From Pseudomonadota bacterium (GTDB lineage: Bacteria; Bdellovibrionota_G; JALEGL01; DATDPG01), in contig JAZDDX010000020.1 in NCBI GenBank assembly GCA_043809315.1, forward strand, positions 1 to 64,000: DNA of 64,000 bases, given 5' to 3'. Below are positions 1-64,000 of the stretch, piece by piece (within the stretch, counting starts at the first letter, position 1; each line of letters begins with the position of its first letter). A program made the translations under genes and the position numbers. The notes beneath the pieces are model-generated. The model had not been told where the DNA came from. It did no database searches and saw only the letters and a list, made by a program, of their open reading frames with translations.

Positions 1-532
1 CTGTCGCGATGCAGTAGGCAACCGATTCCGCAAAGATCTCTGTCGTAAACGAAGCGATCGGGCCAGCCACCACGTGCCCCTGCTTGTCTCGGACGATCAC
101 CTGCCAGAAGTACGTCGTATTTCTGTCAAGGTTTTCAAGTAGTTCGAATTCCATGGCCGTAATCCCACCCGCCGGCGTGATCACGAGCATGTTCGTGATC
201 GCAGTGCCGAAACTGACCGCAAAGGTCAGAACGTCCCCCGCGTCCCGGTCGCTCGAGAACCAGGAAAGGAGAGGCTTGAGCGCCACTTTCCTCTTCCCGT
301 CTTCCGGAAGAAGTTGAGAGGGAATCGAGGGAGCAGTGCCCGGGATCACCGGAGGCTTGATGATCGGGCAAGCTGCCAGCGCTACGGCGGATGGTGCAGC
401 AGTCGCGCAGATGGTGAACGGATCGACGGAGATCGGATTCGAGTCATCCTGGTTCGCGAGATCGATCTGGCTGCCGCAACCTGCGATCGCCAACGAAGCT
501 GCGAAGAGAAATCGGAATCGGTGCTTTGTCAT
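1..532 (-). CDS. Putative lipoprotein with a fibronectin type III-like domain; runs off the left edge and is absent from the ORF track
   Basis: Manual translation from ATG at 532: MTKHRFRFLFAASLAIAG-C (lipobox), then P..P.DG..V.LKPLLSW..SDRDAGDVLTFAVSFGT...LDRNTTYFWQVIVRDKQG...GPIASFTTE, an FN3-like pattern. GAAGGA RBS upstream; no stop before base 1. Confidence 0.75.
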   Translation of the reverse strand, partial: MTKHRFRFLFAASLAIAGCGSQIDLANQDDSNPISVDPFTICATAAPSAVALAACPIIKPPVIPGTAPSIPSQLLPEDGKRKVALKPLLSWFSSDRDAGDVLTFAVSFGTAITNMLVITPAGGITAMEFELLENLDRNTTYFWQVIVRDKQGHVVAGPIASFTTEIFAESVAYCIAT

Positions 533-681
533 CGGGTCCTTCCTTCTCGGGTTCCTGCATTCCCTAGAACGCAAGGTCCGGGCCAAAGGTCAAAACCGAG
601 TGACTACGGCAGGTTAGGTCGTTTGAGGGCGGTCTCTTGATATGCAATCTTTGCGGGCTTTGGCGAAAAGAGGCCTAAGAA

Positions 682-1359
682 CTAAAGATCGCCGAACGGC
701 TTCGCGCGGAGGTCCCGGCCATATTTCCGGGCCTCTTTCCGCATGGCGCGATTCCCCATCCACCGGTAGAAAAATGCCGGAAATGCCGGTTTCGCCGCGA
801 GCGCGGAGGCTTGTTCCGGAAACGGCTTTCCGGAGACGAGCGCGTCCGCCGTTAACTCGAGAGCGGTACGGAGAAAACGGACCGCACCCCCCACTTTGAC
901 GAACGGCCTCCCGCCGATCACCTCGCCCCCCCCGACCGAGAGCCCCCCGTACCAGGAAAGTCCGACTTCGCGCGCGAACTGTTGGCAAATCATCAGAGCG
1001 ACGTCGTTGTGATAGCTCTCGGGGAAGCCGGAGTTCACGATCGCGAAAAACCGTTTTCCAGCTGCAGATGCGATTCCTCGATCCTTGAGAAACTCCATCA
1101 TCCGGATTACCGGGGCCGGAAGAGAATCGACGTACAGAGGAAGGGTCAAGATCACGACCTCCGCCGCCTCGATCTCCAGGGCGAGGCGCTCGCTCCGCTC
1201 CGCCGATCCGAGAGCAGGCAGAATCCGAACCATTTCGGTTTGCCAACCCGCCGCCTGCATCCGACTCAGCAGATACGAGCCGATCGACTCGGAGTTGCTG
1301 CGGGAATACCGCGGCGAGCCGACCAGAAGAAGCGCTTTAGAGGAACGATCGGATTTCAT
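682..1359 (-). CDS. Flavodoxin-fold NAD(P)H-dependent oxidoreductase (FMN reductase-like)
   Basis: LLVGSPRYSRSNS phosphate loop and LTLPLYVDSLP motif; overlaps the upstream flavodoxin-family gene by 23 nt. Confidence 0.8.
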   Translation of the reverse strand: MKSDRSSKALLLVGSPRYSRSNSESIGSYLLSRMQAAGWQTEMVRILPALGSAERSERLALEIEAAEVVILTLPLYVDSLPAPVIRMMEFLKDRGIASAAGKRFFAIVNSGFPESYHNDVALMICQQFAREVGLSWYGGLSVGGGEVIGGRPFVKVGGAVRFLRTALELTADALVSGKPFPEQASALAAKPAFPAFFYRWMGNRAMRKEARKYGRDLRAKPFGDL

Positions 1360-1885
1360 CTTTCATCTCGGGGCGATCGACATCCACGAACACCTTTCCG
1401 CGGAAGCCGGTCGTGTGGAAGTTGCGGGAGTTTCGCTCGATGAGAAGATTGAAGATCTTCTCACTCTCCGGATCAGGTTTGGGGAGAACCCCGGCAACAC
1501 AAACCTTTGGGTAATGCCGATACCGCATCGGGTGACGGGTCGATCCGCCGACACTGGTCAGGAAAGGGAGTGCCACGCAGATGGAGCGATCAAGCGCTTT
1601 CTTGAGCTCCGAGGAATACCCTCCGAATGTGACCGGCGTGAGCATCAAGACCAGGTCGCAGGAGATCATCTTGCGCGCCACGTTCCGCCCGTCGTCATCG
1701 GTGGCGCAGAGTCCCGGTGTCGCCGTCCAACAGCCGAAGCAACCTTTGCACGGGGCGATGGAAAGCGAACTCAAGACCAACGTTTCAACTTCGTACCCCC
1801 GGGTTCGAAGCTCTTGCTCCGCAAGTTGGGCAAAGCGACCGAGACTTTGTCCTTCGCGGGAACCATCGAGAAGAAGCGCTTTCAT
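1337..1885 (-). CDS. Iron-sulfur flavoprotein / flavodoxin family protein
   Basis: LLDGS, CKGCFGCW...GLC cysteine motif, TPVTFGGYSSELKKALDR. Confidence 0.85.
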   Translation of the reverse strand: MKALLLDGSREGQSLGRFAQLAEQELRTRGYEVETLVLSSLSIAPCKGCFGCWTATPGLCATDDDGRNVARKMISCDLVLMLTPVTFGGYSSELKKALDRSICVALPFLTSVGGSTRHPMRYRHYPKVCVAGVLPKPDPESEKIFNLLIERNSRNFHTTGFRGKVFVDVDRPEMKDEIRSFL

Positions 1886-1951
1886 GACGATGTGATCTTA
1901 CGATCGTCCCGGCCCGGCTTGCTGTCAAGATCCGGGGTTGATAGTTTGGTA

Positions 1952-1979
1952 TTGATATTTAATGTTTTGCGTATATACT
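1952..1979 (+). promoter_or_regulatory. Sigma70-type promoter of brnTA with a palindromic candidate operator over the -10 box
   Basis: TTGATA(1952-57)-16 nt-TATACT(1974-79) in an AT-rich patch; palindrome GTATATAC at 1971-78; ATG at 1985 with no SD. Confidence 0.65.
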
Positions 1980-1984
1980 AAATG

Positions 1985-2287
1985 ATGTTGCTCTTTGAAT
2001 GGGACAGCGCCAAGGCGGCGACGAATCGGAAAAAGCATGGGGTCACCTTCGAGGAGGCGGCCACCGTGTTTTTCGACGTTCACGGCTTCGACCTGCCGGA
2101 CGTCAAGCACTCCTCCCGTTCCGAGAGACGGGCGATTCGAATCGGGATGTCGATTTCCACCCGGATTCTGATGTCCGTTTACACCGAGAGGATAGGACAC
2201 CATGGCGAAGAAACGATCCGAATCATCAGTGCGCGACGTGCGAACGCGAAAGAAAGAGGCTTCTACTCGGGTCACGTACGATTCTGA
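1985..2287 (+). CDS. brnT: BrnT family toxin (type II TA ribonuclease)
   Basis: FEWDSAKAATNRKKHGVTFEEA...HS..ERR..IG...IRIISARRA..KER signature. Alternative start at 1982. Confidence 0.92.
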   Translation: MLLFEWDSAKAATNRKKHGVTFEEAATVFFDVHGFDLPDVKHSSRSERRAIRIGMSISTRILMSVYTERIGHHGEETIRIISARRANAKERGFYSGHVRF

Positions 2288-2573
2288 GGCGTTGCTCCGC
2301 TATTTCCTGCAGGAGCGCTCGGAACCGTACCGTTCGGAACGATCTAGAACCAAGATCGACTATTCGGACATCCCCGAACTCACCGAAGCCCAGATGAAGA
2401 AGGCCAAGCACCCGCGCGTTGGCCGCCCTCCCCTCGGAGCCGCGGCCAAGAAAATGATTTCGATGAAGATCGATCCGATCCTGCTGGAACAGCTCAAAGA
2501 GCGGGCCCGACTGGAACGGAAAGGGTACCAAACCCTCATCCAGGAGATCCTGGAGAGGTTCATCCGAAGCTAA
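2202..2573 (+). CDS. brnA: BrnA family antitoxin (C-terminal ribbon-helix-helix)
   Basis: IDYSDIPELT, GRPP, KKMISMKIDP..L..LK..A...GYQTLI..IL; follows brnT; AGGA RBS before 2202. Start is uncertain. Confidence 0.88.
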   Translation: MAKKRSESSVRDVRTRKKEASTRVTYDSEALLRYFLQERSEPYRSERSRTKIDYSDIPELTEAQMKKAKHPRVGRPPLGAAAKKMISMKIDPILLEQLKERARLERKGYQTLIQEILERFIRS

Positions 2574-4933
2574 CGCTTCAAGTACTTGAGAATCGCCTCG
2601 ACCTGGCTCTCGCCGTCGAGACCCGCTTCGGCCAATACCTTGTCCCCCTGCCCGCTTCCCAGATAATGCCCGTGCTGGAACGGATGCATCGTCGCCTCCT
2701 GTCCCCTTGCGGAGCGGATCCAGCGGTACATCGTCGGGAGGGTGAAGCCGGTGATCCCGATCGCCTGCTGCGCGACGTGATCCGGGTAAACCTTCTCCTG
2801 CTCGCTGGCCGGGAGCAGATCGAACAGCTCCGCGCTCGCGACATAGTAGACCTCGAGGTCGATCCTTTTCTTGTCCAGAAGCGGCATCCCCTGCTCGACG
2901 AACGCATACGCCACCGCGCTCTCCTGCAGGACCACATACCCGTCCGGCTTCCCCTTCGCCGCACGAAGCTTGTAGACTCCGGTCGCCGCCGCGCTCGCCG
3001 GAGCCAGTCCCAGCGCCGGGCGATCGAGGACCTTCTCGTTCGGTCTCGTCACGAACGGCGAGATCACCGCCGGGCGCTTCGCGATCGCGTGCGTGACGAG
3101 TGTCCAGATCTCCTGCGGTTCCCACGGGGTGAGCGAAATCGCCGTCCCCTTCGGGAAGTTGTCCTGCAACAGCTGAAGAGCCTGCGGATCGGCGTGCGTC
3201 GGCCCGTCTTCGCCGGTCTTCAAACCCGCGTGCGCGCAGACCAGGAAGAACGGCTTGTACGCGTCTTTGGGTACCAACGTTTGCCTCGCTTGGTTTCCGA
3301 TCGCGTGCAGTCGCGCTGCGATGTGGCCGAGCGGCGCCAGAAACGCGCCGTACGAGGAAGCGACCCCGGTATGCCGGCCGAAGTTCGCCATTCCCGAGAA
3401 GATCCCGGCCATCGCATCTTCGCAGATCCCGCCGAGAGAGAGGGAGCGGGAGGCCGGGTTCGTCTTGGCGTTGAAGAACCCATCCCCGAACCCCTCCCCG
3501 ACGACGTTCACGCTCGTCGAGCCGAGAAGATCGGCTGCCGCCGCGAAGATCGCGCCGCCGCTCTTTTTATTATAGTGGTTCAGGACGCGCCCCAACTCCC
3601 CGCGGAGTGTGGTTGACGTTCCGACTTTGAGCGCCGGTTCCATCATCGGCTGACGGAGCGAATTCTGGGCCGTCTCGTACATCCCCTCGATTCGGGGGGC
3701 ACCGTCGCGCGGTTTTCGCTTGAGCCCATTCAACCGTTCGCGCGCGCTCTCGAGCCGTTTCCCGAGCATCTTCGATGTCAGGTCGGACGTTTCCATCGCC
3801 GCTCGGACCACCTTGAGCGATTCCCAGAAACATTTCTCGAGTTCGGTGGGGTCGGTTCCTTTGCACCGCTGCGCGGTCGCCTCGCAACGGGGGATCTCCC
3901 CCCTCGTCACCTTCAAGAGAGGTTCCACGGCGGCGAAAAAAGTGTCGGCGCAGAGCTTGTGCCCAGCACCGTGAGACGATTTTCCCTCGATCCCGTACTG
4001 CCACCCTTTGACGGTCCGGTAGACGATCGCCGTCGGCTGGCCGTTTCGGATCTCACGGGCCAATCTCTGGGCCTTGAAGACCTGTTGGAAATCTTTCCCG
4101 TCCGGAACGAAGACGACGTTCCAATCGAACAGATAGAAGAACTCCATCGGATCCCACTGGACGTAGTCCCCCGGCGTCGAGCCGTCGCGGCAGACGCGGT
4201 TCGAGTCGATCGAAGCCTGGTTCCAGTCGACGTGCAGGATCACGTTTCCGAGCGACGCGGTTCCCGCCGCGGCTGCGGCTTCGGCGACCCGTCCCGGCGT
4301 CATCCCCCCTTCTCCTTCGACGATGTGAATCATCGGGGCGTTCGCTCCGTAGTAATCGGCCGCGCCGAACGCGAGCCCGACGGAGGCGGCTACGCCGACC
4401 CCCGAGGCCCCGGTCGAGAGCTTCAAGAACGGTGTGGCCGGGGTCGGATGCCCGTCCAGCGCCTTCGCCTTGAACTCCGTGAAGAGGGAGGTCTTCTTGA
4501 TCGGGTTCTGACGGAACCCGATCAGGTCCTCGAGGCGGAATTGTTGGTTCGTATCTTTCGGCAGGAGCTTCGGAGCCCCAATCCGCGCAGCTTCGTTGCG
4601 CAGCGCCCACATGGAATAGAGTCCCAGCGCTTTATGCCCCGCCGCGTACGAGCAGAGATCGGCGTCCGCCCGGTCGGGGTCGGAGAGATCGTAGTCCATC
4701 GAGTCGTAGAGGATCCCGGTGACAAAGCGGCCGGAGGAGATCGATCCCCCCGGATGCCCGGACATCGGGACATAGTTGTACATCAGGGCGCAGAGCGACC
4801 GGTAGATCAGGTCGAACCGCTCGAAATGCTCCAACTCGTCGGCGGAAAGGGGCGGTTTCCCCCCTTTGAGCTCGTCCGATGCGTTGAGGTAGATTCCCCG
4901 GCGGGGGCCGAACTTCATCGCTTCCGTTTTCAT
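2570..4933 (-). CDS. tkt: Transketolase-like TPP enzyme, atypical and long (787 aa)
   Basis: SGHPGGSIS, AGHK, LDGHP, STGASGVG, GEG...N TPP motif, ADL, GEDGPTH. Confidence 0.8.
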   Translation of the reverse strand: MKTEAMKFGPRRGIYLNASDELKGGKPPLSADELEHFERFDLIYRSLCALMYNYVPMSGHPGGSISSGRFVTGILYDSMDYDLSDPDRADADLCSYAAGHKALGLYSMWALRNEAARIGAPKLLPKDTNQQFRLEDLIGFRQNPIKKTSLFTEFKAKALDGHPTPATPFLKLSTGASGVGVAASVGLAFGAADYYGANAPMIHIVEGEGGMTPGRVAEAAAAAGTASLGNVILHVDWNQASIDSNRVCRDGSTPGDYVQWDPMEFFYLFDWNVVFVPDGKDFQQVFKAQRLAREIRNGQPTAIVYRTVKGWQYGIEGKSSHGAGHKLCADTFFAAVEPLLKVTRGEIPRCEATAQRCKGTDPTELEKCFWESLKVVRAAMETSDLTSKMLGKRLESARERLNGLKRKPRDGAPRIEGMYETAQNSLRQPMMEPALKVGTSTTLRGELGRVLNHYNKKSGGAIFAAAADLLGSTSVNVVGEGFGDGFFNAKTNPASRSLSLGGICEDAMAGIFSGMANFGRHTGVASSYGAFLAPLGHIAARLHAIGNQARQTLVPKDAYKPFFLVCAHAGLKTGEDGPTHADPQALQLLQDNFPKGTAISLTPWEPQEIWTLVTHAIAKRPAVISPFVTRPNEKVLDRPALGLAPASAAATGVYKLRAAKGKPDGYVVLQESAVAYAFVEQGMPLLDKKRIDLEVYYVASAELFDLLPASEQEKVYPDHVAQQAIGITGFTLPTMYRWIRSARGQEATMHPFQHGHYLGSGQGDKVLAEAGLDGESQVEAILKYLKR

Positions 4934-4956
4934 GAGGCCCTTTCTTCTTTACTTAC

Positions 4957-6258
4957 TTAGAACAGCCGTTTGCCCGATCGTACGAACTTGGTGAACCCTT
5001 CCCGATCCTTCGATGCGGTCCCGATCCGACGCATCCCCTCCTTTAGGTCGTCCATCCCCGTGGCGATGGAGAGGCGGAGGAAGTGTTTTCCGTCCGAACC
5101 GATCACGCCGAACGACCGGCGGTCCATCGTCGCCACCTGATACTCGAACAGCAGGAACAGGTTGAAGAGCGTCGAGGGGCTCGAGAGCGACCGAATGTCG
5201 GGAGGAAGGGAACGGTGCATGTCGATCGCCCCGATCTCCTCGCAAACCCCGCCGATGTTCGGAAAGACGTAGAATGCCCCTTTCGGCATCTGGCAGGTGA
5301 TCCCCTTGATCTCGTTGAGCGCCCTTACAACCACGTCCCGGCGTTCCTGGAACGCGGTCACCATCTTGTTGACGGCAGGCGCCGTCTCTTTCGATTCGAT
5401 CCCGGTCTTGCACCCCATCTGGTTGTATGCGGCCGTGCAGGAGAAGTAGTTGATGTTCAAGTTCTTGAAGACCTTCGCTTCCTCCGCGGTCGGGAAGACC
5501 GCCCAGCCGATCCGTCCACCGGTCCAGGACCACGATTTCGACGCGCCTGAGACCACGATCGTCCGTTCTTCCATTCCGGGGAGGGACGCAATGGAGAAAT
5601 GCCGGCTCCCGTCGAAGAGAATGTTTTCGTAGATCTCGTCGGAATAGACCCGGCAGTCCTGCGGGGCTTTTTTCCGGATCACGTCGGCGATCGTTTCTAA
5701 CTGTTCTTTGGAAGCCACGCCGCCGGTGGGGTTGGACGGGAAGTTCACGATGATGATCTTCGTCTTCTTCGTGATCAGCGGCTCCAACTCCTCCCCCGTA
5801 AATGCAAACCCCTTCTTTTCGTCCAGATGGAGCGGAACCGGGCTCAAACCGAGGTACTTTGTGAACGACTCGTAAATCGGGAAGCCGGGGCTCGGGAAGA
5901 TCACTTCGTCCCCCGGATTGCAGTATGCTTCCTGGCTGAACCCGATCGGCGGCTTCCCTCCCGGGAATACGACAACCCGGTCGGGGGTGAATTTCAGACC
6001 GCGCCGGTTCCCCATCTCCTTCGCGAGCGCCTCGCGGAGAGGAAGGATCCCTTGCGGATCGCAGTAGTGCGTGAGGTCGTTGTCGATCTGTCTCTTCACT
6101 TCCTCCGCGATATGCTTCGGAAGCGGAAAATCGGGCTCCCCGAGGTTGCAGCGGATCACTTTTTTCCCGGTCGTATCCTCTACCTCTTTGATGTAGGGGC
6201 CGATTTTGAACGCGTTTTCGGTTCCGAGAGCTCCGATTCGGTCTGCGAACAGTGACAT
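4957..6258 (-). CDS. PLP-dependent class I/II aminotransferase (aspartate aminotransferase-like)
   Basis: GEPDF, PSNPTG, SDEIYE, SGASKSWSWTGGRIGW (PLP lysine), GAFYVFP. Start moved to MSLFADR, which has an AGGAGG RBS. Confidence 0.9.
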   Translation of the reverse strand: MSLFADRIGALGTENAFKIGPYIKEVEDTTGKKVIRCNLGEPDFPLPKHIAEEVKRQIDNDLTHYCDPQGILPLREALAKEMGNRRGLKFTPDRVVVFPGGKPPIGFSQEAYCNPGDEVIFPSPGFPIYESFTKYLGLSPVPLHLDEKKGFAFTGEELEPLITKKTKIIIVNFPSNPTGGVASKEQLETIADVIRKKAPQDCRVYSDEIYENILFDGSRHFSIASLPGMEERTIVVSGASKSWSWTGGRIGWAVFPTAEEAKVFKNLNINYFSCTAAYNQMGCKTGIESKETAPAVNKMVTAFQERRDVVVRALNEIKGITCQMPKGAFYVFPNIGGVCEEIGAIDMHRSLPPDIRSLSSPSTLFNLFLLFEYQVATMDRRSFGVIGSDGKHFLRLSIATGMDDLKEGMRRIGTASKDREGFTKFVRSGKRLF

Positions 6259-6278
6259 CGTCTTCCTCCTGAATCTGT

Positions 6279-7946
6279 CTAGATATACCGCTTGTAGACG
6301 GGTTGATACTGCTGTGCCTTCATATGTGCAAGCAGATCGTTCGGCCTCGGTTCGGTCGCAAGCCCATTCTGGTACGCCACCTTCGCCGTCACCGCCGCGA
6401 TCTGCGCCGACACCTCCCGGATCTTGGGTAACGCCGGGAAGAGGCAACCTTTGGCAAGGTCGGAATCGGAGGTCAGCCGGGCCAACACCTTGGCCGACTC
6501 GAAGAACATTTCATCCGTCACTCGTCGAGCACCGCAAACCGTCACTCCCAAGCCTACCCCCGGAAAGACATAGGCATTGTTCGCCTGCCCCGGAACAAAC
6601 GTCTTCCCCTCGTACGTGCAGCTCGGAAACGGCGAACCGCTGGCGAAAATCGCCTTCCCCTTCGACCAGTTGTACGCCTCCTCCGCCGAGCACTCCGCTT
6701 TGGAGGTGGGGTTCGAAAGGGCAAAGATCATCGGCCGCTCGTTGATCCGGGCCATCTCGGTCACGATCTCTTTCGTGAACTGTTTTGGGTTGCCGGAGAC
6801 CCCGATCAGGGCGGTCGGCTTGAGTGATTTCACCGCCCCAAGAAGATCGGCGACGGGAGGATGCTTGTGCGCGAACGCCCGTTTGTGGGGCTGGAGATCG
6901 GTCCGGCTGCTTTCAACCAAAGATTTAGAATCGACAAACCAACACCTTGTTATTGCTTGGTCTTTCGTAAGTCCTTCGTCCACCATTGCGCTGACGATCA
7001 GGTTGCCGATCCCGATCGCCGCTTCCCCTGCACCGTGGAAGAGAATTGTCTGGTCTCGGAGCTTCCCTTTCGTGATCTTCATCGCCGAATAGATCGCCGC
7101 GAGCGTCACCCCAGCTGTCCCCTGGATATCGTCGTTGAACGTGCAGACCTTGTCCCGGTACTTCTCGAGGAGACGGAAGGCGTTGTGGTTCGCGAAATCC
7201 TCGAACTGGACTACTGCGTGGGGAAAGACTTCCTGGACCGCGCAGATGAACTCGTCGATCAGGGAGTCGTACTCCTCCCCGGTAATCCTCCGCTCCCGAA
7301 TCCCGAGATAGAGCGCCTCTTTCAGGAACTCTTCGCGGTTCGTTCCGACGTCCAGCATGACCGGCAGGGTCTGCCGCGGGTGAACGCCGGCGCAGGCGGT
7401 GTAGAGCGCCAGCTTCCCGATCGGAATTCCCATTCCGTTCGCCCCCTGGTCCCCGAGCCCCAGGATCCGCTCTCCGTCGGTCACGACGATCACGCGAACG
7501 TCCTCTTCGGGCCAATTCCGGAGAACCTCCTCGATTCTCCCCCGGTCGTACTTCGAGATGAACATCCCCCGCGTCTGTCGGAAGATGTCGCCGTACAGCT
7601 GGCACGCCTTGCCCACCGTCGGGGTGTAGATGATCGGCATGACCTCCTCGATATGGTCCACCACCACTCGGTAGAAAAGGGTCTCGTTCCGGTCCTGCAA
7701 CGCCCGCATGTGGATGAACTTCTCCAGGTCGTCCGTCTTCTTCCGGAACGCCTCCATCACCCGCGTGCACTGTTCTTCGACGGTGCCGACGTGGGCCGGC
7801 AAGAGCCCGGTCAGCCCCAAACACCTCCGCTCCTCCTCCGTGAACGCGGTCCCCTTGTTGAGGGTCGGATCCCGGAGAAGGTCGATTCCGGAAAGGCTGG
7901 GACGGATCGTGGTTTCGGAGATTCTTCGGGAACGGTTATGACTCAT
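6279..7946 (-). CDS. maeA: NAD(P)-dependent malic enzyme (large MaeA/SfcA type)
   Basis: NKGTAFT, PIIYTPTVG, TDGERILGLGD, QFEDF, FNDDIQGT, GAGEA, LSNPT, GQANN. Confidence 0.95.
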   Translation of the reverse strand: MSHNRSRRISETTIRPSLSGIDLLRDPTLNKGTAFTEEERRCLGLTGLLPAHVGTVEEQCTRVMEAFRKKTDDLEKFIHMRALQDRNETLFYRVVVDHIEEVMPIIYTPTVGKACQLYGDIFRQTRGMFISKYDRGRIEEVLRNWPEEDVRVIVVTDGERILGLGDQGANGMGIPIGKLALYTACAGVHPRQTLPVMLDVGTNREEFLKEALYLGIRERRITGEEYDSLIDEFICAVQEVFPHAVVQFEDFANHNAFRLLEKYRDKVCTFNDDIQGTAGVTLAAIYSAMKITKGKLRDQTILFHGAGEAAIGIGNLIVSAMVDEGLTKDQAITRCWFVDSKSLVESSRTDLQPHKRAFAHKHPPVADLLGAVKSLKPTALIGVSGNPKQFTKEIVTEMARINERPMIFALSNPTSKAECSAEEAYNWSKGKAIFASGSPFPSCTYEGKTFVPGQANNAYVFPGVGLGVTVCGARRVTDEMFFESAKVLARLTSDSDLAKGCLFPALPKIREVSAQIAAVTAKVAYQNGLATEPRPNDLLAHMKAQQYQPVYKRYI

Positions 7947-7984
7947 GGCGCGCGAGCTTACCGCATACCTGGGGGGGTGCCGAA

Positions 7985-7998
7985 CTGATTTAGGTCAT
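7985..7998. promoter_or_regulatory. FNR/CRP-family-like site between divergent maeA and mdh
   Basis: CTGAT-TTAG-GTCAT, centred 31.5 bp from both divergent -10-like hexamers (TAAGCT on minus starting at 7960; TATCTT on plus starting at 8023). Confidence 0.55.
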
Positions 7999-8080
7999 CC
8001 CTAGTCCCGTACCAAGATGTCATATCTTGACCGTCACGAATCTCAGATCTAAGAAGGTGGACGAAAGGAAACCGGAAAAC

Positions 8081-9025
<945 letters not shown>

Positions 9026-9041
9026 GTGTAAGGAGAACCCG

Positions 9042-10325
9042 ATGCCTGAAAATACGTTGACGATCACCGACAACCGTACCGGGAAGACCTACTCGGTTCC
9101 CATCGAAAACGAGACGATCAAAACGATAGATCTCCGGCAGATCAAAACGAAGCCGGACGACTTCGGGCTGATGGGGTACGACCCGGCATTCATGAACACG
9201 GCCTCTACCAAGAGTCGGATCACATACATCGACGGGGACAAGGGGATTCTCGAATATCGCGGTTATCCGATCGAGCAGCTCGCCGAGCACTGCAGCTTCC
9301 TCGATGTTGCCTATCTGCTCCTGAACGGCGAACTCCCCAACGCGAAACAGCTCGATACATGGACGCACGACGTCCAGCACCACACCCTCCTCCACGAGAA
9401 TATCAAGTTTCTGATGCAGACGTTCCATCCGGATGCGCACCCGATGGGGATCTTCATCTCGACCGTCGCAGCCCTTTCGACCTTCTATCCGGACGCGAAC
9501 AAGGTCACCGACAAGGCGAACCGGATGGAGCAGATCGTGCGACTGATCGCGAAGGTCCCGACGATCGGCGCGTTCTCGTACCGGCACCGGTGCGGGCTGC
9601 CGTACAACTACCCGGACAACGATCTCCCCTATACGGCGAACTTCCTCAACATGATGTTCGGCTTCGCGGGGAAATCGGCGAAGTCGCACCCCGCCCTTGT
9701 GCGCGCGTTGGAGGTGATCTTCATCCTTCACGCCGACCACGAGCAGAACTGCGGGACGAACGCCATGCGGGCGATCGGGTCGAGCCAGGTCGATCCGTAC
9801 AGCGCCATGGCGGGTGCTGCGGCAGCACTCTATGGGCCGTTGCACGGTGGGGCGAACGAAGCGGTCCTCGACATGCTGACCGAGATTGGCTCGGCGAAAA
9901 ACATCCCCGAGTTCATCAAGAAAGTGAAAGCGGGCCAGGGGAAGTTGATGGGGTTCGGCCACCGCGTCTACAAGAACTACGATCCGCGCGCCAAGATCCT
10001 CAAGCAGATGGCGGACCAGGTCTTCGAAGTCACGGGGCGAAACCCGCTTCTGGACGTCGCCCTCGAGTTGGAGCGGATCGCGTTGCAGGACGACTACTTC
10101 GTCACGCGGAAGCTCTACCCGAACGTCGACTTCTACTCCGGCATCATCTATCAGGCGATGGGAATCCCCGTTTCGATGTTCCCGGTGATGTTCGCAATCC
10201 CGCGGACGCCGGGATGGCTCTCGCAATGGGATGAACTAATCTCAGATCCGGAACAGAAGATCGCGCGGCCTCGCCAGGTCTATCTGGGCCACGCCAGGCG
10301 CGACGTTCCGAAAAGCTTGAAATAA
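9042..10325 (+). CDS. gltA: Citrate synthase
   Basis: ITYIDGDKGILEYRGYPI, AHPM, HADHEQN, GPLHGGAN, GFGHRVYK, YPNVDFYSG; AAGGAG RBS. Confidence 0.97.
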   Translation: MPENTLTITDNRTGKTYSVPIENETIKTIDLRQIKTKPDDFGLMGYDPAFMNTASTKSRITYIDGDKGILEYRGYPIEQLAEHCSFLDVAYLLLNGELPNAKQLDTWTHDVQHHTLLHENIKFLMQTFHPDAHPMGIFISTVAALSTFYPDANKVTDKANRMEQIVRLIAKVPTIGAFSYRHRCGLPYNYPDNDLPYTANFLNMMFGFAGKSAKSHPALVRALEVIFILHADHEQNCGTNAMRAIGSSQVDPYSAMAGAAAALYGPLHGGANEAVLDMLTEIGSAKNIPEFIKKVKAGQGKLMGFGHRVYKNYDPRAKILKQMADQVFEVTGRNPLLDVALELERIALQDDYFVTRKLYPNVDFYSGIIYQAMGIPVSMFPVMFAIPRTPGWLSQWDELISDPEQKIARPRQVYLGHARRDVPKSLK

Positions 10326-10334
10326 GTAGCAGCG

Positions 10335-11528
10335 TCAAGAAGCGTCGGTAACGAGCGGCACGGTGATCGTGAAGGTCGCGCCTTTTTCGGGCTGGCTTTC
10401 GACGTCGATCGAGAAGTTGTGGAGCTTGGAGACCTCCCGGACGATCGCGAGCCCCAAGCCGGTCCCATTCTCGTGTTTCCGGACCGCCTCGTTCGTCCGG
10501 AAATAATCGCTGAAGATTTTGGATTGGTTCGCCTCGGAGATTCCGATGCCGTGATCCCGCACCGAGACACCGAACTTCCGCTCCCCCCGTTTTTCGAAAA
10601 AGATCTCTACCTTTGAGTTGTTGTGCGAGTAGTTCACGGCATTCTCGATCAAAGCGGCAAATAACGCCTTGACCTGCCCGCGGTTGCAGTGGACTTTGTC
10701 CGGCCCGCCCAGCGGCTTGAACACGAACTGGATCCCGCGGGTGTTCGCAATCACGGTGTGCGCCTCGATCGCGTCGAAGAGGATCTCGTTGAGGCTCTCG
10801 TCCTCCATCCGGATCTTCTCCCGGTCGGTCGTCCGGAGGTTCGCAAGTTCAAGCATGTCCTTGATGGAACTCGAGAGCAGCTCGCAGCGGATCCGAATCT
10901 TGTTCACGATGTCCCGCGTCTGATCCGTGATCTCCCCCGTATACCCATCCAGAATGATGTCCGTATAGCTCTGGATGGCGGCGAACGGCGCTTTCAAGTG
11001 GTGCGTGGCCCGGAGAAGATAACTGGTTTTCTCCTCGTTCACGTTCACCAGCTCCTGATTCAGCTTTTCGTACTGCACGATCTTTTCTTCCAAGTCGCGG
11101 TTCGCTTTTTCGATCTCCTCCGTTCGTTCGACGATCCGGCGTTCCAGCTTCTTTTTGTACGCCTCGAGCTTCTCCGCGACCCTCCGTTGCGTCTCCAGGA
11201 GATGCCAGATGATCCGCATCCCGGTGGAACTGATCAGGGCTGTGTCGGGATGCTTGATCTCCCGGATCTTCTTGAACAGATCCCTGTTCCCCGTCACCTC
11301 GAGGATCAGGTCGATCTTCGAGTTCCCCGCCAGCTCGTCGATACAGCCGTCGGAACGGAACGGAATCCCCTTTTCGCGCGCCAGGAGAATTCCCGGGGCG
11401 TTCGCGTCGGTGTCGATGACGTACTCCACGGTGATCCCGGGAATCCGGAGAAGGGTGGTAAGGATCGCCTTGCCTCCTTGCCCCGCGCCGACCAGCACGA
11501 TCACATCCTGTTGGGCCAACTCGTCCAT
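10335..11528 (-). CDS. Soluble sensor histidine kinase with an N-terminal Rossmann-like domain
   Basis: N-terminal VLVGAGQGG...VID....APG...DLILEVTG; coiled coil; H-box ATHHLKAP; N-box ENAVNYS; DHGIGI; GTGLGL; no transmembrane segment. Confidence 0.88.
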   Translation of the reverse strand: MDELAQQDVIVLVGAGQGGKAILTTLLRIPGITVEYVIDTDANAPGILLAREKGIPFRSDGCIDELAGNSKIDLILEVTGNRDLFKKIREIKHPDTALISSTGMRIIWHLLETQRRVAEKLEAYKKKLERRIVERTEEIEKANRDLEEKIVQYEKLNQELVNVNEEKTSYLLRATHHLKAPFAAIQSYTDIILDGYTGEITDQTRDIVNKIRIRCELLSSSIKDMLELANLRTTDREKIRMEDESLNEILFDAIEAHTVIANTRGIQFVFKPLGGPDKVHCNRGQVKALFAALIENAVNYSHNNSKVEIFFEKRGERKFGVSVRDHGIGISEANQSKIFSDYFRTNEAVRKHENGTGLGLAIVREVSKLHNFSIDVESQPEKGATFTITVPLVTDAS

Positions 11529-11620
11529 TACGTTTCCGATCCGCCCCCTTTTGAATGGTCCCGAAAGGTAAGGTATGTTAACACCCGACTCGATTAGACA
11601 CTATTTTCCAAGGAGCGCCC

Positions 11621-12028
11621 GTGGCGAAAGTCTACAAAGTGTACATCGTGGACGATGACCGGAACATCGTGGAATCCCTGTCGATTGTCCTCAAGACTGC
11701 CGGATACGAGATCGGCTGCCAATACGACGAGGAAAACATTGTCTCGAACGTCGAGAAATTCAAACCGGATGTCGTGATCCTGGACGTCATGTTCCCCGAG
11801 GACGACAGCGCGGGGTTCGAGCTCGCCCGAAAACTGAAGACCAACGACTCCACCAACCGGATTCCGATCCTGATGCTCTCCGCGATCAACGAGAAAGGGA
11901 TCTACACCGGAAAATTCTCCAACCGAGACCGCGACCCCAGCTGGCTTCCGGTGCAGGAGTTCGTGGAAAAACCGATCAACCCGAAAGCCCTTCTGGCGAA
12001 GGTCGAAGCGCTCCGCGACAAGAAGTAG
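11621..12028 (+). CDS. Single-domain response regulator (receiver only)
   Basis: IVDDD, ILDVMFP (phospho-Asp), LMLSA, VEKP; AAGGAG RBS before GTG. Confidence 0.92.
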   Translation: MAKVYKVYIVDDDRNIVESLSIVLKTAGYEIGCQYDEENIVSNVEKFKPDVVILDVMFPEDDSAGFELARKLKTNDSTNRIPILMLSAINEKGIYTGKFSNRDRDPSWLPVQEFVEKPINPKALLAKVEALRDKK

Positions 12029-12043
12029 CCGTCGGCAGGGAGA

Positions 12044-12057
12044 TTGATTCAGATCAG
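12044..12057 (+). promoter_or_regulatory. FNR-box-like site upstream of hdrCBA-flxDCBA
   Basis: TTGAT-TCAG-ATCAG matches 9 of 10 positions of TTGAT-N4-ATCAA; -10-like TAATAA/TAAGAT at 12080-12088. Confidence 0.65.
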
Positions 12058-12086
12058 TATCGACCCGCCATATTTCGGGTAATAAG

Positions 12087-12620
12087 ATGATCGTGTCGAG
12101 TTCTTCTGAAACGCTTCGGGGACGTGTGACCCTTGCCAGCGGCCAGGACCCGTTCCGTTGTTATCAGTGTGGGAACTGCAGCGCCGGCTGCCCGATGGCG
12201 GGAAAAGGGGATCTCCTCCCCCACCAAGTTTTCCGGCACCTTCAGATCGACAGTGACGAGCCGTTGCGTTCCGTCCAGCCGTGGCTCTGCGTTGGCTGCC
12301 AGACTTGCGCCGTCCGATGTCCCCAGGAACTCGACCTCTCCCTCGTCATGGATGCGCTACGGGCGGAAGCCGAAAAAGCCGGCACCGTCCCGGCCGAGGC
12401 CCGTCGGATGAGGGAGTTCAACCGGATCTTCGTCGACCAGGTGATGTCGGGCGGGCGTCTTTCCGAGATGGAGTTGGGCGCGATGTTCAACTGGAAGACA
12501 CGCAACCCGTTTGAAAACGTGTCGGCTCTTCCGTCGCTTCTGAAACGCGGAAAAGTCCGCCTGTCTTTCAAGAAAGTTCGGGGCCCCGGGAAAATCCACC
12601 GGAAGGAAAAGTCCTCATGA
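12087..12620 (+). CDS. hdrC: Heterodisulfide reductase subunit C
   Basis: CYQCGNCSAGCP and WLCVGCQTCAVRCP; GRLSE motif. The start may be GTG at 12093. Confidence 0.9.
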   Translation: MIVSSSSETLRGRVTLASGQDPFRCYQCGNCSAGCPMAGKGDLLPHQVFRHLQIDSDEPLRSVQPWLCVGCQTCAVRCPQELDLSLVMDALRAEAEKAGTVPAEARRMREFNRIFVDQVMSGGRLSEMELGAMFNWKTRNPFENVSALPSLLKRGKVRLSFKKVRGPGKIHRKEKSS

Positions 12621-13432
12621 ACGACTTCACCTACTTCCCCGGCTGCTCGTTGCACGCGACGGCCCGCGAATACGACGAGTCGCTCCGCGCCGTGGCGCGC
12701 GAGGCGGGGCTATCCCTGCGAGAGATCAAAGACTGGTGCTGCTGCGGCGCCACGCCCGCGCATGCGCTCGACCCGAAAGCAGCGGAGATCCTCGGACGTT
12801 GGAATCTTGCGCAGGCCACGAAGGCGGGGAAATCCCCGGTCCTGACCGGCTGCGCCTCCTGCTTTTCACGCCTCCGCGCAGTTCGCGAGAAGACTGACCT
12901 CGCCGTCCTCCACATCGCACAGGTTCTCAACCATCCCGAGATGCGCGAAAAGCTCGCGGCGAAGATTCGGAAACCCCTTCAGGGGTTGAAGGTGGCCTGC
13001 TACTACGGCTGCCTCCTGACCCGACCCCGCGGGGAGGATGCCGTGGACGACGCCGAAAACCCCCGGATCCTCGAGGACCTCGTCCGGTTGACCGGGGCCG
13101 AAGCGGTCGATTGGCCGCTCCGCCTCGACTGCTGCGGGGCATCGATGGCGCTCCCGCGCCCCGATCTCGTCCGCGAGTTGTCGGGTAAGATTCTGACGAT
13201 GGCCCACGAGCGGGGGGCCGACGTGGTGATGGTGGCCTGCCCTCTCTGCCACTCCAACCTCGATTTTCAGCAGGAAGCCGCCCTGAAAGGGCGCGATTTC
13301 CGGATTCCGATCGTCTACCTCACGCAGCTGATCGGCCTCGCACTCGGAATCCCAGTGCAGAAGCTCGGCCTCCAGCGGCACTTCGTTCCGGTGCCGGCCA
13401 AAGAATGGCTGAAGGAGCCGGCGCATGTCTAG
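12617..13432 (+). CDS. hdrB: Heterodisulfide reductase subunit B (two CCG domains)
   Basis: YFPGC, WCCCG, CASC, YYGC, DCCG, ACPLC..NLD; ATGA coupling to hdrC. Confidence 0.93.
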   Translation: MNDFTYFPGCSLHATAREYDESLRAVAREAGLSLREIKDWCCCGATPAHALDPKAAEILGRWNLAQATKAGKSPVLTGCASCFSRLRAVREKTDLAVLHIAQVLNHPEMREKLAAKIRKPLQGLKVACYYGCLLTRPRGEDAVDDAENPRILEDLVRLTGAEAVDWPLRLDCCGASMALPRPDLVRELSGKILTMAHERGADVVMVACPLCHSNLDFQQEAALKGRDFRIPIVYLTQLIGLALGIPVQKLGLQRHFVPVPAKEWLKEPAHV

Positions 13433-15422
13433 GATCGGCGTCTTTATTTGTCACTGCGGTGAGAATATCGGACGGACGGTCGACTGCTCGAGGGTCGCTG
13501 AAGCGGTCAAGAACCTTCCCGGCGTCAAGATTTCGACCGACTACAAGTACGTCTGCTCCGACCCTGGACAGAACATGATCCGGCAGGCCGTGCGCGAGAA
13601 CAAACTAGACGGCGTGGTCGTGGCCGCCTGTTCACCGGCGATGCATGAGCCGACATTTCGCCGAGCGGTTGCGAACGAAGGTCTCAATCCGTTTCGCTGC
13701 GAGATGGTGAACCTGCGCGAGCAGTGTTCCTGGGTGCACGACGACCGCGAAGCCGCCACGGCGAAGGCGATCGATCTCGTCCGGATGATGGTCGAGAAGG
13801 TCAAGCGGAACCGGGATCTCTATCCGATTATGGTTCCGATGACCCGGCGAGCGCTCGTGGTGGGGGGCGGAATCGCCGGAATCCAGGCGGCCCTTGACCT
13901 CGCCAACAGCGGGCATTCGGTGGTGCTTGTGGAAAAAGACCCGTCGATCGGCGGGCATATGAGCCAGCTCTCCGAGACGTTCCCGACACTCGATTGCTCG
14001 CAGTGCATCCTGACGCCCCGGATGGTCGAGGTGGCACAGCATCCGTTGATCACCCTTCACACCTATTCCGAAGTCGAGAAGGTCGAAGGGTTCATCGGGA
14101 ATTTCAAAGTCACGATCCGCAAGAAAGCCCGCTACGTCGACATGGCGAAGTGCAACGGATGCGGAACCTGCATGCAGAAATGTCCCCAGAAAAAAATCCC
14201 CTCCACGTTCGACGCCGGTTTGGGGATGCGCGCCGCGATCTACGTCCCGTTCCCACAGGCGGTGCCGAACAAACCGGTCATCGACCGCGAGAACTGCACC
14301 TACTTCAAGAACGGGAAGTGCGGAGTCTGTGCCAAGCTTTGCGGTCCGAAAGCCGTGGATTTCACACAGGTGGACGAGGTCGTGACTGAGAATGTCGGCG
14401 CGGTGGTCCTGGCGACCGGGTATTCCCTCTACGACATCGGCGTAAACGAAGGTCCGGTCCGCGGATACCCGGAATACGGCGGCGGGAAGATCAAAGATGT
14501 GATCGACGGTCTCCAATTCGAGCGCCTCGCCTCGGCCTCGGGGCCGACCCAGGGGGAGATCCGCCGGCCCTCGGACGGGAAGATCCCGAAGACGATCGTT
14601 TTCCTTCAGTGCATCGGAAGCCGCGATTCCTCGAAAGGGATCGAGTACTGCTCGAAGATCTGCTGCATGTACACGGCGAAGCACGCCATCCTCTACAAAC
14701 ACAAAGTACACGACGGGAAGGCGATCGTTTTCTACATGGACGTCCGCGCCCCGGGGAAAGGGTACGACGAGTTCGTCCGAAGGGCCGTCGAGGAGGACGA
14801 GGTGCTTTACCTCCGCGGCCGCGTTTCACGAATGTACGAAGACAAGGGACAAATCGTCGTCTCCGGCGTCGACACGCTCTCCGCCCGAACGATGGAGATC
14901 CGCGCCGACCTCGTCGTCCTGGCGACCGCAACCCGGGCGCAGCCCAACGCCAACAAGTTGGCCCAGTTCTTCGGCGTGGGGTACGACGGCCATCAATTCT
15001 ATTCGGAAGCTCACCCGAAACTTCGCCCGGTCGAAACCGCCGCCGCCGGAATCTTCCTGGCGGGGGCCTGCCAGGGACCGAAGGACATCCCGGAATCGGT
15101 GGCCCAGGCGAGCGCCACGGCATCGAAAGTGAACGTCCTCTTCTCGAAAGAACTTCTCGAGCGCGAACCGATCGTGGCGCATGTGAACGAATCCACTTGC
15201 ATCGCCTGCCTCGCCTGCAAAGAAGTCTGCCCCTATAACGCCGTAGAGGTATTCGAAATCAAGGACAAGCAGGGGCGGCTCTTGAAGCGCGTGTCGCGTG
15301 TGAACACCGGCGTATGCAACGGCTGCGGCACCTGCATCGCAACCTGTCCGTCGAAATCGCTGGAGCTGGACGGCTACACGGACGAACAGATCCATGCCCA
15401 GATCGGAGCGTTGGTCGCATGA
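13425..15422 (+). CDS. hdrA: Heterodisulfide reductase subunit A, full-length
   Basis: IGVFICHCG, VAACSP, NLREQC, GGGIAG, TFPTLDCSQC, inserted and C-terminal 2x[4Fe-4S] motifs, CIGSRD, CSKICC, GPKDIP. Confidence 0.96.
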   Translation: MSRIGVFICHCGENIGRTVDCSRVAEAVKNLPGVKISTDYKYVCSDPGQNMIRQAVRENKLDGVVVAACSPAMHEPTFRRAVANEGLNPFRCEMVNLREQCSWVHDDREAATAKAIDLVRMMVEKVKRNRDLYPIMVPMTRRALVVGGGIAGIQAALDLANSGHSVVLVEKDPSIGGHMSQLSETFPTLDCSQCILTPRMVEVAQHPLITLHTYSEVEKVEGFIGNFKVTIRKKARYVDMAKCNGCGTCMQKCPQKKIPSTFDAGLGMRAAIYVPFPQAVPNKPVIDRENCTYFKNGKCGVCAKLCGPKAVDFTQVDEVVTENVGAVVLATGYSLYDIGVNEGPVRGYPEYGGGKIKDVIDGLQFERLASASGPTQGEIRRPSDGKIPKTIVFLQCIGSRDSSKGIEYCSKICCMYTAKHAILYKHKVHDGKAIVFYMDVRAPGKGYDEFVRRAVEEDEVLYLRGRVSRMYEDKGQIVVSGVDTLSARTMEIRADLVVLATATRAQPNANKLAQFFGVGYDGHQFYSEAHPKLRPVETAAAGIFLAGACQGPKDIPESVAQASATASKVNVLFSKELLEREPIVAHVNESTCIACLACKEVCPYNAVEVFEIKDKQGRLLKRVSRVNTGVCNGCGTCIATCPSKSLELDGYTDEQIHAQIGALVA

Positions 15423-16630
15423 CGGAGAAAAGCTGGGAGCCGAAGATCGCCGCCTTTGTCTGCCGCTGGTGCACGTACGCAGGGGCCGACCTCGCGGGAA
15501 CGAGCCGCCTCAAGTACCCGCCGCAGATCCGGATCATCAAGCTCCCCTGCACGGGACGGATCGACGCTCTCTTTATCCTTCGCGCCTTCGCGATGGGGGC
15601 CGACGGGGTACTGGTCTCCGGCTGCCATCCAGGGGATTGCCACTACACTTCCGGGAACTTCGTGGCGCGGCGACGCTTCGCTCTTCTGCATGAGCTTCTG
15701 GAGTTCATCGGACTGGACATGAACCGCCTCCACTTCTCCTGGGTCTCGGCCGCGGAAGGAGCGAAGTTCGTCGATGTCGTCAGTAAGGTGACGGAAGCGA
15801 TCCGCTCCGCCGGTCCCTTCCCCGGATTCCGGCCGAAGAAGGGCGGGAAGGCCTCTGTCTCTGAACAGGTTTCGGATAAGTTGGATCTCCTCGAACCGGC
15901 CGGTTTCTCCGAGATGAAGGAGGATCTGACGTCGAACAAAGTCCGCGCAATCCTCGGCACCCAACCCGGAAGAAGAACACAAAGTCTTCGGCTGTTTTGG
16001 GCAAGTGACCCGGAGAAACTCGGTCTCATGCGGCGAAGTCACAGGAACATGCCCTCTCTCTCCACCTACCTCGTCCGAAAACTCCGCGAGGAGCCGGAAG
16101 GGGTGTTCGGAATCGCCGCCGGACCGCTGGATCGAGAGGCGTTGGAAAAACTTACCGCTGAATCCCAGGTCGACCCGGCCCGGATCAAGGTTTACGCGCA
16201 GGACAGAGAACTCCCTCCTTGGAAGGGGAAAGAGGCAAATGCGTATGCTGTCCCCGGATTAGATCGCCCCGTAAGTGAACGATGGGAATTCTGGACCGGC
16301 GTCTTCGGGAACTGCCTCCGCTGTTACGCCTGCCGGGAGGGGTGCCCGCTCTGCTCCTGTATCCGTTGTGTGGCCGACAAAACACGCCCCCGCTGGATCG
16401 ACTCTTCCCCCACGCCGGCTGGAAACTGGCTCTGGAACGTAACCAGAGCGTTTCACTTGGGAGGCCGTTGCGTGGAGTGCGGAACGTGCACCGAGGCCTG
16501 CCCGGTCGGGATCCCTCTCGGGGCGTTGAGCGCTCATTTGAACCGCGCGGTCGAGAGACTGTTCGGGAAGTCCGAGCGCTCTCCACTCGTAACCTTTAAG
16601 CCGGACGACAAGGCGCCGTTTATTCTATGA
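15419..16630 (+). CDS. flxCD: FlxD-FlxC fusion (MvhD-like [2Fe-2S] domain plus 4Fe-4S dicluster domain)
   Basis: N-terminal FVCRWCTYAGAD...CTGR...GCHPGDCHY...WVSAAEG; C-terminal CLRCYACREGCPLCSC..C and GRCVECGTCTEACP. Start moved to the ATGA overlap at 15419. Confidence 0.85.
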   Translation: MTEKSWEPKIAAFVCRWCTYAGADLAGTSRLKYPPQIRIIKLPCTGRIDALFILRAFAMGADGVLVSGCHPGDCHYTSGNFVARRRFALLHELLEFIGLDMNRLHFSWVSAAEGAKFVDVVSKVTEAIRSAGPFPGFRPKKGGKASVSEQVSDKLDLLEPAGFSEMKEDLTSNKVRAILGTQPGRRTQSLRLFWASDPEKLGLMRRSHRNMPSLSTYLVRKLREEPEGVFGIAAGPLDREALEKLTAESQVDPARIKVYAQDRELPPWKGKEANAYAVPGLDRPVSERWEFWTGVFGNCLRCYACREGCPLCSCIRCVADKTRPRWIDSSPTPAGNWLWNVTRAFHLGGRCVECGTCTEACPVGIPLGALSAHLNRAVERLFGKSERSPLVTFKPDDKAPFIL

Positions 16631-17625
16631 CCTGGACTCGTGACGACCTGAAAGTTTGGACGAGAGCGCTCTTGAGAACTCATCGTGTGGTGGCTCCCGT
16701 TGCGGGACCGAACGGCTATGTTTTCGCGGAGGTGACCGATCCGGAGACGATCGCGTGGGATTACACGCGGACCTCCCTCTCTCCTCGGGAGTGGCTGATC
16801 CCCCGTTCCGAACCTCTTTTCGATTACGATCTCGCGTCGAACCCTCCGAAGCTTTCGGAGCCGGCGATCGAAGCGAAACCGACCGTGATCTTGTTGCTCC
16901 GCTCGTGCGATGTAGCGGGACTCCGGGCGCTGGATGCCGTGATGCGCTGGGATTACACCGACGAGGGATTCGAGGCGAAACGCGCCGCCACGATCTTCGT
17001 CTCGCTCGGATGCAATCAGCCCGCATCCAAAGAGGCCTGCTTTTGCGAGTCTGCTGGGATCGATCCGCGGTTTGCCTCCGCAACCGACGTGGCGGTTGAA
17101 ATTGCGGAGAACGGGTACCGTGTTTACGCCGTCACCGAAACGGGGAAGCAACTGCTTGCCTCGGCCCCTAAGACTCTCTCTGAGGGAAGACCCGAAGCAA
17201 AACCGATCGGCACCGTAAAGGTGGAGGTCGAAAAGGCGCGTTCCTGGCTCAAGGATCACTTCGATGACCCGTTCTGGCAGGAGATCTCAGAGGCCTGCCT
17301 CGGGTGCGGCTCTTGCGCCTTCCTCTGCCCCAGTTGCCACTGTTTCGACGTCGTGGACGAGGGGAACTGGAAGCAGGGCTCGCGCATGCGCAATTGGGAC
17401 TCCTGCGCCTTCGGGCACTTTACCGCGCACGCCACCGGACACAACCCCCGCCCGCGGCAGTCGAACCGCTACCGACAGCGGATCTATCATAAGTTCCTTT
17501 ATTACCCGGAAAAGTTCGGCCCCCTCCTCTGCACCGGTTGCGGGCGCTGCATCGACAACTGCCCGGCCGGGATGGATTTGATCAAAGTGTTGAACGAGGC
17601 GGCCGCGAAGGGAGCTCCGAAATGA
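16627..17625 (+). CDS. flxB: FlxB (AsrA/HydB-like 4Fe-4S protein)
   Basis: RSCD, CFC, CLGCGSCAFLCPSCHCF, RNWDSC, RYRQRIYHKF, CTGCGRCIDNCP. Confidence 0.85.
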   Translation: MTWTRDDLKVWTRALLRTHRVVAPVAGPNGYVFAEVTDPETIAWDYTRTSLSPREWLIPRSEPLFDYDLASNPPKLSEPAIEAKPTVILLLRSCDVAGLRALDAVMRWDYTDEGFEAKRAATIFVSLGCNQPASKEACFCESAGIDPRFASATDVAVEIAENGYRVYAVTETGKQLLASAPKTLSEGRPEAKPIGTVKVEVEKARSWLKDHFDDPFWQEISEACLGCGSCAFLCPSCHCFDVVDEGNWKQGSRMRNWDSCAFGHFTAHATGHNPRPRQSNRYRQRIYHKFLYYPEKFGPLLCTGCGRCIDNCPAGMDLIKVLNEAAAKGAPK

Positions 17626-18458
17626 GCCTCTACACCCCCCATCTCATGGAGATCACGGAAGCCCGTCGGGAGACGCCGGACGTCAAAACGTTCAAGCTCA
17701 AGTTCGTGGATCCCTCCGCGGCCGAACGTTTCTCGTTCCAAGCGGGGCAATTCGGTCTCTATTCCGCCTTCGGCGAAGGGGAGTCGACGTTCTGCATCGC
17801 TTCCCCTCCGACCTGGAAAGATCACATCGAGTGCACGTTTCGAAAGATCGGAAAAGTGACGGAGGGGCTCTTCAATAAAGAGCCGGGGGATGTGATCGGT
17901 TTCCGGGGCCCGTATGGGAACCGTTTTCCGCTGGAGGAGTTCGAGAAGAAAGATCTTCTCTTCGTGGTTGGCGGGATCGCGTTGCCCCCCCTTCGCTGCC
18001 TGATCTGGAACATTCTCGACGAGCGCAAGCGGTTCGGAGCGGTTCGGATTCTCTACGGCGCCCGCTCGGTGGGAGATCTGGTCTACAAAGACGAACTGAA
18101 AGCCTGGAGCGAACGTCCCGATATGGAGTTAGTGACCACCGTCGATCCCGGCGGAGAAACACCCGACTGGAAGGGGAAGGTCGGGTTTGTTCCGAAGATC
18201 CTAGACGAATGGGCCCCCTCCTCGAAAAACAGTTTAGCGTTCGTCTGCGGCCCGCCGATCATGATCAAACTTTCGATGCCGGTGTTGGAAAAACTCGGTT
18301 TCTCGCACGAGCGGATCTACACGACGCTCGAGAATCGGATGAAATGCGGCGTGGGGAAGTGCGGCCGCTGCAACATCGGCGGGACCTACGTCTGCAAGGA
18401 AGGGCCCGTCTTCACATTCGCCGAGATGTCGAAGCTCCCGATTTCGAGTGATTACTAG
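17622..18458 (+). CDS. flxA: FlxA, FAD/NAD(P)-binding subunit with a [2Fe-2S] cluster (AsrB/PyrK-like)
   Basis: GQF, GES, RGPYGN, GGIALPP, YGAR, CGPPIM, LENRMKCGVGKCGRC...CKEGPVF. Start moved to the ATGA overlap. Confidence 0.88.
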   Translation: MSLYTPHLMEITEARRETPDVKTFKLKFVDPSAAERFSFQAGQFGLYSAFGEGESTFCIASPPTWKDHIECTFRKIGKVTEGLFNKEPGDVIGFRGPYGNRFPLEEFEKKDLLFVVGGIALPPLRCLIWNILDERKRFGAVRILYGARSVGDLVYKDELKAWSERPDMELVTTVDPGGETPDWKGKVGFVPKILDEWAPSSKNSLAFVCGPPIMIKLSMPVLEKLGFSHERIYTTLENRMKCGVGKCGRCNIGGTYVCKEGPVFTFAEMSKLPISSDY

Positions 18459-18850
18459 GTACCGCAGCCGCAGGGGCCGAATCCGCAGTTGTTGTACTGA
18501 ACGCTGATCCGCGCGAGCTTCAAAAGCTTGCTGATCTCTTTCGGTTCCCCCATCGACCAACCGAGGAGCTCCATCCACGATTCGACATCTGTATCCGGTG
18601 CCGAACTGGCTGCCGACATCAACGCCCTTTCGACATCCCCCAAATCACACCCGACCTGACAGGTCGAAAAACAACCGCTCGAGATCTTCACTCGGGTCGC
18701 CTCCAACTGCCGGGGCAGCTCCGGTCCGAACGGGATCCCGCGGCCCCTCAATTCCTCGTGCCACGCCCCCAAAACGGCATAACGCAGACCGAATTTCTGC
18801 AAAACCGAGAATTCTTGCGTTTGGGAAGGGGTCGGAGCGGTTTCGGCCAT
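18455..18850 (-). CDS. Hypothetical Cys-rich protein, last gene of the mvh operon
   Basis: AGGAGG RBS; GCFSTCQVGC and C-terminal NNCGFGPCGCGT. Confidence 0.7.
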   Translation of the reverse strand: MAETAPTPSQTQEFSVLQKFGLRYAVLGAWHEELRGRGIPFGPELPRQLEATRVKISSGCFSTCQVGCDLGDVERALMSAASSAPDTDVESWMELLGWSMGEPKEISKLLKLARISVQYNNCGFGPCGCGT

Positions 18851-18880
18851 GACATGCCTCCTGAAAAATGTTCAGGCACT

Positions 18881-19387
18881 CTATACAGATTCGGCCCGAA
18901 CGAAACAAGGGGGGCGCGCGATCTTTTCGACTTCGGCGCCGATCTCCCGCGCATACTCCGGAAACCGCTGTTCGAGAGCTTCCGTCATCCGCTCGGAGAA
19001 CGTCAAATTGTCCTCCACCTCCACGGCAAAGATCGAAATCTCCTCCTCCCGCGGGATCTTCTGACCCATTCGGCGCCCCAACTCGAGCGCGGTCGCGAAG
19101 TTCGTGTCGTGAACGTTCCGGAGGTTCATCGTCTCGCGGAGATCGGTCCCGCCGAAACGGTACCAATCTCCCGGTTTACCGCCGGCCCCTTTGATGGAAT
19201 CCAACACGATCAGGCGATCGTACCCTTCCACAATATCCAAGATGTTGAGACCGCCAACCGAACATTCTTCCATGACCGTGAAGTCGGGAAGGTTTCCGAG
19301 CTGCTCTTTCAGATATCGCGCCAGCCGGACACCGACGGCGTCATCCGAAAGGATCGGATTTCCCATTCCCAGAAGAAGTGTTTTCAA
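18881..19387 (-). CDS. Hydrogenase maturation protease for MvhA
   Basis: LLLGMGNPILSDDAVG, LIVLDS, VHD; TTG start after GAGG. Confidence 0.9.
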   Translation of the reverse strand: MKTLLLGMGNPILSDDAVGVRLARYLKEQLGNLPDFTVMEECSVGGLNILDIVEGYDRLIVLDSIKGAGGKPGDWYRFGGTDLRETMNLRNVHDTNFATALELGRRMGQKIPREEEISIFAVEVEDNLTFSERMTEALEQRFPEYAREIGAEVEKIARPPCFVRAESV

Positions 19388-19394
19388 TGGACCT

Positions 19395-20861
19395 CTAAGG
19401 GCGCTTGAACTCCCAACGGAGCTCGTCTTCCTTGTAGATCCGAACATGGAGCGGCATCTGTCCAGGCAGCGAATGCGTCGCGCAGCTGTAGCAGGGGTCG
19501 AACGACCGGAACGCCATCTCCACCATATTTAAGATCCCCTGCGTCGGCTCCACCCCCGGCTTGATGAATGCAGCGGCGGCCTTCTTGGTCACCATGTGGA
19601 TCGGGGCGTTGTTGTTGGTCGTCCCGACAATCAGGTTCGCGCTCGTGCAGATCCCGTTCTTGTCGCAGGTATAGTGGTGCGTCAGCGTCCCGCGCATCGC
19701 CTCCACGATCCCGACCCCCTCCCCCGTGATCTGTTTCGGCACCACCCGGTAGTTCTTCCCGGTGATCTCAGGGTCGTCGCAATATCTCTGGAGCATCTCG
19801 GCGTTCTGGACCATTTCCACCAGCCGGGCCCAATGAGAGGCCATCAGGGCTTGGCACGGTTTCTTCCCCAACGTTTTGTACATCTCCTCGAACTTTTCCT
19901 GGGCCTTCGGCGTCGCCATCCGGTCCGCCACGTTGAGCCGCGCGAGCGGTGTAGCCATATAGATGCTGGAGTTGGGGCCTTCCTCGAACCCGTTCCACCC
20001 CCGTTTCTTCAGGTACGGGAACTTCAGGTACGACCACGGTTCGACATGCTCCGCCACGTACTGGACGTACTCCTCCGGCGAGTACTTGTAGAGCTCCTTC
20101 CCTTCGCAATCCACGACGCGAACCTTACCGTCGTAAAAGTTCGGGGCGTTGTTCTCGTCTACCAACCCCATATTTTGAACCTGAAGATTGTAGGGTCCCT
20201 TGAGGATCAGCTCGACGTAGGCGGGGTTCCCCAAGACCACCTTCTTGAAGAGATCGATTGAAAAAAGTGTGAAGTCATAGAGCTCCTTCACTCGCGGCCG
20301 AATCTCTTCCTCCAGCTCTTTTTTTGTGATCCCCTTGGAGACACCCCCCGGAAGACACCAGACAAGGTGCGTAAACCGCCCGCCGATGACTTTTTGGATC
20401 TCTTGTGCCTGAGCTCGGGCCTTGATCACCGCACCGCCGATCTCGAGCCCCACCTTGGCCACCACCCCGAGGATGTTTCGCATCGCAGGATCGGAGTCCG
20501 GCCCGCAGACGAAATCGGGGGCCGCGAGAGCGTAGAAATGGGCGATGTGACTGTGGATGTAGTGCGCGTGGTAATACATATCGCGCAGTTTGTGGGCCAG
20601 CGGCGGGCATTCGTTTCCGAAACAACCGTCCACCGCCTTGGCGCTCGCCATGTGATGGCTGGCCGGACAGACACCGCAGATTCTCGTCACGATCCTCGGA
20701 AGTTCCTCGATCGGCCTTCCCACGACGAACCGCTCGAACCCCCTCAACTCCGGGATCTGGAAATAGGTGTCTTGGACGGCCCCGTTGTCGTCCAGGAAGA
20801 TGTCGATCTTCCCGTGTCCTTCGAGGCGTGTGATCGGATCGATGGAAATGGTTCGGGTCAT
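19395..20861 (-). CDS. mvhA: Group 3c [NiFe]-hydrogenase large subunit
   Basis: TRLEGH, ELRGFE, L1 RICGVCPASH, HFYALAAPDFV, EAMRGTL, L2 FDPCYSCATH plus a cleavable C-terminal extension; next to mvhG and mvhD. Confidence 0.93.
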   Translation of the reverse strand: MTRTISIDPITRLEGHGKIDIFLDDNGAVQDTYFQIPELRGFERFVVGRPIEELPRIVTRICGVCPASHHMASAKAVDGCFGNECPPLAHKLRDMYYHAHYIHSHIAHFYALAAPDFVCGPDSDPAMRNILGVVAKVGLEIGGAVIKARAQAQEIQKVIGGRFTHLVWCLPGGVSKGITKKELEEEIRPRVKELYDFTLFSIDLFKKVVLGNPAYVELILKGPYNLQVQNMGLVDENNAPNFYDGKVRVVDCEGKELYKYSPEEYVQYVAEHVEPWSYLKFPYLKKRGWNGFEEGPNSSIYMATPLARLNVADRMATPKAQEKFEEMYKTLGKKPCQALMASHWARLVEMVQNAEMLQRYCDDPEITGKNYRVVPKQITGEGVGIVEAMRGTLTHHYTCDKNGICTSANLIVGTTNNNAPIHMVTKKAAAAFIKPGVEPTQGILNMVEMAFRSFDPCYSCATHSLPGQMPLHVRIYKEDELRWEFKRP

Positions 20862-21826
20862 CGTTGGTGTCTCCTTTGGAGAAGGGAACCTGGCAGTGCG
20901 AAACGGTAGGCGATTCCGGCAAAATCAGGAATATCATCCAGGATCCGTTCGATCTCTTTGGGATCCTTACTGTCGATGATCGAGGCGACCGCCGAAAGGA
21001 GCTTCGCCCCTTGATCTTTGACATTCGGAAGGGGCCCGTAACACCCGCGACACGGCATCCCGCTGTCGGGGCAGCGCACGCCGCAACCGGAGCGGGTCGC
21101 GGAACCGGCGCAGAGGATCCCCTGCTCCATCAGACACTTGTCGAAATCCTGGATGATCTGCCAGGGGCGGTAGAACTTCCTCACCTTCTTCTCGGCCTTC
21201 TCCCGCTTGCAGTCCTCGCAGACCGATCGCTCCGAAGCTCCGACAACGCTCCCTTTGGGAGGAAGCGCCCCCTTCACCACGGCCAGAAGGACCGCTTTCA
21301 CCTGAGCAGGAGCCGGCGGGCAGCCGGGGAGGTAGTAGTCGACCGGAACCACCTGGTCGAGTTTATAAACCCGTTGGTAGAAATTCGGAATCTCCAGCTC
21401 GTACCCGTTCACTTTTGAGTTCGGTTTCGGAACGATCCGGTTCCCCGGCTCGATCGACGCGTTGGTGAGATACGCCGTTTCTAGGATCTCCTCTTTCGTG
21501 GTTGTGTTCGCAAGCCCGGGGATCCCGCCCAGATGGGCGCACGATCCGAAGGCCACCAGTACCTTGCTCTTTTTGCGGAGGAGCTTCGCAACATGCTCGT
21601 TCTCGCTGTTCCGGACCGCTCCGTTGAAGAGCGTGAGATCCAGTTCACCGTCGATCATCGCTTCGACATCCTTGTATTTCCCATCGACCGCGATCGGCCA
21701 GAGACGTATGTCCGCGACCTCGGCCACGGTCAGAATGAACTCATTCGTGTCCAGTATGGCAACGTCGCAGCCCCCGCAACCGGCCCCCCAATAAATCGCG
21801 ATTTGAAGCTTTTTCGTGGTCGCCAT
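20858..21826 (-). CDS. mvhG: Group 3c [NiFe]-hydrogenase small subunit
   Basis: GCGGCD, FGSCA, PGCPP, VCEDC, CLMEQGILC, CGVRCP, PCRGCYGP; no Tat signal. Confidence 0.92.
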   Translation of the reverse strand: MATTKKLQIAIYWGAGCGGCDVAILDTNEFILTVAEVADIRLWPIAVDGKYKDVEAMIDGELDLTLFNGAVRNSENEHVAKLLRKKSKVLVAFGSCAHLGGIPGLANTTTKEEILETAYLTNASIEPGNRIVPKPNSKVNGYELEIPNFYQRVYKLDQVVPVDYYLPGCPPAPAQVKAVLLAVVKGALPPKGSVVGASERSVCEDCKREKAEKKVRKFYRPWQIIQDFDKCLMEQGILCAGSATRSGCGVRCPDSGMPCRGCYGPLPNVKDQGAKLLSAVASIIDSKDPKEIERILDDIPDFAGIAYRFALPGSLLQRRHQR

Positions 21827-21829
21827 CGT

Positions 21830-22264
21830 CTACCTCCCACTCAAGTCGGCTTGAAGGTTTGCCTGAATCTGCGACGGCCCCAGGCGGCGCAGCTTTTCGG
21901 TCATGTCCGCCACGATGTCGGCGAACCGTTGCCCTTCGCTGGCACTCACCCATTCGAGGCGGACCCGGTCCTCCTCGATGCCGTACCAACGCATCACCCG
22001 CTTGAGGAGTTCGTATCGGCGCATCGCCTTGTAGTTCCCCTCCACGTAGTGACAGTCGCCGGGATGGCACCCGCAGATCAGGACGCCGTCCGCGCCCCCT
22101 TCGAGCGCTTTCATCACAAAACTCGGATCGATTCTCGCGGAGCACATCACGCGGATGATCCGGATGTTGGGCGGGTACTTGATCCGGCTGGTCCCCGCGA
22201 GATCGGCGCCAGTATAGGAGCACCAGTTGCAGAGAAAACCGACGATTCGAGGTTCATAGGCCAT
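21830..22264 (-). CDS. mvhD: MvhD [2Fe-2S] subunit
   Basis: FLCNWCSYTGAD, VMCSAR, GCHPGDCHY, WVSASEG. Confidence 0.95.
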   Translation of the reverse strand: MAYEPRIVGFLCNWCSYTGADLAGTSRIKYPPNIRIIRVMCSARIDPSFVMKALEGGADGVLICGCHPGDCHYVEGNYKAMRRYELLKRVMRWYGIEEDRVRLEWVSASEGQRFADIVADMTEKLRRLGPSQIQANLQADLSGR

Positions 22265-23973
22265 CAGAGCACCCCCTCAATCTGCGTGAAGATCTGTGCA
22301 TCGGTGAAGTGTCTCCCTTTGATCGCTCCCGAAGGGCAACTGGCGACACATGCGCCGCACGCCTTGCAGGTCGCGCTGTTCACCTTGCTCTTCTTCTTGA
22401 CGTCGTCGTAGTCGATCGCGAAAAACGGGCAGAGCTCGTTGCACATCCGGCAGCCCGAACAGAAATCTTCCTGGACCTCGGCGTAAACCGCGTCCACCCA
22501 AATCTTTCCTTGGGCGATCTTGCCCAGAATCCGGGCGGCCGCCGCGCGGGCTTGGCCTACCGAGTCAGGGATGTCCTTCGGGGACTGGCAAGCCCCGGCG
22601 ATAAAAACTCCCTCGGTCGTCGTGGCGACCGGATCAAGCTTCGGATGGCTTTCGATGAACCATCCGTCCTTGTCCCGACTGATGTTGACGAGCTGCGCGA
22701 CATGCTCGGAATCCTCGCGCGGCTCCATCCCGACCATCAACACCACCATGTCGGCCGGGATCTCGATATGTTCCCCGGAGAGATCCTCATCCACCGTGAT
22801 CAACATGCTGCAACCGTCCTTCGGCCCCGCTGTGCGGATCTCCGCCTCCTTGTTCTTGCGATACATCAGGAACATCGTCTTGATCTCGGCGCTCTTCCGG
22901 TAGAAGTCCTCGCATCCTTTCCCGAACGCATGCATGTCGATATAGAGGTCGGTGACGTACGCCGACGGGATCGCCGACTTGATTTCGTGGGCGTACTTCA
23001 AGGCCGTCATGCAACAGACCCGCGAGCAGTACGGATGGTAGTGCTCGCTGCGGCTCCCGACACAGTGGATGATCGAGACGTATTGGGGGAGCTTCCCCGA
23101 TTTCGTCCGGACCTCCCCTTTCCGGAGCATCGCCTCGAGTTCAAAGGAGGTGATGACGTCCGGAAAGAATCCGTATCCGTACGCCCGGACCCGGGAGGCG
23201 TCGAACTCCTTGTAACCGGTGCAAACGACAACCGAGCCGACGTCGAACTGTTTCTCGCTCCCGTTTCCGTTCCCGACGGTTGCCTTGAAGTTCCCCACGA
23301 ACCCTTCCAAAGCTTTGAGTTGCGATTCCAACAGCACGGTGATCTTCGGATGGTGCGTTGCGCGATAAACTCTCTCGTAGATGATATCGCGCGCTGAATC
23401 GAGGTACGGCGCCGTCAGATCATCCCTCGCCACATTCCCACCCAACTGTTTCGCACGTTCCACGAGATAGACCGGTTGTTCGGCATCCGCCAACTCCAGG
23501 GCTGCTGAAAGGCCAGCAATTCCGCCCCCCAGAACAAGTGTGGCGGGACACATCGGAACGGAGCGTTTCTCCAGCGGCTCGTGATGCGCAACGCGCAGAA
23601 CAGCGGCTCGTGTGAGCGCCTTGGCCTTTTCCGTCGCCGCGATCGGGTCGTCGTGAACCCAGCTGCACTGCTCTCGAATGTTGGCGCATTCAAGAAAGTA
23701 CGGGTTAATCCCCCCCGCCTCCAACGCTTTCCGGAATGTTCCTTCGTGCATCCTGGGACTACACGCCGCCACCACCACACGGTTGAGGCCATTCTCCTTG
23801 ATGTTGTGCGCAATCATTTCTTGCCCCGGATTGGAGCACATGTACTTGTACGCCCGCGTCACCGCCACCCCGGGCATCGCCGAGGTCATCTTGGCCACGG
23901 CATCACAGTCGATCACGTTGGCAATGTTGGTGCCGCAGTTGCAGATGAACACGCCGATCTTTTTCTCTTCCAT
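22264..23973 (-). CDS. hdrA: HdrA-like flavoprotein (HdrA''): N-terminal cluster domain and C-terminal ferredoxin present, inserted ferredoxin absent
   Basis: IGVFICNCG, VAACSP, NIREQC, GGGIAG, CVGSR, CSRVCC, SPKDIP, CSGCRMC..CP, CKACGAC..CP. GGAGG before ATG 23973; alternative GTG at 23988. Confidence 0.9.
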   Translation of the reverse strand: MEEKKIGVFICNCGTNIANVIDCDAVAKMTSAMPGVAVTRAYKYMCSNPGQEMIAHNIKENGLNRVVVAACSPRMHEGTFRKALEAGGINPYFLECANIREQCSWVHDDPIAATEKAKALTRAAVLRVAHHEPLEKRSVPMCPATLVLGGGIAGLSAALELADAEQPVYLVERAKQLGGNVARDDLTAPYLDSARDIIYERVYRATHHPKITVLLESQLKALEGFVGNFKATVGNGNGSEKQFDVGSVVVCTGYKEFDASRVRAYGYGFFPDVITSFELEAMLRKGEVRTKSGKLPQYVSIIHCVGSRSEHYHPYCSRVCCMTALKYAHEIKSAIPSAYVTDLYIDMHAFGKGCEDFYRKSAEIKTMFLMYRKNKEAEIRTAGPKDGCSMLITVDEDLSGEHIEIPADMVVLMVGMEPREDSEHVAQLVNISRDKDGWFIESHPKLDPVATTTEGVFIAGACQSPKDIPDSVGQARAAAARILGKIAQGKIWVDAVYAEVQEDFCSGCRMCNELCPFFAIDYDDVKKKSKVNSATCKACGACVASCPSGAIKGRHFTDAQIFTQIEGVL

Positions 23974-23984
23974 ACGTTCCTCCG

Positions 23985-25142
23985 TCACGCCGCCATCTTG
24001 ACCGCTGCCATCGCTTCAGGGACTTTCACTTTTCCACGCTCGATCGCCACCTCCTGCAGACGCGCAAAATACATCCCAAGCGGCCGGTACATGAGGTGCG
24101 ACCACTTTCCGAACGGTACAACAAGAAGCAGCATCGGCATGTCCGCCATCATGTGCGCAACATAAGCAAAGTTCGCGGCTGTCGTCAGCCCGGCGCGATG
24201 AAGGATGTGCTGGACGATCCCCGTCACCGTCATGGCAAGGAGAAGAATCAAAAATACCCAGTCGCTCTGATGGGAGTGTTTCAGGTACGTCCACTCTTTT
24301 CGTAGCCGCCCCCGCATCGCCCAGATCACGGTGAACAGAAGACCTGCCGAGGCAAAATAGCCGAAGGCATGAACGCGCCAGTCGATCTCCGGGCCCGCTT
24401 GCAGCTCATGCAGGAAGAACATGATCAGGGAGAACATCGTCACATAGCTCGCGACCAGGATTAGATGGAGCACCCACGGTTGTTTCCGTTCGCACTGCGA
24501 ATACCTTTTTTGCGTGAGAAAATGGAGCGGGAGAAGATAGGCTTGACGCACATAGTCCCAAAGAGGCGGTCGCATCTCCGTGTGCTTCCAGATCGAAAAC
24601 CACCACATTCGAAAACTGTTCGTAAGAAGAATGATGACGAGGAACCCCCCGAGAACCATATCGAACAGATGGACACCACCGGCAGTCAAGAAAGCGTTCG
24701 GGCCGTCGTAGATCGACGGATCTCCCCCTCCCAGGAACAAGCCCCCGAGGAAAAAGCCGATCCCGGTTAGGACCGCCACCAGTAAGATCGCCGTTAACTC
24801 AGCTTTCCAAGAACGGTAGAAGAGTTTGGAGAGCCCCGTGAAGTCGTATTGGCTCGTGAGCCAACGCCGCACGCTCATCATCGTCTCCCCCGGTTCGGCC
24901 CCACGTGGGCACTGGTCGGAACACTCGCCGCAGTAGTAGCAGAGCCACGGTTCCAAGGTGCCGCGCAGCCGTTCTTCCAGGCCCATCTGAAGATACCGCA
25001 TCGACCGGCGGGGGAAGATGAACGCCCCCTCCGAGAACGGGCAGGCCGCACTGCAGTTCCCGCAGTGGTAACATTTGGAAACGTCTTCGGCACCGTACCG
25101 TTCCAAGTCGTCGATCAATCTTGGATTCACCCGCACCGCCAT
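23985..25142 (-). CDS. qmoC: QmoC-like membrane subunit (2x[4Fe-4S] plus a probable heme b transmembrane domain)
   Basis: CYHCGNCSAACP and WLCYYCGECSDQCP, then about six hydrophobic helices containing His, SDW, and PFGKWSHLMYRP. Confidence 0.8.
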   Translation of the reverse strand: MAVRVNPRLIDDLERYGAEDVSKCYHCGNCSAACPFSEGAFIFPRRSMRYLQMGLEERLRGTLEPWLCYYCGECSDQCPRGAEPGETMMSVRRWLTSQYDFTGLSKLFYRSWKAELTAILLVAVLTGIGFFLGGLFLGGGDPSIYDGPNAFLTAGGVHLFDMVLGGFLVIILLTNSFRMWWFSIWKHTEMRPPLWDYVRQAYLLPLHFLTQKRYSQCERKQPWVLHLILVASYVTMFSLIMFFLHELQAGPEIDWRVHAFGYFASAGLLFTVIWAMRGRLRKEWTYLKHSHQSDWVFLILLLAMTVTGIVQHILHRAGLTTAANFAYVAHMMADMPMLLLVVPFGKWSHLMYRPLGMYFARLQEVAIERGKVKVPEAMAAVKMAA

Positions 25143-25164
25143 ATCGCGCCTCCTCTGATTCCCT

Positions 25165-26985
25165 TTAAGCCGCGGACAATCCGCGGGCCCGCTCCTCGAT
25201 TTCAGTCAGCGTCAGCCCCTGCCGGCTGTCGAGACCTTTTCCGCTCACAATCCCGCGCAACACTTTGGCCGCGACCGCGGACGCCTGTGCCACCGTGTCC
25301 GGGATATCCTTCGGCCCCTGGCAAACCCCCGCCACGAAGACCCCCCCCATCTCCGTCGAACTCGGCTCCACGTTATACTCAAGCTCCGTGAACCACCCAT
25401 CTTGGGTCCGGGAGATCTTCAGCATCTTCGCCAACTCCCCGGAATCGGGTTGCGGTTCCAGGCCGACCGAGAGGATCACCATGTCCACCGCGAGCTCCGG
25501 AACCGAGTTGTCCAGGATGTTCTCCCCTTTGAGGAACATCTGCCCATTCTTCTCTTCAACCTTGGCCGACCGGCCCCGCACGACGAACACCCCTTCGTGC
25601 TTGATCCGTTCGAAGAACTCCTCGTACCCTTTCCCGAACGCCCGCATGTCGATGTAATACTCGTAACATTTCGCCTCCGGCAGTTTCTCCCGCACCAGAT
25701 GGGAGAACTTGAGCGAGTACATGCAGCAGACCCGGGAGCAATAAGCGTTGAAGTTCTCGTCCCGCGACCCGACGCAGTGGATGATCGCCACGCTCTTGGG
25801 CCCGGGCCCTGCCGGGTTGAACACCCACTCCTCGACCTTCTTCCGTTTGTTCATCTCTTTCGTCTTCATGACGATCTTCCCGCCGGTCGGGCCGGAAGCA
25901 TTCGTGAGCCGTTCGAATTCCAGGGCGGTCAGGACATTCGGATATTTGCCATATCCGTAACGTTCGATCCGCCGCGCGTCGAACGTTTTGTAGCCGGTGG
26001 CCACGATGATGTTCCCCACCTCCAACTCCACCGTCTCGTCTTTCGCTTCGAGTTGAATGGACCCCTTCATGCATTTCCGCACGCAGGCGCCGCATTTCTT
26101 CCCGTCGCTTAAGACCCAGGTACAGACATCCCCGTCGATGAAATAGGTATTCGGGACGGCTTGAGGGAACGGGATGTAGATCGCCTTCCTCGTGCTGATT
26201 CCCTCATCGAAACCGCTGGCGACAACCACGGGGCAAACCACTGCGCAGTCTCCGCAGGCCACGCAGGTACTGGCGTCCACGCGGGCTGTCTTGCGATCGA
26301 TCTTGACCTTGTATGCTCCCGGCCGGCCGCTTACCTCTTTCACGCGGGAGAGCATCATCAACTCGATGTTCGGATTCTGGCCGACGCTCACCATCTTAGG
26401 GGTCAGGATGCAGGCGGCGCAATCAAGCGTCGGAAAGGTCTTATCGAACTGGGCCATATGCCCGCCAATCGTCTCGCCCTGTTCCACCAGGTAGACTTTG
26501 TACCCGGCGTCTGCAATCTCGATCGCGGCTTGGATCCCGGCAATCCCGCCGCCGATCACCAGCGTGGCCGGATTCACGGGGGAGGTGGCGGGGACCGCCG
26601 CCAGACCGAACGGGACCCCGTAGACGGCGCAGGCCACGACCGCTTTCGCCCGATCGGTGGCGCCTCCCTGCTCCGTGCCTTGTGCACGGAATGAAGCGAG
26701 GCGAACCTGCTCCGGGTCGTTTTCGACCTCGACCATCGCTTTCGTATAGGCCGGTTTGAAGTACCCCGGCATCTCCCCCGCCAGAACGATGGCAGTGAGC
26801 TTGGCCTCGCGAAGGTGCTCCGCGATCTCGGCCGGTTTCAGCTTCACAGTGGCGGATCGGATCTGAACCTCAGCCACACCAGGAAGCTTCCGGACATATT
26901 CGGCAACAGCTTCGTATTCAATCGGATTCTTGGGAATCTCGACGGGTTGAAAGATCACGACACCAATTCTCTTTTGCTCTGGCAT
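25165..26985 (-). CDS. hdrA: HdrA-like flavoprotein (HdrA'): degenerate N-terminal domain, inserted ferredoxin present, no C-terminal ferredoxin
   Basis: GGGIAG, KTFPTLDCAAC, CVACGDC..CP, PFPQAVP, LEFER, CVGSRD, CSRVCC, GPKDIP. Confidence 0.9.
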   Translation of the reverse strand: MPEQKRIGVVIFQPVEIPKNPIEYEAVAEYVRKLPGVAEVQIRSATVKLKPAEIAEHLREAKLTAIVLAGEMPGYFKPAYTKAMVEVENDPEQVRLASFRAQGTEQGGATDRAKAVVACAVYGVPFGLAAVPATSPVNPATLVIGGGIAGIQAAIEIADAGYKVYLVEQGETIGGHMAQFDKTFPTLDCAACILTPKMVSVGQNPNIELMMLSRVKEVSGRPGAYKVKIDRKTARVDASTCVACGDCAVVCPVVVASGFDEGISTRKAIYIPFPQAVPNTYFIDGDVCTWVLSDGKKCGACVRKCMKGSIQLEAKDETVELEVGNIIVATGYKTFDARRIERYGYGKYPNVLTALEFERLTNASGPTGGKIVMKTKEMNKRKKVEEWVFNPAGPGPKSVAIIHCVGSRDENFNAYCSRVCCMYSLKFSHLVREKLPEAKCYEYYIDMRAFGKGYEEFFERIKHEGVFVVRGRSAKVEEKNGQMFLKGENILDNSVPELAVDMVILSVGLEPQPDSGELAKMLKISRTQDGWFTELEYNVEPSSTEMGGVFVAGVCQGPKDIPDTVAQASAVAAKVLRGIVSGKGLDSRQGLTLTEIEERARGLSAA

Positions 26986-27121
26986 CTGTCTCCACCTTCC
27001 CCCGCCCGAAAAGATTTGGAGGCGGGTATTGATTCTCTACGGGAATCTACTTCGTCTACGGTTTCCAGCGAATAATCTAATCCTTCTCAATAACTACTTA
27101 CGTGGGTGGGCTCTGGTAGAT

Positions 27122-27135
27122 ATGATCCCAATCAG
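27122..27135 (-). promoter_or_regulatory. FNR/CRP-family-like site upstream of the hdrA'-qmoC-mvh operon
   Basis: CTGAT-TGGG-ATCAT on the minus strand, followed about 32 bp downstream by the AT-rich TAAGTAGTTATT. Confidence 0.5.
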
Positions 27136-27169
27136 GTTTTTCGGGTGCTGCGCGAGAGATTCCTGTGAT

Positions 27170-27883
27170 CTAGCCCGTCAAGGCGGCAACCACCTGCTGG
27201 ATGTCCGCTCCGCACGAGCTGCAGAAGTGCGTTTCTTCCACGGCCTGTGGTTTGGGCCAATCGCGGTGGCTCGGGATTGGAATCACCTGGCTGCAATACG
27301 GGCAGCGGGATGCCCTCCTCCGTCTTCTGCCCGCAATTACACTCACGGTAATGCCCGCCACCAAGGCGGCCGCCGCCCCGAAGAGGAAATCCACCCGCCG
27401 AGTTACAACCGACAGAGCAATGAAGAGAACCGGCCCGAGTGTCAGGAGAACCCGACCCCATATATTGAGGGAGTTCGCCCCGCGAAGATCAGTTCGAATT
27501 TTAGAAAGATACGTCCGGAAAAACTCGGGGTCGTGAATGTTGTAATGGACCGGCTTTCCTCTGCGGTCCCCCACCCGCGAGTCGCACAGAAGTGCGCCAC
27601 AGGTCGGACAGGCTCTGGCCGAAAACGACCGGATCCCTTTTTTACAAGCGGGGCATCGGAGTGCACGGGACGCCCAAACCGCAAAACCGATCAGAATCAG
27701 GATCGCGACGTTGGACTGTAAACGAAATCCGTGGCGATCGAGAGGGATATGGAACCCGGCGTTTAGAACGATCAACGCACCTGCTACGAGCGCCACGCCG
27801 GTGGAACCAATGACGATCGCTCGTCTTCGGTTCCGTGCGAACTCGGCAGCGATCCGGGGATCGACCGGCTTTCCATCCGACAT
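27170..27883 (-). CDS. Membrane protein with two (2 TM + double CxxC zinc-ribbon) units
   Basis: Two hydrophobic hairpins, followed by CPAC/CPTC and CPYC/CSSC respectively. Confidence 0.7.
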   Translation of the reverse strand: MSDGKPVDPRIAAEFARNRRRAIVIGSTGVALVAGALIVLNAGFHIPLDRHGFRLQSNVAILILIGFAVWASRALRCPACKKGIRSFSARACPTCGALLCDSRVGDRRGKPVHYNIHDPEFFRTYLSKIRTDLRGANSLNIWGRVLLTLGPVLFIALSVVTRRVDFLFGAAAALVAGITVSVIAGRRRRRASRCPYCSQVIPIPSHRDWPKPQAVEETHFCSSCGADIQQVVAALTG

Positions 27884-28031
27884 GCCGATCATCTGTCACC
27901 GACCAAATCAAGGCACCGGGGTGCTGTCAATGAATTCGGAGATGGCCGCGCATTGGATCCGCGGAATTTCTCGAAAGATTCGGACAGGGGAGGTACAAGG
28001 CCTGACGTCTGCTACTAGCCGCCGTCGGAGA

Positions 28032-29192
28032 ATGAAGATGAAAAAACCGGTTTGGTTCGCTCTGTCCCTGTTTGCGTGTGTTCTTCCAACGGGTCTCCTG
28101 GCCGAAGAAACGAACCTGAAATTCGTTTCCAGCAAATTGGAGGCGAAAATCTATGGGTATTTGAAGGTCGACGCGATTTTCGACGATTCGCAGATCTATC
28201 CCGGCAATATCGCGTTATTCGTCAAGAGCCCGACGACCGGAAGCGCCAACCAGTTCAATTTGACGGCAAACCAGACCCGCCTCGGACTTTCGATCAAAGG
28301 GCCGGCGGATCTCCCCCCTCTCGTCAGCGGAACCATCGAGATGGATTTCTACGGGGGCGGGGCCGAGAACATGCCGAATCCGAGACTCTACAAGGGTTAC
28401 GTCGAACTCAAATGGCCTTCCTTCTTGATCTTGGCCGGCCAGGACTGGGATACGTTTTCCCTCCTCTACCCCACCTGTCTGAACTTCGGGTACCTCGGGA
28501 CCGCGGGAGGTCTCCAATACCGAAGGCCTCAACTGCGTGCCATCAAGTCATTCCCGATATCCGCCGGCTCGAAAGTGTCGTTTGCGGCTGCGATCGCCAA
28601 GACAATTCCTTCCAGTCTGGGCGCTGCGGGAACGAGCCGTGAAGCAGGGTGGCCGACGTTGGAAGGAAGGTTGGCGTATGAAAACAAAATCTTCGAGAAT
28701 CTCCCGCTGACGCTCGCGTACTCCGGGCACTTCGGACAGGAACGGGTACGATGGAATCAGGCCCCCGGCGACATCAACTACGCTTCCTGGTCGATGAACG
28801 GCGAACTGCTCGTTCCTCTTGGGACACGTGCGTACTTCAAGGGGGAAGGTTTCTTGGGGTCGAATCTCGACGCTTACTACGGCGGCATCCTCCAAGGGAT
28901 CAACGCGGTCACCGGGCACACCATCAAAGCGATGGGCGGCTGGGGAGAGCTGACGTTCCTCTCCACGGAGAAACTCACATTTCACCTTGGAGCAGGCGTT
29001 GATCATCCGTTTCGGGACAATCTCAACGACGGGGATCGGTCGCAGAACCTCGCTGTCTTCGGAAATGTCTACTACGATTTCCTGAGCTACCTCACGCTCG
29101 CGTTCGAGTACTCCCACTATCGGACTTTCTACAAGAATGGTCCGCACGGCGACGACAACCGTTTCCATACCGCCATGATCCTAAACTTCTGA
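28032..29192 (+). CDS. Outer-membrane porin, DcaP-like
   Basis: Signal peptide, IYGYLKVDAIFD, TRLG, EMDFYG, LAGQDWDTF, RRPQLR, C-terminal Phe. Start moved to the ATG after GGAG. Confidence 0.75.
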   Translation: MKMKKPVWFALSLFACVLPTGLLAEETNLKFVSSKLEAKIYGYLKVDAIFDDSQIYPGNIALFVKSPTTGSANQFNLTANQTRLGLSIKGPADLPPLVSGTIEMDFYGGGAENMPNPRLYKGYVELKWPSFLILAGQDWDTFSLLYPTCLNFGYLGTAGGLQYRRPQLRAIKSFPISAGSKVSFAAAIAKTIPSSLGAAGTSREAGWPTLEGRLAYENKIFENLPLTLAYSGHFGQERVRWNQAPGDINYASWSMNGELLVPLGTRAYFKGEGFLGSNLDAYYGGILQGINAVTGHTIKAMGGWGELTFLSTEKLTFHLGAGVDHPFRDNLNDGDRSQNLAVFGNVYYDFLSYLTLAFEYSHYRTFYKNGPHGDDNRFHTAMILNF

Positions 29193-29627
29193 GAGGATAC
29201 GACGAACGTACTCATCCAAGCGCTGTTGGATGGTTTTCGAGAGGTCCCCTACCCCGATATTTTCCGGCTCGATTCCTAAGATCACGATCTCCGGGATGCG
29301 ATAGCCGAGCTCTTTCGCCAGTTGGATCACTTTCAGAACATCCCCCTCGTGTGTGGAGATCCCATCCAGGCTTTTTTGTGTCGTGACGTCATCCGGATGG
29401 AAAAGAAAATGCTCCCCCGGCTTCTTTCCCGCCCGAACGGCATCGACGATTATGATCATTCCGGTGTCATCCCGGAAGTAGTCGATGAGATTGAGCCCGC
29501 TGTCGGGGAGAAGAACCGCCTCGAAATCGCGATCGAGATTGCGACGAACGACCTCCTCGACGACCCGGAGGCCGATCGAGTCGTCCCCCATCGTCCAGTT
29601 CCCGAGGCCGACAAGATATCGCTTCAC
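29181..29627 (-). CDS. Hydrogenase maturation protease for the group 3b enzyme
   Basis: GLGNWTMGDDSIG, IIVDAV, STHE, LGIEP; GTGA overlap with hydA. Confidence 0.9.
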   Translation of the reverse strand: MKRYLVGLGNWTMGDDSIGLRVVEEVVRRNLDRDFEAVLLPDSGLNLIDYFRDDTGMIIIVDAVRAGKKPGEHFLFHPDDVTTQKSLDGISTHEGDVLKVIQLAKELGYRIPEIVILGIEPENIGVGDLSKTIQQRLDEYVRRILSEV

Positions 29628-30943
29628 CGGACGAACGTGACATCCAGGTAATGCGTCGAGCAAGAGATGCAGGGATCGTACGCCCGGACCAGCATTTCGA
29701 GGGCCAGCTCCATCTCCTTCTCCTCGTTCTTCTGAGCGATCAGCTCCGGTACAAGCTTGTCGAAATCCCGCTGAATGTTCGCGTGGTTCTGGTTCGTCGG
29801 GATGATGCAGTCCCCCCCCTGACACATGCAGTCCTTGTCGTAGACATAGCTGTGGAAGAGGATCCCGCGCGGAACCTCGACCGCCCCGAACCCTTCTCCG
29901 TGCCGGGTCGGTTTCTTCGGCTCCTCTTCGACGATCCCCTTCGTCAACAGCTCCTCCAGGAGACAGAGCGTCTCGTGCACCGAGTGAACCGCTTCAACGA
30001 CCTGGGCGGCGGTGTTCAGGTACGGGTTGAAAACCGGCGGCTTCATTCCCAGAGCCTTCGCCACCATCTGCGCTTCCGGACGTAGCTGTTCGTAGTTGTT
30101 GTTGAACCGCGCCAAAGCTCCGGCCATGTAGCTGTCCAATTTGTTCTTCGTGTACTTCGCCGTCGACTGCGGAACGACATATTCGTTCGTACATTCCCGG
30201 TAGTCTTTCACCGGCCACTGCCCCTTGCTGCCATCCGGCAGGACGGTCTGGATCAGACCGTCGTACAGCCCGTACTCCACCTCACTGTGCAAAGCCATGT
30301 ACTCCGTCTCCCGGACGAATGCCGGGAACTTGTCTTTGAGACTCAGAACGAGGTCGAGAACCGCGTCGACATCCGGCAAGCACTCCTTGAGGAACCGATC
30401 TTTGAGATTCTTCAGTTCCTTGTTCGTCGAAAGGGAGGCGAACCCCCCCGGGACCGCTTTCGTCGGGTGCGTCGTCCGGCCGCCAATCAGGGAACCCCAC
30501 TCGTGGGCGAACCGTTTCAGGCGCAGGGCGGTCTTCACCACTTCGGCATGCGCCGGAATCATCTTGAAGACGGAGGCCTGGCCGACCAGATCCGGGGACG
30601 CCAAGAAAAGAGAGTGAAGGATGTGCGAATCGAAGTTCTCGGCATGTTTCAGGATCTGGCGGAGCTTGAAAGTCTGCTCGCTCACCTGGATCCCGAGCGC
30701 GTCTTCGGTCGCTTTGAGCGACGCCAGCGTGTGTCCGATCGAGCAGATCCCGCAGATCCGGCTGGTGATCCGCGCCACCTCGCTATAGTGCCGTCCGCGG
30801 ACCATCGCTTCGAAGAAGCGGGGGGCTTCCGGAACCTGCCACTCGCATTTCTCCACACGCCCGCTTTTCACGTTGACGACGATGTTCCCGTGCCCCTCGA
30901 CCCTGGTGAGGTGGTGAACATGGATGTCGGCATTCCGGATCAT
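29624..30943 (-). CDS. hydA: Group 3b [NiFe]-hydrogenase (sulfhydrogenase-type) alpha subunit
   Basis: TRVEGH, EAPRFFE, L1 RICGICSIGH, EVPRG, L2 YDPCISCSTH plus a short tail. Confidence 0.93.
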   Translation of the reverse strand: MIRNADIHVHHLTRVEGHGNIVVNVKSGRVEKCEWQVPEAPRFFEAMVRGRHYSEVARITSRICGICSIGHTLASLKATEDALGIQVSEQTFKLRQILKHAENFDSHILHSLFLASPDLVGQASVFKMIPAHAEVVKTALRLKRFAHEWGSLIGGRTTHPTKAVPGGFASLSTNKELKNLKDRFLKECLPDVDAVLDLVLSLKDKFPAFVRETEYMALHSEVEYGLYDGLIQTVLPDGSKGQWPVKDYRECTNEYVVPQSTAKYTKNKLDSYMAGALARFNNNYEQLRPEAQMVAKALGMKPPVFNPYLNTAAQVVEAVHSVHETLCLLEELLTKGIVEEEPKKPTRHGEGFGAVEVPRGILFHSYVYDKDCMCQGGDCIIPTNQNHANIQRDFDKLVPELIAQKNEEKEMELALEMLVRAYDPCISCSTHYLDVTFVR

Positions 30944-31701
30944 TGAGAATCTCCCCTCTGGGCGGCGTTGAACATCCGGGAGCGGTTCTCGGCCCGCTCT
31001 TTCGACAACCCCCCTTTTTCGATCAGAACCTGGATCAGCGAATCGTGATTCGGCTCATCGATGAACCCCCGGCATGCTTCGCACGGGATCCCGTCCGCGG
31101 GACAAGGTGCCCCGCACCCGGCGCGCGCCATGAGCCCGAGACAATGGTCGCCGGCGTGATATCGGCAGACCGTCTCCTTCATCTTGCATTCGACGCAGAC
31201 CGGATGATTCGGGATCACCGGATCTTTCCCATGCAGCAACGACGAGAGGATGTAGACCAACTCGTTCGTGTCGATCGGGCAACCGTTCACGAAATAATCG
31301 ACCGGGATCACCGACGAGATCGGCTGAGCCTTCTGGCTGTCGAGGTGCGGGAGCTCCGCGTCTTTGCCGTACACAAACTTTTTGTAATCTCCCCGGTGGT
31401 TCTTGAGGGCATTGATCCCGGCGGTCGTCGCGCAGGCCCCGTACGCGATCACGATCTTTGCCCGTTTCCGGATCTCCTCGATCCGGGGCCGATCCGACTC
31501 CCGCGTGAAGCTTCCCTCGATCAGGGCGATGTCGAGCGGCTCCGTCGTCTTGTCGGTCGTCACCTCACGCATCTCGACGATCTCGATGTGGTCCAGCAGG
31601 CCGAGCATGACGTCCGGACCGACGTTCGTCAGCTCGATCTGACACCCCTCGCAGCAGGCGAAATCGAAGATCCCGACCCTCGCTCTTTGCTTCCCGCTCA
31701 T
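30940..31701 (-). CDS. hydD: Group 3b hydrogenase delta (small) subunit
   Basis: ACCEGC, YGACA, GCP, VCVEC, CLG...GCGAPCP...CEACRG. Confidence 0.92.
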   Translation of the reverse strand: MSGKQRARVGIFDFACCEGCQIELTNVGPDVMLGLLDHIEIVEMREVTTDKTTEPLDIALIEGSFTRESDRPRIEEIRKRAKIVIAYGACATTAGINALKNHRGDYKKFVYGKDAELPHLDSQKAQPISSVIPVDYFVNGCPIDTNELVYILSSLLHGKDPVIPNHPVCVECKMKETVCRYHAGDHCLGLMARAGCGAPCPADGIPCEACRGFIDEPNHDSLIQVLIEKGGLSKERAENRSRMFNAAQRGDSQ

Positions 31702-32525
31702 GAGAACACCTCCTCGAGTCCTTCGATCTCATCAAAGCTGAAGACCGGTCCGTCCAGACAGCAGTACTTGTCGTTGATCTGGCAGTGGCCGCACTTCCCG
31801 ATCCCGCACTTCATCCGGCGTTCCAGGTCGACGTAGACGTGGTTACGGGGGATTCCGATCGCGTCGAGTTCCTTGATCACGAATTTGTACATGATCGGCG
31901 GGCCGCAGATGACGACCCGGCTGTCCGGATCGACTTTCGTTTTCCTGAAGAGGGTCGTGATGACCCCGACGTTCCCTTTCCAATCGGCGTCCGGCCGATC
32001 GACCGTCTCGTAATAGTCGACGTCGTCCGACTTCCGCCAGACCGCCAGATCTTCTAGGAACAGCTGCTCCGCCGGACTCTTGGCCCCGAAGAAGAGCTTG
32101 AACTCCTTGAACTGACTTCGCCGGTCCAAGACGTACTGGATCAGGCTCCGGGTCGGACACAACCCGATCCCCCCCGCGACGATCAGGATGGGGTGATGAT
32201 GAAGTTTCGCGGTGTTGAACCCCCTCCCGAGCGGCCCCCGGACCGTCAGTCGATCCTGCTTCCCTTTGGAGTTGATCGCTTTCGAGACGCGGCCGACCGA
32301 TCGTACCACGGCGTCGAACGTGTTCTTGCGCGTCGGCGAGGAAGCGAATCCGATCGGGATTTCGCCGTAGCCGTACACCCCGAGCTCCATGATCTGTCCC
32401 GGCACGAACTTCATCCCCTTGCCATCCGCCATCTGGAGCGTGAAATGCTTTTCCGTCGGCGTGATCTGTTCCGCCCGGACGATTTCCGCTTCGCGCGGCA
32501 GGAAGACGTTCTCGTGTTCGGTCAT
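31698..32525 (-). CDS. hydG: Group 3b hydrogenase gamma subunit (FAD/NAD(P)-binding)
   Basis: PGQ, GEIP, RGPLG, GGIG, CGPPIM, LERRMKCGIGKCGHC...DGPVF. Start moved to the ATGA overlap. Confidence 0.9.
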   Translation of the reverse strand: MTEHENVFLPREAEIVRAEQITPTEKHFTLQMADGKGMKFVPGQIMELGVYGYGEIPIGFASSPTRKNTFDAVVRSVGRVSKAINSKGKQDRLTVRGPLGRGFNTAKLHHHPILIVAGGIGLCPTRSLIQYVLDRRSQFKEFKLFFGAKSPAEQLFLEDLAVWRKSDDVDYYETVDRPDADWKGNVGVITTLFRKTKVDPDSRVVICGPPIMYKFVIKELDAIGIPRNHVYVDLERRMKCGIGKCGHCQINDKYCCLDGPVFSFDEIEGLEEVFS

Positions 32526-33556
32526 TTCGAAACCTCCAGAAACCGTTCGATGATCTTCACGGGATCGGCGATATCGGGGACACACCCCGCCGAGCAGCGT
32601 CCACATCCGACGCAGGCAGGTCCTCCGAGGGTCGTATTGAGATACGTCGACTTCCGCATCATCCGATGCCGGTACCGTTCGAAGATGTCGTGGCGGAAGT
32701 TCTCCGAACTGCCGCCGCCGAGGGATACCTTCGCGAAATCGTGAAGCTGGCAGCCATCCCAGGTGCGGTACCGGTAGCCGCTCACTTGATCGAGATTCCA
32801 GGTGTCTTCGACGTTGAAGCAATAGCAGGTCGGACAGACGATGTTGCAGGTCCCGCACGAAAAGCAGGTCTTCGAAAGATCGTTCCAGACCTCTTCCTTT
32901 CCGAACGCCCCCCGCATCTTCTGGGCGATCGTCTCCGAATCCCATTTCAACTTTTCCGGGCACTTTTCCAGGACCGCGGCGTTGACCGCTGCGGCGTCCT
33001 TCCCCTGCCCTGCATCGGCCGGGGAAAACTTCCCGAAACGGACGATCTCTTCCCCCTTCTTCGTGAAGGTCTCAAAATGATATCCGCCATGGATTTTCGT
33101 GAGAAACGCGTCGTGCCCTTTCGGCTTCACGTTCTTCCCCACGCTCGCGAAGAAAGCGCGCTTCGACACCTTCTGGACGTTCGACGCGATGACCGTCGTC
33201 CCCTTCCGGTTCGCCAGGTAGTTGTGGTCCGGGTGATTCTGCTCGAAGAGGTGATCGAGTTGGTCGATCCCTTTGACGTCGTAAAAATGGACCCCGAGAA
33301 GGACCTGTTCCTTCGGAGCGATACAACTCCGTCCTCCCTTGTCGGTGAACTCCACCAGCTTCTGTTTCACCGGAAAGAACGCTTTTTTGGGTGGAAGAAT
33401 CGTGACGTCGTAGTCGAGACGGAGATCCGCCGGCGTCTCGAGAACGTCGAACACGAACTGCTGCTTCTTCCGGACCGGCCCGATCACCCTCCGGTCGGCC
33501 ATCAGGTGGGAGACAAACGTCTGAAAATCCGTTTCCTTAATAAAGAATTCGCTCAT
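32522..33556 (-). CDS. hydB: Group 3b hydrogenase beta subunit (4Fe-4S)
   Basis: TILPPKK, CFSCGTCNIVCPTCYCF, WDGC, RYRHR, CVGCGRCSAGC. Confidence 0.9.
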   Translation of the reverse strand: MSEFFIKETDFQTFVSHLMADRRVIGPVRKKQQFVFDVLETPADLRLDYDVTILPPKKAFFPVKQKLVEFTDKGGRSCIAPKEQVLLGVHFYDVKGIDQLDHLFEQNHPDHNYLANRKGTTVIASNVQKVSKRAFFASVGKNVKPKGHDAFLTKIHGGYHFETFTKKGEEIVRFGKFSPADAGQGKDAAAVNAAVLEKCPEKLKWDSETIAQKMRGAFGKEEVWNDLSKTCFSCGTCNIVCPTCYCFNVEDTWNLDQVSGYRYRTWDGCQLHDFAKVSLGGGSSENFRHDIFERYRHRMMRKSTYLNTTLGGPACVGCGRCSAGCVPDIADPVKIIERFLEVSK

Positions 33557-33587
33557 CGGACCCCATTGAAAGCTACCCTCCTCCAAT

Positions 33588-33609
33588 GAATATGACGCAG
33601 GTCATATTC
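33588..33609. promoter_or_regulatory. Perfect palindromic regulator site between divergent hydBGDA and hypAB
   Basis: GAATATGAC-GCAG-GTCATATTC with 9-bp arms and CRP/FNR geometry; centre lies 31.5 bp before TATCCT (33630-35). Confidence 0.7.
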
Positions 33610-33643
33610 CCCAACGACGCGAAGAGGTTTATCCTCCGCCACC

Positions 33644-33994
33644 GTGCACGAGATGGTAATCGCGCAGAATGTCGTCAAGATCGTCGAGGACGAGGTCGGG
33701 TCGAGGAAGCTCCGCGGCAAGGTGGAGAGGGTGTTGTTCCGGGCCGGGAAAATGAATGCGGTGATCCCCGAGATCCTCCGGTTCAACTTCGACGTCCTGA
33801 AGAAAGATCATCCGATCCTCTCCGAGGCGAATCTCGAGATCTCGGAGATCCCGATCCAGGTCCGGTGCGATGCATGCGGGAAAAAAGGGATTCTGGATGA
33901 ACCGTTCTTCCTTTGCCTCGAGTGCGGCTCCCCCGTGACCGTGGAAACGGGGCAGGAGATGTTCGTCGAACGGATCACGTTCAAGGAGGAGTGA
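33644..33994 (+). CDS. hypA: Hydrogenase nickel chaperone HypA
   Basis: MHE N-terminus, CDAC...CLEC zinc site, GQEM. Confidence 0.93.
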   Translation: MHEMVIAQNVVKIVEDEVGSRKLRGKVERVLFRAGKMNAVIPEILRFNFDVLKKDHPILSEANLEISEIPIQVRCDACGKKGILDEPFFLCLECGSPVTVETGQEMFVERITFKEE

Positions 33995-33995
33995 G

Positions 33996-34661
33996 ATGGA
34001 GATTCAGATCGTACGGAACGTTCTGGCGGAAAACGAGAACCTCGCGGCCGAGGTCCGAAAAGGGTTGCGGCAGAGGAATCAAACAATGCTCAACTTCATG
34101 AGCGCCCCTGGCGCGGGAAAGACGTTACTGCTGGAGAAACTGATCCCGGCGATCCAGAAGAAAGGGCTCACGGTCGGCGTCATCGAAGGGGACATCACGA
34201 CGCTTCGGGACGCGGAACGGATCCAGCCTCTCGGGGTTCCGGTCGCGCAGATCAACACCGAGTTCTGGGGAGGGGACTGCCATCTCGCCGCGAACGTGAT
34301 CCTGGGGGCGCTGGAGATCCTGAACCGTCAGAAGCTCGACATTATCTTGATCGAGAACGTCGGGAACCTCGTCTGCCCCGCTGAATTCGACACCGGCGCC
34401 GATGTGAACGTCGTGGTTTCGAGCGTGACCGAAGGGGAGGACAAGCCTCTCAAGTACCCGCTCATGTTCCGTAAATCGCACGTGGCGTTGATCAACAAGA
34501 TCGATCTGGCCAAGGCAGTCGAAGCCGACATCCCCCTGCTCGAAAAGAACATGAAGCAGGTGAATCCGACACTTCAGATACTCAAAACGTCGGGAAAGAC
34601 CGGCGAAGGGATCGACGCGCTGGCTGAGCTAATCGGGTCCAGGCGTGTGTCCCCGAATTAG
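33996..34661 (+). CDS. hypB: Hydrogenase nickel-insertion GTPase HypB
   Basis: SAPGAGKT, EGD, CHL, ENVGNLVCPA, EGEDKPLKYP, NKID. Confidence 0.96.
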   Translation: MEIQIVRNVLAENENLAAEVRKGLRQRNQTMLNFMSAPGAGKTLLLEKLIPAIQKKGLTVGVIEGDITTLRDAERIQPLGVPVAQINTEFWGGDCHLAANVILGALEILNRQKLDIILIENVGNLVCPAEFDTGADVNVVVSSVTEGEDKPLKYPLMFRKSHVALINKIDLAKAVEADIPLLEKNMKQVNPTLQILKTSGKTGEGIDALAELIGSRRVSPN

Positions 34662-34954
34662 CAGCAGGCCTTGCCTTCTTCCTTGCCGCAGCAGCACTTC
34701 TTCACGACGCAATTGTAGAGCAACGCGAAAAGCGCTCCGCAGATCGCGCCGTCGGCCAGCGAGTATAGGACGCCGATGATCAGGTTCTTGAGTCCGTACG
34801 CCGCGATGAAGCCGGGATAGATCGACTGCAACGTCTTGAGGTACCACAAGCCGTAATCCGGGTGAAAACGGTTTACGAGGCCGACGATCAACGTCGCCCC
34901 TCCCCAGAGAATCGCCGCCGCCATCGCCATTCCGCAAACGCAGAGTTTGTTCAT
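34658..34954 (-). CDS. Small membrane protein with a Cys-rich tail (resembles a family often labelled holin-like)
   Basis: ILWG...YG...SIYPG...IIG..Y...DG...G.LFA.LYN with two hydrophobic segments; ends KKCCCGKEEGKACC; ATGA-coupled to the preceding gene. Confidence 0.7.
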   Translation of the reverse strand: MNKLCVCGMAMAAAILWGGATLIVGLVNRFHPDYGLWYLKTLQSIYPGFIAAYGLKNLIIGVLYSLADGAICGALFALLYNCVVKKCCCGKEEGKACC

Positions 34955-36285
34955 TTGAGGTTCTCCTTTCCGAACACTTTCTCAAACACCCCTTCGGCGT
35001 CCTTCCGTGCCCCCTCCGGGAGCCTCGTGAACGCCGCGGTCCACGCTTCCTTCGACCACCACCCCTTCCGGCCGATCTCTTCGATCAACGCGCCGAGAGC
35101 CGCATTCTTCGGACCGAACCGTTTCCGGAACTCCTTCCTCGTTTCCGAAGCCGCCGTCAATGGCGGAAGAGAGGAGTCGACGACGAGTTCCTGAAAAGAG
35201 TTGCCGTCCTGGAAGAGACCGCGCGACCCCAGTTCCTTCAACCCTTCGGGAGCCACCGCCAAGACGAGATCGGGGTTTCGCGTCCCGAGATAGGCGATCG
35301 GCTCGGGAGCGATCGTGATCTCGGAGATGGAAAAACCGGTCCCCTGAGTCACCGGATTGTCCGCCCGGAGCGTTACGTAGAGCCCTGCCGCTGCGGCGGC
35401 CCATCCGACGATCGTTGCGGCGGTTTGCACATGCTCCCCCGCCTTCCCGGCGATGACGACCTGTGCCCGGCTCCCGAGATTCCCCCACGTCGGGTTCGGC
35501 GACATCCCTTTCTCCGGATTCACCCGGTACGGCTTCGTTTCCGGAGCCCTCCGATAGACGTCGAAAAAAACCGGGCGTGAGCGGTCGTTCTTCACGACGC
35601 CGTACGATTTCCCGGTCCGTTCCGGGAGACTCTTCAGATCGGCAACCGTCACCCCACCCCGTTTCGTCGCGAAAACCGGGCAGAGTTCGTGGATTTCGAC
35701 GCAGGCAAACCCCGGGTGGTTGATCGCTTCCACGATGAACCCCGAAACGTCGTTCCCGGGGACCATCGTCCGGGCGTAGTACCCGACGCCGGCGCCGATC
35801 ATGATTGCGCCGAGATCGAGAGGGGGGATTGGGCTCCCCTCCGGCGTCGTCGTGGTTTTGAGCCCCTCCGGCGTCAGGACGGAGTGCTGCCCGCCGGTCA
35901 TTCCGTAGACAAGATTGTTGTGGATCAGAACCGTCACGTCTGCGTTCATCTGAGCGGCGGCAACGAAATGGAGAAGCCCGATCCCAGCCCCGCCGTCCCC
36001 GACCAGAACGATCGTCTTGAGCGGCTTCTTCTTCGGAACCACCCGATCCCCAAGATACAGGCCCGCGGCGACGGCGACCGATCGACCGTGCAACGTGTGA
36101 ACGGTGTGCATCGTCGGGAAGAGCGCGTCGGCCAGACCGACGCACCCGATGTCGGTGACCAGCGAAACTTCGGTCGGATCGAGGGAGAGGGTTCGGAGCG
36201 CTTCATCGAGCGCGCGGAGAACGTGCGGGTGACCGCATCCGGGACAGTGAGGGAAGGCTTTCGTCGGATCGAGATACTCGGTCAA
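34951..36285 (-). CDS. 2-oxoacid:ferredoxin oxidoreductase beta subunit fused to a gamma-like domain
   Basis: HCPGCGH, DIGC, LHGR, GDG, NNLVYGMTGGQ, ELCP; the C-terminal half VVIAGKAGE...GTGFSISE...PDLVLA is gamma-like. Confidence 0.85.
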   Translation of the reverse strand: MTEYLDPTKAFPHCPGCGHPHVLRALDEALRTLSLDPTEVSLVTDIGCVGLADALFPTMHTVHTLHGRSVAVAAGLYLGDRVVPKKKPLKTIVLVGDGGAGIGLLHFVAAAQMNADVTVLIHNNLVYGMTGGQHSVLTPEGLKTTTTPEGSPIPPLDLGAIMIGAGVGYYARTMVPGNDVSGFIVEAINHPGFACVEIHELCPVFATKRGGVTVADLKSLPERTGKSYGVVKNDRSRPVFFDVYRRAPETKPYRVNPEKGMSPNPTWGNLGSRAQVVIAGKAGEHVQTAATIVGWAAAAAGLYVTLRADNPVTQGTGFSISEITIAPEPIAYLGTRNPDLVLAVAPEGLKELGSRGLFQDGNSFQELVVDSSLPPLTAASETRKEFRKRFGPKNAALGALIEEIGRKGWWSKEAWTAAFTRLPEGARKDAEGVFEKVFGKENLK

Positions 36286-37400
36286 GCAAGGACCGCCTTC
36301 CGGATCTCTTCCGGCGAGATCATCTCCCCGATCGTGTTCACACGGACCACATCGACCTTCCTAAGGAACGGTTCCAGCGCCTGGGCATACATCCCCTTGA
36401 GATTTTCCTCGACCACGACCACACGACGCACGCCGCTCAACGCAGATGCGAGGGCATTCACGGGAACCGGGAAGAGGGAGAGAACCTCCATCGAGTTGAG
36501 AGGTTTCCCTTCCCGACGCAGATCACGCACCACCTGCCGGCAGGTTCGCGCCGAAACGCCGAAACTCACGAGAAGTGTTTTCGCCCCCTCCCGTTTCTCC
36601 AACCGGACTCGCTCCAGCGACGGCACCGCCCCGACGATCTTCTGTTCGAGGTGTCTCAGTTGCCGGATCGTCTCGGGATCGTTCTTCCGAAGCTCGCCGG
36701 CTTGGTTGTGCGCCGATCCTGTGATGGTGGCCTTGAACTCCCCGCCGACCGGGGAAAAGAGCGGGACATCCTCCAACTTTCCGATTCCATACGGCAGGTA
36801 CTTCCCCTCTCCCGTGAACGATTTCCGGGGTGTGACCTCGATCGCCGGAAGAGCGTCGACGTCGATCGTTTCGACCGACATCCCGATCTCTTTGTCGGAG
36901 AGAACGACGACCGGAGTCCGGAGCTGCTCCGAAAGACGAAACGCCTCGGCCGTCAGTTCGTAACAATCCACCGCATCGACCGGCGCCAGAACCGGCACCG
37001 TGTATCCGCCCGACGTCGCGTGTTCGACGAGGAAGAGATCCCCCTGCCCTCCCTGCGTCGCCCCGCCCGTGGCCGGACCCAGCCGTTGCACCAATACGAC
37101 GACGAGGGGCGTTTCGGTCATGAGGGCGAACTGGAACGTCTCGATCATGAGGCACCAGCCGGGCCCCGACGTCGCCGTCATCGCCCGAGCTCCCGCCATC
37201 GACGCCCCCGCGACGTAATTGAGCGCGGTGATCTCGTCCGGCGTTCCAACCGCCACCCCTCCGTGTGCCGGAAGGAGCTTCATCATCTCCGAATAGATCT
37301 CCGAGGAGGGGGTGATCGGGTATCCCGCGAAGAAGCGACAGCCGGCGGCCATCGCACCCCAGGCGGCCATCCGGTTTCCCGAACAAAGCTCGAACTTCAC
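36282..37400 (-). CDS. 2-oxoacid:ferredoxin oxidoreductase alpha subunit (KorA-like; substrate unknown)
   Basis: SGN, FFAGYPITPSSE, DEI, TATSGPG, QRLGPATG, VEEN. Confidence 0.9.
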   Translation of the reverse strand: MKFELCSGNRMAAWGAMAAGCRFFAGYPITPSSEIYSEMMKLLPAHGGVAVGTPDEITALNYVAGASMAGARAMTATSGPGWCLMIETFQFALMTETPLVVVLVQRLGPATGGATQGGQGDLFLVEHATSGGYTVPVLAPVDAVDCYELTAEAFRLSEQLRTPVVVLSDKEIGMSVETIDVDALPAIEVTPRKSFTGEGKYLPYGIGKLEDVPLFSPVGGEFKATITGSAHNQAGELRKNDPETIRQLRHLEQKIVGAVPSLERVRLEKREGAKTLLVSFGVSARTCRQVVRDLRREGKPLNSMEVLSLFPVPVNALASALSGVRRVVVVEENLKGMYAQALEPFLRKVDVVRVNTIGEMISPEEIRKAVLA

Positions 37401-37430
37401 GCAGCTAAACTACGCCGGTCGGAACGATTC

Positions 37431-37631
37431 TCAAAATTTCGGATCCGGAAGCGGAATCTCAACCGGATGCAGTCCGTCTGGAATCAGGGCTCTTCCCGCT
37501 CGGTCGATGGAGCGGAGGTCCTTGATCCGGCGTACACTCCGGAGCAAGGCTCCCGCTTCATTTCCCGGAGAGAACGGGTTTTCACGAAATCGTTCCATCA
37601 TCTCGAGATCGAAGTCGTACATGGCTTTCAT
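37431..37631 (-). CDS. Possible small protein translationally coupled to the nuclease gene
   Basis: ATGA overlap with the nuclease stop codon and fills the gap to korA; no recognisable motif. Confidence 0.35.
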   Translation of the reverse strand: MKAMYDFDLEMMERFRENPFSPGNEAGALLRSVRRIKDLRSIDRAGRALIPDGLHPVEIPLPDPKF

Positions 37632-38332
37632 AAGACCCCGCAGTTCATCCGCTGCGAATCAAAGGGGAGTCCGGCCCGGCAGAATTGGTACTCCAGGAGT
37701 CGTCCGGTGACGCATTCGTTTTCACTGAACTCTTCGAAGGAGACCCCGGACCCGACATTCACCGAACAATGCGAGGAGGTTCCACCGGAGGGACATCCCT
37801 GCGTGTCGATTTCGCATTTGGTCCGCTCCCACTCCTCTTGTCGTTCCGGATTACGGAAGATCCACGGCGGCTCCGGATCGGAGTCCTGCCAGATCCCGAT
37901 CCCGGCCTTCCTTGCCTCCGCTTCGTACCGCGCTGCCAGCGTCAGCGTCGGATAGTGCTCGGTGTACCACCAAGCCCATCCGTTCCGGATCATCTCTGCG
38001 TTGATGTTGGTGCCGTCCCGCAGGTAGATGATGCCGACCGTTCTCCCGTATTTATCGGTCGTCTCGATCTCGACGGTCACCCATTGTCGATCGATGAGGC
38101 CGATCAGGAACTGCTTCGCTTCCTCGCCGCCCGCCTGCCCCCCTTTTCCCGGATGATCGATCTCCGGGGCGTCGATTCCGCCGAAACGGACTTTGACCTG
38201 CTTTCCCGCGTTGGAAACCGCAATCGTATCCCCGTCGGAGATGCGCAAGACCGGGCCGGAAAAACTGACGGCGAACGCCGAAGACCAATGGAGCGTGCAG
38301 ACGCAGAGCGCCCCCCGAACGACTCGTTTCAT
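37628..38332 (-). CDS. Secreted thermonuclease (SNase family) with a Cys-rich C-terminal extension
   Basis: Signal-like N-terminus, ISDGDTI, VRFGGIDAPE, DKYGR, INAEMIRNGWAW, EAEAR..GIGIW, PPW.FR; GGAGG RBS. Confidence 0.9.
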   Translation of the reverse strand: MKRVVRGALCVCTLHWSSAFAVSFSGPVLRISDGDTIAVSNAGKQVKVRFGGIDAPEIDHPGKGGQAGGEEAKQFLIGLIDRQWVTVEIETTDKYGRTVGIIYLRDGTNINAEMIRNGWAWWYTEHYPTLTLAARYEAEARKAGIGIWQDSDPEPPWIFRNPERQEEWERTKCEIDTQGCPSGGTSSHCSVNVGSGVSFEEFSENECVTGRLLEYQFCRAGLPFDSQRMNCGVL

Positions 38333-38364
38333 GCCTCCCCCTCCTCCGAAGAAACTTGAACTGC

Positions 38365-38386
38365 CCCCCTCATATCAAGGAGGGGG
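38365..38386. repeat. GC-rich intergenic hairpin (REP-like or RNA-stability element)
   Basis: CCCCCTC-ATATCAAG-GAGGGGG, with alternative pairing to GGGGGC near 38408-13; single copy; no U-tract. Confidence 0.35.
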
Positions 38387-38441
38387 TTCCTCCGAAAGGG
38401 GCACGTAGGGGGCGGCTACGAATCCGGAAAACGGTGCGGCG

Positions 38442-38780
38442 TCAGCTTCCCACGGGGCGTTTCCCCTTGATCATGACGAGAAGCATCTTGAAGGCGGTCT
38501 CCGCCTGAACCGCGTGGGGCACGTTCGCCGGCATGATGATCATCTGCCCGGCACTCAGGTGGTTTTCCACCCCCCCCACCATGATCATAGCGCGACCTTC
38601 CACTACCGCAACGAAGGCATCGTAGGGAGCGGAATGCGGGCTCAACACCTCTCCTTCCGCGAAGGCAAAGAAGGTGATGTTCCCCGCCTCCGATTGGATC
38701 ACCGACCGACTGACGATCGCTCCTTCCGAATAGTCGGACAATCCGGCGAGCGCGAGAGGGGTTGAATCGGGGACTTTCAT
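38442..38780 (-). CDS. Cupin domain protein
   Basis: GAIVSR...ITFFAF.EG..LSPHSAP.DA...VEG...G..IIMPANVPHAV.A...FKMLL. Confidence 0.88.
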   Translation of the reverse strand: MKVPDSTPLALAGLSDYSEGAIVSRSVIQSEAGNITFFAFAEGEVLSPHSAPYDAFVAVVEGRAMIMVGGVENHLSAGQMIIMPANVPHAVQAETAFKMLLVMIKGKRPVGS

Positions 38781-38842
38781 GGGAGTCTTTCCGCCGAAGC
38801 TTTCACTCGGACGAGGCGATGATTCTTCGGCTACGTCAGAAC

Positions 38843-39034
38843 TTACTTCGAAACTTTCTTTTCGATCGAATGCAGAAGCATGACGATCGTGATCAAAAAC
38901 CACGTATCAGCCGACTGCAAGAGCTTTGCCGGCGTGACGCCCCAGAAGTGCCATTCCAACGGAACCGAGATGGCCGCCAGGATCATGCAAAGAACGCCGA
39001 TGTAGAACGCGAGACGAGAACCGGTGAATTCCAT
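38843..39034 (-). CDS. Small membrane protein (2 TM)
   Basis: GGAGG RBS; two hydrophobic segments flanking WGVTP. Confidence 0.6.
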   Translation of the reverse strand: MEFTGSRLAFYIGVLCMILAAISVPLEWHFWGVTPAKLLQSADTWFLITIVMLLHSIEKKVSK

Positions 39035-39129
39035 TTTCAAAACCCTCCAGACGAATGTAGATGCCCGTGGTACCGCTCGGTTTATTGTACGGACTTTTGA
39101 GGAGAATCGACAAGTTGGACCGGTTGCGC

Positions 39130-39870
39130 TTACGGGTCCTCGGGGAACGGCATCGGATGATAGCTGCCGGCGTACGGCCCGGCCTTCTTGAAATCCCGGA
39201 CCACGTTGTACAGTGTCGTAGAATCCTCTTTCTTCATACGTTCCAGAACCTCAAGGAAGAGAGTGCGGATCCCCGGCCCCGGGTTCCGAAGCGACGCGGC
39301 CAGCGAAGGATCCCGCAGCAGCGCTTTCTGCTTTACATAGTCGACCATGCTCGAGGTGTTGAGATAGATGTGGACCGGTTGAAACACCAGCACCTTGAGC
39401 CCCGGATTGTCGAGGCGAAGAACCGACAGATCGAAGTTTCGCTCGTAGCCGATCAGGTGAACGTCGTCCGACCAATAGATCGGGATCCGGACCAGCCCCG
39501 TCCAGTCGTAGAACGGTTCGAGGCTGTGCTGGAGAAAGAGCAGATCGTTCGAAAGATATTCCAACCCGGAGCGGTGGAAGAGCTCCAGAAGGCCGTGGTG
39601 ATAGTAGAGCCAGTGAACCCGGATCCCCTTCGATCCGGGAAAGAGCTTCAAAACCTCTTTGAGTCGTGATGCTTCGTCACTGAGCTTCAGGAGATTCGGA
39701 AGAATCGCGATTTCGGTTCCCGTTCTGCTTGCGAGTTTTCGGATCATCGAACTCTTGTGCGTTGAAAAGACTGTGACGGGAATGGTGACGTCTGCGAGAA
39801 GTCGATCGAGATCCTCCAGAACGAAATCCGGTGCCCAGTCGATATCGAACGTCAGATGAAGACGGCCCAT
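39130..39870 (-). CDS. Polysaccharide deacetylase, WbmS-like
   Basis: LTFDIDWAPDFV, TVFSTH, PIYWSDD. His residues usual in this fold appear replaced (ILPN, FQPVH). Confidence 0.7.
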   Translation of the reverse strand: MGRLHLTFDIDWAPDFVLEDLDRLLADVTIPVTVFSTHKSSMIRKLASRTGTEIAILPNLLKLSDEASRLKEVLKLFPGSKGIRVHWLYYHHGLLELFHRSGLEYLSNDLLFLQHSLEPFYDWTGLVRIPIYWSDDVHLIGYERNFDLSVLRLDNPGLKVLVFQPVHIYLNTSSMVDYVKQKALLRDPSLAASLRNPGPGIRTLFLEVLERMKKEDSTTLYNVVRDFKKAGPYAGSYHPMPFPEDP

Positions 39871-39901
39871 AGGTCGGGAAGGATACCCCCCGGACCCGAA
39901 T

Positions 39902-40504
39902 CTAACCAGATTTGCGGCGGGCGATCAGGCGGTAGGAAAACCCGAAGCTCTGCGACTTCCGACTCAGATCGAATCCGGCTGCATCGAGAAACGGTAACGG
40001 ATTCGCGGCAAAATCGCAGGAGTGGCGCGCCCCCCACGCCCGAAAGAGACGGTTCAGCCAGGCCGGGGCCGAACGGTTGAGCGTGAAATCGACGATGCCG
40101 ATCCGCCCTGCCGGCGACAGGGAGGCAAGTACGTTCTCGAGTGCCTTTCGGCGATCCGGAATCGCGGAGAACGAGTATGAAAAGAGAACCGCATCGAACG
40201 GACCTCCCTCCGGAATCCCGGCCGAAGCATCCCCCTGGATCAGTCGGACGTTCGGCGGGAATCTGCCTCGGGCGGCTTCGGCCAGCATCCCCCGACTTAA
40301 CTCCAACCCGACCACCACCCCACCGACTCCCACGGCATCCGCCATGAACGGCAGGTTCCAGCCGGTCCCGCAGCCGATCTCAAGCGCTTTCTCCCCCTCT
40401 TTCAGGGCCAATTCGGAAAGGAGCTTCCCTCTCCCCCGGAGGAAAGGGCGCCGACTCCACTCGTAGTTCCGGGCCTCTGCGTCATAAAAATGAGCCGAGA
40501 CCAT
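39902..40504 (-). CDS. Class I SAM-dependent methyltransferase, BtaB/UbiE-like
   Basis: LEIGCGTGWN, GDA, FDAVLFSYSFSAIPD, GRIGIVDF; start uncertain. Confidence 0.82.
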   Translation of the reverse strand: MVSAHFYDAEARNYEWSRRPFLRGRGKLLSELALKEGEKALEIGCGTGWNLPFMADAVGVGGVVVGLELSRGMLAEAARGRFPPNVRLIQGDASAGIPEGGPFDAVLFSYSFSAIPDRRKALENVLASLSPAGRIGIVDFTLNRSAPAWLNRLFRAWGARHSCDFAANPLPFLDAAGFDLSRKSQSFGFSYRLIARRKSG

Positions 40505-40591
40505 TTTCTTCCAACGATTTCGAATAGCTGGACCTCTTTTTTCCGCTGTGTATATTTCCCCTAATTCTAATCCCCGCACAAGGAGATGCTC

Positions 40592-42634
40592 ATGGAGAAT
40601 AAAGGGTTCAAGCCGTTCGTACCTTCTGATTCGAAGATGTCGGAATTCACGATCACCGCGCTGGTCCTCGGCTTGGTCATGACCGTGATCCTGGGCGCGG
40701 CCAACGCGTACCTAGGCCTGAAGGCCGGAATGACGATTGCAGCGACGTATCCAGCAGCCGTCATCAGCATGGCGGTGCTCCGCTTCTTTAAAGGGTCGAT
40801 CCTCGAGGAAAACTTCGCTCGAACCGTCGGTTCGATCGGGGAATCGGTGGCGGCCGGGGCGATCTTCACGATCCCCGCCTTCGCGATCCTCGGTCTCTGG
40901 AAATTCGACGGCGTAAAAGACTACCTCAGCGCCACGGCGCTCATGGTAGTCGGCAGCATCCTCGGAATCCTTTTCGTTACGATCCTCCGCCGCGTGATGG
41001 TGGAAGACCCGGATCTCAAATACCCGGAGTCGGTCGCAGCTTCCGAGATCCACAAGGCCGGGCAAAAAGGTGGGGCGGCGGCAAACCAGCTGTTCCAGGC
41101 AATGGGAGTGGGGGCATTCATCCAACTCCTGGCTCAGATGAACTTCTTCGTAGCCTCGAAGGACTTCCTCCTCCGTGTCGGTGAAATGGGCACAAGTTTC
41201 GTTCGCCTGGGAGCGAAGAAGACAGCGTTTCCGGTGGAAGCGGGGGGGGTCACGAGCTTCTCCGCCCCCGCCGTTTCGCCTGCCTATTTCGGCGTCGGTT
41301 ACATCATCGGCCCGGAACTGGGCTCCCTGAACTTCGCCGGCAGCCTTCTCGCATGGGGTCTTATGATCCCGATGTTGATCTTCTTCCTCGGGCCGAATGT
41401 CATTGACGGCTTCGCGAAGGCACAGGGGATGAATCCGGCCGATCTCGGAACGTGGGCGAGTCTCACAACCGCGGTCTGGAAGTTCATCGTCCGTCCGATC
41501 GCGGTGGGCGGAATGATGGTCGGTGCCTGCTACACCCTCTTCAAGATGAGAAAGAACCTCGGCGCGGGACTCAAACGAGCGGTCGGGGATCTCAAGAAAT
41601 CGGCGGAAGCGAAAGCGACCACCATCCGGATCGACCAAGACATCGATTTCAAAACGGTCATGTTCGCGATGATCGCGGTCTTCGCCGCGATGGTGGCGAT
41701 CTACTTTTACTTCGCCGGATCGATCGGAGGCGCTTTTGCGGCCGCGATCGTCATGTTGATCACCGGCTTCTTCTTCGCGGCGGTCTCGGGGACCCTGGTC
41801 GGCATGATCGGGTCGTCGAACAACCCGGTCTCGGGCTTAACGCTCTCGACGCTGATCATTGCGGCGGGGGTGATCGTCATGATCGGCCTGACGGGGGACC
41901 AAGGGATCCTGGCCGTACTCGGAGTCGCGAGCGTCGGCTGCGTCTCAGCCGCGGTGGCCGGCGAGATGCTTCAGGACTTGAAGGTCGGGCACATTCTGGG
42001 AGGAACTCCCAAGAAGATGCAGATCGGCGACCTGATCGGCGCCGTGGTGGCTTCCGCCGTCATGTTCTACCCGCTGATGATCCTCCACAAGTCGAACATC
42101 GCCATGGGCGGGATCGGCTTCGGCGACAAAGCGCTTCCGGCTCCTCAGGCCGGTCTGATGGCGACCCTTTCTTCGGGTATCGTCGGCGGTCAGATGGCTT
42201 GGCCGCTCGTCGTGGCCGGAATCGCGATGGGAATCGCGATGATCATGGTCAAGGTCCGAAGCCCGATGCTCTTTTCCGTCGGGATGTACCTGCCGGTCGA
42301 GACCACCTTCGCGATCTTCGTCGGCGGCCTGATCCGTTGGGGGACCGATTCCCTGGGGAAACGGCGGAAGTACAACGAAGCCCAGAGAACCCGCGTGGAG
42401 AACACCGGGATTCTCGTCGCCTCCGGTTTGATCGCTGGCGAGGCGTTGATGGGACTTCTGGTCGCCACGGTCGTCTTCTGGCGCGACAAACCGTTCTGGA
42501 CACAGGGGATCTACGAGCCATCCGGGATTCTGGCGATGCTCGTCGCCGCGGTTCTAGCGGCGTATTTGATCTTCCGTCCGCTCGGCAAGGCCGGCGCAGC
42601 GGATGAGCCGCCTCCGCCGCAGGCGATCATGTAG
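40592..42634 (+). CDS. Oligopeptide transporter, OPT family
   Basis: [60 protein letters not shown]. Confidence 0.95.
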
Positions 42635-42651
42635 CGCCGGAGTGGCGTTGC

Positions 42652-44265
42652 GTGGCTGAATTCATCTTCCGGGACCCGTTTCCGACGGGTCCCGGAACTA
42701 CACGGTACCGCCTCCTCACGAAGGATCATCTTTCGGTCGTAGTGTTTGAAGGGATGGAGATCCTCAGGGTCGAACCGGAGGGGTTGAGACTTCTCGCCCG
42801 GGAAGCGTTCCGGGACGTTTCGTTCCTCCTCCGCTCCTCTCACCTTCAACAGATCGCCGCCATCCTCGAAGACCCGGAAGCGTCGGACAACGACCGCGCC
42901 GTAGCGATGGTCATGCTCCGGAATGCGGAGGTCGCCTCCCAATTCGTCCTCCCGTTCTGTCAGGACACCGGCACCGCCACAGTGATCGCCAAGAAGGGGC
43001 AGCAGATCTGGACGAAAGGGAGCGACGAAGAGCCGATTTCGCAGGGGATCTTCGACACGTATCAGAACGAGAACCTCCGTTATTCCCAGACCGTGCCGCT
43101 CGACATGTACGAGGAGAAGAACTCCGGCACGAACCTCCCGGCCCAGATCGACCTCTTCGCGACCGGCGGGATGAAGTACGAATTCCTGTTCGTCGCAAAA
43201 GGGGGAGGATCGGCCAACAAGACCTCCCTCTTTCAGGAGACCAAGGCGGTCTTAACCCCCGAGAGTCTGGAGCGGTTCCTCACCGCCAAGATGAAGACGC
43301 TCGGCACGGCGGCCTGTCCTCCGTACCATCTCGCGTTCGCGATCGGCGGAACGTCGGCGGATCAGACGCTCAAAACCGTGAAGCTCGCGACGACCGGCTT
43401 CTACGATCATCTTCCGACGTCGGGGGATGATTTCGGTCACGCGTTTCGCGATCCGGAACTCGAGGCAAAACTACTGACCGCCGCACAGAAGAGCGGAATC
43501 GGCGCCCAATTCGGCGGGAAGTACTTCGTTCTCGACGTCCGCGTCATCCGCCTTCCCCGGCACGGCGCCTCCTGTCCGATCGGCATGGCGGTTTCCTGTG
43601 TCGCCGACCGGAACGTGAAGGGGAAGATTGACCGCGACGGAATCTGGCTCGAAGAGTTGGAACGAAACCCGGGGCGTTTGATTCCGGAGAAACTCCGGGG
43701 AAGACAGGGCCACACCGCCGTCAAGATCGACCTTGCGCGCCCGATGGATGAGATCCGGGCCGAGTTGACTCGACACCCGATCCGAACGCTTTTGTCCCTC
43801 ACCGGAACCCTGATCGTCGCACGCGACATCGCGCATGCGAAGATCAAGGAACGGCTCGATCAGGGGAAGGGGTTGCCCCCGTACTTCAAGAATCACCCGA
43901 TCTATTACGCGGGCCCGGCCAAAACTCCGAAAGGGATGCCATCCGGATCGTTCGGACCGACCACGGCGGGGCGGATGGATGCGTACGTCGATCTCTTCCA
44001 GTCCCACGGCGGATCGCTCGTCATGATCGCCAAAGGAAACCGGAGCCAGGCGGTGACCGACGCCTGCAAGAAACATGGGGGGTTCTATCTCGGTTCGATC
44101 GGGGGCCCCGCGGCTCTCTTAGCCCAAGAGCACATCAAAAAGGTCGAACTCCTGGAGTATCCCGAGCTGGGGATGGAGGCGATCTACAAGATTGAGGTCG
44201 TCGATTTTCCGACGTTCATCCTCGTCGACGACAAAGGGAACGATTTCTTCGCTTCCTACTTCTGA
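42652..44265 (+). CDS. fumA: Class I (Fe-S) fumarate hydratase
   Basis: [52 protein letters not shown]. Confidence 0.96.
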
Positions 44266-45881
44266 CAGGCGACGCGAACCTGACCGATCTTCGAACTGTC
44301 GGCCTCGGACCAGGTGGCGCACAACTTTCCGCCGTACGAGAAGAGCGGTGAACCCCCCGAGTCGTGGGTCGGATCGGCGTTCAACCCGTTGCTCCCGCCA
44401 CCGTCCGCGTTGGACCAGAGAGGGGTGCCTCCGGTTCCGTTGAACAGCCGGACCCGCGTTTGCCAAAACCCCGCCGCGTTCTGCTCGAAAATTGACGCGT
44501 ACAACTTCGAGGCCACCACCGTCATCCGGGGGCCGATCGCCTTGGCCGAGGTGTCCTTGTTAATTCCCTTGTCGGCGTCGTTCCCGTCAACGAATGTCCA
44601 ACTCGGGGAGGCGTCGTTCCCGTTGTACGAAGCGATCCTCACCTGATCCGCTGGCGAAGTGGACACGAACGGCTCGGTCCACCCCGCATACATGACCCCG
44701 CCAAGGTCAACCAGGTCGACGAACCGCGCCGCACGCGTGCCGACGCGATTAAGACCGGTCGCCGACACATCTACCGAGGTCCAGGATGGGGCGCTGTCGT
44801 CGCCGCCATATTTTTTGACCCGGACATGGAACAATCCATCGGCTGCTTTCTCCTCCCACCCCACGTAGAGCTTGGAGTTTACGACGGCGATCGCCGGGAT
44901 CACTGCGACCTTGGTCACGTCGTAATTGATCCCAAGATTGTCTGGAGTCGTTTTCTCAATATACTTCCAACTAGTTCCGTTATAGACCGCCACGCGGATC
45001 TGCCAGACGTCGCCCGAACTCGAATGGTCATCAGTCTGGTTGTCGTCTTCCACCCAGGCCACGTACAATTTGTTGTTGAAGACGGTCATGACCGGGAGCT
45101 CGGCTCCGTCTGCGAGCGGGAACCAGTTCATCCCCACCCCACCGGAAGTCTGGGCTGCAGAAACGCTCGTCCAGGATGTTCCGTCGAACTTCTTCACATA
45201 GACCCAGCCCGAACGGTCTTTCGGCCCTTCCTCCCAAATGGCATAGAGGTTGGAGTTCCACGTCGCGAGCTTCGGGACGCGTGCATCGATGGTGAGCCCG
45301 ACGTTGATCCCGCCGCCGTCGACAAAAGTCCAACCTGGGTTGCTTGTATCGCCGTTAAATTGAGCGACACGGACCTGGTTATCGAGGACGCCCGGATCCG
45401 TTCCGGCATGTTCCATCCAGGCGACGTAAAGTTTGGTCCCGTTCACACCGGGGAACGGGAAGATGGCCCCATGAGAGCCGTCCTTGTTGAGGCCGGTGGC
45501 GGAACCGTCGATCAACTGCCACCCCCCGGAATAGGTGAAACCGCCGGTCAACTTCACCGACTGATTGTCCAGATTCGTGACCGCCACGTCGACCAGGGAA
45601 TCGTAGGGAACCGGATAGGCCGCTGTCGTGCAGCCGATTTCGGTCTCCGAGATGACGGTACGCGAACTGCACGGCACGCCCCCCAAGGTCACGGTCGCAC
45701 CACGCAGAAAACCGGTCCCGGTGATCGTCGTGGCAACCCCACCGACCGACGTTCCGAATGCCGGTGAAATCGCCGTGACCGTGAGCGACCCCGATGTTTT
45801 CGAGCAGGTCGACACCGCGACGGCGGAGAAGAGAACCAGGACGAGCAGGCATACGAGACCGCTGGCGGTAAGTCTTTTCAT
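44256..45881 (-). CDS. Exported protein with an IPT/TIG domain and seven ~60-aa repeats (probable beta-propeller)
   Basis: Signal peptide; VTAISP..G...GG...TITGTGF..GATV...VDVAVTN...GGFTY; repeats W..VD...G[IL]N...KLY.AW.E...RV..[YF]NG. Confidence 0.8.
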
Positions 45882-45934
45882 GAGGTGCGTTGGTTGATTG
45901 TAGCGCACCGCGTTCACTGTGGAAAGGGCCTTGC

Positions 45935-46543
45935 TTAGGAGCCTTCGAAGTGGACGATCAACCCGCTTCCGGAGGGAAGAGTGACCGGCTCGTCCCCGCG
46001 GAGCCAGACATTAGCGGCCGAAGAAGCTGCACCCACGGCCGCCCCCGCGACAGCACCGGCGGCGACACCGATCAGAGCCCCCTCCCATCCGTGAGAGAGA
46101 CCTCCGATGAGCCCGCCGCTCACCGCTCCGACTCCGGCGCCGATCGCGGCCCCCTTCCCCATCTCTTTCATGTACCGAGCCGTGGAAGGCGTCACAGCGA
46201 TCTGCCCCGTCTGATTCGAGTTGATCTTGACCGGCTGGACCCCTTTGTCCGTCTTGAGTTCCCCGAACGAAGGGGCGAAGAGGACTTTGTTCCCGTCGGT
46301 GATGAAGTATCCCCGGATCTTGCTGTCGATCAAAAGCTGTGTGCCGTCGGTCAGCGTGACCGGCCCGGCCAGCTTCACGACGACCGGACCTTCCGCGGCG
46401 GCGGTGTTGAGCGCTGAATCGAGGAAGACCGGGATCTGCTTCTCACGGAAGAACGGCCCGTCCGGGTTCTCCCGGATCAATTTTGGCCCGGAACAACCCA
46501 ACACAAGAAGACTGACCGCTAACCAGAGCCATTTCGTTCGCAT
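45935..46543 (-). CDS. Lipoprotein with a glycine zipper
   Basis: LVLG-C lipobox; KGAAIGAGVGAVSGGLIG...GALIGVAAGAVAGAAVG. Confidence 0.8.
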   Translation of the reverse strand: MRTKWLWLAVSLLVLGCSGPKLIRENPDGPFFREKQIPVFLDSALNTAAAEGPVVVKLAGPVTLTDGTQLLIDSKIRGYFITDGNKVLFAPSFGELKTDKGVQPVKINSNQTGQIAVTPSTARYMKEMGKGAAIGAGVGAVSGGLIGGLSHGWEGALIGVAAGAVAGAAVGAASSAANVWLRGDEPVTLPSGSGLIVHFEGS

Positions 46544-46552
46544 TCTCTCCCC

Positions 46553-47032
46553 CTACTTGTTCCGTTTTTCGTACGTTCCGATCATCTGGGTTTGGGCCAG
46601 GATCGATCCGGCCATCGCCTTCTCGAGATCTTTTTTCGTGGGAAGGCGGATGCCGGTCAGCCTCTTCGAGAGAGCGTACAGCTTGAAGTAGTACCGATGC
46701 CGGCCGATCGGCGGGCAGGGGCCCCCGTACCCGGTGTTCCCCCAGTCGTTGATCCCCTCCTCGGTTCCTTGGGGCAGTTCCTTCATCGCGACCCCCTCCT
46801 TCAGAGCCTGCGTACCGGTCGGAAGGTTGTAGAGAATCCAGTGGACCCAGGTCATCTTCGGAGCCCTTGGGTCGGGCGCGTCGGGATCGTCGACGATCAG
46901 CGCGTACGCCATCGTCCCCTTGGGCGGATCGTACCAGGAAAGGGCGGGAGAGAGATCCTCCCCTTCGCACGTGTACTTCGACGGGATTTCTTTCTCATGC
47001 GTGAATGCGGTCGATTTGATCGTAAAGGCCAT
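46553..47032 (-). CDS. YbhB/YbcL (PEBP/RKIP-like) protein
   Basis: YTCEGEDLSP, DDPDAP, WVHW, YGGPCPP.GRHRY.F.LYAL. GGAGG before ATG 47032; a longer signal-bearing start at 47104 is possible. Confidence 0.93.
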   Translation of the reverse strand: MAFTIKSTAFTHEKEIPSKYTCEGEDLSPALSWYDPPKGTMAYALIVDDPDAPDPRAPKMTWVHWILYNLPTGTQALKEGVAMKELPQGTEEGINDWGNTGYGGPCPPIGRHRYYFKLYALSKRLTGIRLPTKKDLEKAMAGSILAQTQMIGTYEKRNK

Positions 47033-47137
47033 GGCGGTTCCTCCGGTTGAGGCTCCAGGCAACCACCCCAAAATGAAAGTCACAACAAAAATCATCACAC
47101 CCACAAGGCGGGAGAATCCCCCCCCGCAGGCTCGGCG

Positions 47138-49108
47138 TCAATTGGCCGACGCAAACTCGCCGGCTTCCGCGATCAGGTTGGTATAAAGACCGTCCGTCTC
47201 CTTCACCACCACGTATCCCCCATTGGTTCTCACGTTATCGAGAAGATAGAGGAACCAGGCAGCGCGTCGACCGTTGCCCGACTGTACCCACGCTGGGATG
47301 CGTCGCCGGAATTCCCACATAAATTTTTCCGGAGACATCACTTCGTTGAACTTCCGACGGATCGCCTCTTTGAGGACCGAAGCGAAGATCCCCTTCGGAG
47401 TCGTTCCTTTGCCGAAGCCGAGCTTTCTCAGGTAGTCGATGCAAGGATCGGGTCCCGGCAGCAACGCATCCACACTCCACATCTTTTCCCAACCGAACGT
47501 CGTCAATAGGTCGCGGGAATACATCCTCTGGCTGAACAGACAGGCGTTATAGAAGTCGGTGAAGTGGATCACGGCCTTCGGCATCGTTCCCACATCTTTT
47601 TCCAGAACGAGTCCGAGATCGCTCGCTTTCGGGTGAGCCGGATCGATTTCCGTCCCGTCCGGGCCCGTCGAAACGGAAGGGCTCTTCTTTCCGTTGTACG
47701 AAGGGTCGTCCCGGACCAACTCGAACGGCTCCAGCGTGATCATCGAATCGATGTAAAGGTACGAAAGGACCTGCCGGTCGTAATCCTTTCCTCGTTCGTC
47801 GCTGAGTTTCGGTTCCAGGACCGCCTTCTGATCGCTGGTGGGGCCGAGGTAGGAGTCGTACTCGCCCCCTCGGAAGTTATCGACCCCTCCCAACACGTGG
47901 AGAAGCTCGTGCAGGAACGTCCTTCGGATCCTCCGGATCAGGAGTTCCGACGGGTATTTCTTCTCGAACTCCGCTTTGTAGGCCGAGAAGAAAATCTCGA
48001 TGTCGGCGTCCTGGATCTCCCCCGTGGCCGGGTCGACGTACAGGTGAGTCTGCGCGTAGCCGTTGTTCCCTTCTTTCCGCTCGGAGAACCGGATCGTGTG
48101 CGTGGCGTACTCCGCCATCGGTGCGTCGCTGGTCGACCCGAAACGCATCAACGGGGTATCGGACGTGGTGATCTTTAGCTCGCTCGCCACTCGGTTCAGG
48201 TAGCCGATCACCTGCTTCATCATCTCCTGGTAGTCGGCCGGCAGATTCGAGTTCGGACGGAGAACGATCGGGAACTTTTCGCGATCCCACCGGGTGAGAA
48301 CGAATTTGCGGGTCCCCTCTCTTCCGATGTCGATGTACCCCGTTCCCAGCGTGTCGTCGGCAATCGGCGTGAAACTCTCGTTCGGAAAAAGCGGATGCTG
48401 ATTGAGATCTTCTTTGGATACAAAACGATCGCTCCCGGCCGGGGGCTCCGACGTACGAGGAATCATCATCCGCTCGACCTCCACGGGTGCTTGAAGAGGG
48501 GGCGGGGGTTCTTTGCGCGGAGGTTCACTCTTCGGCTTCGGAACTGGTTTCGTCCCTTTCCGGATTTCGAGATTGGGATCTTTTCTCGGTTTTGACGGTT
48601 CCGGCGCCTTCGGTTTCGTCGGACTCGGTTCTTTCTTCGGCTCTTCCTTTTTCGGAATCGTCACCTTGAACGGTTCGCTGGGCGGGCTCTCCTTTTTCTT
48701 CGAGTCGACCGCGACGACGTAGACGTAGAAAACGTCGGCCCCGTCCGGCGGAGAAACGATCGCTTCCGATTTCCCGTCGACCTGTCTTTGGGCATCGTGC
48801 AGGTCGAACTCCGTCACGTCGTCTCGAGTTTCGACAAAGATGTAGAAGGAGAGATCTTCGACTGCGACATCTGAATCGGACGGAAGCTCCCAGGTCACGC
48901 GGTACTCGTTGCCCGATTTCTCCACATCGGTGATGACCGGGGCCGGGGGAGTCGGCTTCTTGGGATTCTCCTCAATGACGATGACCGTCGGCGTGGCGGT
49001 GGGGATAGATTCCACCGCTGACTCGTTCGTCTTGGTTTGTGTGCAGGCGGCCATCGACAGCAGACCCGCCACAAGGAACCAAGTGAGCCGTTTTTCCGAA
49101 GACACCAT
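47138..49108 (-). CDS. Lipoprotein with FN3-like domain, Pro/Lys-rich linker and zinc metalloprotease domain
   Basis: MAA-C lipobox; VTWE...YVYVVAVD....ES.PS; PKKEEPKKEP linker; IQDADI and HELLHVLGGVD. Confidence 0.75.
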   Translation of the reverse strand: MVSSEKRLTWFLVAGLLSMAACTQTKTNESAVESIPTATPTVIVIEENPKKPTPPAPVITDVEKSGNEYRVTWELPSDSDVAVEDLSFYIFVETRDDVTEFDLHDAQRQVDGKSEAIVSPPDGADVFYVYVVAVDSKKKESPPSEPFKVTIPKKEEPKKEPSPTKPKAPEPSKPRKDPNLEIRKGTKPVPKPKSEPPRKEPPPPLQAPVEVERMMIPRTSEPPAGSDRFVSKEDLNQHPLFPNESFTPIADDTLGTGYIDIGREGTRKFVLTRWDREKFPIVLRPNSNLPADYQEMMKQVIGYLNRVASELKITTSDTPLMRFGSTSDAPMAEYATHTIRFSERKEGNNGYAQTHLYVDPATGEIQDADIEIFFSAYKAEFEKKYPSELLIRRIRRTFLHELLHVLGGVDNFRGGEYDSYLGPTSDQKAVLEPKLSDERGKDYDRQVLSYLYIDSMITLEPFELVRDDPSYNGKKSPSVSTGPDGTEIDPAHPKASDLGLVLEKDVGTMPKAVIHFTDFYNACLFSQRMYSRDLLTTFGWEKMWSVDALLPGPDPCIDYLRKLGFGKGTTPKGIFASVLKEAIRRKFNEVMSPEKFMWEFRRRIPAWVQSGNGRRAAWFLYLLDNVRTNGGYVVVKETDGLYTNLIAEAGEFASAN

Positions 49109-49216
49109 CCCGGAAAGAATCAGAGCAAGAACGGTACCAAGATTCGTGCCAGTAAATACGGGGAGTTAGGCGTTCTCGGGGTGCCGAACGGACGTCTCTG
49201 TGTTACAAAATCCCCC

Positions 49217-49780
49217 ATGAGAACTGCCGTACCGCTGGAAAAGAGCTACCTCCTGTTGAACCACGGCCCGACCGTCATGGTCTCGGCCCTGCATGCCGGA
49301 AAAGCGAACATCATGTCGGCAGCCTGGGTGATGCCGATCGATTTCGATCCCCCCAAGGTGGCGGTGGTCATTGGAGGAGACACGAAGACGAGAGGACTGA
49401 TCGGTGAATCGCGCGAATTCGTCCTGAACATCCCCTCATCCGAGCAGGCCGATCTGGCGTTCACGGTCGGTCGAACGAGCGGCGCGGAGGTCGATAAATT
49501 TACAAAATTCGGGATCAAGACCTTCGCCGGATCGAAGGTCGCCGCCCCTCTCGTCGAGGGGTGTCTCGGCTGGCTCGAGTGCCGTGTGATCCAAGAGCCC
49601 AGGATGGCGAAAGAGTACGACCTGATTCTCGGCGAGGTGCTGTCCGCATGGGTTGAGAAAGAGTTGTTCGGTGAAGACGGCTGGAAATTCGACCCGAAAC
49701 GGCCGGCGACACTCCATCATTTGGGAAGCGGCCGGTTCGCCGTCCCTTCCCGGACGCTGACCGCAACCAAGCTTCGCTAA
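49217..49780 (+). CDS. Flavin reductase-like (flavoredoxin-type) protein
   Basis: [52 protein letters not shown]. Confidence 0.9.
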
Positions 49781-51294
49781 CTCAGTTTTTTCCAACGACG
49801 TCCGTCACGAAAGAGAAGTTGCTCCGCTTCCGCCGGTCCGTCGCTTCCCGGTTCGTACTCGATCAACGGCGCTTTCGGATCCTTCTCCCAGGCATCGAGC
49901 ATCGGGGTCACGAAATCCCATGACGCCTCGACGCCGTCCCGACGCGAAAAGAGCGTCTGATCCCCTTTCATGCAATCGAGCAGAAGGCGCTCGTACGCCT
50001 CCGAGAGGGGACGTCCGAACGCCCGGGCGTAATCCATGCTCATCGAAACGGTCCCGACGGAAAGATGGTTTCCGGGGACCTTCGCCGCGAACGTCATGCT
50101 GATCCCCTCGTTCGGTTGGATCCGGAGGGTCAAGACGTTCGGCTCAACCAGCTGACAAGCCTCCTTCTCGCCAAAGAGACAAAGCGGGATCGGCTGAAAC
50201 TGAATCGACAGCTCGGTCGCGCGTTTTCCCAGATTCTTCCCGGACCGCAGATAGAACGGCACCCCCTGCCATCGCCAGTTGTCGATCATCACCTTCATCG
50301 CGGCGAACGTCGGCGTCCGCGAGTCACGGGAGACCCCCTCCTCTTCCCGATATCCGAGATACTGCCCGTGGACGATCTGTGAATTTGCTCCATCGTACGA
50401 CAGGGGGCGCAGAGACCGGAACAGTTGAACCTTCTCGTCCCGGATGGCGTCCGCATGAAACGAGACCGGTGGCTCCATGGCGGTCAGGGCGAGAAGCTCC
50501 AGAAGGTGGTTCTGCACCACGTCCCGGACGACCCCGGCCCGGTCATAGAACGACCCGCGGTGCTCCACGCCGATCGTTTCCGCCGCCGTGATCTGGACGT
50601 GGTCGACATATTTCCGGTTCCAGAGATGTTCGAAAATCGCGTTCCCGAAACGGAAGACCAAGATGTTCCGCACCGTCTCTTTCCCTAAGTAGTGATCGAT
50701 CCGAAACGTCTGACTCTCGTCGAGCCACCCTGCCGTCAAGCGGTTGAGTTCGCGAGCGGAGGTGAGGTCGTGCCCGAACGGTTTTTCGATGATCACGCGG
50801 GACCACGGCTCCCCCCCGGGAGGAACGATCAGGCGGTTGGCGACGAGATTCTTGAGGATGACCGGGAAGAGATCGGGGGGCGTAGCCAGATAAAAGATGC
50901 GGTTCCCTCCAGCCAAACGTTCGCCCAGCTTTCGGTAGAGATCGGCCACAGCATAATCCCCCTGGACATAGTCGAACTCGGAAGCGAGCGAATCCCAGGC
51001 TTTCCGATCGATCGGCTGCCGACGGGAATGCTGGCCGGCTGCACGGAGCAGCTCCTTCCGCCACTCTTGGACGGTCATTCGGGTGCGTCCCACCCCCGTG
51101 ACGTGGAACGGATCGGGGAGTGTCCCGTCCGCTTTCAAGTTGTAAAGCGCAGGGACCAGCTTTCGTCCGGTTAGATCCCCAGACGCCCCAAAGATCACCA
51201 GCGAGCAGGGCTCCGGATTCTTCTCCTTTAGAACAGGCACACCAGGAAGCTCCGAGGCGCGGACACCGAAATGAAGTCGATCGCGATCTTCCAT
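49777..51294 (-). CDS. zwf: Glucose-6-phosphate 1-dehydrogenase
   Basis: [43 protein letters not shown]. Confidence 0.97.
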
Positions 51295-51297
51295 GGT

Positions 51298-52014
51298 TCA
51301 CCCTTTCGAACTTTTCTTGAGCAACCGTGCCGCCATCTGATCGAGGAACCAGACGGACTCGTCCGGTTCGATCTTGATCCGCCCGACCGGAAACGCGGCC
51401 GCTTCGACAGATCTTTCGAACAGCTTTGCAACGGTCTCCGCTTTGTCTTTCCCCGAGACGAGAAGGAAGACCTTCCGAGCTGAATTCAGGATCGGGAGGG
51501 TCATCGTGATCCGGACGGCCCCCGAAGGGGATTTGGCGGGTGCGACCCAACGCTTCGTTTCGGAAAGGAGATCGCTCCCCGGGAACAGGGAGGCGGTGTG
51601 TCCGTCGGCTCCCATCCCGAGGAGAACGAGATCGAATTGGGGTCTGGATCCGAGGGACCGGCGGATCTCCATTTCGTAGTCTCGAGCGACCTGATCCGGA
51701 TCCCCGTGCTCCGTCTTCATCCGGTGAATCCTGTCGTCGGGGATCCCCCCTTTTCCAAACCAGGCCTCCGACACCATCCGGAAGTTGGATTCGGGGTGAT
51801 CGGGTGGAACAAAGCGCTCGTCGCCGAAGAAAAAATCGACCCGATCCCACCCCGTACGTTCGGAAAGGAGTTCGTACAGGCGACGCGGCGTCGACCCCCC
51901 TGCCAGGACCAGAGAGGCTTTTCCCCGGAGACGGGCCCCCTCCAAACAAAACCGGGCGACCTCTTCCGAAGCCGCCCGGCTTAAACGTTCGAGATCCGGA
52001 AAGACCCGAATCAT
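51298..52014 (-). CDS. pgl: 6-phosphogluconolactonase
   Basis: LAGGSTP, GDERFVP, SNF, LGMGADGHTASLFP, RITMT. Start moved to the ATGA overlap with pepD. Confidence 0.95.
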   Translation of the reverse strand: MIRVFPDLERLSRAASEEVARFCLEGARLRGKASLVLAGGSTPRRLYELLSERTGWDRVDFFFGDERFVPPDHPESNFRMVSEAWFGKGGIPDDRIHRMKTEHGDPDQVARDYEMEIRRSLGSRPQFDLVLLGMGADGHTASLFPGSDLLSETKRWVAPAKSPSGAVRITMTLPILNSARKVFLLVSGKDKAETVAKLFERSVEAAAFPVGRIKIEPDESVWFLDQMAARLLKKSSKG

Positions 52015-53471
52015 TTCTTCGGGATTTCCTTCAGGACCTCCGTTACGAACGTCCAGAACTTCTCGACCGACGGGATATTCAGCTGCTCGTCCGGCGAGTG
52101 CGGAAAACGGATCGTCGGCCCGAACGAGATCGCGTCCATCGTCGGGTATTTCGACCGGATAATGCCGCACTCGAGACCGCCGTGCGTCGCCGAGATCTTC
52201 GCCTCTTTCCCGAATTTTTTCTTGTAGACCTCCTTCAAGGCCGCAAGAACGGGCGACTCGAAGTACGGTTCCCACCCCGGATACCCGCTGGTGACCTCAA
52301 CCTCGGCTCCGGCCAACTCGAAGACGTTCCGGATCATCGCCGCGATGTTCGGCCTCATCGACTCGATCGAACTCCGCAGCATGCTGTGGATCTTGACCAC
52401 GCCGTTCTCGCTCTTAATGATCGCCAGATTGGTCGACGTCTCGGCCACGTTCGGCATCCCAGGCAGAAGCGCGAAAGCGCCGTGCGGGCAGGCGTACACG
52501 GAGCGGATCAGCCGTTCCGTCGCGCTCGCATCCATCACCTTCCCCGGAAGATCCGCCTTCTCCACCTTGATCGTCAGTTCCGGATCGACCCGCTTGAGCT
52601 CCCCTTTGAGCCATCCGGTGACGGTTGCCGCCTTCTTGGTGAAAAGCTCGGCCTTTCCCTTCGGTACCGTCACGACCGCCCACGCCCAGCGCGGGATGGC
52701 GTTCCGGAGGTCTCCCCCTTCGATCTTCGCGATCCGTAAGGCCGTTTCTTTCCAGGTTTCGTAGAGAATCCGGTTCAGGACCTTGTTGGCGTTCCCGCGG
52801 TTCAACTGGATATCGACCCCCGAGTGCCCCCCTTTGAGCCCCGTGATGTCCACTTTGTACGCCACGGAATCGGTCGGAACCGACTCCTCTTTGTACGTCA
52901 GCTTCGCGATCGCGTCGCACCCGCCGGCGCATCCGATGCAAAGTTCCCCTTCATCCTCGTTGTCGAGATTGATGAGAATGTCCCCCTTCAAGAGTCCCGG
53001 TTTCAGCTTCTCAGCCCCGGTCATCCCCTGCTCCTCGTCGATCGTGAAGAGGGCCTCGATCGGGCCGTGGGTCAGATCCTTCGCCTCGAGAACGGCAAGC
53101 ACCGTGGCTACGCCGATCCCGTTGTCTGCGCCGAGAGTCGTCCCCGTCGCCTTGACGAGGTCCCCCTCGATCCGCGGGCGGATCGGATCGGTCGGAAAGT
53201 CGTGTTTCACGTCCTGGTTCTTCTGGGGAACCATGTCCAGATGGGTCTGAAAAACGACCCCGCGCCGGTTCTCCATCCCTTTCGTGGCCGGCTTCCGGAT
53301 GATCACGTTTCCCGCTTCGTCGATCGTCGACTCCAACCCGCACGATTTGCCGAAATCGCGGACATACTCCGCGATCTTCTTCTCGTGCGTGGAGGGGTGA
53401 GGGATCGAACAGATCTTCTCGAAATGGTTCCAAATTGCGGTCGGTTTCAGATTTCCCAAAACGTTTCCCAT
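52011..53471 (-). CDS. pepD: Aminoacyl-histidine dipeptidase (M20)
   Basis: HLDMV, TTLGADNGIG, DEEQG, GGHSG, HGGLECG, HSPDE. Confidence 0.95.
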   Translation of the reverse strand: MGNVLGNLKPTAIWNHFEKICSIPHPSTHEKKIAEYVRDFGKSCGLESTIDEAGNVIIRKPATKGMENRRGVVFQTHLDMVPQKNQDVKHDFPTDPIRPRIEGDLVKATGTTLGADNGIGVATVLAVLEAKDLTHGPIEALFTIDEEQGMTGAEKLKPGLLKGDILINLDNEDEGELCIGCAGGCDAIAKLTYKEESVPTDSVAYKVDITGLKGGHSGVDIQLNRGNANKVLNRILYETWKETALRIAKIEGGDLRNAIPRWAWAVVTVPKGKAELFTKKAATVTGWLKGELKRVDPELTIKVEKADLPGKVMDASATERLIRSVYACPHGAFALLPGMPNVAETSTNLAIIKSENGVVKIHSMLRSSIESMRPNIAAMIRNVFELAGAEVEVTSGYPGWEPYFESPVLAALKEVYKKKFGKEAKISATHGGLECGIIRSKYPTMDAISFGPTIRFPHSPDEQLNIPSVEKFWTFVTEVLKEIPKK

Positions 53472-53603
53472 GGTCCTATGCTCCCGGTTTAAGGTTAGTA
53501 CCGATCGTTTGCCACAAGCCCGGGCTGATTTCCAGTAAGAAAGCGGTCCTCCTTGCGATCCGGAGGGGCCGGGCCTAAAGTATGGCTTCGCCGGGAGAAT
53601 TCG

Positions 53604-55004
53604 TTGACCCCAAGATCCGAAGCCGACCGAGAAAAACGTGCCGTAGCCCTTTCATCAGTGGTGGCGGCGGTTTTTCTGACGGGGATGAAGCTTGCCGTCG
53701 GCCTCTGGACCGGAAGCTTGGGGCTCCTCTCGGAAGCCGCTCATTCGGGGCTCGATTTCGTCGCCGCCGCCATAACGTTCTTCGCGGTCCGGGCGGCGGG
53801 CAAACCGGCCGACCCCGAGCACACCTACGGTCACGGGAAGATCGAGAGCCTTTCGGCCCTCTTTGAGACGTTTCTGCTCCTGGTGACCTGCATCTGGATC
53901 ATCTACGAAGCATGTCGACGCCTCTTCTTTGACGAGGTGCACGTGGATGCCAACATCTACGGGTTCGTCGCAATCGCCCTTTCGATCGTCATCGACTTCT
54001 CGAGATCCCGGGCCTTGATGAAGACGGCCAAGAAATACCGGAGCCAGGCTTTGGAAGCGGATGCCCTTCACTTCTCGACCGACATCTGGTCGTCGCTCGT
54101 CGTTCTCTTCGGTCTCGGAATGGTCTGGCTGGCCCACCGTTTCGATTTCCCTCGCCTGGGGTACGCCGATTCCATCGCCGCGTTGATCGTCGCCGCCATC
54201 GTCATCTGGATCTGCTTCCGCCTGGGGAAACGGACGTTGGACGACCTTTTGGATGCCGTCCCCCCCGATCTCGTCGATCGCGTGCGGAACGCCTCCCGAG
54301 TCGCCGGAGTCGCCGAGGTCAAGCAGGCGCGTCTTCGGAGAAGCGGTCCCACTTTTTTCGCCGACATCACGCTCGCCGTCGGGCAGGATTCCCCGTTCTC
54401 GTTTGCACACCGGATCGCGCATGAGGCGGAGGAGGCGGTTCGAAAGATCCTCCCCGAAGCCGACGTGGTCGTTCATGTCGATCCCGCGGGAGAAGCACAC
54501 GACAACACCGTCGGCCGCATCCGTGAAATTGCTTCCAAACACGGACTTCAGGCACATGCGATCGCCGTATCGTCGGGAGAGAAATCGGGATCGATCGAGA
54601 TGCATCTTGAGATGGACGGAGGTCTTCGGGTGGCCGAGGCCCACGAGAAGGTCAGCGGCTTCGAAAAAGAGCTGCACGACACTCTCCCGAGATTCCCCGT
54701 CATCACCACGCACATCGAGCCGGTAACCGACGGGGTTCTGGACGACGCGGCCGCCAAGCCGGATGACGCCCAGCAGGTCCGGGACCTTCTGCGTGGGATG
54801 AGCCGCGAGAACCGGACGACCCTCGAAGCGCACGACCTCCAGGTCCGCCGGGAGGACGGAAAGCTCGTGATTGTTTTTCACCTGGTCTGTGACGGATCCG
54901 TGAGCCTCGCCGAGGCCCACACCCTGACGGCAAAGATCGAGGCGCGCTTACGCCAACAGATTCACGACGTTGGCCGCATCGTCATTCACACCGAACCGGC
55001 TTAG
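53604..55004 (+). CDS. Cation diffusion facilitator with three C-terminal dimerisation domains
   Basis: SEAAHS..D, HTYGHGK.E, ADA.H..TD; three AH...VH[VIT][DE]P modules. TTG start after GGAG; uncertain. Confidence 0.9.
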
Positions 55005-56263
55005 CAACAACAGGAAGTCGGCATGTTGGCGACGATCGCCTTGCCGAACGCCGAGGTCTTGAGCTCAGTCGCCCCGTCGATCTGGCGCGCCAAATCGTAG
55101 GTGACCTTCTTCTCCGACACCGCCCGTTCGAGCCCCGCGAGAATCAAATCCGCGACCTCATTCCACCCCAGGTGTTGGAACATCATGACACCGGAGAGGA
55201 TGAGTGACGACGGGTTGACCTTGTCCTGCCCCGCATATTTCGGCGCGGTTCCGTGCGTTGCTTCGAAGAGCGCCACCTCGTCGCTCATGTTGGCGCCCGG
55301 TGCCATCCCTAAGCCCCCTACCTGGGCGGCCGCCGCATCCGACAGATAATCGCCGTTCAGATTCGGCGTCGCGGCGACGTGATACTCCTCGGGCCGCAAG
55401 AGGATCTGCTGGAAGAAGCTGTCGGCGATCCGGTCTTTAAGGACGATCTTCCCGGCCGGCACCTTCCCGTTGAACTTTTCCATCACCTCGTCCTCGGTGA
55501 CAACCCGGTCCACGAACTCCGCCTTCGCAAGCTCATACCCCCAGGTCCGGAAGTACCCTTCCGTGAACTTCATGATGTTCCCTTTGTGGACCAGCGTGAC
55601 CGTCGGCAACTTATGATCGATCGCGTACTGGATCGCCTTTCGGACCAGCCGCTGGCTGTTCGCCTTGCTCATCGGCTTGATGCCGATCGCCGATCCTTTG
55701 GCGACCTTCTTCTTCGATTCCTGGTTGATGACCTCGATGACCCGCTCCGCCGAGGCGCTCCCCGCCTCCCACTCGATCCCGGCGTACACGTCCTCGACGT
55801 TCTCGCGGAAGATCACGAGGTTCATTCGTTCCGGATGCTTGACCGGCGACGGAACACCGGGGATCCAGCGGACCGGCCGAACGCAGGCGAAGAGATCGAG
55901 GTTCTGTCGAAGCGACACGTTGATGCTCCGGATCCCCCCGCCGACCGGGGTGGTCAGGGGCCCCTTGATCGCGACTTTGTACTCCGCGATCGCCTGGAGC
56001 GTGTCGTCCGGAAGCCATGTGTTCGGCCCGTAGATCTCGTTCGCTTTTTCGCCGGCGTAGATCTCGAACCACTCGATCCGGCGGGTTCCCTTGTAGGCGC
56101 GCTCCACGGCGGCATCGAAGACTGCTACGGAAGCCCTCCAGATGTCGGGTCCGATCCCGTCCCCTTCGATGAACGGTATGATCGGATTCTGCCCGACAAT
56201 GAGTTTCCCTTTTTCCGCCCGGATCTTTTCCCCACGCTTCGGGGGGGTCAGTTTCGTAAACAT
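55001..56263 (-). CDS. icd: Isocitrate dehydrogenase (E. coli-type homodimeric)
   Basis: [58 protein letters not shown]. Confidence 0.96.
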
Positions 56264-56336
56264 GCGGGCACTTCTATAGAGATTCGGCGCACGAGACAAG
56301 ACGGAATGATGGCAGCCCGAGCATGGCGTGATCCCG

Positions 56337-59267
56337 TTATTCCCCCCCGCCGGTCACGTCTCCATGCGTCCCGACCTCGTCCAGGATGATTCTCAATCCC
56401 GTAACGGAGCGCTGAAAACGGAAGATAATCCGAAGCGCCTGTTTCCGGATTCCAAGCCTCGCCTTGTACGAACCTTTCTGGATCGTAAGCTCGTTGATCT
56501 GCAGTATCTTCCCGATCACCCGCTTCAACTGCGCATTCCCACGAATGTACCTGCTCAGGAGGATGAGGGCGCGGTTGATCCTCAACTTGTGATCCGGACT
56601 CAGCCCTTTGTAACCGTTTTCGAACCGATTGGTGACCTGAAGATCGTCCGGAAGATTTTCGGGCGAAACTTGCTCGGCTTGGGCGGTGATCGCATCCAGA
56701 TCTAGGCTCGCCGATTGCGCGATCTGTTGTTCGACTTCGAAGTCGTCCAGAGAGGTCGCATCCCCACTCTCCGCAGCTGCAGCCTGTTTCGGCTTGATCG
56801 AAATCCCCGTCTTCTTGAGATCGAGGTCGGGGGGGACCTCCTGACTCCCGAATCGATTCAACAGATCTTTCCGATTGGTGGCTTTGAGATCCTGGGCCAG
56901 GTTCGTCCGGAAGGTCCGAAGGCAATCCTCGAGCTGGATCGGGGTCAGGTCACGGATCGGTTTCAGGATGAGCTTTTCGATCTCCAGATAGATCGGCTCC
57001 AATTTCTCCCTGGAGTTCTCGGCGCGGTTCACTTTTTTGAGGAGCGAGATCCAACCGTTGAGACGAGGGATCAGTTCGGCCCGTTCCGAGATCCGCCGGA
57101 TCTCCTCTTCCGTGAACGTTCTCTGAGCTTTGACCGGCTCGGGGCGCCTTTCCGGTTTCGGCTTTCCGACTTGAAGCGCGCGCCGCTCCTCCGCCGCGCG
57201 TACCGCCCGGTCGGCCTCCTCCAATTCCCGGGAGGTCTTCTCCAGGTAGGGATCGGTTCGATCCGCCTCCTCCTGAACCTGATTCATGATTGTTTCGAGC
57301 TGGGCATCGGTCAACTCCACCGCCCCCACTTCGTCGTCCAGCCGGTGAATCCGGGCGTCCACCTCTTTCAGGAGGCCGCTTGCCCTGCTCGCCGTGAGGG
57401 GGCCGTCCTCCAGATTGAAGCTGCTGGCTGCCAGATCTGCGGGTAGAGGGGTCGAGTGAAGCAGACGGGCGATCTCGTACATCTTGTTATTCAGGAGTCC
57501 CAACCTTGCCTGGTGCTGATGCAGAAACCTCAGCAACCGAACGAGCTTCGGGCCGTCCGCGAGAGCGTTCTTTTTCACGGCCTCCCGGATCTGTCTTCTC
57601 AGAATGCCGTCCCGGAACTCGGTGACCCGTTGGGGAAAACCGAAGATCCCTTCCACGGTGCCCATGAAAAACCTCGCGACGATCCAGGCCCGAGTGTGAT
57701 CGCTCACGAGAGCGATCGCCCGGAGATCCTTTGAGCTCAACTCCCTGGTCGAACGGGTGCCCAAGATCATCCACAATCCAAATCGCCCTCCGAGCGGCAT
57801 TTTTTCCAACTCTCTCAGGCGGTCGAGCAGCCACCCCGGGAGATCGTCGGGAGGTTCATCCCGAAGGGCTTTCTCATACGTGTCTTTTGCGAAGTCAGAC
57901 CCTATCTTGAAAAAACTCGGTGGGTTGCCGGAAGACGACCGGCCAGTCCTTTTCTTCGAATTCTGAATATCGCGCGGATCCGGCTGCCGTTTCCGACCCT
58001 CTTGAATCCCCTGCTGCTGGAACCATTCGTACAACGACTCCTCTTCGGAAAGATCGGACTCCTCCAAGTCGGATCGCGCGTACCCTTTTTTCAACTCGCT
58101 CCGAATCGGTTCCATGACCTGGACGGCGCCGGAACCGACCGCCGAATTTTTCGGCAGGCCCGCCGGGTTTGAAAAGGGAACGGAAAGATTCGACGGCTGG
58201 AGGACTTGAAACGGCGCGACCGCCGGCCGGTTGGGCGGGGTCGTCGAAGCGGGGCTTCGGTACGAGGAAACCAGGCGCATGGTCGAACCGCCGCCGGATC
58301 CAACGCCGACCGGCTCGAAAACCGGTTCGAGCGGACCCGGCTCATACAATGGATACGATGAACCCTCCTCCGGCGGATTCGTCCGGAAACCGCGGATCAA
58401 CTCCTCCGCGGTGAGGTTGGACTTCGGGGGGTTCCCCGAACCTTTCGGCTCCACCGCATTCCGCAACCCCCCGATCAGGGTACCGAAACCGCGGATCGAA
58501 GCGAGAGCCGCACCGGCGCATCCTCCCGCAAAACCGAATGCGAAGTAGTTCACCTGGCGCGCGAGATGCGCACCGACCCCCTCGTAATCGTCGTCCAGGT
58601 AGAGCGTAAAGAATGTTCCGACGTTCCATGCGATCCAGAGGGAGAGCAAACCGATCACGATTCCGTCCACGACCAAGAGAATCGGCGCCCCCGGCGTGGC
58701 ATGCGCTGCCAAATACGCGTATCCGAAAACCGCCGCGCCGCTCATCGAGGCCACCCCGAGATCGATGAGAAGCGTTCTCACCGTCTCTTCCCCGTACATC
58801 CGCTCGAACTCGTCGATGAAACCGTTCCAGATCCGCGCCGCCGTCGAAAGATTCACCTGAACCTCTGTCTCCCGAAGGGTCTCGGGGTTGCGGATGACGA
58901 ACGTCGGTTCCACATTTTGGAGGGAGAGAGAGTTAATTCGCAAGAACTCGGGGGAAACCGAGATGCGACCGCTCGAGTCGATCTTGAAAATCTCCCCGGC
59001 GTACCGGATCGGCTTCTGTTCCCCGAACGAATAGCTGACGATCACCGGTGGCGAGGGACGGCTCGGGTCGATCGGGCAAACCGGCGGAAGCGGCTCGTTC
59101 TTCCCGGAGTGTACCTTCAGGTAGATCTTTTCCGGACGAAGTACGCGGACGCTCGCGCGTTCCGAACGATCGAGACTCTGCGCCATTGCGTAGTACGGCC
59201 CCATGCCGATCGAAACGATCAGCACCGCCGCCAGGCCGCTCACGATTTCCCGTTTCCAAAGCCTCAT
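56337..59267 (-). CDS. Large exported or membrane protein with a C-terminal RelE/YafQ-like domain (candidate toxin or effector)
   Basis: Signal-like N-terminus ending AMA-Q; 2-3 Gly/Ala-rich hydrophobic segments; Pro/Ser linker; helical region; last ~100 aa [14 protein letters not shown]...YKARL...LRIIFRF...[11 protein letters not shown]. The CDS is solid; the domain call is by eye. Confidence 0.65.
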
Positions 59268-59293
59268 GAAGTTCGACTCAAATCGAACCGGCA

Positions 59294-59322
59294 CTCTTAT
59301 CAAACGTGACGCATAAAGTCAA
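59294..59322 (-). promoter_or_regulatory. Putative promoter of the large RelE-domain gene
   Basis: TTGACT-17 nt-(TGA)TAAGAG on the minus strand. Confidence 0.45.
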
Positions 59323-59393
59323 TTGGGCTGTCGCTTTTTGTTGTCTGTTTCCAATGGGTTATCTATCTCTGGTGCCGACCGCCGTTCCGTGAT

Positions 59394-59421
59394 GTGACAC
59401 AAAGTTGAAGATCCGTATAAT
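59394..59421 (+). promoter_or_regulatory. Putative promoter of aconitase
   Basis: GTGACA-16 nt-TATAAT, 10 nt before the ATG, no SD. Confidence 0.55.
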
Positions 59422-59431
59422 CCCCCCCGCC

Positions 59432-61651
59432 ATGGAACCGAGAAACGCCCTGACCCCAGCCACCACCCTCTACTCGACCTATACCGCCCGGGTGACCGCC
59501 GCCCGGAAGAGTCTCGGCCGACCGCTGACGCTGACCGAGAAGATCCTCTACAGCCATCTCTTGAACTCCGACAGCCGGCCGTTCGAGCGGGGGAAGAGCA
59601 TCCTCGAGATCCGCCCCGACCGTGTCGTCATGCAGGACGCCACCGCCCAAATGGCTCTCCTTCAGTTCATCTCCTCGGGCAAACAAACGGTGGACGTCGC
59701 CTCTTCGGTTCATTGCGATCACCTGATCGTCTTCGAAAAAGGGGCCGGGGAAGATCTCAAGGGGGCGCGGGTCTTGAACGGGGAGATCTACGACTTCCTC
59801 TCCACCGTCTGTAAGAAGTACGGGATCGATTTTTGGGGGCCGGGGAGCGGAATCATCCACCAGGTGTTCCTGGAGACATACGCCTTCCCCGGCGGCGTCG
59901 TGATCGGAACCGATTCCCACACCGTGAACGCCGGCGGTTTGACGATGGCGGCGATCGGCGTGGGGGGAGCGGACGCGGTCGACGCGATGGTCGGACTCCC
60001 GTGGGAAGTTCTCCATCCCAAGGTGATCGGCGTCCATCTCACCGGCAAACTTTCCGGTTGGACTTCCCCGAAAGACATCGTTCTCAAGGTTCTCGAGATC
60101 CTGACCTGTGCCGGAGGGACGAACCACGCGATCGAGTATTTCGGCGAGGGGGCCGAATCGATCAGCGCGACCGGAAAAGCGACGATCGCCAACATGTGCG
60201 CCGAGCTCGGCGGAACGATGTCGGTCTTTCCGTACGATTCGAAGATCGAGGCGTACCTGAAGCTCACGGGGCGCGATTCGATCGCAACGCTCGTCCGTCC
60301 GCTCGCCTGCGAATTGAGACCGGATCCGGAGATCTTCAAAACCCCCGCGAAATATTATGACCGGGTGATCGAGATCGATCTCGCAAAGCTCGAGCCGATG
60401 GTCGGCGGGCCCCACTCCCCTGACGTCGTCCACCCGATTTCGAAGCTGGCCGATCACATCCGGAAGAACAACTACCCGGCTGCGATCGATGTGGCTCTGA
60501 TCGGAAGTTGCACGAACTCTTCGTACGAGGATATCGGTCGCGCCGCTCACGTCGCGAAACAGGCGCTGGAAAAAGGGATCAGGCTCAAGACGAAATTGGT
60601 CGTCACCCCCGGATCGGAAACGGTCTACGCAACCGCGAAGCGGGACGGACTCTTCGAACCTCTGATGAAGCTCGGAGCGGAGATCGGTGCGAACGCCTGC
60701 GGCCCCTGCATCGGGCAATGGAAACGGGAAGGGGCCAAGAAAGAGGAGCCGAACTCGATCGTGACGTCGTTCAATCGGAACTTCACGGGACGGAATGACG
60801 GGAACCCGAACACCTGCGCCTTCATCGCGAGTCCGGAACTGGTGATGGCTCTCGCCTGTACCGGCACGCTTCTCACCGACCCGACGAAGGGGGAACTCGA
60901 CCCGCCCGTGGCGGAGGAACTCCCGCCGAAAGGGTTCTCCCAGGTGGCCCCCGAGCCGACTTCGCCGGACGCGAAGCTCGAGCTCCGCGTTCTTCCGCAG
61001 AGCGAACGCCTCCAACTTCTGACCCCGTTCTCGGCCCCCAAGGCGGGAGAGCTCAAGGAGATGCCGATCCTTCTCAAAGTTTCCGGGAAGTGTACGACGG
61101 ATCACATTTCTCCCGCAGGGCCATGGCTTCGATACCGAGGACACCTGGAAAAGATCAGCGACAACCTGTTCTTCGGGGCGATGAACGCCTTCAGCGGGAA
61201 GAAGGGGACGGTTGCGGACGGCCGCCCGCTTCAAGAGGCGGCGAAAGAGTGGAAGAAGCAGGGGAAGAAGTGGGTCGCGGTCGGTGACGTGAACTACGGC
61301 GAGGGGTCGAGCCGGGAGCATGCCGCCATGTCCCCCCGCTTTTTGAACTGCGGGGCGGTCATCGCGAAGAGTTTCGCCCGGATCCACGAAACGAACCTCA
61401 AGAAACAGGGGATCGTACCGCTCACGTTTGCCGATCCGAAGAGCTACGACCTTCTGGAGGCAAGCGATACGATTTCCCTTCCGGACGTGACGGAGATCAA
61501 GCCGGGATTACCTGTTTCTGCAACGCTTCGGAAAAAAGACGGGAGAGAGGTTCGTTTTGAGTGCAGAAGTTCGCTGACGACGGAACAGATCGATTGGCTG
61601 AAAGCCGGAAGCGCGCTCAATGCGATCCGGGCGAAGTTGAAACAGGGCTGA
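59432..61651 (+). CDS. acn: Aconitate hydratase (mitochondrial-like clade)
   Basis: RPLTLTEKIL, MQDATAQMA, HCDH, GIIHQ, DSHT, IGSCTNSSYED, NACGPCIGQW, SFNRNF, CTTDHIS, NYGEGSSREHAA. Confidence 0.95.
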   Translation: MEPRNALTPATTLYSTYTARVTAARKSLGRPLTLTEKILYSHLLNSDSRPFERGKSILEIRPDRVVMQDATAQMALLQFISSGKQTVDVASSVHCDHLIVFEKGAGEDLKGARVLNGEIYDFLSTVCKKYGIDFWGPGSGIIHQVFLETYAFPGGVVIGTDSHTVNAGGLTMAAIGVGGADAVDAMVGLPWEVLHPKVIGVHLTGKLSGWTSPKDIVLKVLEILTCAGGTNHAIEYFGEGAESISATGKATIANMCAELGGTMSVFPYDSKIEAYLKLTGRDSIATLVRPLACELRPDPEIFKTPAKYYDRVIEIDLAKLEPMVGGPHSPDVVHPISKLADHIRKNNYPAAIDVALIGSCTNSSYEDIGRAAHVAKQALEKGIRLKTKLVVTPGSETVYATAKRDGLFEPLMKLGAEIGANACGPCIGQWKREGAKKEEPNSIVTSFNRNFTGRNDGNPNTCAFIASPELVMALACTGTLLTDPTKGELDPPVAEELPPKGFSQVAPEPTSPDAKLELRVLPQSERLQLLTPFSAPKAGELKEMPILLKVSGKCTTDHISPAGPWLRYRGHLEKISDNLFFGAMNAFSGKKGTVADGRPLQEAAKEWKKQGKKWVAVGDVNYGEGSSREHAAMSPRFLNCGAVIAKSFARIHETNLKKQGIVPLTFADPKSYDLLEASDTISLPDVTEIKPGLPVSATLRKKDGREVRFECRSSLTTEQIDWLKAGSALNAIRAKLKQG

Positions 61652-61657
61652 TCCGTT

Positions 61658-62230
61658 CTACTTCACTGTAGCGTCCCGGAAGGCCTTTAGGAGTTCGACG
61701 CTACAAACCAGTGCATTCCAAAGTTCCGGGTTCTTATCTTTGGAGTTCATGAACGTCCAGAGCACGGGAATCCCTTTTTGGTCCCCGCGTGGATCCAGTT
61801 CGCCCCATGCATTGATCTCACGCGCGAGGCTCACGCAATTTCCGGGGTTTCTGGAACAGTCTATCTTTGTCGTCTTGGCCCATCCCTCGTCATCAACGAC
61901 CCATTTCCAGACGATCTTCGGGTCGAAGCTGAAAGCGTAGGTCCGATGAACACATCGCTCTCGGTCTTCGTCCCATCGTTCGCAGAAGTCGAATCGGAAA
62001 ACGCCGTCCGCCGGATCGATCTCGACCGTATGAAGTTGTCGCTTTTCCTCGTGACGTGCAAACGTCAGTCGCTGATCAGCACCGATGATGACTTTTGCGG
62101 GAAAGGTGACTTTGACGTGATTTTCCCCGCATTCCGCGGGCTTCTCGAACGTTCGGTCGAAGACATCATGCGACCCCGCCGTTGCAACAGGAACCAGGAA
62201 AAGAACGGCACCTGCAAGAAGTCGTTTCAT
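61658..62230 (-). CDS. Secreted hypothetical protein with six Cys
   Basis: Signal peptide MKRLLAGAVLFLVPVATA; has a paralogous fragment immediately upstream. Confidence 0.75.
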   Translation of the reverse strand: MKRLLAGAVLFLVPVATAGSHDVFDRTFEKPAECGENHVKVTFPAKVIIGADQRLTFARHEEKRQLHTVEIDPADGVFRFDFCERWDEDRERCVHRTYAFSFDPKIVWKWVVDDEGWAKTTKIDCSRNPGNCVSLAREINAWGELDPRGDQKGIPVLWTFMNSKDKNPELWNALVCSVELLKAFRDATVK

Positions 62231-62407
62231 TTCGCGCGGCCTCTCATGAAATTTTCAAACGCGTCCAGGAGGGTCACGGCGCAGACGAGCGTGTTCCAGG
62301 TACGGTCGGTCCGATCATCGGAATCCATATGGTCCCAAACACTCGGGAATTCCTTTCCCGGAACCGAGCAGAAGAGCCCCGACGATGATCCCACTCGCAA
62401 CTTTCAC
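62227..62407 (-). pseudogene. Internally deleted, frameshifted paralog of the 190-aa secreted protein
   Basis: GTG start after AGGGGG gives signal-like MKVASGIIVGALLLGSG. Another frame gives KEFPSVWDHMDSDDRTDRTWNTLVCAVTLLDAF, which aligns with KGIPVLWTFMNSKDKNPELWNALVCSVELLKAF. Its stop overlaps the downstream ATG. Confidence 0.75.
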
Positions 62408-62427
62408 AAACCCCCTAAACGGGCGGA

Positions 62428-62456
62428 GGGATACTCGAAATAACGCGCTATGTCAA
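62428..62456 (-). promoter_or_regulatory. Sigma70-type promoter for the secreted paralog pair
   Basis: TTGACA-17 nt-TATCCC on the minus strand. Confidence 0.55.
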
Positions 62457-62650
62457 CGCGGGGTCTTAAACCCGGCCTGCTTGTGCGCCCCATCGCAATA
62501 CGGCTTCTTCGCGCTCGCCCCGCACCGGCAAAGTGCGGTCGGCGACTCTCCGCTGCCTCCGATCACTTTCCCGTCCGCCGCGAGCAGCGCAAAGTCCCCC
62601 GTCACGAGGATCGGTCCGTCATCCAACAGCTTGATTTCGGTCTTTTTCAT
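62453..62650 (-). CDS. CDGSH iron-sulfur domain protein
   Basis: DGPILV.G...ALCRCGAS.KKPYCDGAH...GF. Confidence 0.93.
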   Translation of the reverse strand: MKKTEIKLLDDGPILVTGDFALLAADGKVIGGSGESPTALCRCGASAKKPYCDGAHKQAGFKTPR

Positions 62651-62680
62651 AGCGGGCGGATCTTACCGGCCCTCGGATAC

Positions 62681-64000
62681 CTAAAACAAGTACCTCAGGT
62701 CCATTCCCAGGAAGATGTTGTACCCCTCCTGGTTCTGGACGTACCCCTTCCCGGTGGCCCGCTCCAAAGCTGCGGTCGGCGAAACTACGAGCCGGCCGTC
62801 CGCCAATAACCAGTCAGGCTGAATCTCCAGCCGCACCCTTTGATCGGGAACCTGATAGGCGGGGTAAATCGTCTGGATCGGACTCCGGTCGGGGGCTTTC
62901 GACAACCGCTCGCGAATCTCGTACCCGAGGGAGGTCTTGAAGATGAAGCGAGGGGAACGGAAATATCGGCCGATGAAATAAAATCCCAAGGCACCGGGGC
63001 CGAGGGGAGTGCCGAGCGAACGTCCCTTGAACGTGAGGCCATCCGAAAACGAGCTATGCGAGTAGGCGACCTGCGACGTGCGGACCCACTCGAACGCCAG
63101 ATCCAATTTCCCCGCGGGATCGACCCTCGGAATCAGAAGGCCGGCCAGCGTGGCGAAGTCGCGCGGGTTCACCAGAGCCTTGCTGCAGCAGTCCTCCATC
63201 ATCGCCTCGAAATACGGTTCGATCCCCAAGTTCGGAATCCGGTACCGGCCGGTTAAGAGAAAGTTCCGGTTCGCGGAGGAGTTCCCTCCCTTTCCGAAGT
63301 AGTCGGTGATGATCACGGCCGGGTTGTTCGTTGAAGCACCGGTGCCGCCGAAGACAACCGTTCCGCCGATTCCGAACTCGAGGTTCGGTGTCGGGCTGGA
63401 ATCGAAGAAGAAGCCGAAGAGACGCGCATTCGGGAAATTGTAATGATCCCCCAGAAACGCCAGGAACCCTTCGAACTGCGTCGGACCCAGGAATTTCAGG
63501 AATCCGGGAGGGACGACCGGCTGATCGGAACGGATCCGCCCCATCCAGAGCGGCCTCGTGTCCCCCGAGAAAAGAAGATGGGTTGCGCGACCGTTCCCCC
63601 ATTCGATGTTCCCGAGTCCTCCTTCGACGGCGAGATCCCGGATCCGGATCGAGCCGAACCCCTCGCCCAGGAAGAACTCGGAGGCGTCCCCGCCGAACTC
63701 ATCGCGCGACGAGTAGAGGAAGTTGGGACGGGCCGAAAAACCGAAATACGGGGTCAACGTCCCCTCGATCCGGGCACCGATCGATTGCATGAACCCGCCG
63801 CCGTTAAACATCCCGCCGTTCTGCGCAAGGGACGGGTTGCTGGTCGCGGCGATCCCGATCAGCTGGATCGGGTACGATTTCACGTATGAGGTACCGATCT
63901 GAGTCTCCATCCGGAGATGAAGCGGGCCCGCTTCGATCGACTCGCGCCGGAGCCGTTTGACCTCCAAAACTTGAGATTCTTTCTCCGAATCATCGGTCAG
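62681..64000 (-). CDS. Capsule assembly Wzi-family outer-membrane beta-barrel; 5' end lies beyond the window
   Basis: WGNG...LLFS, PNLEFG....FGG, Y.H.......G..LG..LGP, C-terminal YLF; the frame stays open to base 64000. Confidence 0.7.
   Translation of the reverse strand: MTDDSEKESQVLEVKRLRRESIEAGPLHLRMETQIGTSYVKSYPIQLIGIAATSNPSLAQNGGMFNGGGFMQSIGARIEGTLTPYFGFSARPNFLYSSRDEFGGDASEFFLGEGFGSIRIRDLAVEGGLGNIEWGNGRATHLLFSGDTRPLWMGRIRSDQPVVPPGFLKFLGPTQFEGFLAFLGDHYNFPNARLFGFFFDSSPTPNLEFGIGGTVVFGGTGASTNNPAVIITDYFGKGGNSSANRNFLLTGRYRIPNLGIEPYFEAMMEDCCSKALVNPRDFATLAGLLIPRVDPAGKLDLAFEWVRTSQVAYSHSSFSDGLTFKGRSLGTPLGPGALGFYFIGRYFRSPRFIFKTSLGYEIRERLSKAPDRSPIQTIYPAYQVPDQRVRLEIQPDWLLADGRLVVSPTAALERATGKGYVQNQEGYNIFLGMDLRYLF

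Follow-up and report, generated by a model that had tools for sequence, protein, structure and literature searches.

The window, i.e., the whole 64,000-nucleotide stretch of DNA analysed here, carries a hydrogenase of the Mvh type encoded together with HdrA-like flavoproteins and a QmoC-like membrane subunit. This raises the question of whether these proteins form one membrane-anchored complex, in which QmoC takes the place of HdrBC and the electrons of H2 are bifurcated to quinone and ferredoxin. An earlier interpretation of the DNA, the sequence-only reading, had proposed such a complex. Its interpretation as a whole is partly supported, and we give the single bifurcating complex about an even chance of being correct.

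Gene content and conservation of the operon

Eight closely spaced ORFs, taken at the positions of the sequence-only reading, occupy 18455–26985 on the minus strand, and their coordinates and family assignments agree with the gene order that it gave. In the 5′ to 3′ direction, these minus-strand genes encode HdrA-like 1 (606 aa; 25165–26985), the QmoC-like subunit (385 aa; 23985–25142), HdrA-like 2 (574 aa; 22264–23988), MvhD (144 aa; 21830–22264), MvhG (322 aa; 20858–21826), MvhA (488 aa; 19395–20861), a hydrogenase maturation endopeptidase (188 aa; 18881–19447), and a small Cys-rich protein (131 aa; 18455–18850). The first two genes are 22 nt apart, qmoC overlaps hdrA2 by 4 nt, and hdrA2 overlaps mvhD by 1 nt; mvhG follows mvhD after 3 nt and overlaps mvhA by 4 nt. 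As annotated, mvhA and the protease gene overlap by 53 nt, a later protease start being the alternative, and the Cys-rich ORF follows after 30 nt.

The two large flavoproteins score 541 and 591 bits with the HdrA model NF040770. MvhD, the [2Fe-2S] adaptor between hydrogenase and HdrA (PF02662, E 2.4e-56), and MvhG, the [NiFe]-hydrogenase small subunit (PF01058, E 4e-25), match the NCBIfam models VhuD and VhuG at 133.6 and 211.4 bits, under the cut-offs of 215 and 450, respectively. MvhA, the Mvh/Vhu-like large subunit (PF00374), contains the nickel-site motifs RICGVC...H and DPCYSCATH and a C-terminal extension. Its best NCBIfam match is VhuA (364.9 bits, under the 800 cut-off), and going by this match it is probably of the group 3c type, as had been suggested. 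The maturation protease (PF01750) exceeds the TIGR00072 cut-off (89.8 versus 47.45 bits). The Cys-rich ORF has no family match in Pfam or NCBIfam and belongs to an unnamed family with 16 homologues besides itself. Their alignment shows five invariant cysteines (SSGCFSxCxVGCDL and a C-terminal CxC), and tblastn placed the protein close to the cluster at 4 loci (L023, L025, L048, and L069) among the 80 surveyed; it is possibly a metal- or cluster-binding accessory.

A survey for qmoC beside mvhAGD found the full gene set in 46 of the 80 fetched loci, from many phyla, so the arrangement is not due to chance; similar operons do exist in databases, as the sequence-only reading had thought possible. 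The gene order of the window is present in 29 loci, and MvhDGA comes first in 17. Phyla named in the record titles include Acidobacteriota, Actinomycetota, Bacteroidota, Latescibacterota, Aminicenantes, and Chrysiogenota. Anaerobic Bacteroidales are numerous among the carriers, according to the same titles. Six loci have no MvhA; in both of those examined (L005 and L012), a module of MvhD, FeS, and NAD(P)H-binding subunits precedes HdrA1-QmoC-HdrA2, and this core is modular. Collectively, the eight genes are a real operon, in which a cytoplasmic nickel-iron hydrogenase is encoded together with a membrane subunit of the cytochrome type and two flavoproteins that complement each other.

Two complementary HdrA copies and the proposed electron path

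HdrA-like 1 aligns with PDB 8rvu_a at 438.6 bits (residues 3–583 on 10–576 of 659) and HdrA-like 2 at 494.2 bits in two stretches (3–238 on 6–242 and 245–573 on 324–652). Compared with this methanogen HdrA, the two copies have lost complementary parts. HdrA-like 1 has no cluster cysteines left in its N-terminal domain and is without a C-terminal ferredoxin domain; still present are the FAD fold, the HCVGSRD...CSRVCCM cluster, an FPTLDCAAC motif, and, as an insertion, a 2x[4Fe-4S] ferredoxin domain. HdrA-like 2 likewise has the FAD fold and the CSRVCCM cluster. It keeps the four-Cys cluster domain at its N-terminus and a 2x[4Fe-4S] ferredoxin domain at its C-terminus, whereas the inserted ferredoxin domain is missing and DSARD replaces DCSMC. 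This pattern of cysteines and invariant columns is kept in 20 HdrA-like 1 and 19 HdrA-like 2 orthologues from several phyla.

HdrA-like 2 is proposed to be the electron-input subunit adjoining MvhD, and HdrA-like 1 the bifurcating subunit and docking site of QmoC. Cytoplasmic H2 would be oxidised by MvhAG, whose catalytic motifs are intact, and the electrons would pass via the [2Fe-2S] cluster of MvhD into HdrA-like 2, a step modelled on methanogen Mvh–Hdr structures. The retained N- and C-terminal FeS domains of HdrA-like 2 would relay them to the flavin of HdrA-like 1, where the electron pair would be split. HdrA-like 1 is alone in keeping both the inserted ferredoxin domain and a Cys motif next to the flavin. 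From there, the uphill electron would reach ferredoxin through the inserted domain, and the downhill electron would run through the CSRVCCM cluster, the HdrC-like FeS domain of QmoC, and membrane haem(s) to the quinone pool. The two copies may thus pair up in the manner of the methanogen HdrA homodimer, but as a heterodimer with only one active path.

When HdrA1 was predicted in complex with residues 1–110 of QmoC, the score was 0.66, versus 0.00 for the best control; 58 of the 80 solved complexes and 2 of the 110 mismatched pairs came up to that mark. Contact agreement between runs was at least 96%, with a partner pLDDT of at least 79. The predicted interface involves HdrA1 residues 404–411, 445, and 471–495 and QmoC residues 25–33 and 77–81, with cluster motif facing cluster motif, although it may echo memory of solved HdrA–HdrC complexes.

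Electrons passing from H2 to menaquinone fall far enough in potential to do so uncoupled, and the enzyme could be a plain H2:quinone oxidoreductase, in which all electrons of Mvh would pass through the HdrA FeS chain and QmoC and ferredoxin would play no part. HdrA2, which has neither the inserted domain nor the Cys motif next to its flavin, fits such a wire. However, the inserted domain and the DCAAC motif are invariant in the 20 HdrA1 orthologues and correspond to the low-potential branch region of methanogen HdrA, and two flavoproteins would make a costly wire. Sequence alone does not separate bifurcation from simple electron transfer, but these features make the uncoupled enzyme improbable.

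A similarly low probability is given to the same enzyme working in reverse, confurcating menaquinol and reduced ferredoxin to H2 in fermentation or syntrophy at low H2. A 2-oxoacid:ferredoxin oxidoreductase encoded 8 kb from the operon, which also speaks for the bifurcating complex itself, yields reduced ferredoxin, the frequent anaerobic Bacteroidales among the carriers would suit this direction, and the published passages on canonical Qmo and HdrE-type subunits describe them as thought to pass quinol electrons into the cytoplasm. Conversely, the cytochrome bd (594 bits) and two complex I clusters of the host genome fit H2 as a respiratory donor, and H2 uptake is favoured in the Archaeoglobi papers cited below. 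The direction of the reaction is not readable from sequence.

The QmoC-like subunit and its electron acceptor

In the bifurcating complex, the QmoC-like subunit is proposed to be the high-potential exit to the membrane. It covers the NCBIfam qmoC model end to end (5–359 of 360) at 166.8 bits, under the cut-off of 300, and consists of an N-terminal HdrC-like 2x[4Fe-4S] domain, followed by six predicted membrane helices with conserved histidines; PDB HdrC chains match only residues 18–97. The sequence-only reading had made its proposal depend on haem-ligating histidines, and both the membrane histidines and the FeS cysteines are conserved in the alignments. Eight FeS cysteines, C217, H226, H330, and H349 are common to 15 of 15 canonical QmoC proteins and to 96–100% of 85 family members. 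Of the membrane histidines, these three alone have an exact counterpart in canonical QmoC; for H207, the canonical His is found four residues later. The predicted topology is N-in and puts H226 and H349 at the cytoplasmic face, with H330, H258, H312, and H315 lying toward the opposite, outer face. The AlphaFold model of the membrane domain has a mean pLDDT of 71.9 and no PDB fold match at E ≤0.001, and the domain matches no Pfam family, not even NarI (PF02665) with the E limit relaxed to 10; haem binding is therefore suggested solely by the conserved histidines and the homology to QmoC.

It is quite unlikely, though conceivable, that this domain does not use quinone and passes electrons to another partner, e.g., periplasmic cytochromes or an unknown lipid carrier. 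Consistent with this are the missing NarI and PDB matches and five conserved histidines specific to the family and absent from canonical QmoC (H158, H258, H291, H312, and H315). The host genome (2.42 Mb, 44 contigs, 96% complete) points the same way and also weakens the quinone-linked reading: in it, the markers of menaquinone ring synthesis PF02621 and MenD have no match, MenB reaches 135 bits versus a cut-off of 342.7, MenG/UbiE at best 48 versus 158, and a MenA-like prenyltransferase stays under its cut-offs. Yet this genome encodes quinone-dependent enzymes, as noted above; of 40 other genomes with the cluster, 33 have PF02621 or MenB as a menaquinone marker and 7 have neither; and no cytochrome c gene belongs to the conserved cluster. 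The cytochrome bd and complex I clusters, the ALAD that this genome also encodes, and the markers in the 33 carriers count in favour of the bifurcating complex as well.

As claimed previously, the operon contains no hdrB; a CCG-domain hdrB (12617–13432) lies 5 kb away in a convergent cluster (12087–15422) of hdrC, hdrB, and full-length hdrA (796 bits, HdrA2 model). Another acceptor for Mvh is therefore present in the genome, and MvhADG might serve this soluble HdrCBA as in methanogens, with HdrA1-QmoC-HdrA2 as a separate Qmo-like complex sharing the operon. An hdrB within 9 kb also occurs in 3 other loci; however, the remaining 77 of the 80 have none nearby, the neighbouring cluster encodes an MvhD-FeS fusion and NAD(P)H-binding subunits of its own, the whole genome encodes just two CCG-domain proteins, and mvhD overlaps hdrA2 by one base. 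This division of labour is accordingly given little credence. The architecture of the single complex, with the QmoC-like subunit in the HdrBC position and Mvh joined via MvhD, is consistent with all sequence tests run.

The operon is independent of Apr/Dsr, and the earlier description "without apr/sat/dsr" was accurate: in the host genome, the best aprA hit has 31.9 bits versus a cut-off of 641.75, dsrA and sat are each without a match, and, of 40 genomes with the full cluster, one contains aprA. The QmoC-like protein shares 22–27% identity with canonical QmoC and lies on a separate long branch outside it, set apart from the 15 canonical sequences with an SH-aLRT support of 100; one carrier genome even encodes both the canonical (446 bits) and the present type (175 bits). 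Together with the sub-threshold qmoC score, these results leave a canonical sulfur-metabolism Qmo with AprAB encoded elsewhere, for which the full-length QmoC homology speaks, close to refuted.

Relation to known systems and biological meaning

The composition, which had been thought perhaps unknown, and the hypothesis are not new. A "Mvh-Qmo-Hdr" cluster in Ca. Methanoglobus nevadensis and Ca. M. hypatiae (Archaeoglobi), expressed at 995–2,431 RPKM, appears in passages of two preprints (bioRxiv 10.1101/2022.12.01.518715, 10.1101/2023.09.08.556235). As described there, it resembles the present operon in composition (MvhAGD, two HdrA, and an HdrC-QmoC fusion), in the absence of Apr/Sat/Dsr, and in its proposed function, H2 to menaquinone plus ferredoxin. 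Those organisms are archaeal methanogens, whereas the operon here is bacterial, and the passages do not describe a bacterial distribution or complementary HdrA degeneration.

Methanogen MvhADG-HdrABC (PDB 5ODC; Vhu/Hdr 8RVU, 9SW2) shares the Mvh-type hydrogenase, the MvhD adaptor, the HdrA cluster motifs (438–494 bits to 8rvu_a), and an HdrC-like domain, here also predicted to dock on HdrA. It differs in having HdrB with its noncubane-cluster site, a homodimeric HdrA instead of two complementary paralogues, an HdrC not fused to a six-helix membrane domain, and heterodisulfide as acceptor, in place of what is presumably quinone. QmoABC of sulfate reducers and sulfur oxidisers likewise combines two HdrA-related flavoproteins with a QmoC-type FeS/membrane subunit, and confurcation or bifurcation with menaquinone is a long-standing proposal for it. 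Beyond the distant QmoC, the present operon departs from it in lacking aprBA linkage, in its separate mvhD and gene order, and in flavoproteins close to methanogen HdrA.

FlxABCD-HdrABC, reportedly described by Ramos and co-workers in 2015 as the NADH-dependent Hdr of Desulfovibrio, follows a similar modular logic, an MvhD-type adaptor coupling a donor module to HdrA. A comparable NAD(P)H module with hdrCBA adjoins the operon in the window, and a similar one stands in for Mvh in L005 and L012. In contrast to the present system, FlxABCD-HdrABC is soluble, uses HdrBC as the high-potential branch, and has no hydrogenase. EtfABCX/FixABCX bifurcates electrons at a flavin, quinone being its high-potential acceptor, and is a precedent for quinone as the exergonic branch during ferredoxin reduction, although its proteins are unrelated to those of the operon and its donor is NADH, not H2.

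The cluster is common in uncultured bacteria and widespread in genome databases. Its probable function is best read as the transfer of electrons from H2 to both quinone and ferredoxin. The reaction is expected to be reversible, so at low H2 the complex could also make H2 from quinol and reduced ferredoxin.

Operon organization and its surroundings

The operon consists of eight ORFs, all on the minus strand (18455–26985), with neighbors spaced or overlapping by 53 nt or less. The ORF listing, together with Pfam and NCBIfam assignments, bears out the tightly packed eight-gene unit first described from the sequence alone. It encodes an HdrA-like flavoprotein (HdrA1, 25165–26985, 606 aa; NF040770, 541 bits), a QmoC-like protein (23985–25142, 385 aa), which covers positions 5–359 of the 360 of the qmoC model NF038018 with 166.8 bits (equivalog cut-off, 300 bits), a second HdrA-like flavoprotein (HdrA2, 22264–23988, 574 aa; NF040770, 591 bits), MvhD (21830–22264; PF02662, E 2.4e-56), a hydrogenase small subunit (MvhG, 20858–21826; PF01058, VhuG 211 bits), a hydrogenase large subunit (MvhA, 19395–20861; PF00374), a maturation protease (18881–19447; TIGR00072, above its cut-off), and a Cys-rich protein of 131 aa (18455–18850) without a family match in Pfam or NCBIfam. 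A promoter/terminator scan of 18000–27900 found fewer sites than shuffled sequence did and thus does not set the operon boundaries.

The hydrogenase genes display two of the features of group 3c, and best-family scores point the same way, though below cut-off. MvhD is accompanied by an adjacent HdrA partner, the two genes overlapping by 1 nt. MvhA contains both nickel-ligand motifs, RICGVCPASHH in the N-terminal region and DPCYSCATH in the C-terminal region, and 25 residues beyond the latter form the C-terminal extension, so that the ligands and extension of a group 3c large subunit are both present. Among NCBIfam models, VhuA is the best match (364.9 bits, below the 800-bit equivalog cut-off) and HysA the second (184 bits), a ranking by NCBIfam scores.

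The Cys-rich protein at the operon end belongs to a small five-Cys family with no Pfam model. A search found 16 homologues, and five Cys are invariant, those of SSGCFSxCxVGCDL and of a C-terminal CxC. Among loci from other species genomes, tblastn matches lie near the Mvh-HdrA-QmoC cluster in L023, L025 (two copies), L048, and L069, and the gene directly follows the protease in L025 and L048.

A plus-strand cluster (12087–18458) is convergent with the operon. It comprises hdrC (12087–12620), hdrB with two CCG domains (12617–13432), a full-length hdrA (13425–15422, 796 bits), an MvhD-FeS fusion (15314–16630), a HydB/AsrA-like FeS protein (16627–17625), and a HydG/AsrB-like NAD(P)H-binding protein (17538–18458). 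This cluster resembles an NAD(P)H-dependent Hdr of the Flx type. On the other side of the operon are a group-3b-like (sulfhydrogenase-type) HydBGDA [NiFe] hydrogenase with its own maturation protease (29181–33586, minus strand), a HypB-like GTPase (33996–34661, plus strand), and a two-subunit 2-oxoacid:ferredoxin oxidoreductase (34951–37400, minus strand; POR_N/PFOR_II and TPP-binding domains), which possibly makes or consumes the ferredoxin proposed to be handled by the operon. The window is thus a redox island, where the NAD(P)H-linked Hdr and the H2-linked QmoC complex have an NAD(P)-linked hydrogenase and a ferredoxin enzyme as neighbors. Between the two hydrogenase clusters, a zinc-ribbon ORF (27170–27892, minus strand) and a 493-aa ORF without a Pfam match (27711–29192, plus strand) overlap, and at most one of them may be real.

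The operon itself encodes no CCG protein and hence no HdrB with two CCG domains; the CCG genes of the genome are the hdrB at 12617–13432 and one on another contig. In 80 related loci, hdrB occurs within 9 kb in only three. The possibility that Mvh feeds the neighboring HdrCBA was ranked low.

The QmoC-like subunit and the two HdrA copies

The first 100 residues of the QmoC-like protein are HdrC-like. When the QmoC alignment was used as a profile against PDB sequences, the only matches were HdrC-type chains, over residues 18–97, and the membrane part had none. Beyond the first 100 residues, the AlphaFold model has six helices, five are prominent in the hydropathy scan, and the positive-inside pattern fits a predicted N-in topology. 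The model has no significant PDB neighbor. Searched by itself against Pfam (E values up to 10), the membrane part (residues 99–385) matched two DUF models at chance level and not NarI/Nitrate_red_gam.

For comparison, 15 canonical QmoC proteins (the AprBA-linked type of sulfate reducers and sulfur oxidizers) were taken from other genomes; they score 430–502 bits against NF038018, and all but one come from a single bacterial class. The window protein is 22–27% identical to them. When these 15 were aligned together with 85 family members of the window’s type (100 sequences in all), the eight FeS cysteines, C217, H226, H330, and H349 were found in 15/15 canonical proteins and in 96–100% of the family. 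The family residue H207 is 88% conserved, and the fourth conserved His of canonical QmoC sits four residues later. Five further His residues are conserved in the family and not in canonical QmoC: H158 (88%), H258 (85%), H291 (99%), H312 (95%), and H315 (79%). The window protein therefore has the QmoC architecture, in which a 2×[4Fe-4S] domain is joined to a membrane domain that carries conserved His. The sequence-only reading would have failed at this subunit had heme-ligating His been missing; the three positions common to all canonical QmoC are in place, and from this pattern the protein may bind heme.

The two types are nevertheless separate. Across 41 genomes, canonical proteins score 320–502 bits against NF038018, versus 136–214 bits for the QmoC-like type, and one carrier genome has a canonical QmoC (446 bits) alongside the QmoC-like type (175 bits). 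In a quick maximum-likelihood tree, all 85 QmoC-like proteins and the 15 canonical ones, nearly all of one bacterial class, fall on opposite sides of a long branch (SH-aLRT 100). The window’s type thus does not nest within canonical Qmo in this tree.

HdrA1 and HdrA2 were each aligned to the solved methanogen HdrA (PDB 8rvu_a), whose domain roles are assigned from published structures. Both copies have the GxGxxG FAD motif. In HdrA1, the cysteines of the N-terminal cluster are lost and there is no C-terminal ferredoxin domain; FPTLDCAAC beside the flavin, the inserted 2×[4Fe-4S] domain, and the HCVGSRD...CSRVCCM cluster are retained. HdrA2 shows the N-terminal four-Cys domain and the C-terminal 2×[4Fe-4S] domain intact; its inserted domain is missing and DCSMC is replaced by DSARD. 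The HdrA1 pattern is invariant in 20 orthologues and that of HdrA2 in 19, from several phyla. Neither copy alone holds the complete HdrA set of N-terminal cluster, FAD, inserted ferredoxin, and C-terminal ferredoxin domains, and together they cover it. The simplest reading is that HdrA1 and HdrA2 would form an obligate heterodimer, equivalent to a single electron path out of the two in the homodimer of methanogen HdrA.

Complex prediction for HdrA1 with residues 1–110 of the QmoC-like protein gave a score of 0.66, against 0.00 for the best control; among 80 solved complexes 58 attain this mark, as do 2 of 110 mismatched pairs. Contacts agree between runs to at least 96%, with a partner pLDDT of 79 or higher. 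In the predicted interface, the first cluster motif of QmoC (25–33, 77–81) faces the HCVGSRD cluster region of HdrA1 (404–411, 445, 471–495). Since HdrA-HdrC complexes have already been solved, this result is a likeness and not a proof.

Distribution and putative donor modules

A protein search revealed 2,202 relatives among 8,000 scored candidates, the best 120 being 60–69% identical. In the species-genome collection, at least 594 stretches encode a relative. Gene context was tallied by tblastn of the window’s eight proteins on the best 80 of these loci, so the Mvh-linked fraction is weighted toward the query’s close relatives. HdrA1-QmoC-HdrA2-MvhD-G-A occurs in the window’s order in 29 loci, and MvhDGA comes first in 17, labelled Bacteroidota. 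The survey for qmoC beside mvhAGD thus confirmed that the gene set recurs, and the QmoC type is usually Mvh-linked (46 of the best 80). Another 15 loci have other contexts, including QmoA/QmoB-like neighbors, and 13 stretches are too short to judge.

The remaining six loci carry HdrA1-QmoC-HdrA2 without MvhA although their flanks are complete. In both of those examined, L005 (3855–7082) and L012 (3683–7030), the genes ahead of HdrA1 encode MvhD, an FeS protein, a Fer4_22 protein, and an NAD/FAD-binding protein. With this other module in front, the core appears to take different donor modules, and in these loci the same membrane core would be fed by NAD(P)H. Four loci labelled Myxococcota (L043, L044, L061, and L062) have a QmoC-like protein 52–55% identical to the window’s and no hydrogenase. 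Upstream of it are a short HdrA-like protein, a long HdrA-like protein, and MvhD (about 30% identity to the window’s proteins), a putative Qmo-ordered variant outside sulfate reducers.

Among relatives of the window’s organism, the QmoC type occurs in one of four further genomes from the same family (58% identity), in none of 10 from the same order, and in none of two from the same phylum. The closest relative among the best 80 of at least 594 loci is from an Acidobacteriota MAG (about 66–67%). This patchy occurrence and the closer Acidobacteriota copy suggest lateral acquisition.

Electron acceptors and the proposed bifurcation

The genome of the organism (2.42 Mb, 96% complete) lacks aprA (best 31.9 bits), dsrA, and sat, in agreement with the sequence-only reading of an operon without sulfur-metabolism partners. 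Among 40 other genomes carrying the full cluster, aprA is present in one. The link to AprBA that marks QmoABC is thus absent for this operon. A sulfur-linked Qmo function was ranked low.

A similar cluster has been described in archaea. For the ‘Mvh-Qmo-Hdr’ cluster of Ca. Methanoglobus, the proposal is that H2, ferredoxin, and menaquinone exchange electrons, with expression of 995–2,431 RPKM in Ca. M. hypatiae (10.1101/2022.12.01.518715, 10.1101/2023.09.08.556235); the two papers contain no biochemistry of the cluster. As described there, it has the window operon’s set of MvhAGD, two HdrA, and an HdrC-QmoC fusion, and no Apr/Sat/Dsr. The sequence-only reading knew no characterized complex of this composition; for archaea, the cluster and the idea are published. 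In the partly accessible literature, these two Archaeoglobi papers were the only ones found to describe the cluster, and a classification in Appel et al. 2021 (BBA Bioenergetics) or in supplements is possible. Canonical Qmo or Mvh is treated separately in the accessible parts of PMC3333476, PMC2702500, 10.1101/197269, PMC9324843, PMC11316326, and PMC12142623. An ‘HdrAC2’-MvhAGD cluster in Dissulfuribacter, as outlined in the accessible part of PMC13490349, may be related to the window’s operon. QmoC is not mentioned in the main text of PMC10553843 by term search. The operon is real and is a bacterial member of a cluster kind already described for archaea.

Quinone supply is the weakest point of the reading for this genome. 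PF02621 (MqnA/D) and MenD have no match in it, MenB reaches 135 bits against a cut-off of 342.7, and MenG/UbiE at most 48 bits, below cut-off. A MenA-like prenyltransferase, fused to a PAS domain at its N terminus, stays below the cut-offs. As for quinone users, CydA of cytochrome bd scores 594 bits, and NuoF, NuoD, and NuoL of two complex I clusters exceed their cut-offs. The prenyltransferase, cytochrome bd, and complex I genes lie on contigs C42 (32–1303 and 13546–14838), C11 (95307–102391), and C21 (259–7019). ALAD, for tetrapyrroles, was also found. Among the 40 other carriers, whose genome completeness is not known, PF02621 occurs in 29 and MenB in six; at least one marker is present in 33 and neither in seven. 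The quinone-using enzymes of this genome and the markers in most carriers make a quinone pool likely. The genome thus has quinone users, cytochrome bd and complex I, but no recognizable menaquinone pathway, which suggests scavenging or an unrecognized route.

Bifurcation of H2 electrons to quinone and ferredoxin by an Mvh-HdrA-QmoC complex is the best-supported reading of these genes, and we give it roughly even chances. A broader proposal is advanced more tentatively, and may well prove wrong. HdrA1-QmoC-HdrA2 would be a widespread modular quinone-linked bifurcation core (at least 594 genomes with the QmoC type), its donors interchangeable via MvhD (Mvh here, an NAD(P)H module elsewhere), with an obligate HdrA heterodimer and one active bifurcating flavin. 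It would represent a major unrecognized route from H2 to reduced ferredoxin in soil and sediment bacteria with the quinone pool as sink, here without self-made menaquinone.

The gain from this window alone is modest, the cluster and the idea being already in print for archaea. What stands out here is the complementary HdrA pair, the extra conserved His, the interchangeable donor modules, the quinone users set against missing menaquinone synthesis, and the small five-Cys protein at the operon end. If the bifurcation reading is true, the membrane quinone pool would serve a hydrogenase as the downhill branch in flavin-based electron bifurcation, and bacteria would need no heterodisulfide chemistry to gain reduced ferredoxin from H2. 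The complex would then also provide an assayable H2-donor model for the long-standing question of Qmo-type bifurcation or confurcation with menaquinone. Because the QmoC type occurs in at least 594 genomes and is usually Mvh-linked among its best 80 loci, a biochemical test would shed light on how hydrogen is cycled in soils, peat, sediments, and anaerobic digesters.

Follow-up and report, generated by a model that had tools for sequence, protein, structure and literature searches.

Complementary domain losses in two HdrA paralogs encoded with a QmoC-like subunit point to a probable heterodimer with a single electron path

Introduction

In cryo-EM work on HdrA, the mobile arm belonging to one protomer is reported to serve its partner's flavin and clusters (FAD', HA4' and HA5'; PMC12350162), and Cys197 of HdrA is described as a ligand, in trans, of the N-terminal cluster of the partner protomer (PMC9012536). 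The Glu356/Lys409 pair has been put forward as the marker of HdrA-type bifurcating flavoproteins (PMC12054007). Tandem or fused HdrA proteins of ANME have been interpreted as heterodimers (PMC9012536), and BamE is described as carrying two FADs, a structural one and a bifurcating one (with Lys) that adjoins a Cys59-Cys62 pair (10.64898/2026.04.10.717634). Type II QmoABC complexes are reported to be nearer to typical HdrA than to type I QmoAB and may lack Apr/Dsr (PMC10504309). An 'Mvh-Qmo-Hdr' cluster of Ca. Methanoglobus nevadensis and Ca. M. hypatiae, said to be strongly expressed in the latter, was suggested to bifurcate electrons from H2 to menaquinone and ferredoxin (10.1101/2022.12.01.518715, 10.1101/2023.09.08.556235). 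No QmoAB structure was found among 6 PDB matches.

Here we describe a module in which two HdrA paralogs, HdrA' and HdrA'', flank a QmoC-like gene and together would retain a single electron path out of the two present in an ancestral HdrA homodimer.

Results and discussion

Gene organisation

The module lies on the minus strand of a 64,000-nucleotide stretch of bacterial DNA (the window), in the order hdrA'-qmoC-like-hdrA'', and is followed by hydrogenase genes. The features discussed below are:

25165..26985, minus strand: HdrA' (putative QmoA-like role), open reading frame of 606 aa
26410..26421, minus strand: CxxC of HdrA', C189-x-x-C192, matching Cys194/Cys197 of 5ODC by alignment and conservation
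26053..26283, minus strand: inserted ferredoxin domain of HdrA', residues 235-311, 2x[4Fe-4S]
23985..25142, minus strand: QmoC-like subunit, 385 aa, HdrC-type 2x[4Fe-4S] domain plus membrane domain
22264..23988, minus strand: HdrA'' (putative QmoB-like role), 574 aa counted from GTG
23584..23961, minus strand: N-terminal cluster (shuttle) domain of HdrA'', residues 10-135, with C16, C18, C51 and C76
22309..22488, minus strand: C-terminal ferredoxin domain of HdrA'', residues 501-560, 2x[4Fe-4S]
21830..22264, minus strand: MvhD [2Fe-2S] adaptor (PF02662, 189.5 bits; NF045873)
20858..21826, minus strand: MvhG, F420-non-reducing-type [NiFe] hydrogenase small subunit (NF045875 top match, under cut-off)
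19395..20861, minus strand: MvhA, [NiFe] hydrogenase large subunit (NF041785 top match, under cut-off)
18881..19447, minus strand: hydrogenase maturation protease (TIGR00072, above cut-off)
13425..15422, plus strand: full-length HdrA of a separate hdrCBA-flxDCBA operon, for comparison only

An ATG at 23973, preceded by GGAGG and giving a product of 569 aa, is a likelier start for HdrA'' than the GTG. Both Ni-binding motifs of MvhA are intact. The module's operon contains no HdrB gene, the nearby hdrCBA being situated in the opposite-strand Flx operon, and the full-length HdrA encoded there falls outside the module and in another clade than HdrA' and HdrA''.

Complementary domains and residues

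The first-pass annotation had proposed that the two paralogs underwent complementary domain losses. All of the motifs it quoted are present in the translations, and the split was found to be near-invariant across 241 proteins (121 of the HdrA' type and 120 of the HdrA'' type). When aligned with solved HdrA (8RVU), HdrA' matched over residues 3-583; it lacks the C-terminal ferredoxin and keeps the FAD/TrxR core, the HA4 cluster, the inserted 2x[4Fe-4S] ferredoxin and the CxxC loop. HdrA'' aligned over residues 3-238 and 245-573, skipping the inserted ferredoxin, and keeps the N-terminal cluster, the FAD/TrxR core, HA4, the HPK loop and the C-terminal 2x[4Fe-4S] ferredoxin. Its N-terminal cluster and C-terminal ferredoxin correspond to the 'mobile arm' of solved HdrA, the carrier of MvhD.

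Every HdrA'-type protein contained the CxxC and all eight Cys of the inserted ferredoxin (121/121 for each) and none the C-terminal ferredoxin (0/121). The first Cys of the N-terminal domain was retained in 88/121, being Phe in the window copy, and the remaining ligands have been lost. This cluster-less domain is still predicted to fold (pLDDT ~90 across most of residues 21-130), and the HdrA' model gave a target-normalised TM-score of 0.88 against the rigid core 8RWN (chain of 428 residues). In the HdrA''-type proteins the four N-domain Cys and the Cys of the C-terminal ferredoxin were conserved in 120/120, while the CxxC positions (S198/D201 in the window) were occupied by Ser in 119 and Ala in 1, and by Asp in 115 and Glu in 5, respectively. 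HdrA' is most likely the bifurcating protomer, by homology, and its inserted ferredoxin is the probable low-potential exit to ferredoxin; HdrA'' is probably the mobile-arm protomer, and its C-terminal ferredoxin may serve as the electron entry from the hydrogenase.

The retention of the flavin-associated Glu and Lys in both paralogs, also noted in the first pass, was borne out: alignment to 5ODC equates E358 and K426 of HdrA' with E356 and K409, and HdrA'' retains E285 and K331, so that both proteins carry the Glu356/Lys409 marker. Lys187 and Lys524, for which the alignment confirmed the numbering alone, presumably flank the flavin; literature searches on the roles of these two residues returned nothing. 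The shared Glu/Lys pair would not by itself make both flavins bifurcating, because, of the 115 core columns that are at least 95% conserved among 72 full HdrA, HdrA'' lacks 23, among them the CxxC loop, R448 and E488. HdrA' has lost 6 of these columns (HPK loop, Y/F458).

Could the FAD and HA4 of HdrA'' nonetheless form a second redox path, to another partner or as an electron store, in a dimer that is asymmetric without being half-silent? The invariance of its Glu, Lys and all four HA4 Cys (120/120 proteins) and the presence of a near-invariant, HdrA''-specific Cys393 would fit such a role. However, HdrA'' no longer has the CxxC loop or the docking residues on the HA4 side, and the arm that would feed its flavin carries no clusters. 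Furthermore, the second FAD of BamE is described as retaining its cluster and has still been judged structural (10.64898/2026.04.10.717634), and HA4 is degraded in 2/20 QmoB. We regard a second active flavin as improbable, and that of HdrA'' as likely structural. A purely structural role leaves unexplained why HdrA'' retains the Glu/Lys pair and the HA4 Cys; the non-bifurcating site of BamE has Gln.

Co-occurrence and synteny

A scan of genome contigs with P0001 was dominated by full HdrA (74/80 loci), and co-occurrence was therefore re-tested from the HdrA'' side and on whole genomes. The QmoC gene was located 5' of that for HdrA'' in 76/76 metagenome loci with at least 300 nt upstream. HdrA' was encoded upstream of HdrA'' in 49/49 loci with at least 3.2 kb and in 59/60 with at least 1.6 kb; in the sole miss (L103) the contig edge carries a fragment of HdrA'. 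Within one class of 201 genomes the two forms were found in the identical 3, and a family of 25 genomes held both in 17, its apparent singletons (n = 6) being located at contig ends. The phylum search around genome G018 comprised 1 genome and that around G076 comprised 12, each form being matched once. The two forms thus travel together, lone copies being seen only at contig ends. No donor module was seen at 12/80 loci, of which two or three (L130, L157, L161) have ample downstream DNA, and in some lineages FlxABC(D), the NADH-linked donor, takes the place of the hydrogenase.

These data bear on whether the paralogs form independent homodimers, are decaying, or instead partner the full HdrA located 7 kb away, at 13425. 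One homodimer would be without the input arm, the other without the CxxC and exit domain. Co-occurrence is strict and conservation strong, and in two genomes (G031 and G033) HdrA' and HdrA'' were the only HdrA at E<=1e-30. Any of these arrangements is thus barely credible. The earlier suggestion that a homodimer had subfunctionalised into a heterodimer is favoured by the complementarity of the trans Cys, the strict synteny, the residue-level complementarity and the precedent of BamE.

Relationship to QmoA and QmoB

In a careful, unrooted tree of 49 rows, whose sampling had no rows from methanogens or Archaeoglobi and no named type II rows, type I QmoA and QmoB were separated from the FAD domains of HdrA' and HdrA'' with a support of 100/100, and the latter grouped with 7 full HdrA (96/98); a quick tree of 110 rows gave the same groups. 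AU tests rejected HdrA' with QmoA (p=4e-5) and HdrA'' with QmoB (p=2e-48); a sister relationship of HdrA' and HdrA'' through a single duplication was neither rejected nor demonstrated (p=0.39). Neither form falls inside the type I QmoA/QmoB clades, and the split seems to have arisen separately. The module had been viewed as either an HdrA-to-QmoAB intermediate or a parallel invention; within the above sampling, the tree and AU tests reject the former and argue for the latter.

Predicted docking of the QmoC-like subunit

The membrane domain of the QmoC-like subunit has His226, His330, His349 and Cys217 in common with canonical QmoC, and by homology may bind haem; no fourth haem ligand was found in this comparison (three His in common). 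A predicted complex of its Fe-S domain with both HdrA subunits scored 0.89, the best control reaching 0.64, on a scale whose pass mark was reached by 116/157 solved pairs and 2/215 mismatched pairs; since similar complexes have already been solved, the pass may reflect memorisation. The runs shared at least 97% of contacts, with partner pLDDT of at least 84. QmoC residues 25-28 and 79 were placed against HdrA' residues 404-411, 445 and 488 (the HA4 loop) and HdrA'' residues 363-375 and 403-411, surfaces that coincide with the residues each paralog has retained. In the model, the Fe-S domain thus docks across both subunits, adjoining HA4 of HdrA'. The first-pass annotation had one protomer docking MvhD and the other QmoC. 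This is borne out in part: the model wires QmoC to HA4 of HdrA', but its contacts involve both protomers. Counting against the reading, QmoC still scored 0.64 on HdrA'' when HdrA' was replaced.

Proposed mechanism and direction

As the arm of solved HdrA serves the flavin of the other protomer, the HdrA'/HdrA'' pair would amount to one working half of the homodimer, and by analogy the cross-protomer mechanism would match the partition exactly. We consider it probable that the two proteins form an obligate heterodimer holding a single electron path from H2 to quinone and ferredoxin. MvhAG would oxidise H2, or FlxABC(D) would supply electrons from NADH in some lineages, and HdrA'', by its C-terminal ferredoxin, and MvhD would relay the electrons to the HdrA' FAD, where they would be bifurcated. 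The high-potential electron would leave via HA4 of HdrA' and the QmoC-like subunit's Fe-S clusters and haems for the quinone pool; the low-potential electron would use the CxxC of HdrA' and the shuttle cluster of HdrA'' to reach the inserted ferredoxin of HdrA' and then soluble ferredoxin. In HdrA'', FAD and HA4 would have a mainly structural part, and this protein would contribute the other half of the site at which QmoC docks.

The operon has no ferredoxin gene, as might be expected if the pair merely wired a cytoplasmic hydrogenase to the membrane as a non-bifurcating H2:quinone oxidoreductase. This is very unlikely: the eight Cys of the inserted ferredoxin, the CxxC, the Glu/Lys pair and the shuttle cluster, all of which serve the low-potential branch, are invariant.

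The same heterodimer might instead run in reverse and confurcate, drawing on quinol together with reduced ferredoxin to make H2, or NADH via Flx, and re-oxidising quinol in fermentation or syntrophy. HdrA-type flavins are reversible, and confurcation has been proposed for QmoABC (PMC3333476). In the host genome, Fe-S proteins resembling succinate dehydrogenase, complex I and pyruvate:ferredoxin oxidoreductase, recognised from a motif scan and N-termini only, could give quinol and reduced ferredoxin. The reported potentials of menaquinol (-75 mV) and ferredoxin (~-450 mV) have a mean near that of H2 only if H2 is very low, however, and the reverse reaction would require such conditions. Many multihaem cytochromes, which could use up quinol, are also encoded in the genome, as is a separate group 3b-type hydrogenase. 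We therefore consider this direction rather unlikely, and bifurcation from H2 or NADH to quinone and ferredoxin the likely function by homology. Profile searches of the genome for quinone synthesis detected no MqnA, no MqnC or MenB above cut-off, and a MenA-like gene under cut-off.

Whether this extends to a widespread membrane-anchored family that takes electrons from H2 or NADH and bifurcates them to quinone and ferredoxin, arose by an independent halving of the HdrA homodimer, converged with QmoA/QmoB and BamE down to single residues and kept a cluster-less N-terminal domain as a structural plug is, in our judgement, evenly balanced. If so, many non-sulfate-reducing, non-methanogenic anaerobic bacteria would possess an H2- or NADH-driven route feeding both the quinone pool and ferredoxin, through genes at present annotated plainly as HdrA. 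With a single arm and a single active flavin, the pair would be the simplest system for testing conformational gating in HdrA. Repeated halving (type I QmoAB, BamE-like fusions, ANME pairs and the present clade) supports a cross-protomer gating model, and we infer a prediction for a long-open question: the coupling site of QmoABC would be the flavin of QmoA rather than that of QmoB, QmoB acting as the arm.

Comparison with known systems

The methanogen complexes MvhAGD-HdrABC and Elp/Fdh-Hdr (5ODC, 8RVU, 7BKB) share the fold, the cofactor motifs and the Mvh input module, but contain a symmetric HdrA homodimer with HdrBC reducing CoM-S-S-CoB, where the present module has a membrane anchor and no HdrB. 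Type I QmoABC, the canonical form known from sulfur oxidisers and sulfate reducers, has the same QmoC-type anchor. QmoA combines the FAD core, an inserted ferredoxin and a trans Cys motif without an arm, the cofactor set of HdrA'. QmoB combines the N-terminal domain, core, C-terminal ferredoxin and MvhD without the insert or CxxC, an architecture that upholds the earlier likening of HdrA'' plus MvhD to a split QmoB. The gene order differs (A'-C-A'' against A-B-C), MvhD is a separate gene instead of being fused within QmoB, the N-terminal domain is cluster-less in HdrA' but absent from QmoA, and the trans Cys motif is CxxC instead of CxxxC. The electron partner is a hydrogenase or Flx instead of AprAB, and the QmoC-like subunit (NF038018, 166.8 bits against a cut-off of 300) belonged to a clade apart from canonical QmoC in a quick tree.

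The module agrees with type II QmoABC as defined in PMC10504309, HdrA' and HdrA'' grouping with full HdrA and the 96%-complete genome containing no DsrA and no AprA (best match 31.9 bits against a cut-off of 641.75). As described, the Archaeoglobi Mvh-Qmo-Hdr cluster likewise has MvhAGD, two HdrA and an HdrC-QmoC fusion without AprAB; it is called unique or conspicuous there, and we liken it by gene content, domain complementarity not appearing in the text consulted. The ANME pairs HdrA5/6, 12/13 and 3/4 are reported to show complementary losses of the N-domain/Cys197 and of the C-terminal ferredoxin, but their main text leaves QmoC unmentioned and reports the N-domain as missing, where HdrA' keeps it without its cluster (PMC9012536). 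BamE, of class II benzoyl-CoA reductase, is described as a likewise asymmetric HdrA dimer, whose moving arm bears an MvhD-like adaptor and whose high-potential branch leads finally to menaquinone. It is a solved, fused single chain, however, with outputs to BamD/ETF and BamBC and with Gln in place of Lys at the second FAD (10.64898/2026.04.10.717634), whereas HdrA' and HdrA'' are two proteins and HdrA'' retains the Lys. The novelty of the arrangement was thus overrated in the first pass, the same split being known from type I QmoA/QmoB, tandem ANME HdrA and fused BamE and a similar Archaeoglobi cluster having been published; as the concept of halving is already known, the gain lies in its breadth, its separate origin and a testable residue map.

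Organisation of the operon

The paralogs HdrA' and HdrA'' are encoded on the minus strand in a tight operon with the gene order hdrA', qmoC-like (membrane subunit), hdrA'', mvhD, mvhG, mvhA and maturation protease. A separate hdrCBA-flxDCBA operon is convergent with it and carries the full-length HdrA at 13425, which belongs to a different clade; pairwise identity among the three HdrA proteins is 38-39%.

25165-26985, minus strand: hdrA', first gene of the operon
23985-25142, minus strand: qmoC-like, between hdrA' and hdrA''
22264-23988, minus strand: hdrA'', after qmoC-like
18455-18850, minus strand: Cys-rich ORF (131 aa), directly after the maturation protease
12087-18458, plus strand: hdrCBA, then an MvhD/FlxD-FlxC fusion, FlxB-like and FlxA-like (HdrABC-FlxABCD type)
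29181-34954, minus strand: second [NiFe] hydrogenase of group 3b (sulfhydrogenase) type, plus protease and HypA/HypB-like genes

The Cys-rich ORF had no match in Pfam or NCBIfam; its relatives likewise trail the operon at loci L096 and L175 from other genomes or metagenomes. The group 3b-type genes lie upstream of the hdrA' operon on the same strand.

Complementary split of HdrA' and HdrA''

All motifs quoted in the first-pass annotation were found in the translations. Against solved HdrA, HdrA' aligned over the N-domain, FAD core and inserted ferredoxin and stopped short of the C-terminal ferredoxin, while the alignment of HdrA'' omitted the inserted ferredoxin. HdrA' C189/C192 correspond to Cys194/Cys197 in 5ODC numbering (a solved HdrA complex). 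As had been noted, both paralogs keep the Glu and Lys of the bifurcating flavin (Glu356/Lys409, same numbering), which PMC12054007, in its available text, gives as a marker of bifurcating HdrA.

The family was sampled as the best 120 matches per protein search, with 8000 candidates scored for each paralog. Among these best matches, the CxxC and eight inserted-ferredoxin Cys were present in 121/121 HdrA'-type rows and the C-terminal ferredoxin in none (0/121); 88/121 kept the first N-domain Cys alone. The four N-domain and eight C-terminal Cys occurred in all 120 HdrA''-type rows, the inserted ferredoxin in 0/120, and the CxxC positions read S (119) or A (1) and D (115) or E (5). The complementary losses first seen in one genome are thus near-uniform, and the split is a family trait. 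Prediction gave a folded structure for the cluster-less N-domain and the last helix of HdrA' (mean pLDDT 81.6), and the HdrA' model matched the rigid core chain of 8RWN, another solved complex, with a TM of 0.88. Of 115 core columns with at least 95% conservation in 72 full HdrA (duplicate loci and the frameshifted L166 excluded), 23 were lost in HdrA'' (n=81) and 6 in HdrA' (n=59); the partition extends down to single residues.

Relationship to canonical Qmo

Canonical Qmo loci were excised from the 19 genomes, among 301, with QmoC over the cut-off. In most of them aprA, read from the N-terminus of the long flavoprotein gene and not from a family scan, lay beside qmoA. Canonical QmoA consists of core and insert, with CxxxC, and QmoB of N-domain, core, C-terminal ferredoxin and MvhD, with neither insert nor CxxC. 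Because QmoA and QmoB show the identical partition, the complementarity is the standard Qmo layout, and the suggested likeness of HdrA'' plus MvhD to a split QmoB holds in that both have the same domain set.

This likeness had been read as either an HdrA-to-QmoAB intermediate or a parallel invention. In a careful FAD-core tree (49 rows subsampled from 265 distinct units, unrooted, built without methanogen, Archaeoglobi or named type II rows), QmoA and QmoB lay on one side (100/100) and HdrA' (100/99) and HdrA'' (100/100) outside it, grouping with seven full-length HdrA (96/98) away from the full HdrA of the window; a quick 110-row tree had the same outcome. AU tests rejected HdrA'+QmoA (p=4e-5) and HdrA''+QmoB (p=2e-48) and did not reject HdrA'+HdrA'' (p=0.39). 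Tree and tests together therefore disfavour the intermediate and favour parallel invention. Further clades showing the identical split were tandem HdrA in fused form and another type of MvhD/QmoA-like/QmoB-like/QmoC cluster.

This other cluster type (L223, L229, L231 and L232, not all with QmoC), whose FAD domains fall in other clades, is a candidate for a further independent split; the QmoB-like protein of L223 retains a degenerate inserted ferredoxin. L220 and L221 have type I (canonical) QmoA/QmoB with an AprA-like neighbour, yet a QmoC from the clade of the HdrA'/HdrA'' module, so membrane subunits appear to have been exchanged between systems. In Dehalococcoidales (L008, L014 (L226)) a divergent QmoC-like gene has a full-length HdrA as its neighbour; in L008 fused tandem HdrA, MvhD and HdrCB come next. 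A Bacteroidota genome (L233) has a type I QmoA/QmoB pair on a short contig from which qmoC is absent; similar open frames of 700-790 aa occur in many genomes of a 25-genome family.

Co-occurrence and distribution

Searching from the HdrA' side, 6/80 genome loci were HdrA'-type; QmoC-like followed in 6/6 and HdrA'' came next in all five with room. From the HdrA'' side, the best 80 of 524 metagenome loci (75 distinct cores) had QmoC-like upstream in 76/76 with at least 300 nt available, and HdrA' upstream in 49/49 with 3.2 kb and 59/60 with 1.6 kb. Of 201 whole genomes in one class, three had HdrA' and the same three had HdrA''. In the 25-genome family HdrA' was found in 18, HdrA'' in 22 (>50% identity, one partial) and both in 17; in the six genomes with a single form the gene sits at the end of a contig, and two of the six have HdrA' fragments. 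Since related genomes are not independent, these counts are tallies and not statistics.

Donor genes at the best 80 of 524 loci were MvhD downstream (46), MvhA upstream (15) and FlxB/FlxA upstream (7); 12, mostly short contigs, had none, and L130, L157 and L161 had none in 2.5-8 kb of downstream DNA. FlxB/FlxA, and not hydrogenase, precede the HdrA'-QmoC-HdrA'' trio at L004, L005, L146, L150, L153, L155, L160, L164, L171 and L243, also with MvhD where the DNA allows.

Named carriers include Actinomycetota, Acidobacteriota and Bacteroidota. Among the genome of the window (G000) and its near relatives, 31 in all, only G000 and G001 have HdrA', which indicates a patchy distribution. The record of L004 is titled Saccharimonadales, an unlikely host; its HdrA pair is nearest to an Acidobacteriota copy, possibly through mis-binning.

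Membrane subunit and host genome

The QmoC-like protein has eight Fe-S Cys, Cys217 and three His in common with 18 canonical QmoC; no fourth haem ligand was found in this comparison. A canonical Qmo role was ruled out, as AprA and DsrA are absent from the host genome (96% complete). In the same genome MqnA is absent, MqnC and MenB were not over the cut-off, and the only MenA-like prenyltransferase (L235:32-1303) has an N-terminal extension and scores below the cut-off. The genome nevertheless encodes many membrane redox proteins; those resembling succinate dehydrogenase and complex I, and the multihaem proteins, were detected by motif scan only.

A complex of HdrA' 139-580, HdrA'' 148-495 and QmoC 1-100 was modelled with a score of 0.89 against 0.64 for the best control, a mark reached by 116/157 solved and 2/215 mismatched pairs, counts that are only rough for three chains. 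Runs agreed on at least 97% of contacts, with partner pLDDT of at least 84; since structures of HdrA-HdrC complexes already exist, likeness to them may account for the high score. In the model, residues 25-28 and 79 at the QmoC clusters were placed against the HA4 (Fe-S cluster) loop of HdrA' (404-411, 445, 488). On HdrA'' the contacts with QmoC were made by 363-375 and 403-411 and did not involve the HA4 loop of this subunit. Within these surfaces lie E488, which HdrA'' has lost, and Y363, which HdrA' has lost. The model thus suggests that QmoC spans both subunits and is wired to HdrA'. The earlier proposal that one protomer docks QmoC agrees with this as to cluster wiring and departs from it as to contact.

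Proposed mechanism and comparison with known systems

In HdrA, as far as the accessible text of PMC12350162 describes, one protomer's arm works on FAD', HA4' and HA5' of its partner; the high-potential electron exits via HA4' and the low-potential electron passes from a shuttle cluster to HA5' in the inserted ferredoxin of the other protomer; Cys197 is reported to ligate the N-terminal cluster of the partner (PMC9012536). HdrA'' carries precisely the arm (N-terminal cluster and C-terminal ferredoxin), and HdrA' precisely the half that receives it, so that the pair may represent one working half of an HdrA homodimer. We consider it very probable that HdrA' and HdrA'' form a heterodimer, and predict, with less assurance, that it probably bifurcates electrons from H2 to quinone and ferredoxin at an active HdrA' flavin. 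Against this scheme, no sampled HdrA'' homolog has lost the Glu, the Lys or HA4; the fourth haem ligand that was not found and the Mqn and Men genes absent or below the cut-off in the host genome also weigh against it. In BamE, a solved fused HdrA dimer, one FAD is described as bifurcating, with a Cys59-Cys62 relay, and the second as structural (10.64898/2026.04.10.717634); the site of this second FAD has, from the same account, Gln where HdrA'' keeps Lys. The Flx-preceded trio is a possible NADH to quinone and ferredoxin version, functionally similar to EtfABCX.

A paper describing the bacterial clade or the residue-level split was not found in a search without most subscription literature, including key HdrA review and structure papers; the supplementary figures of PMC10504309 may already hold the clade. 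That source, as available, defines type II QmoAB as nearer HdrA and occurring without Apr/Dsr, and gives QmoAB at least two origins. Accessible parts of other papers cover QmoABC confurcation (PMC3333476), a Sporomusa tandem HdrA with one marked flavin (PMC9430772) and ANME heterodimers proposed from Cys197/N-domain complementarity (PMC9012536). A cluster of MvhAGD, two HdrA and HdrC-QmoC in Archaeoglobi has, from the published descriptions, the same gene set and was proposed to bifurcate H2 electrons to menaquinone and ferredoxin (10.1101/2022.12.01.518715; 10.1101/2023.09.08.556235). The module is real, conserved and mechanistically coherent, and is a variant of a known design, not a new kind.
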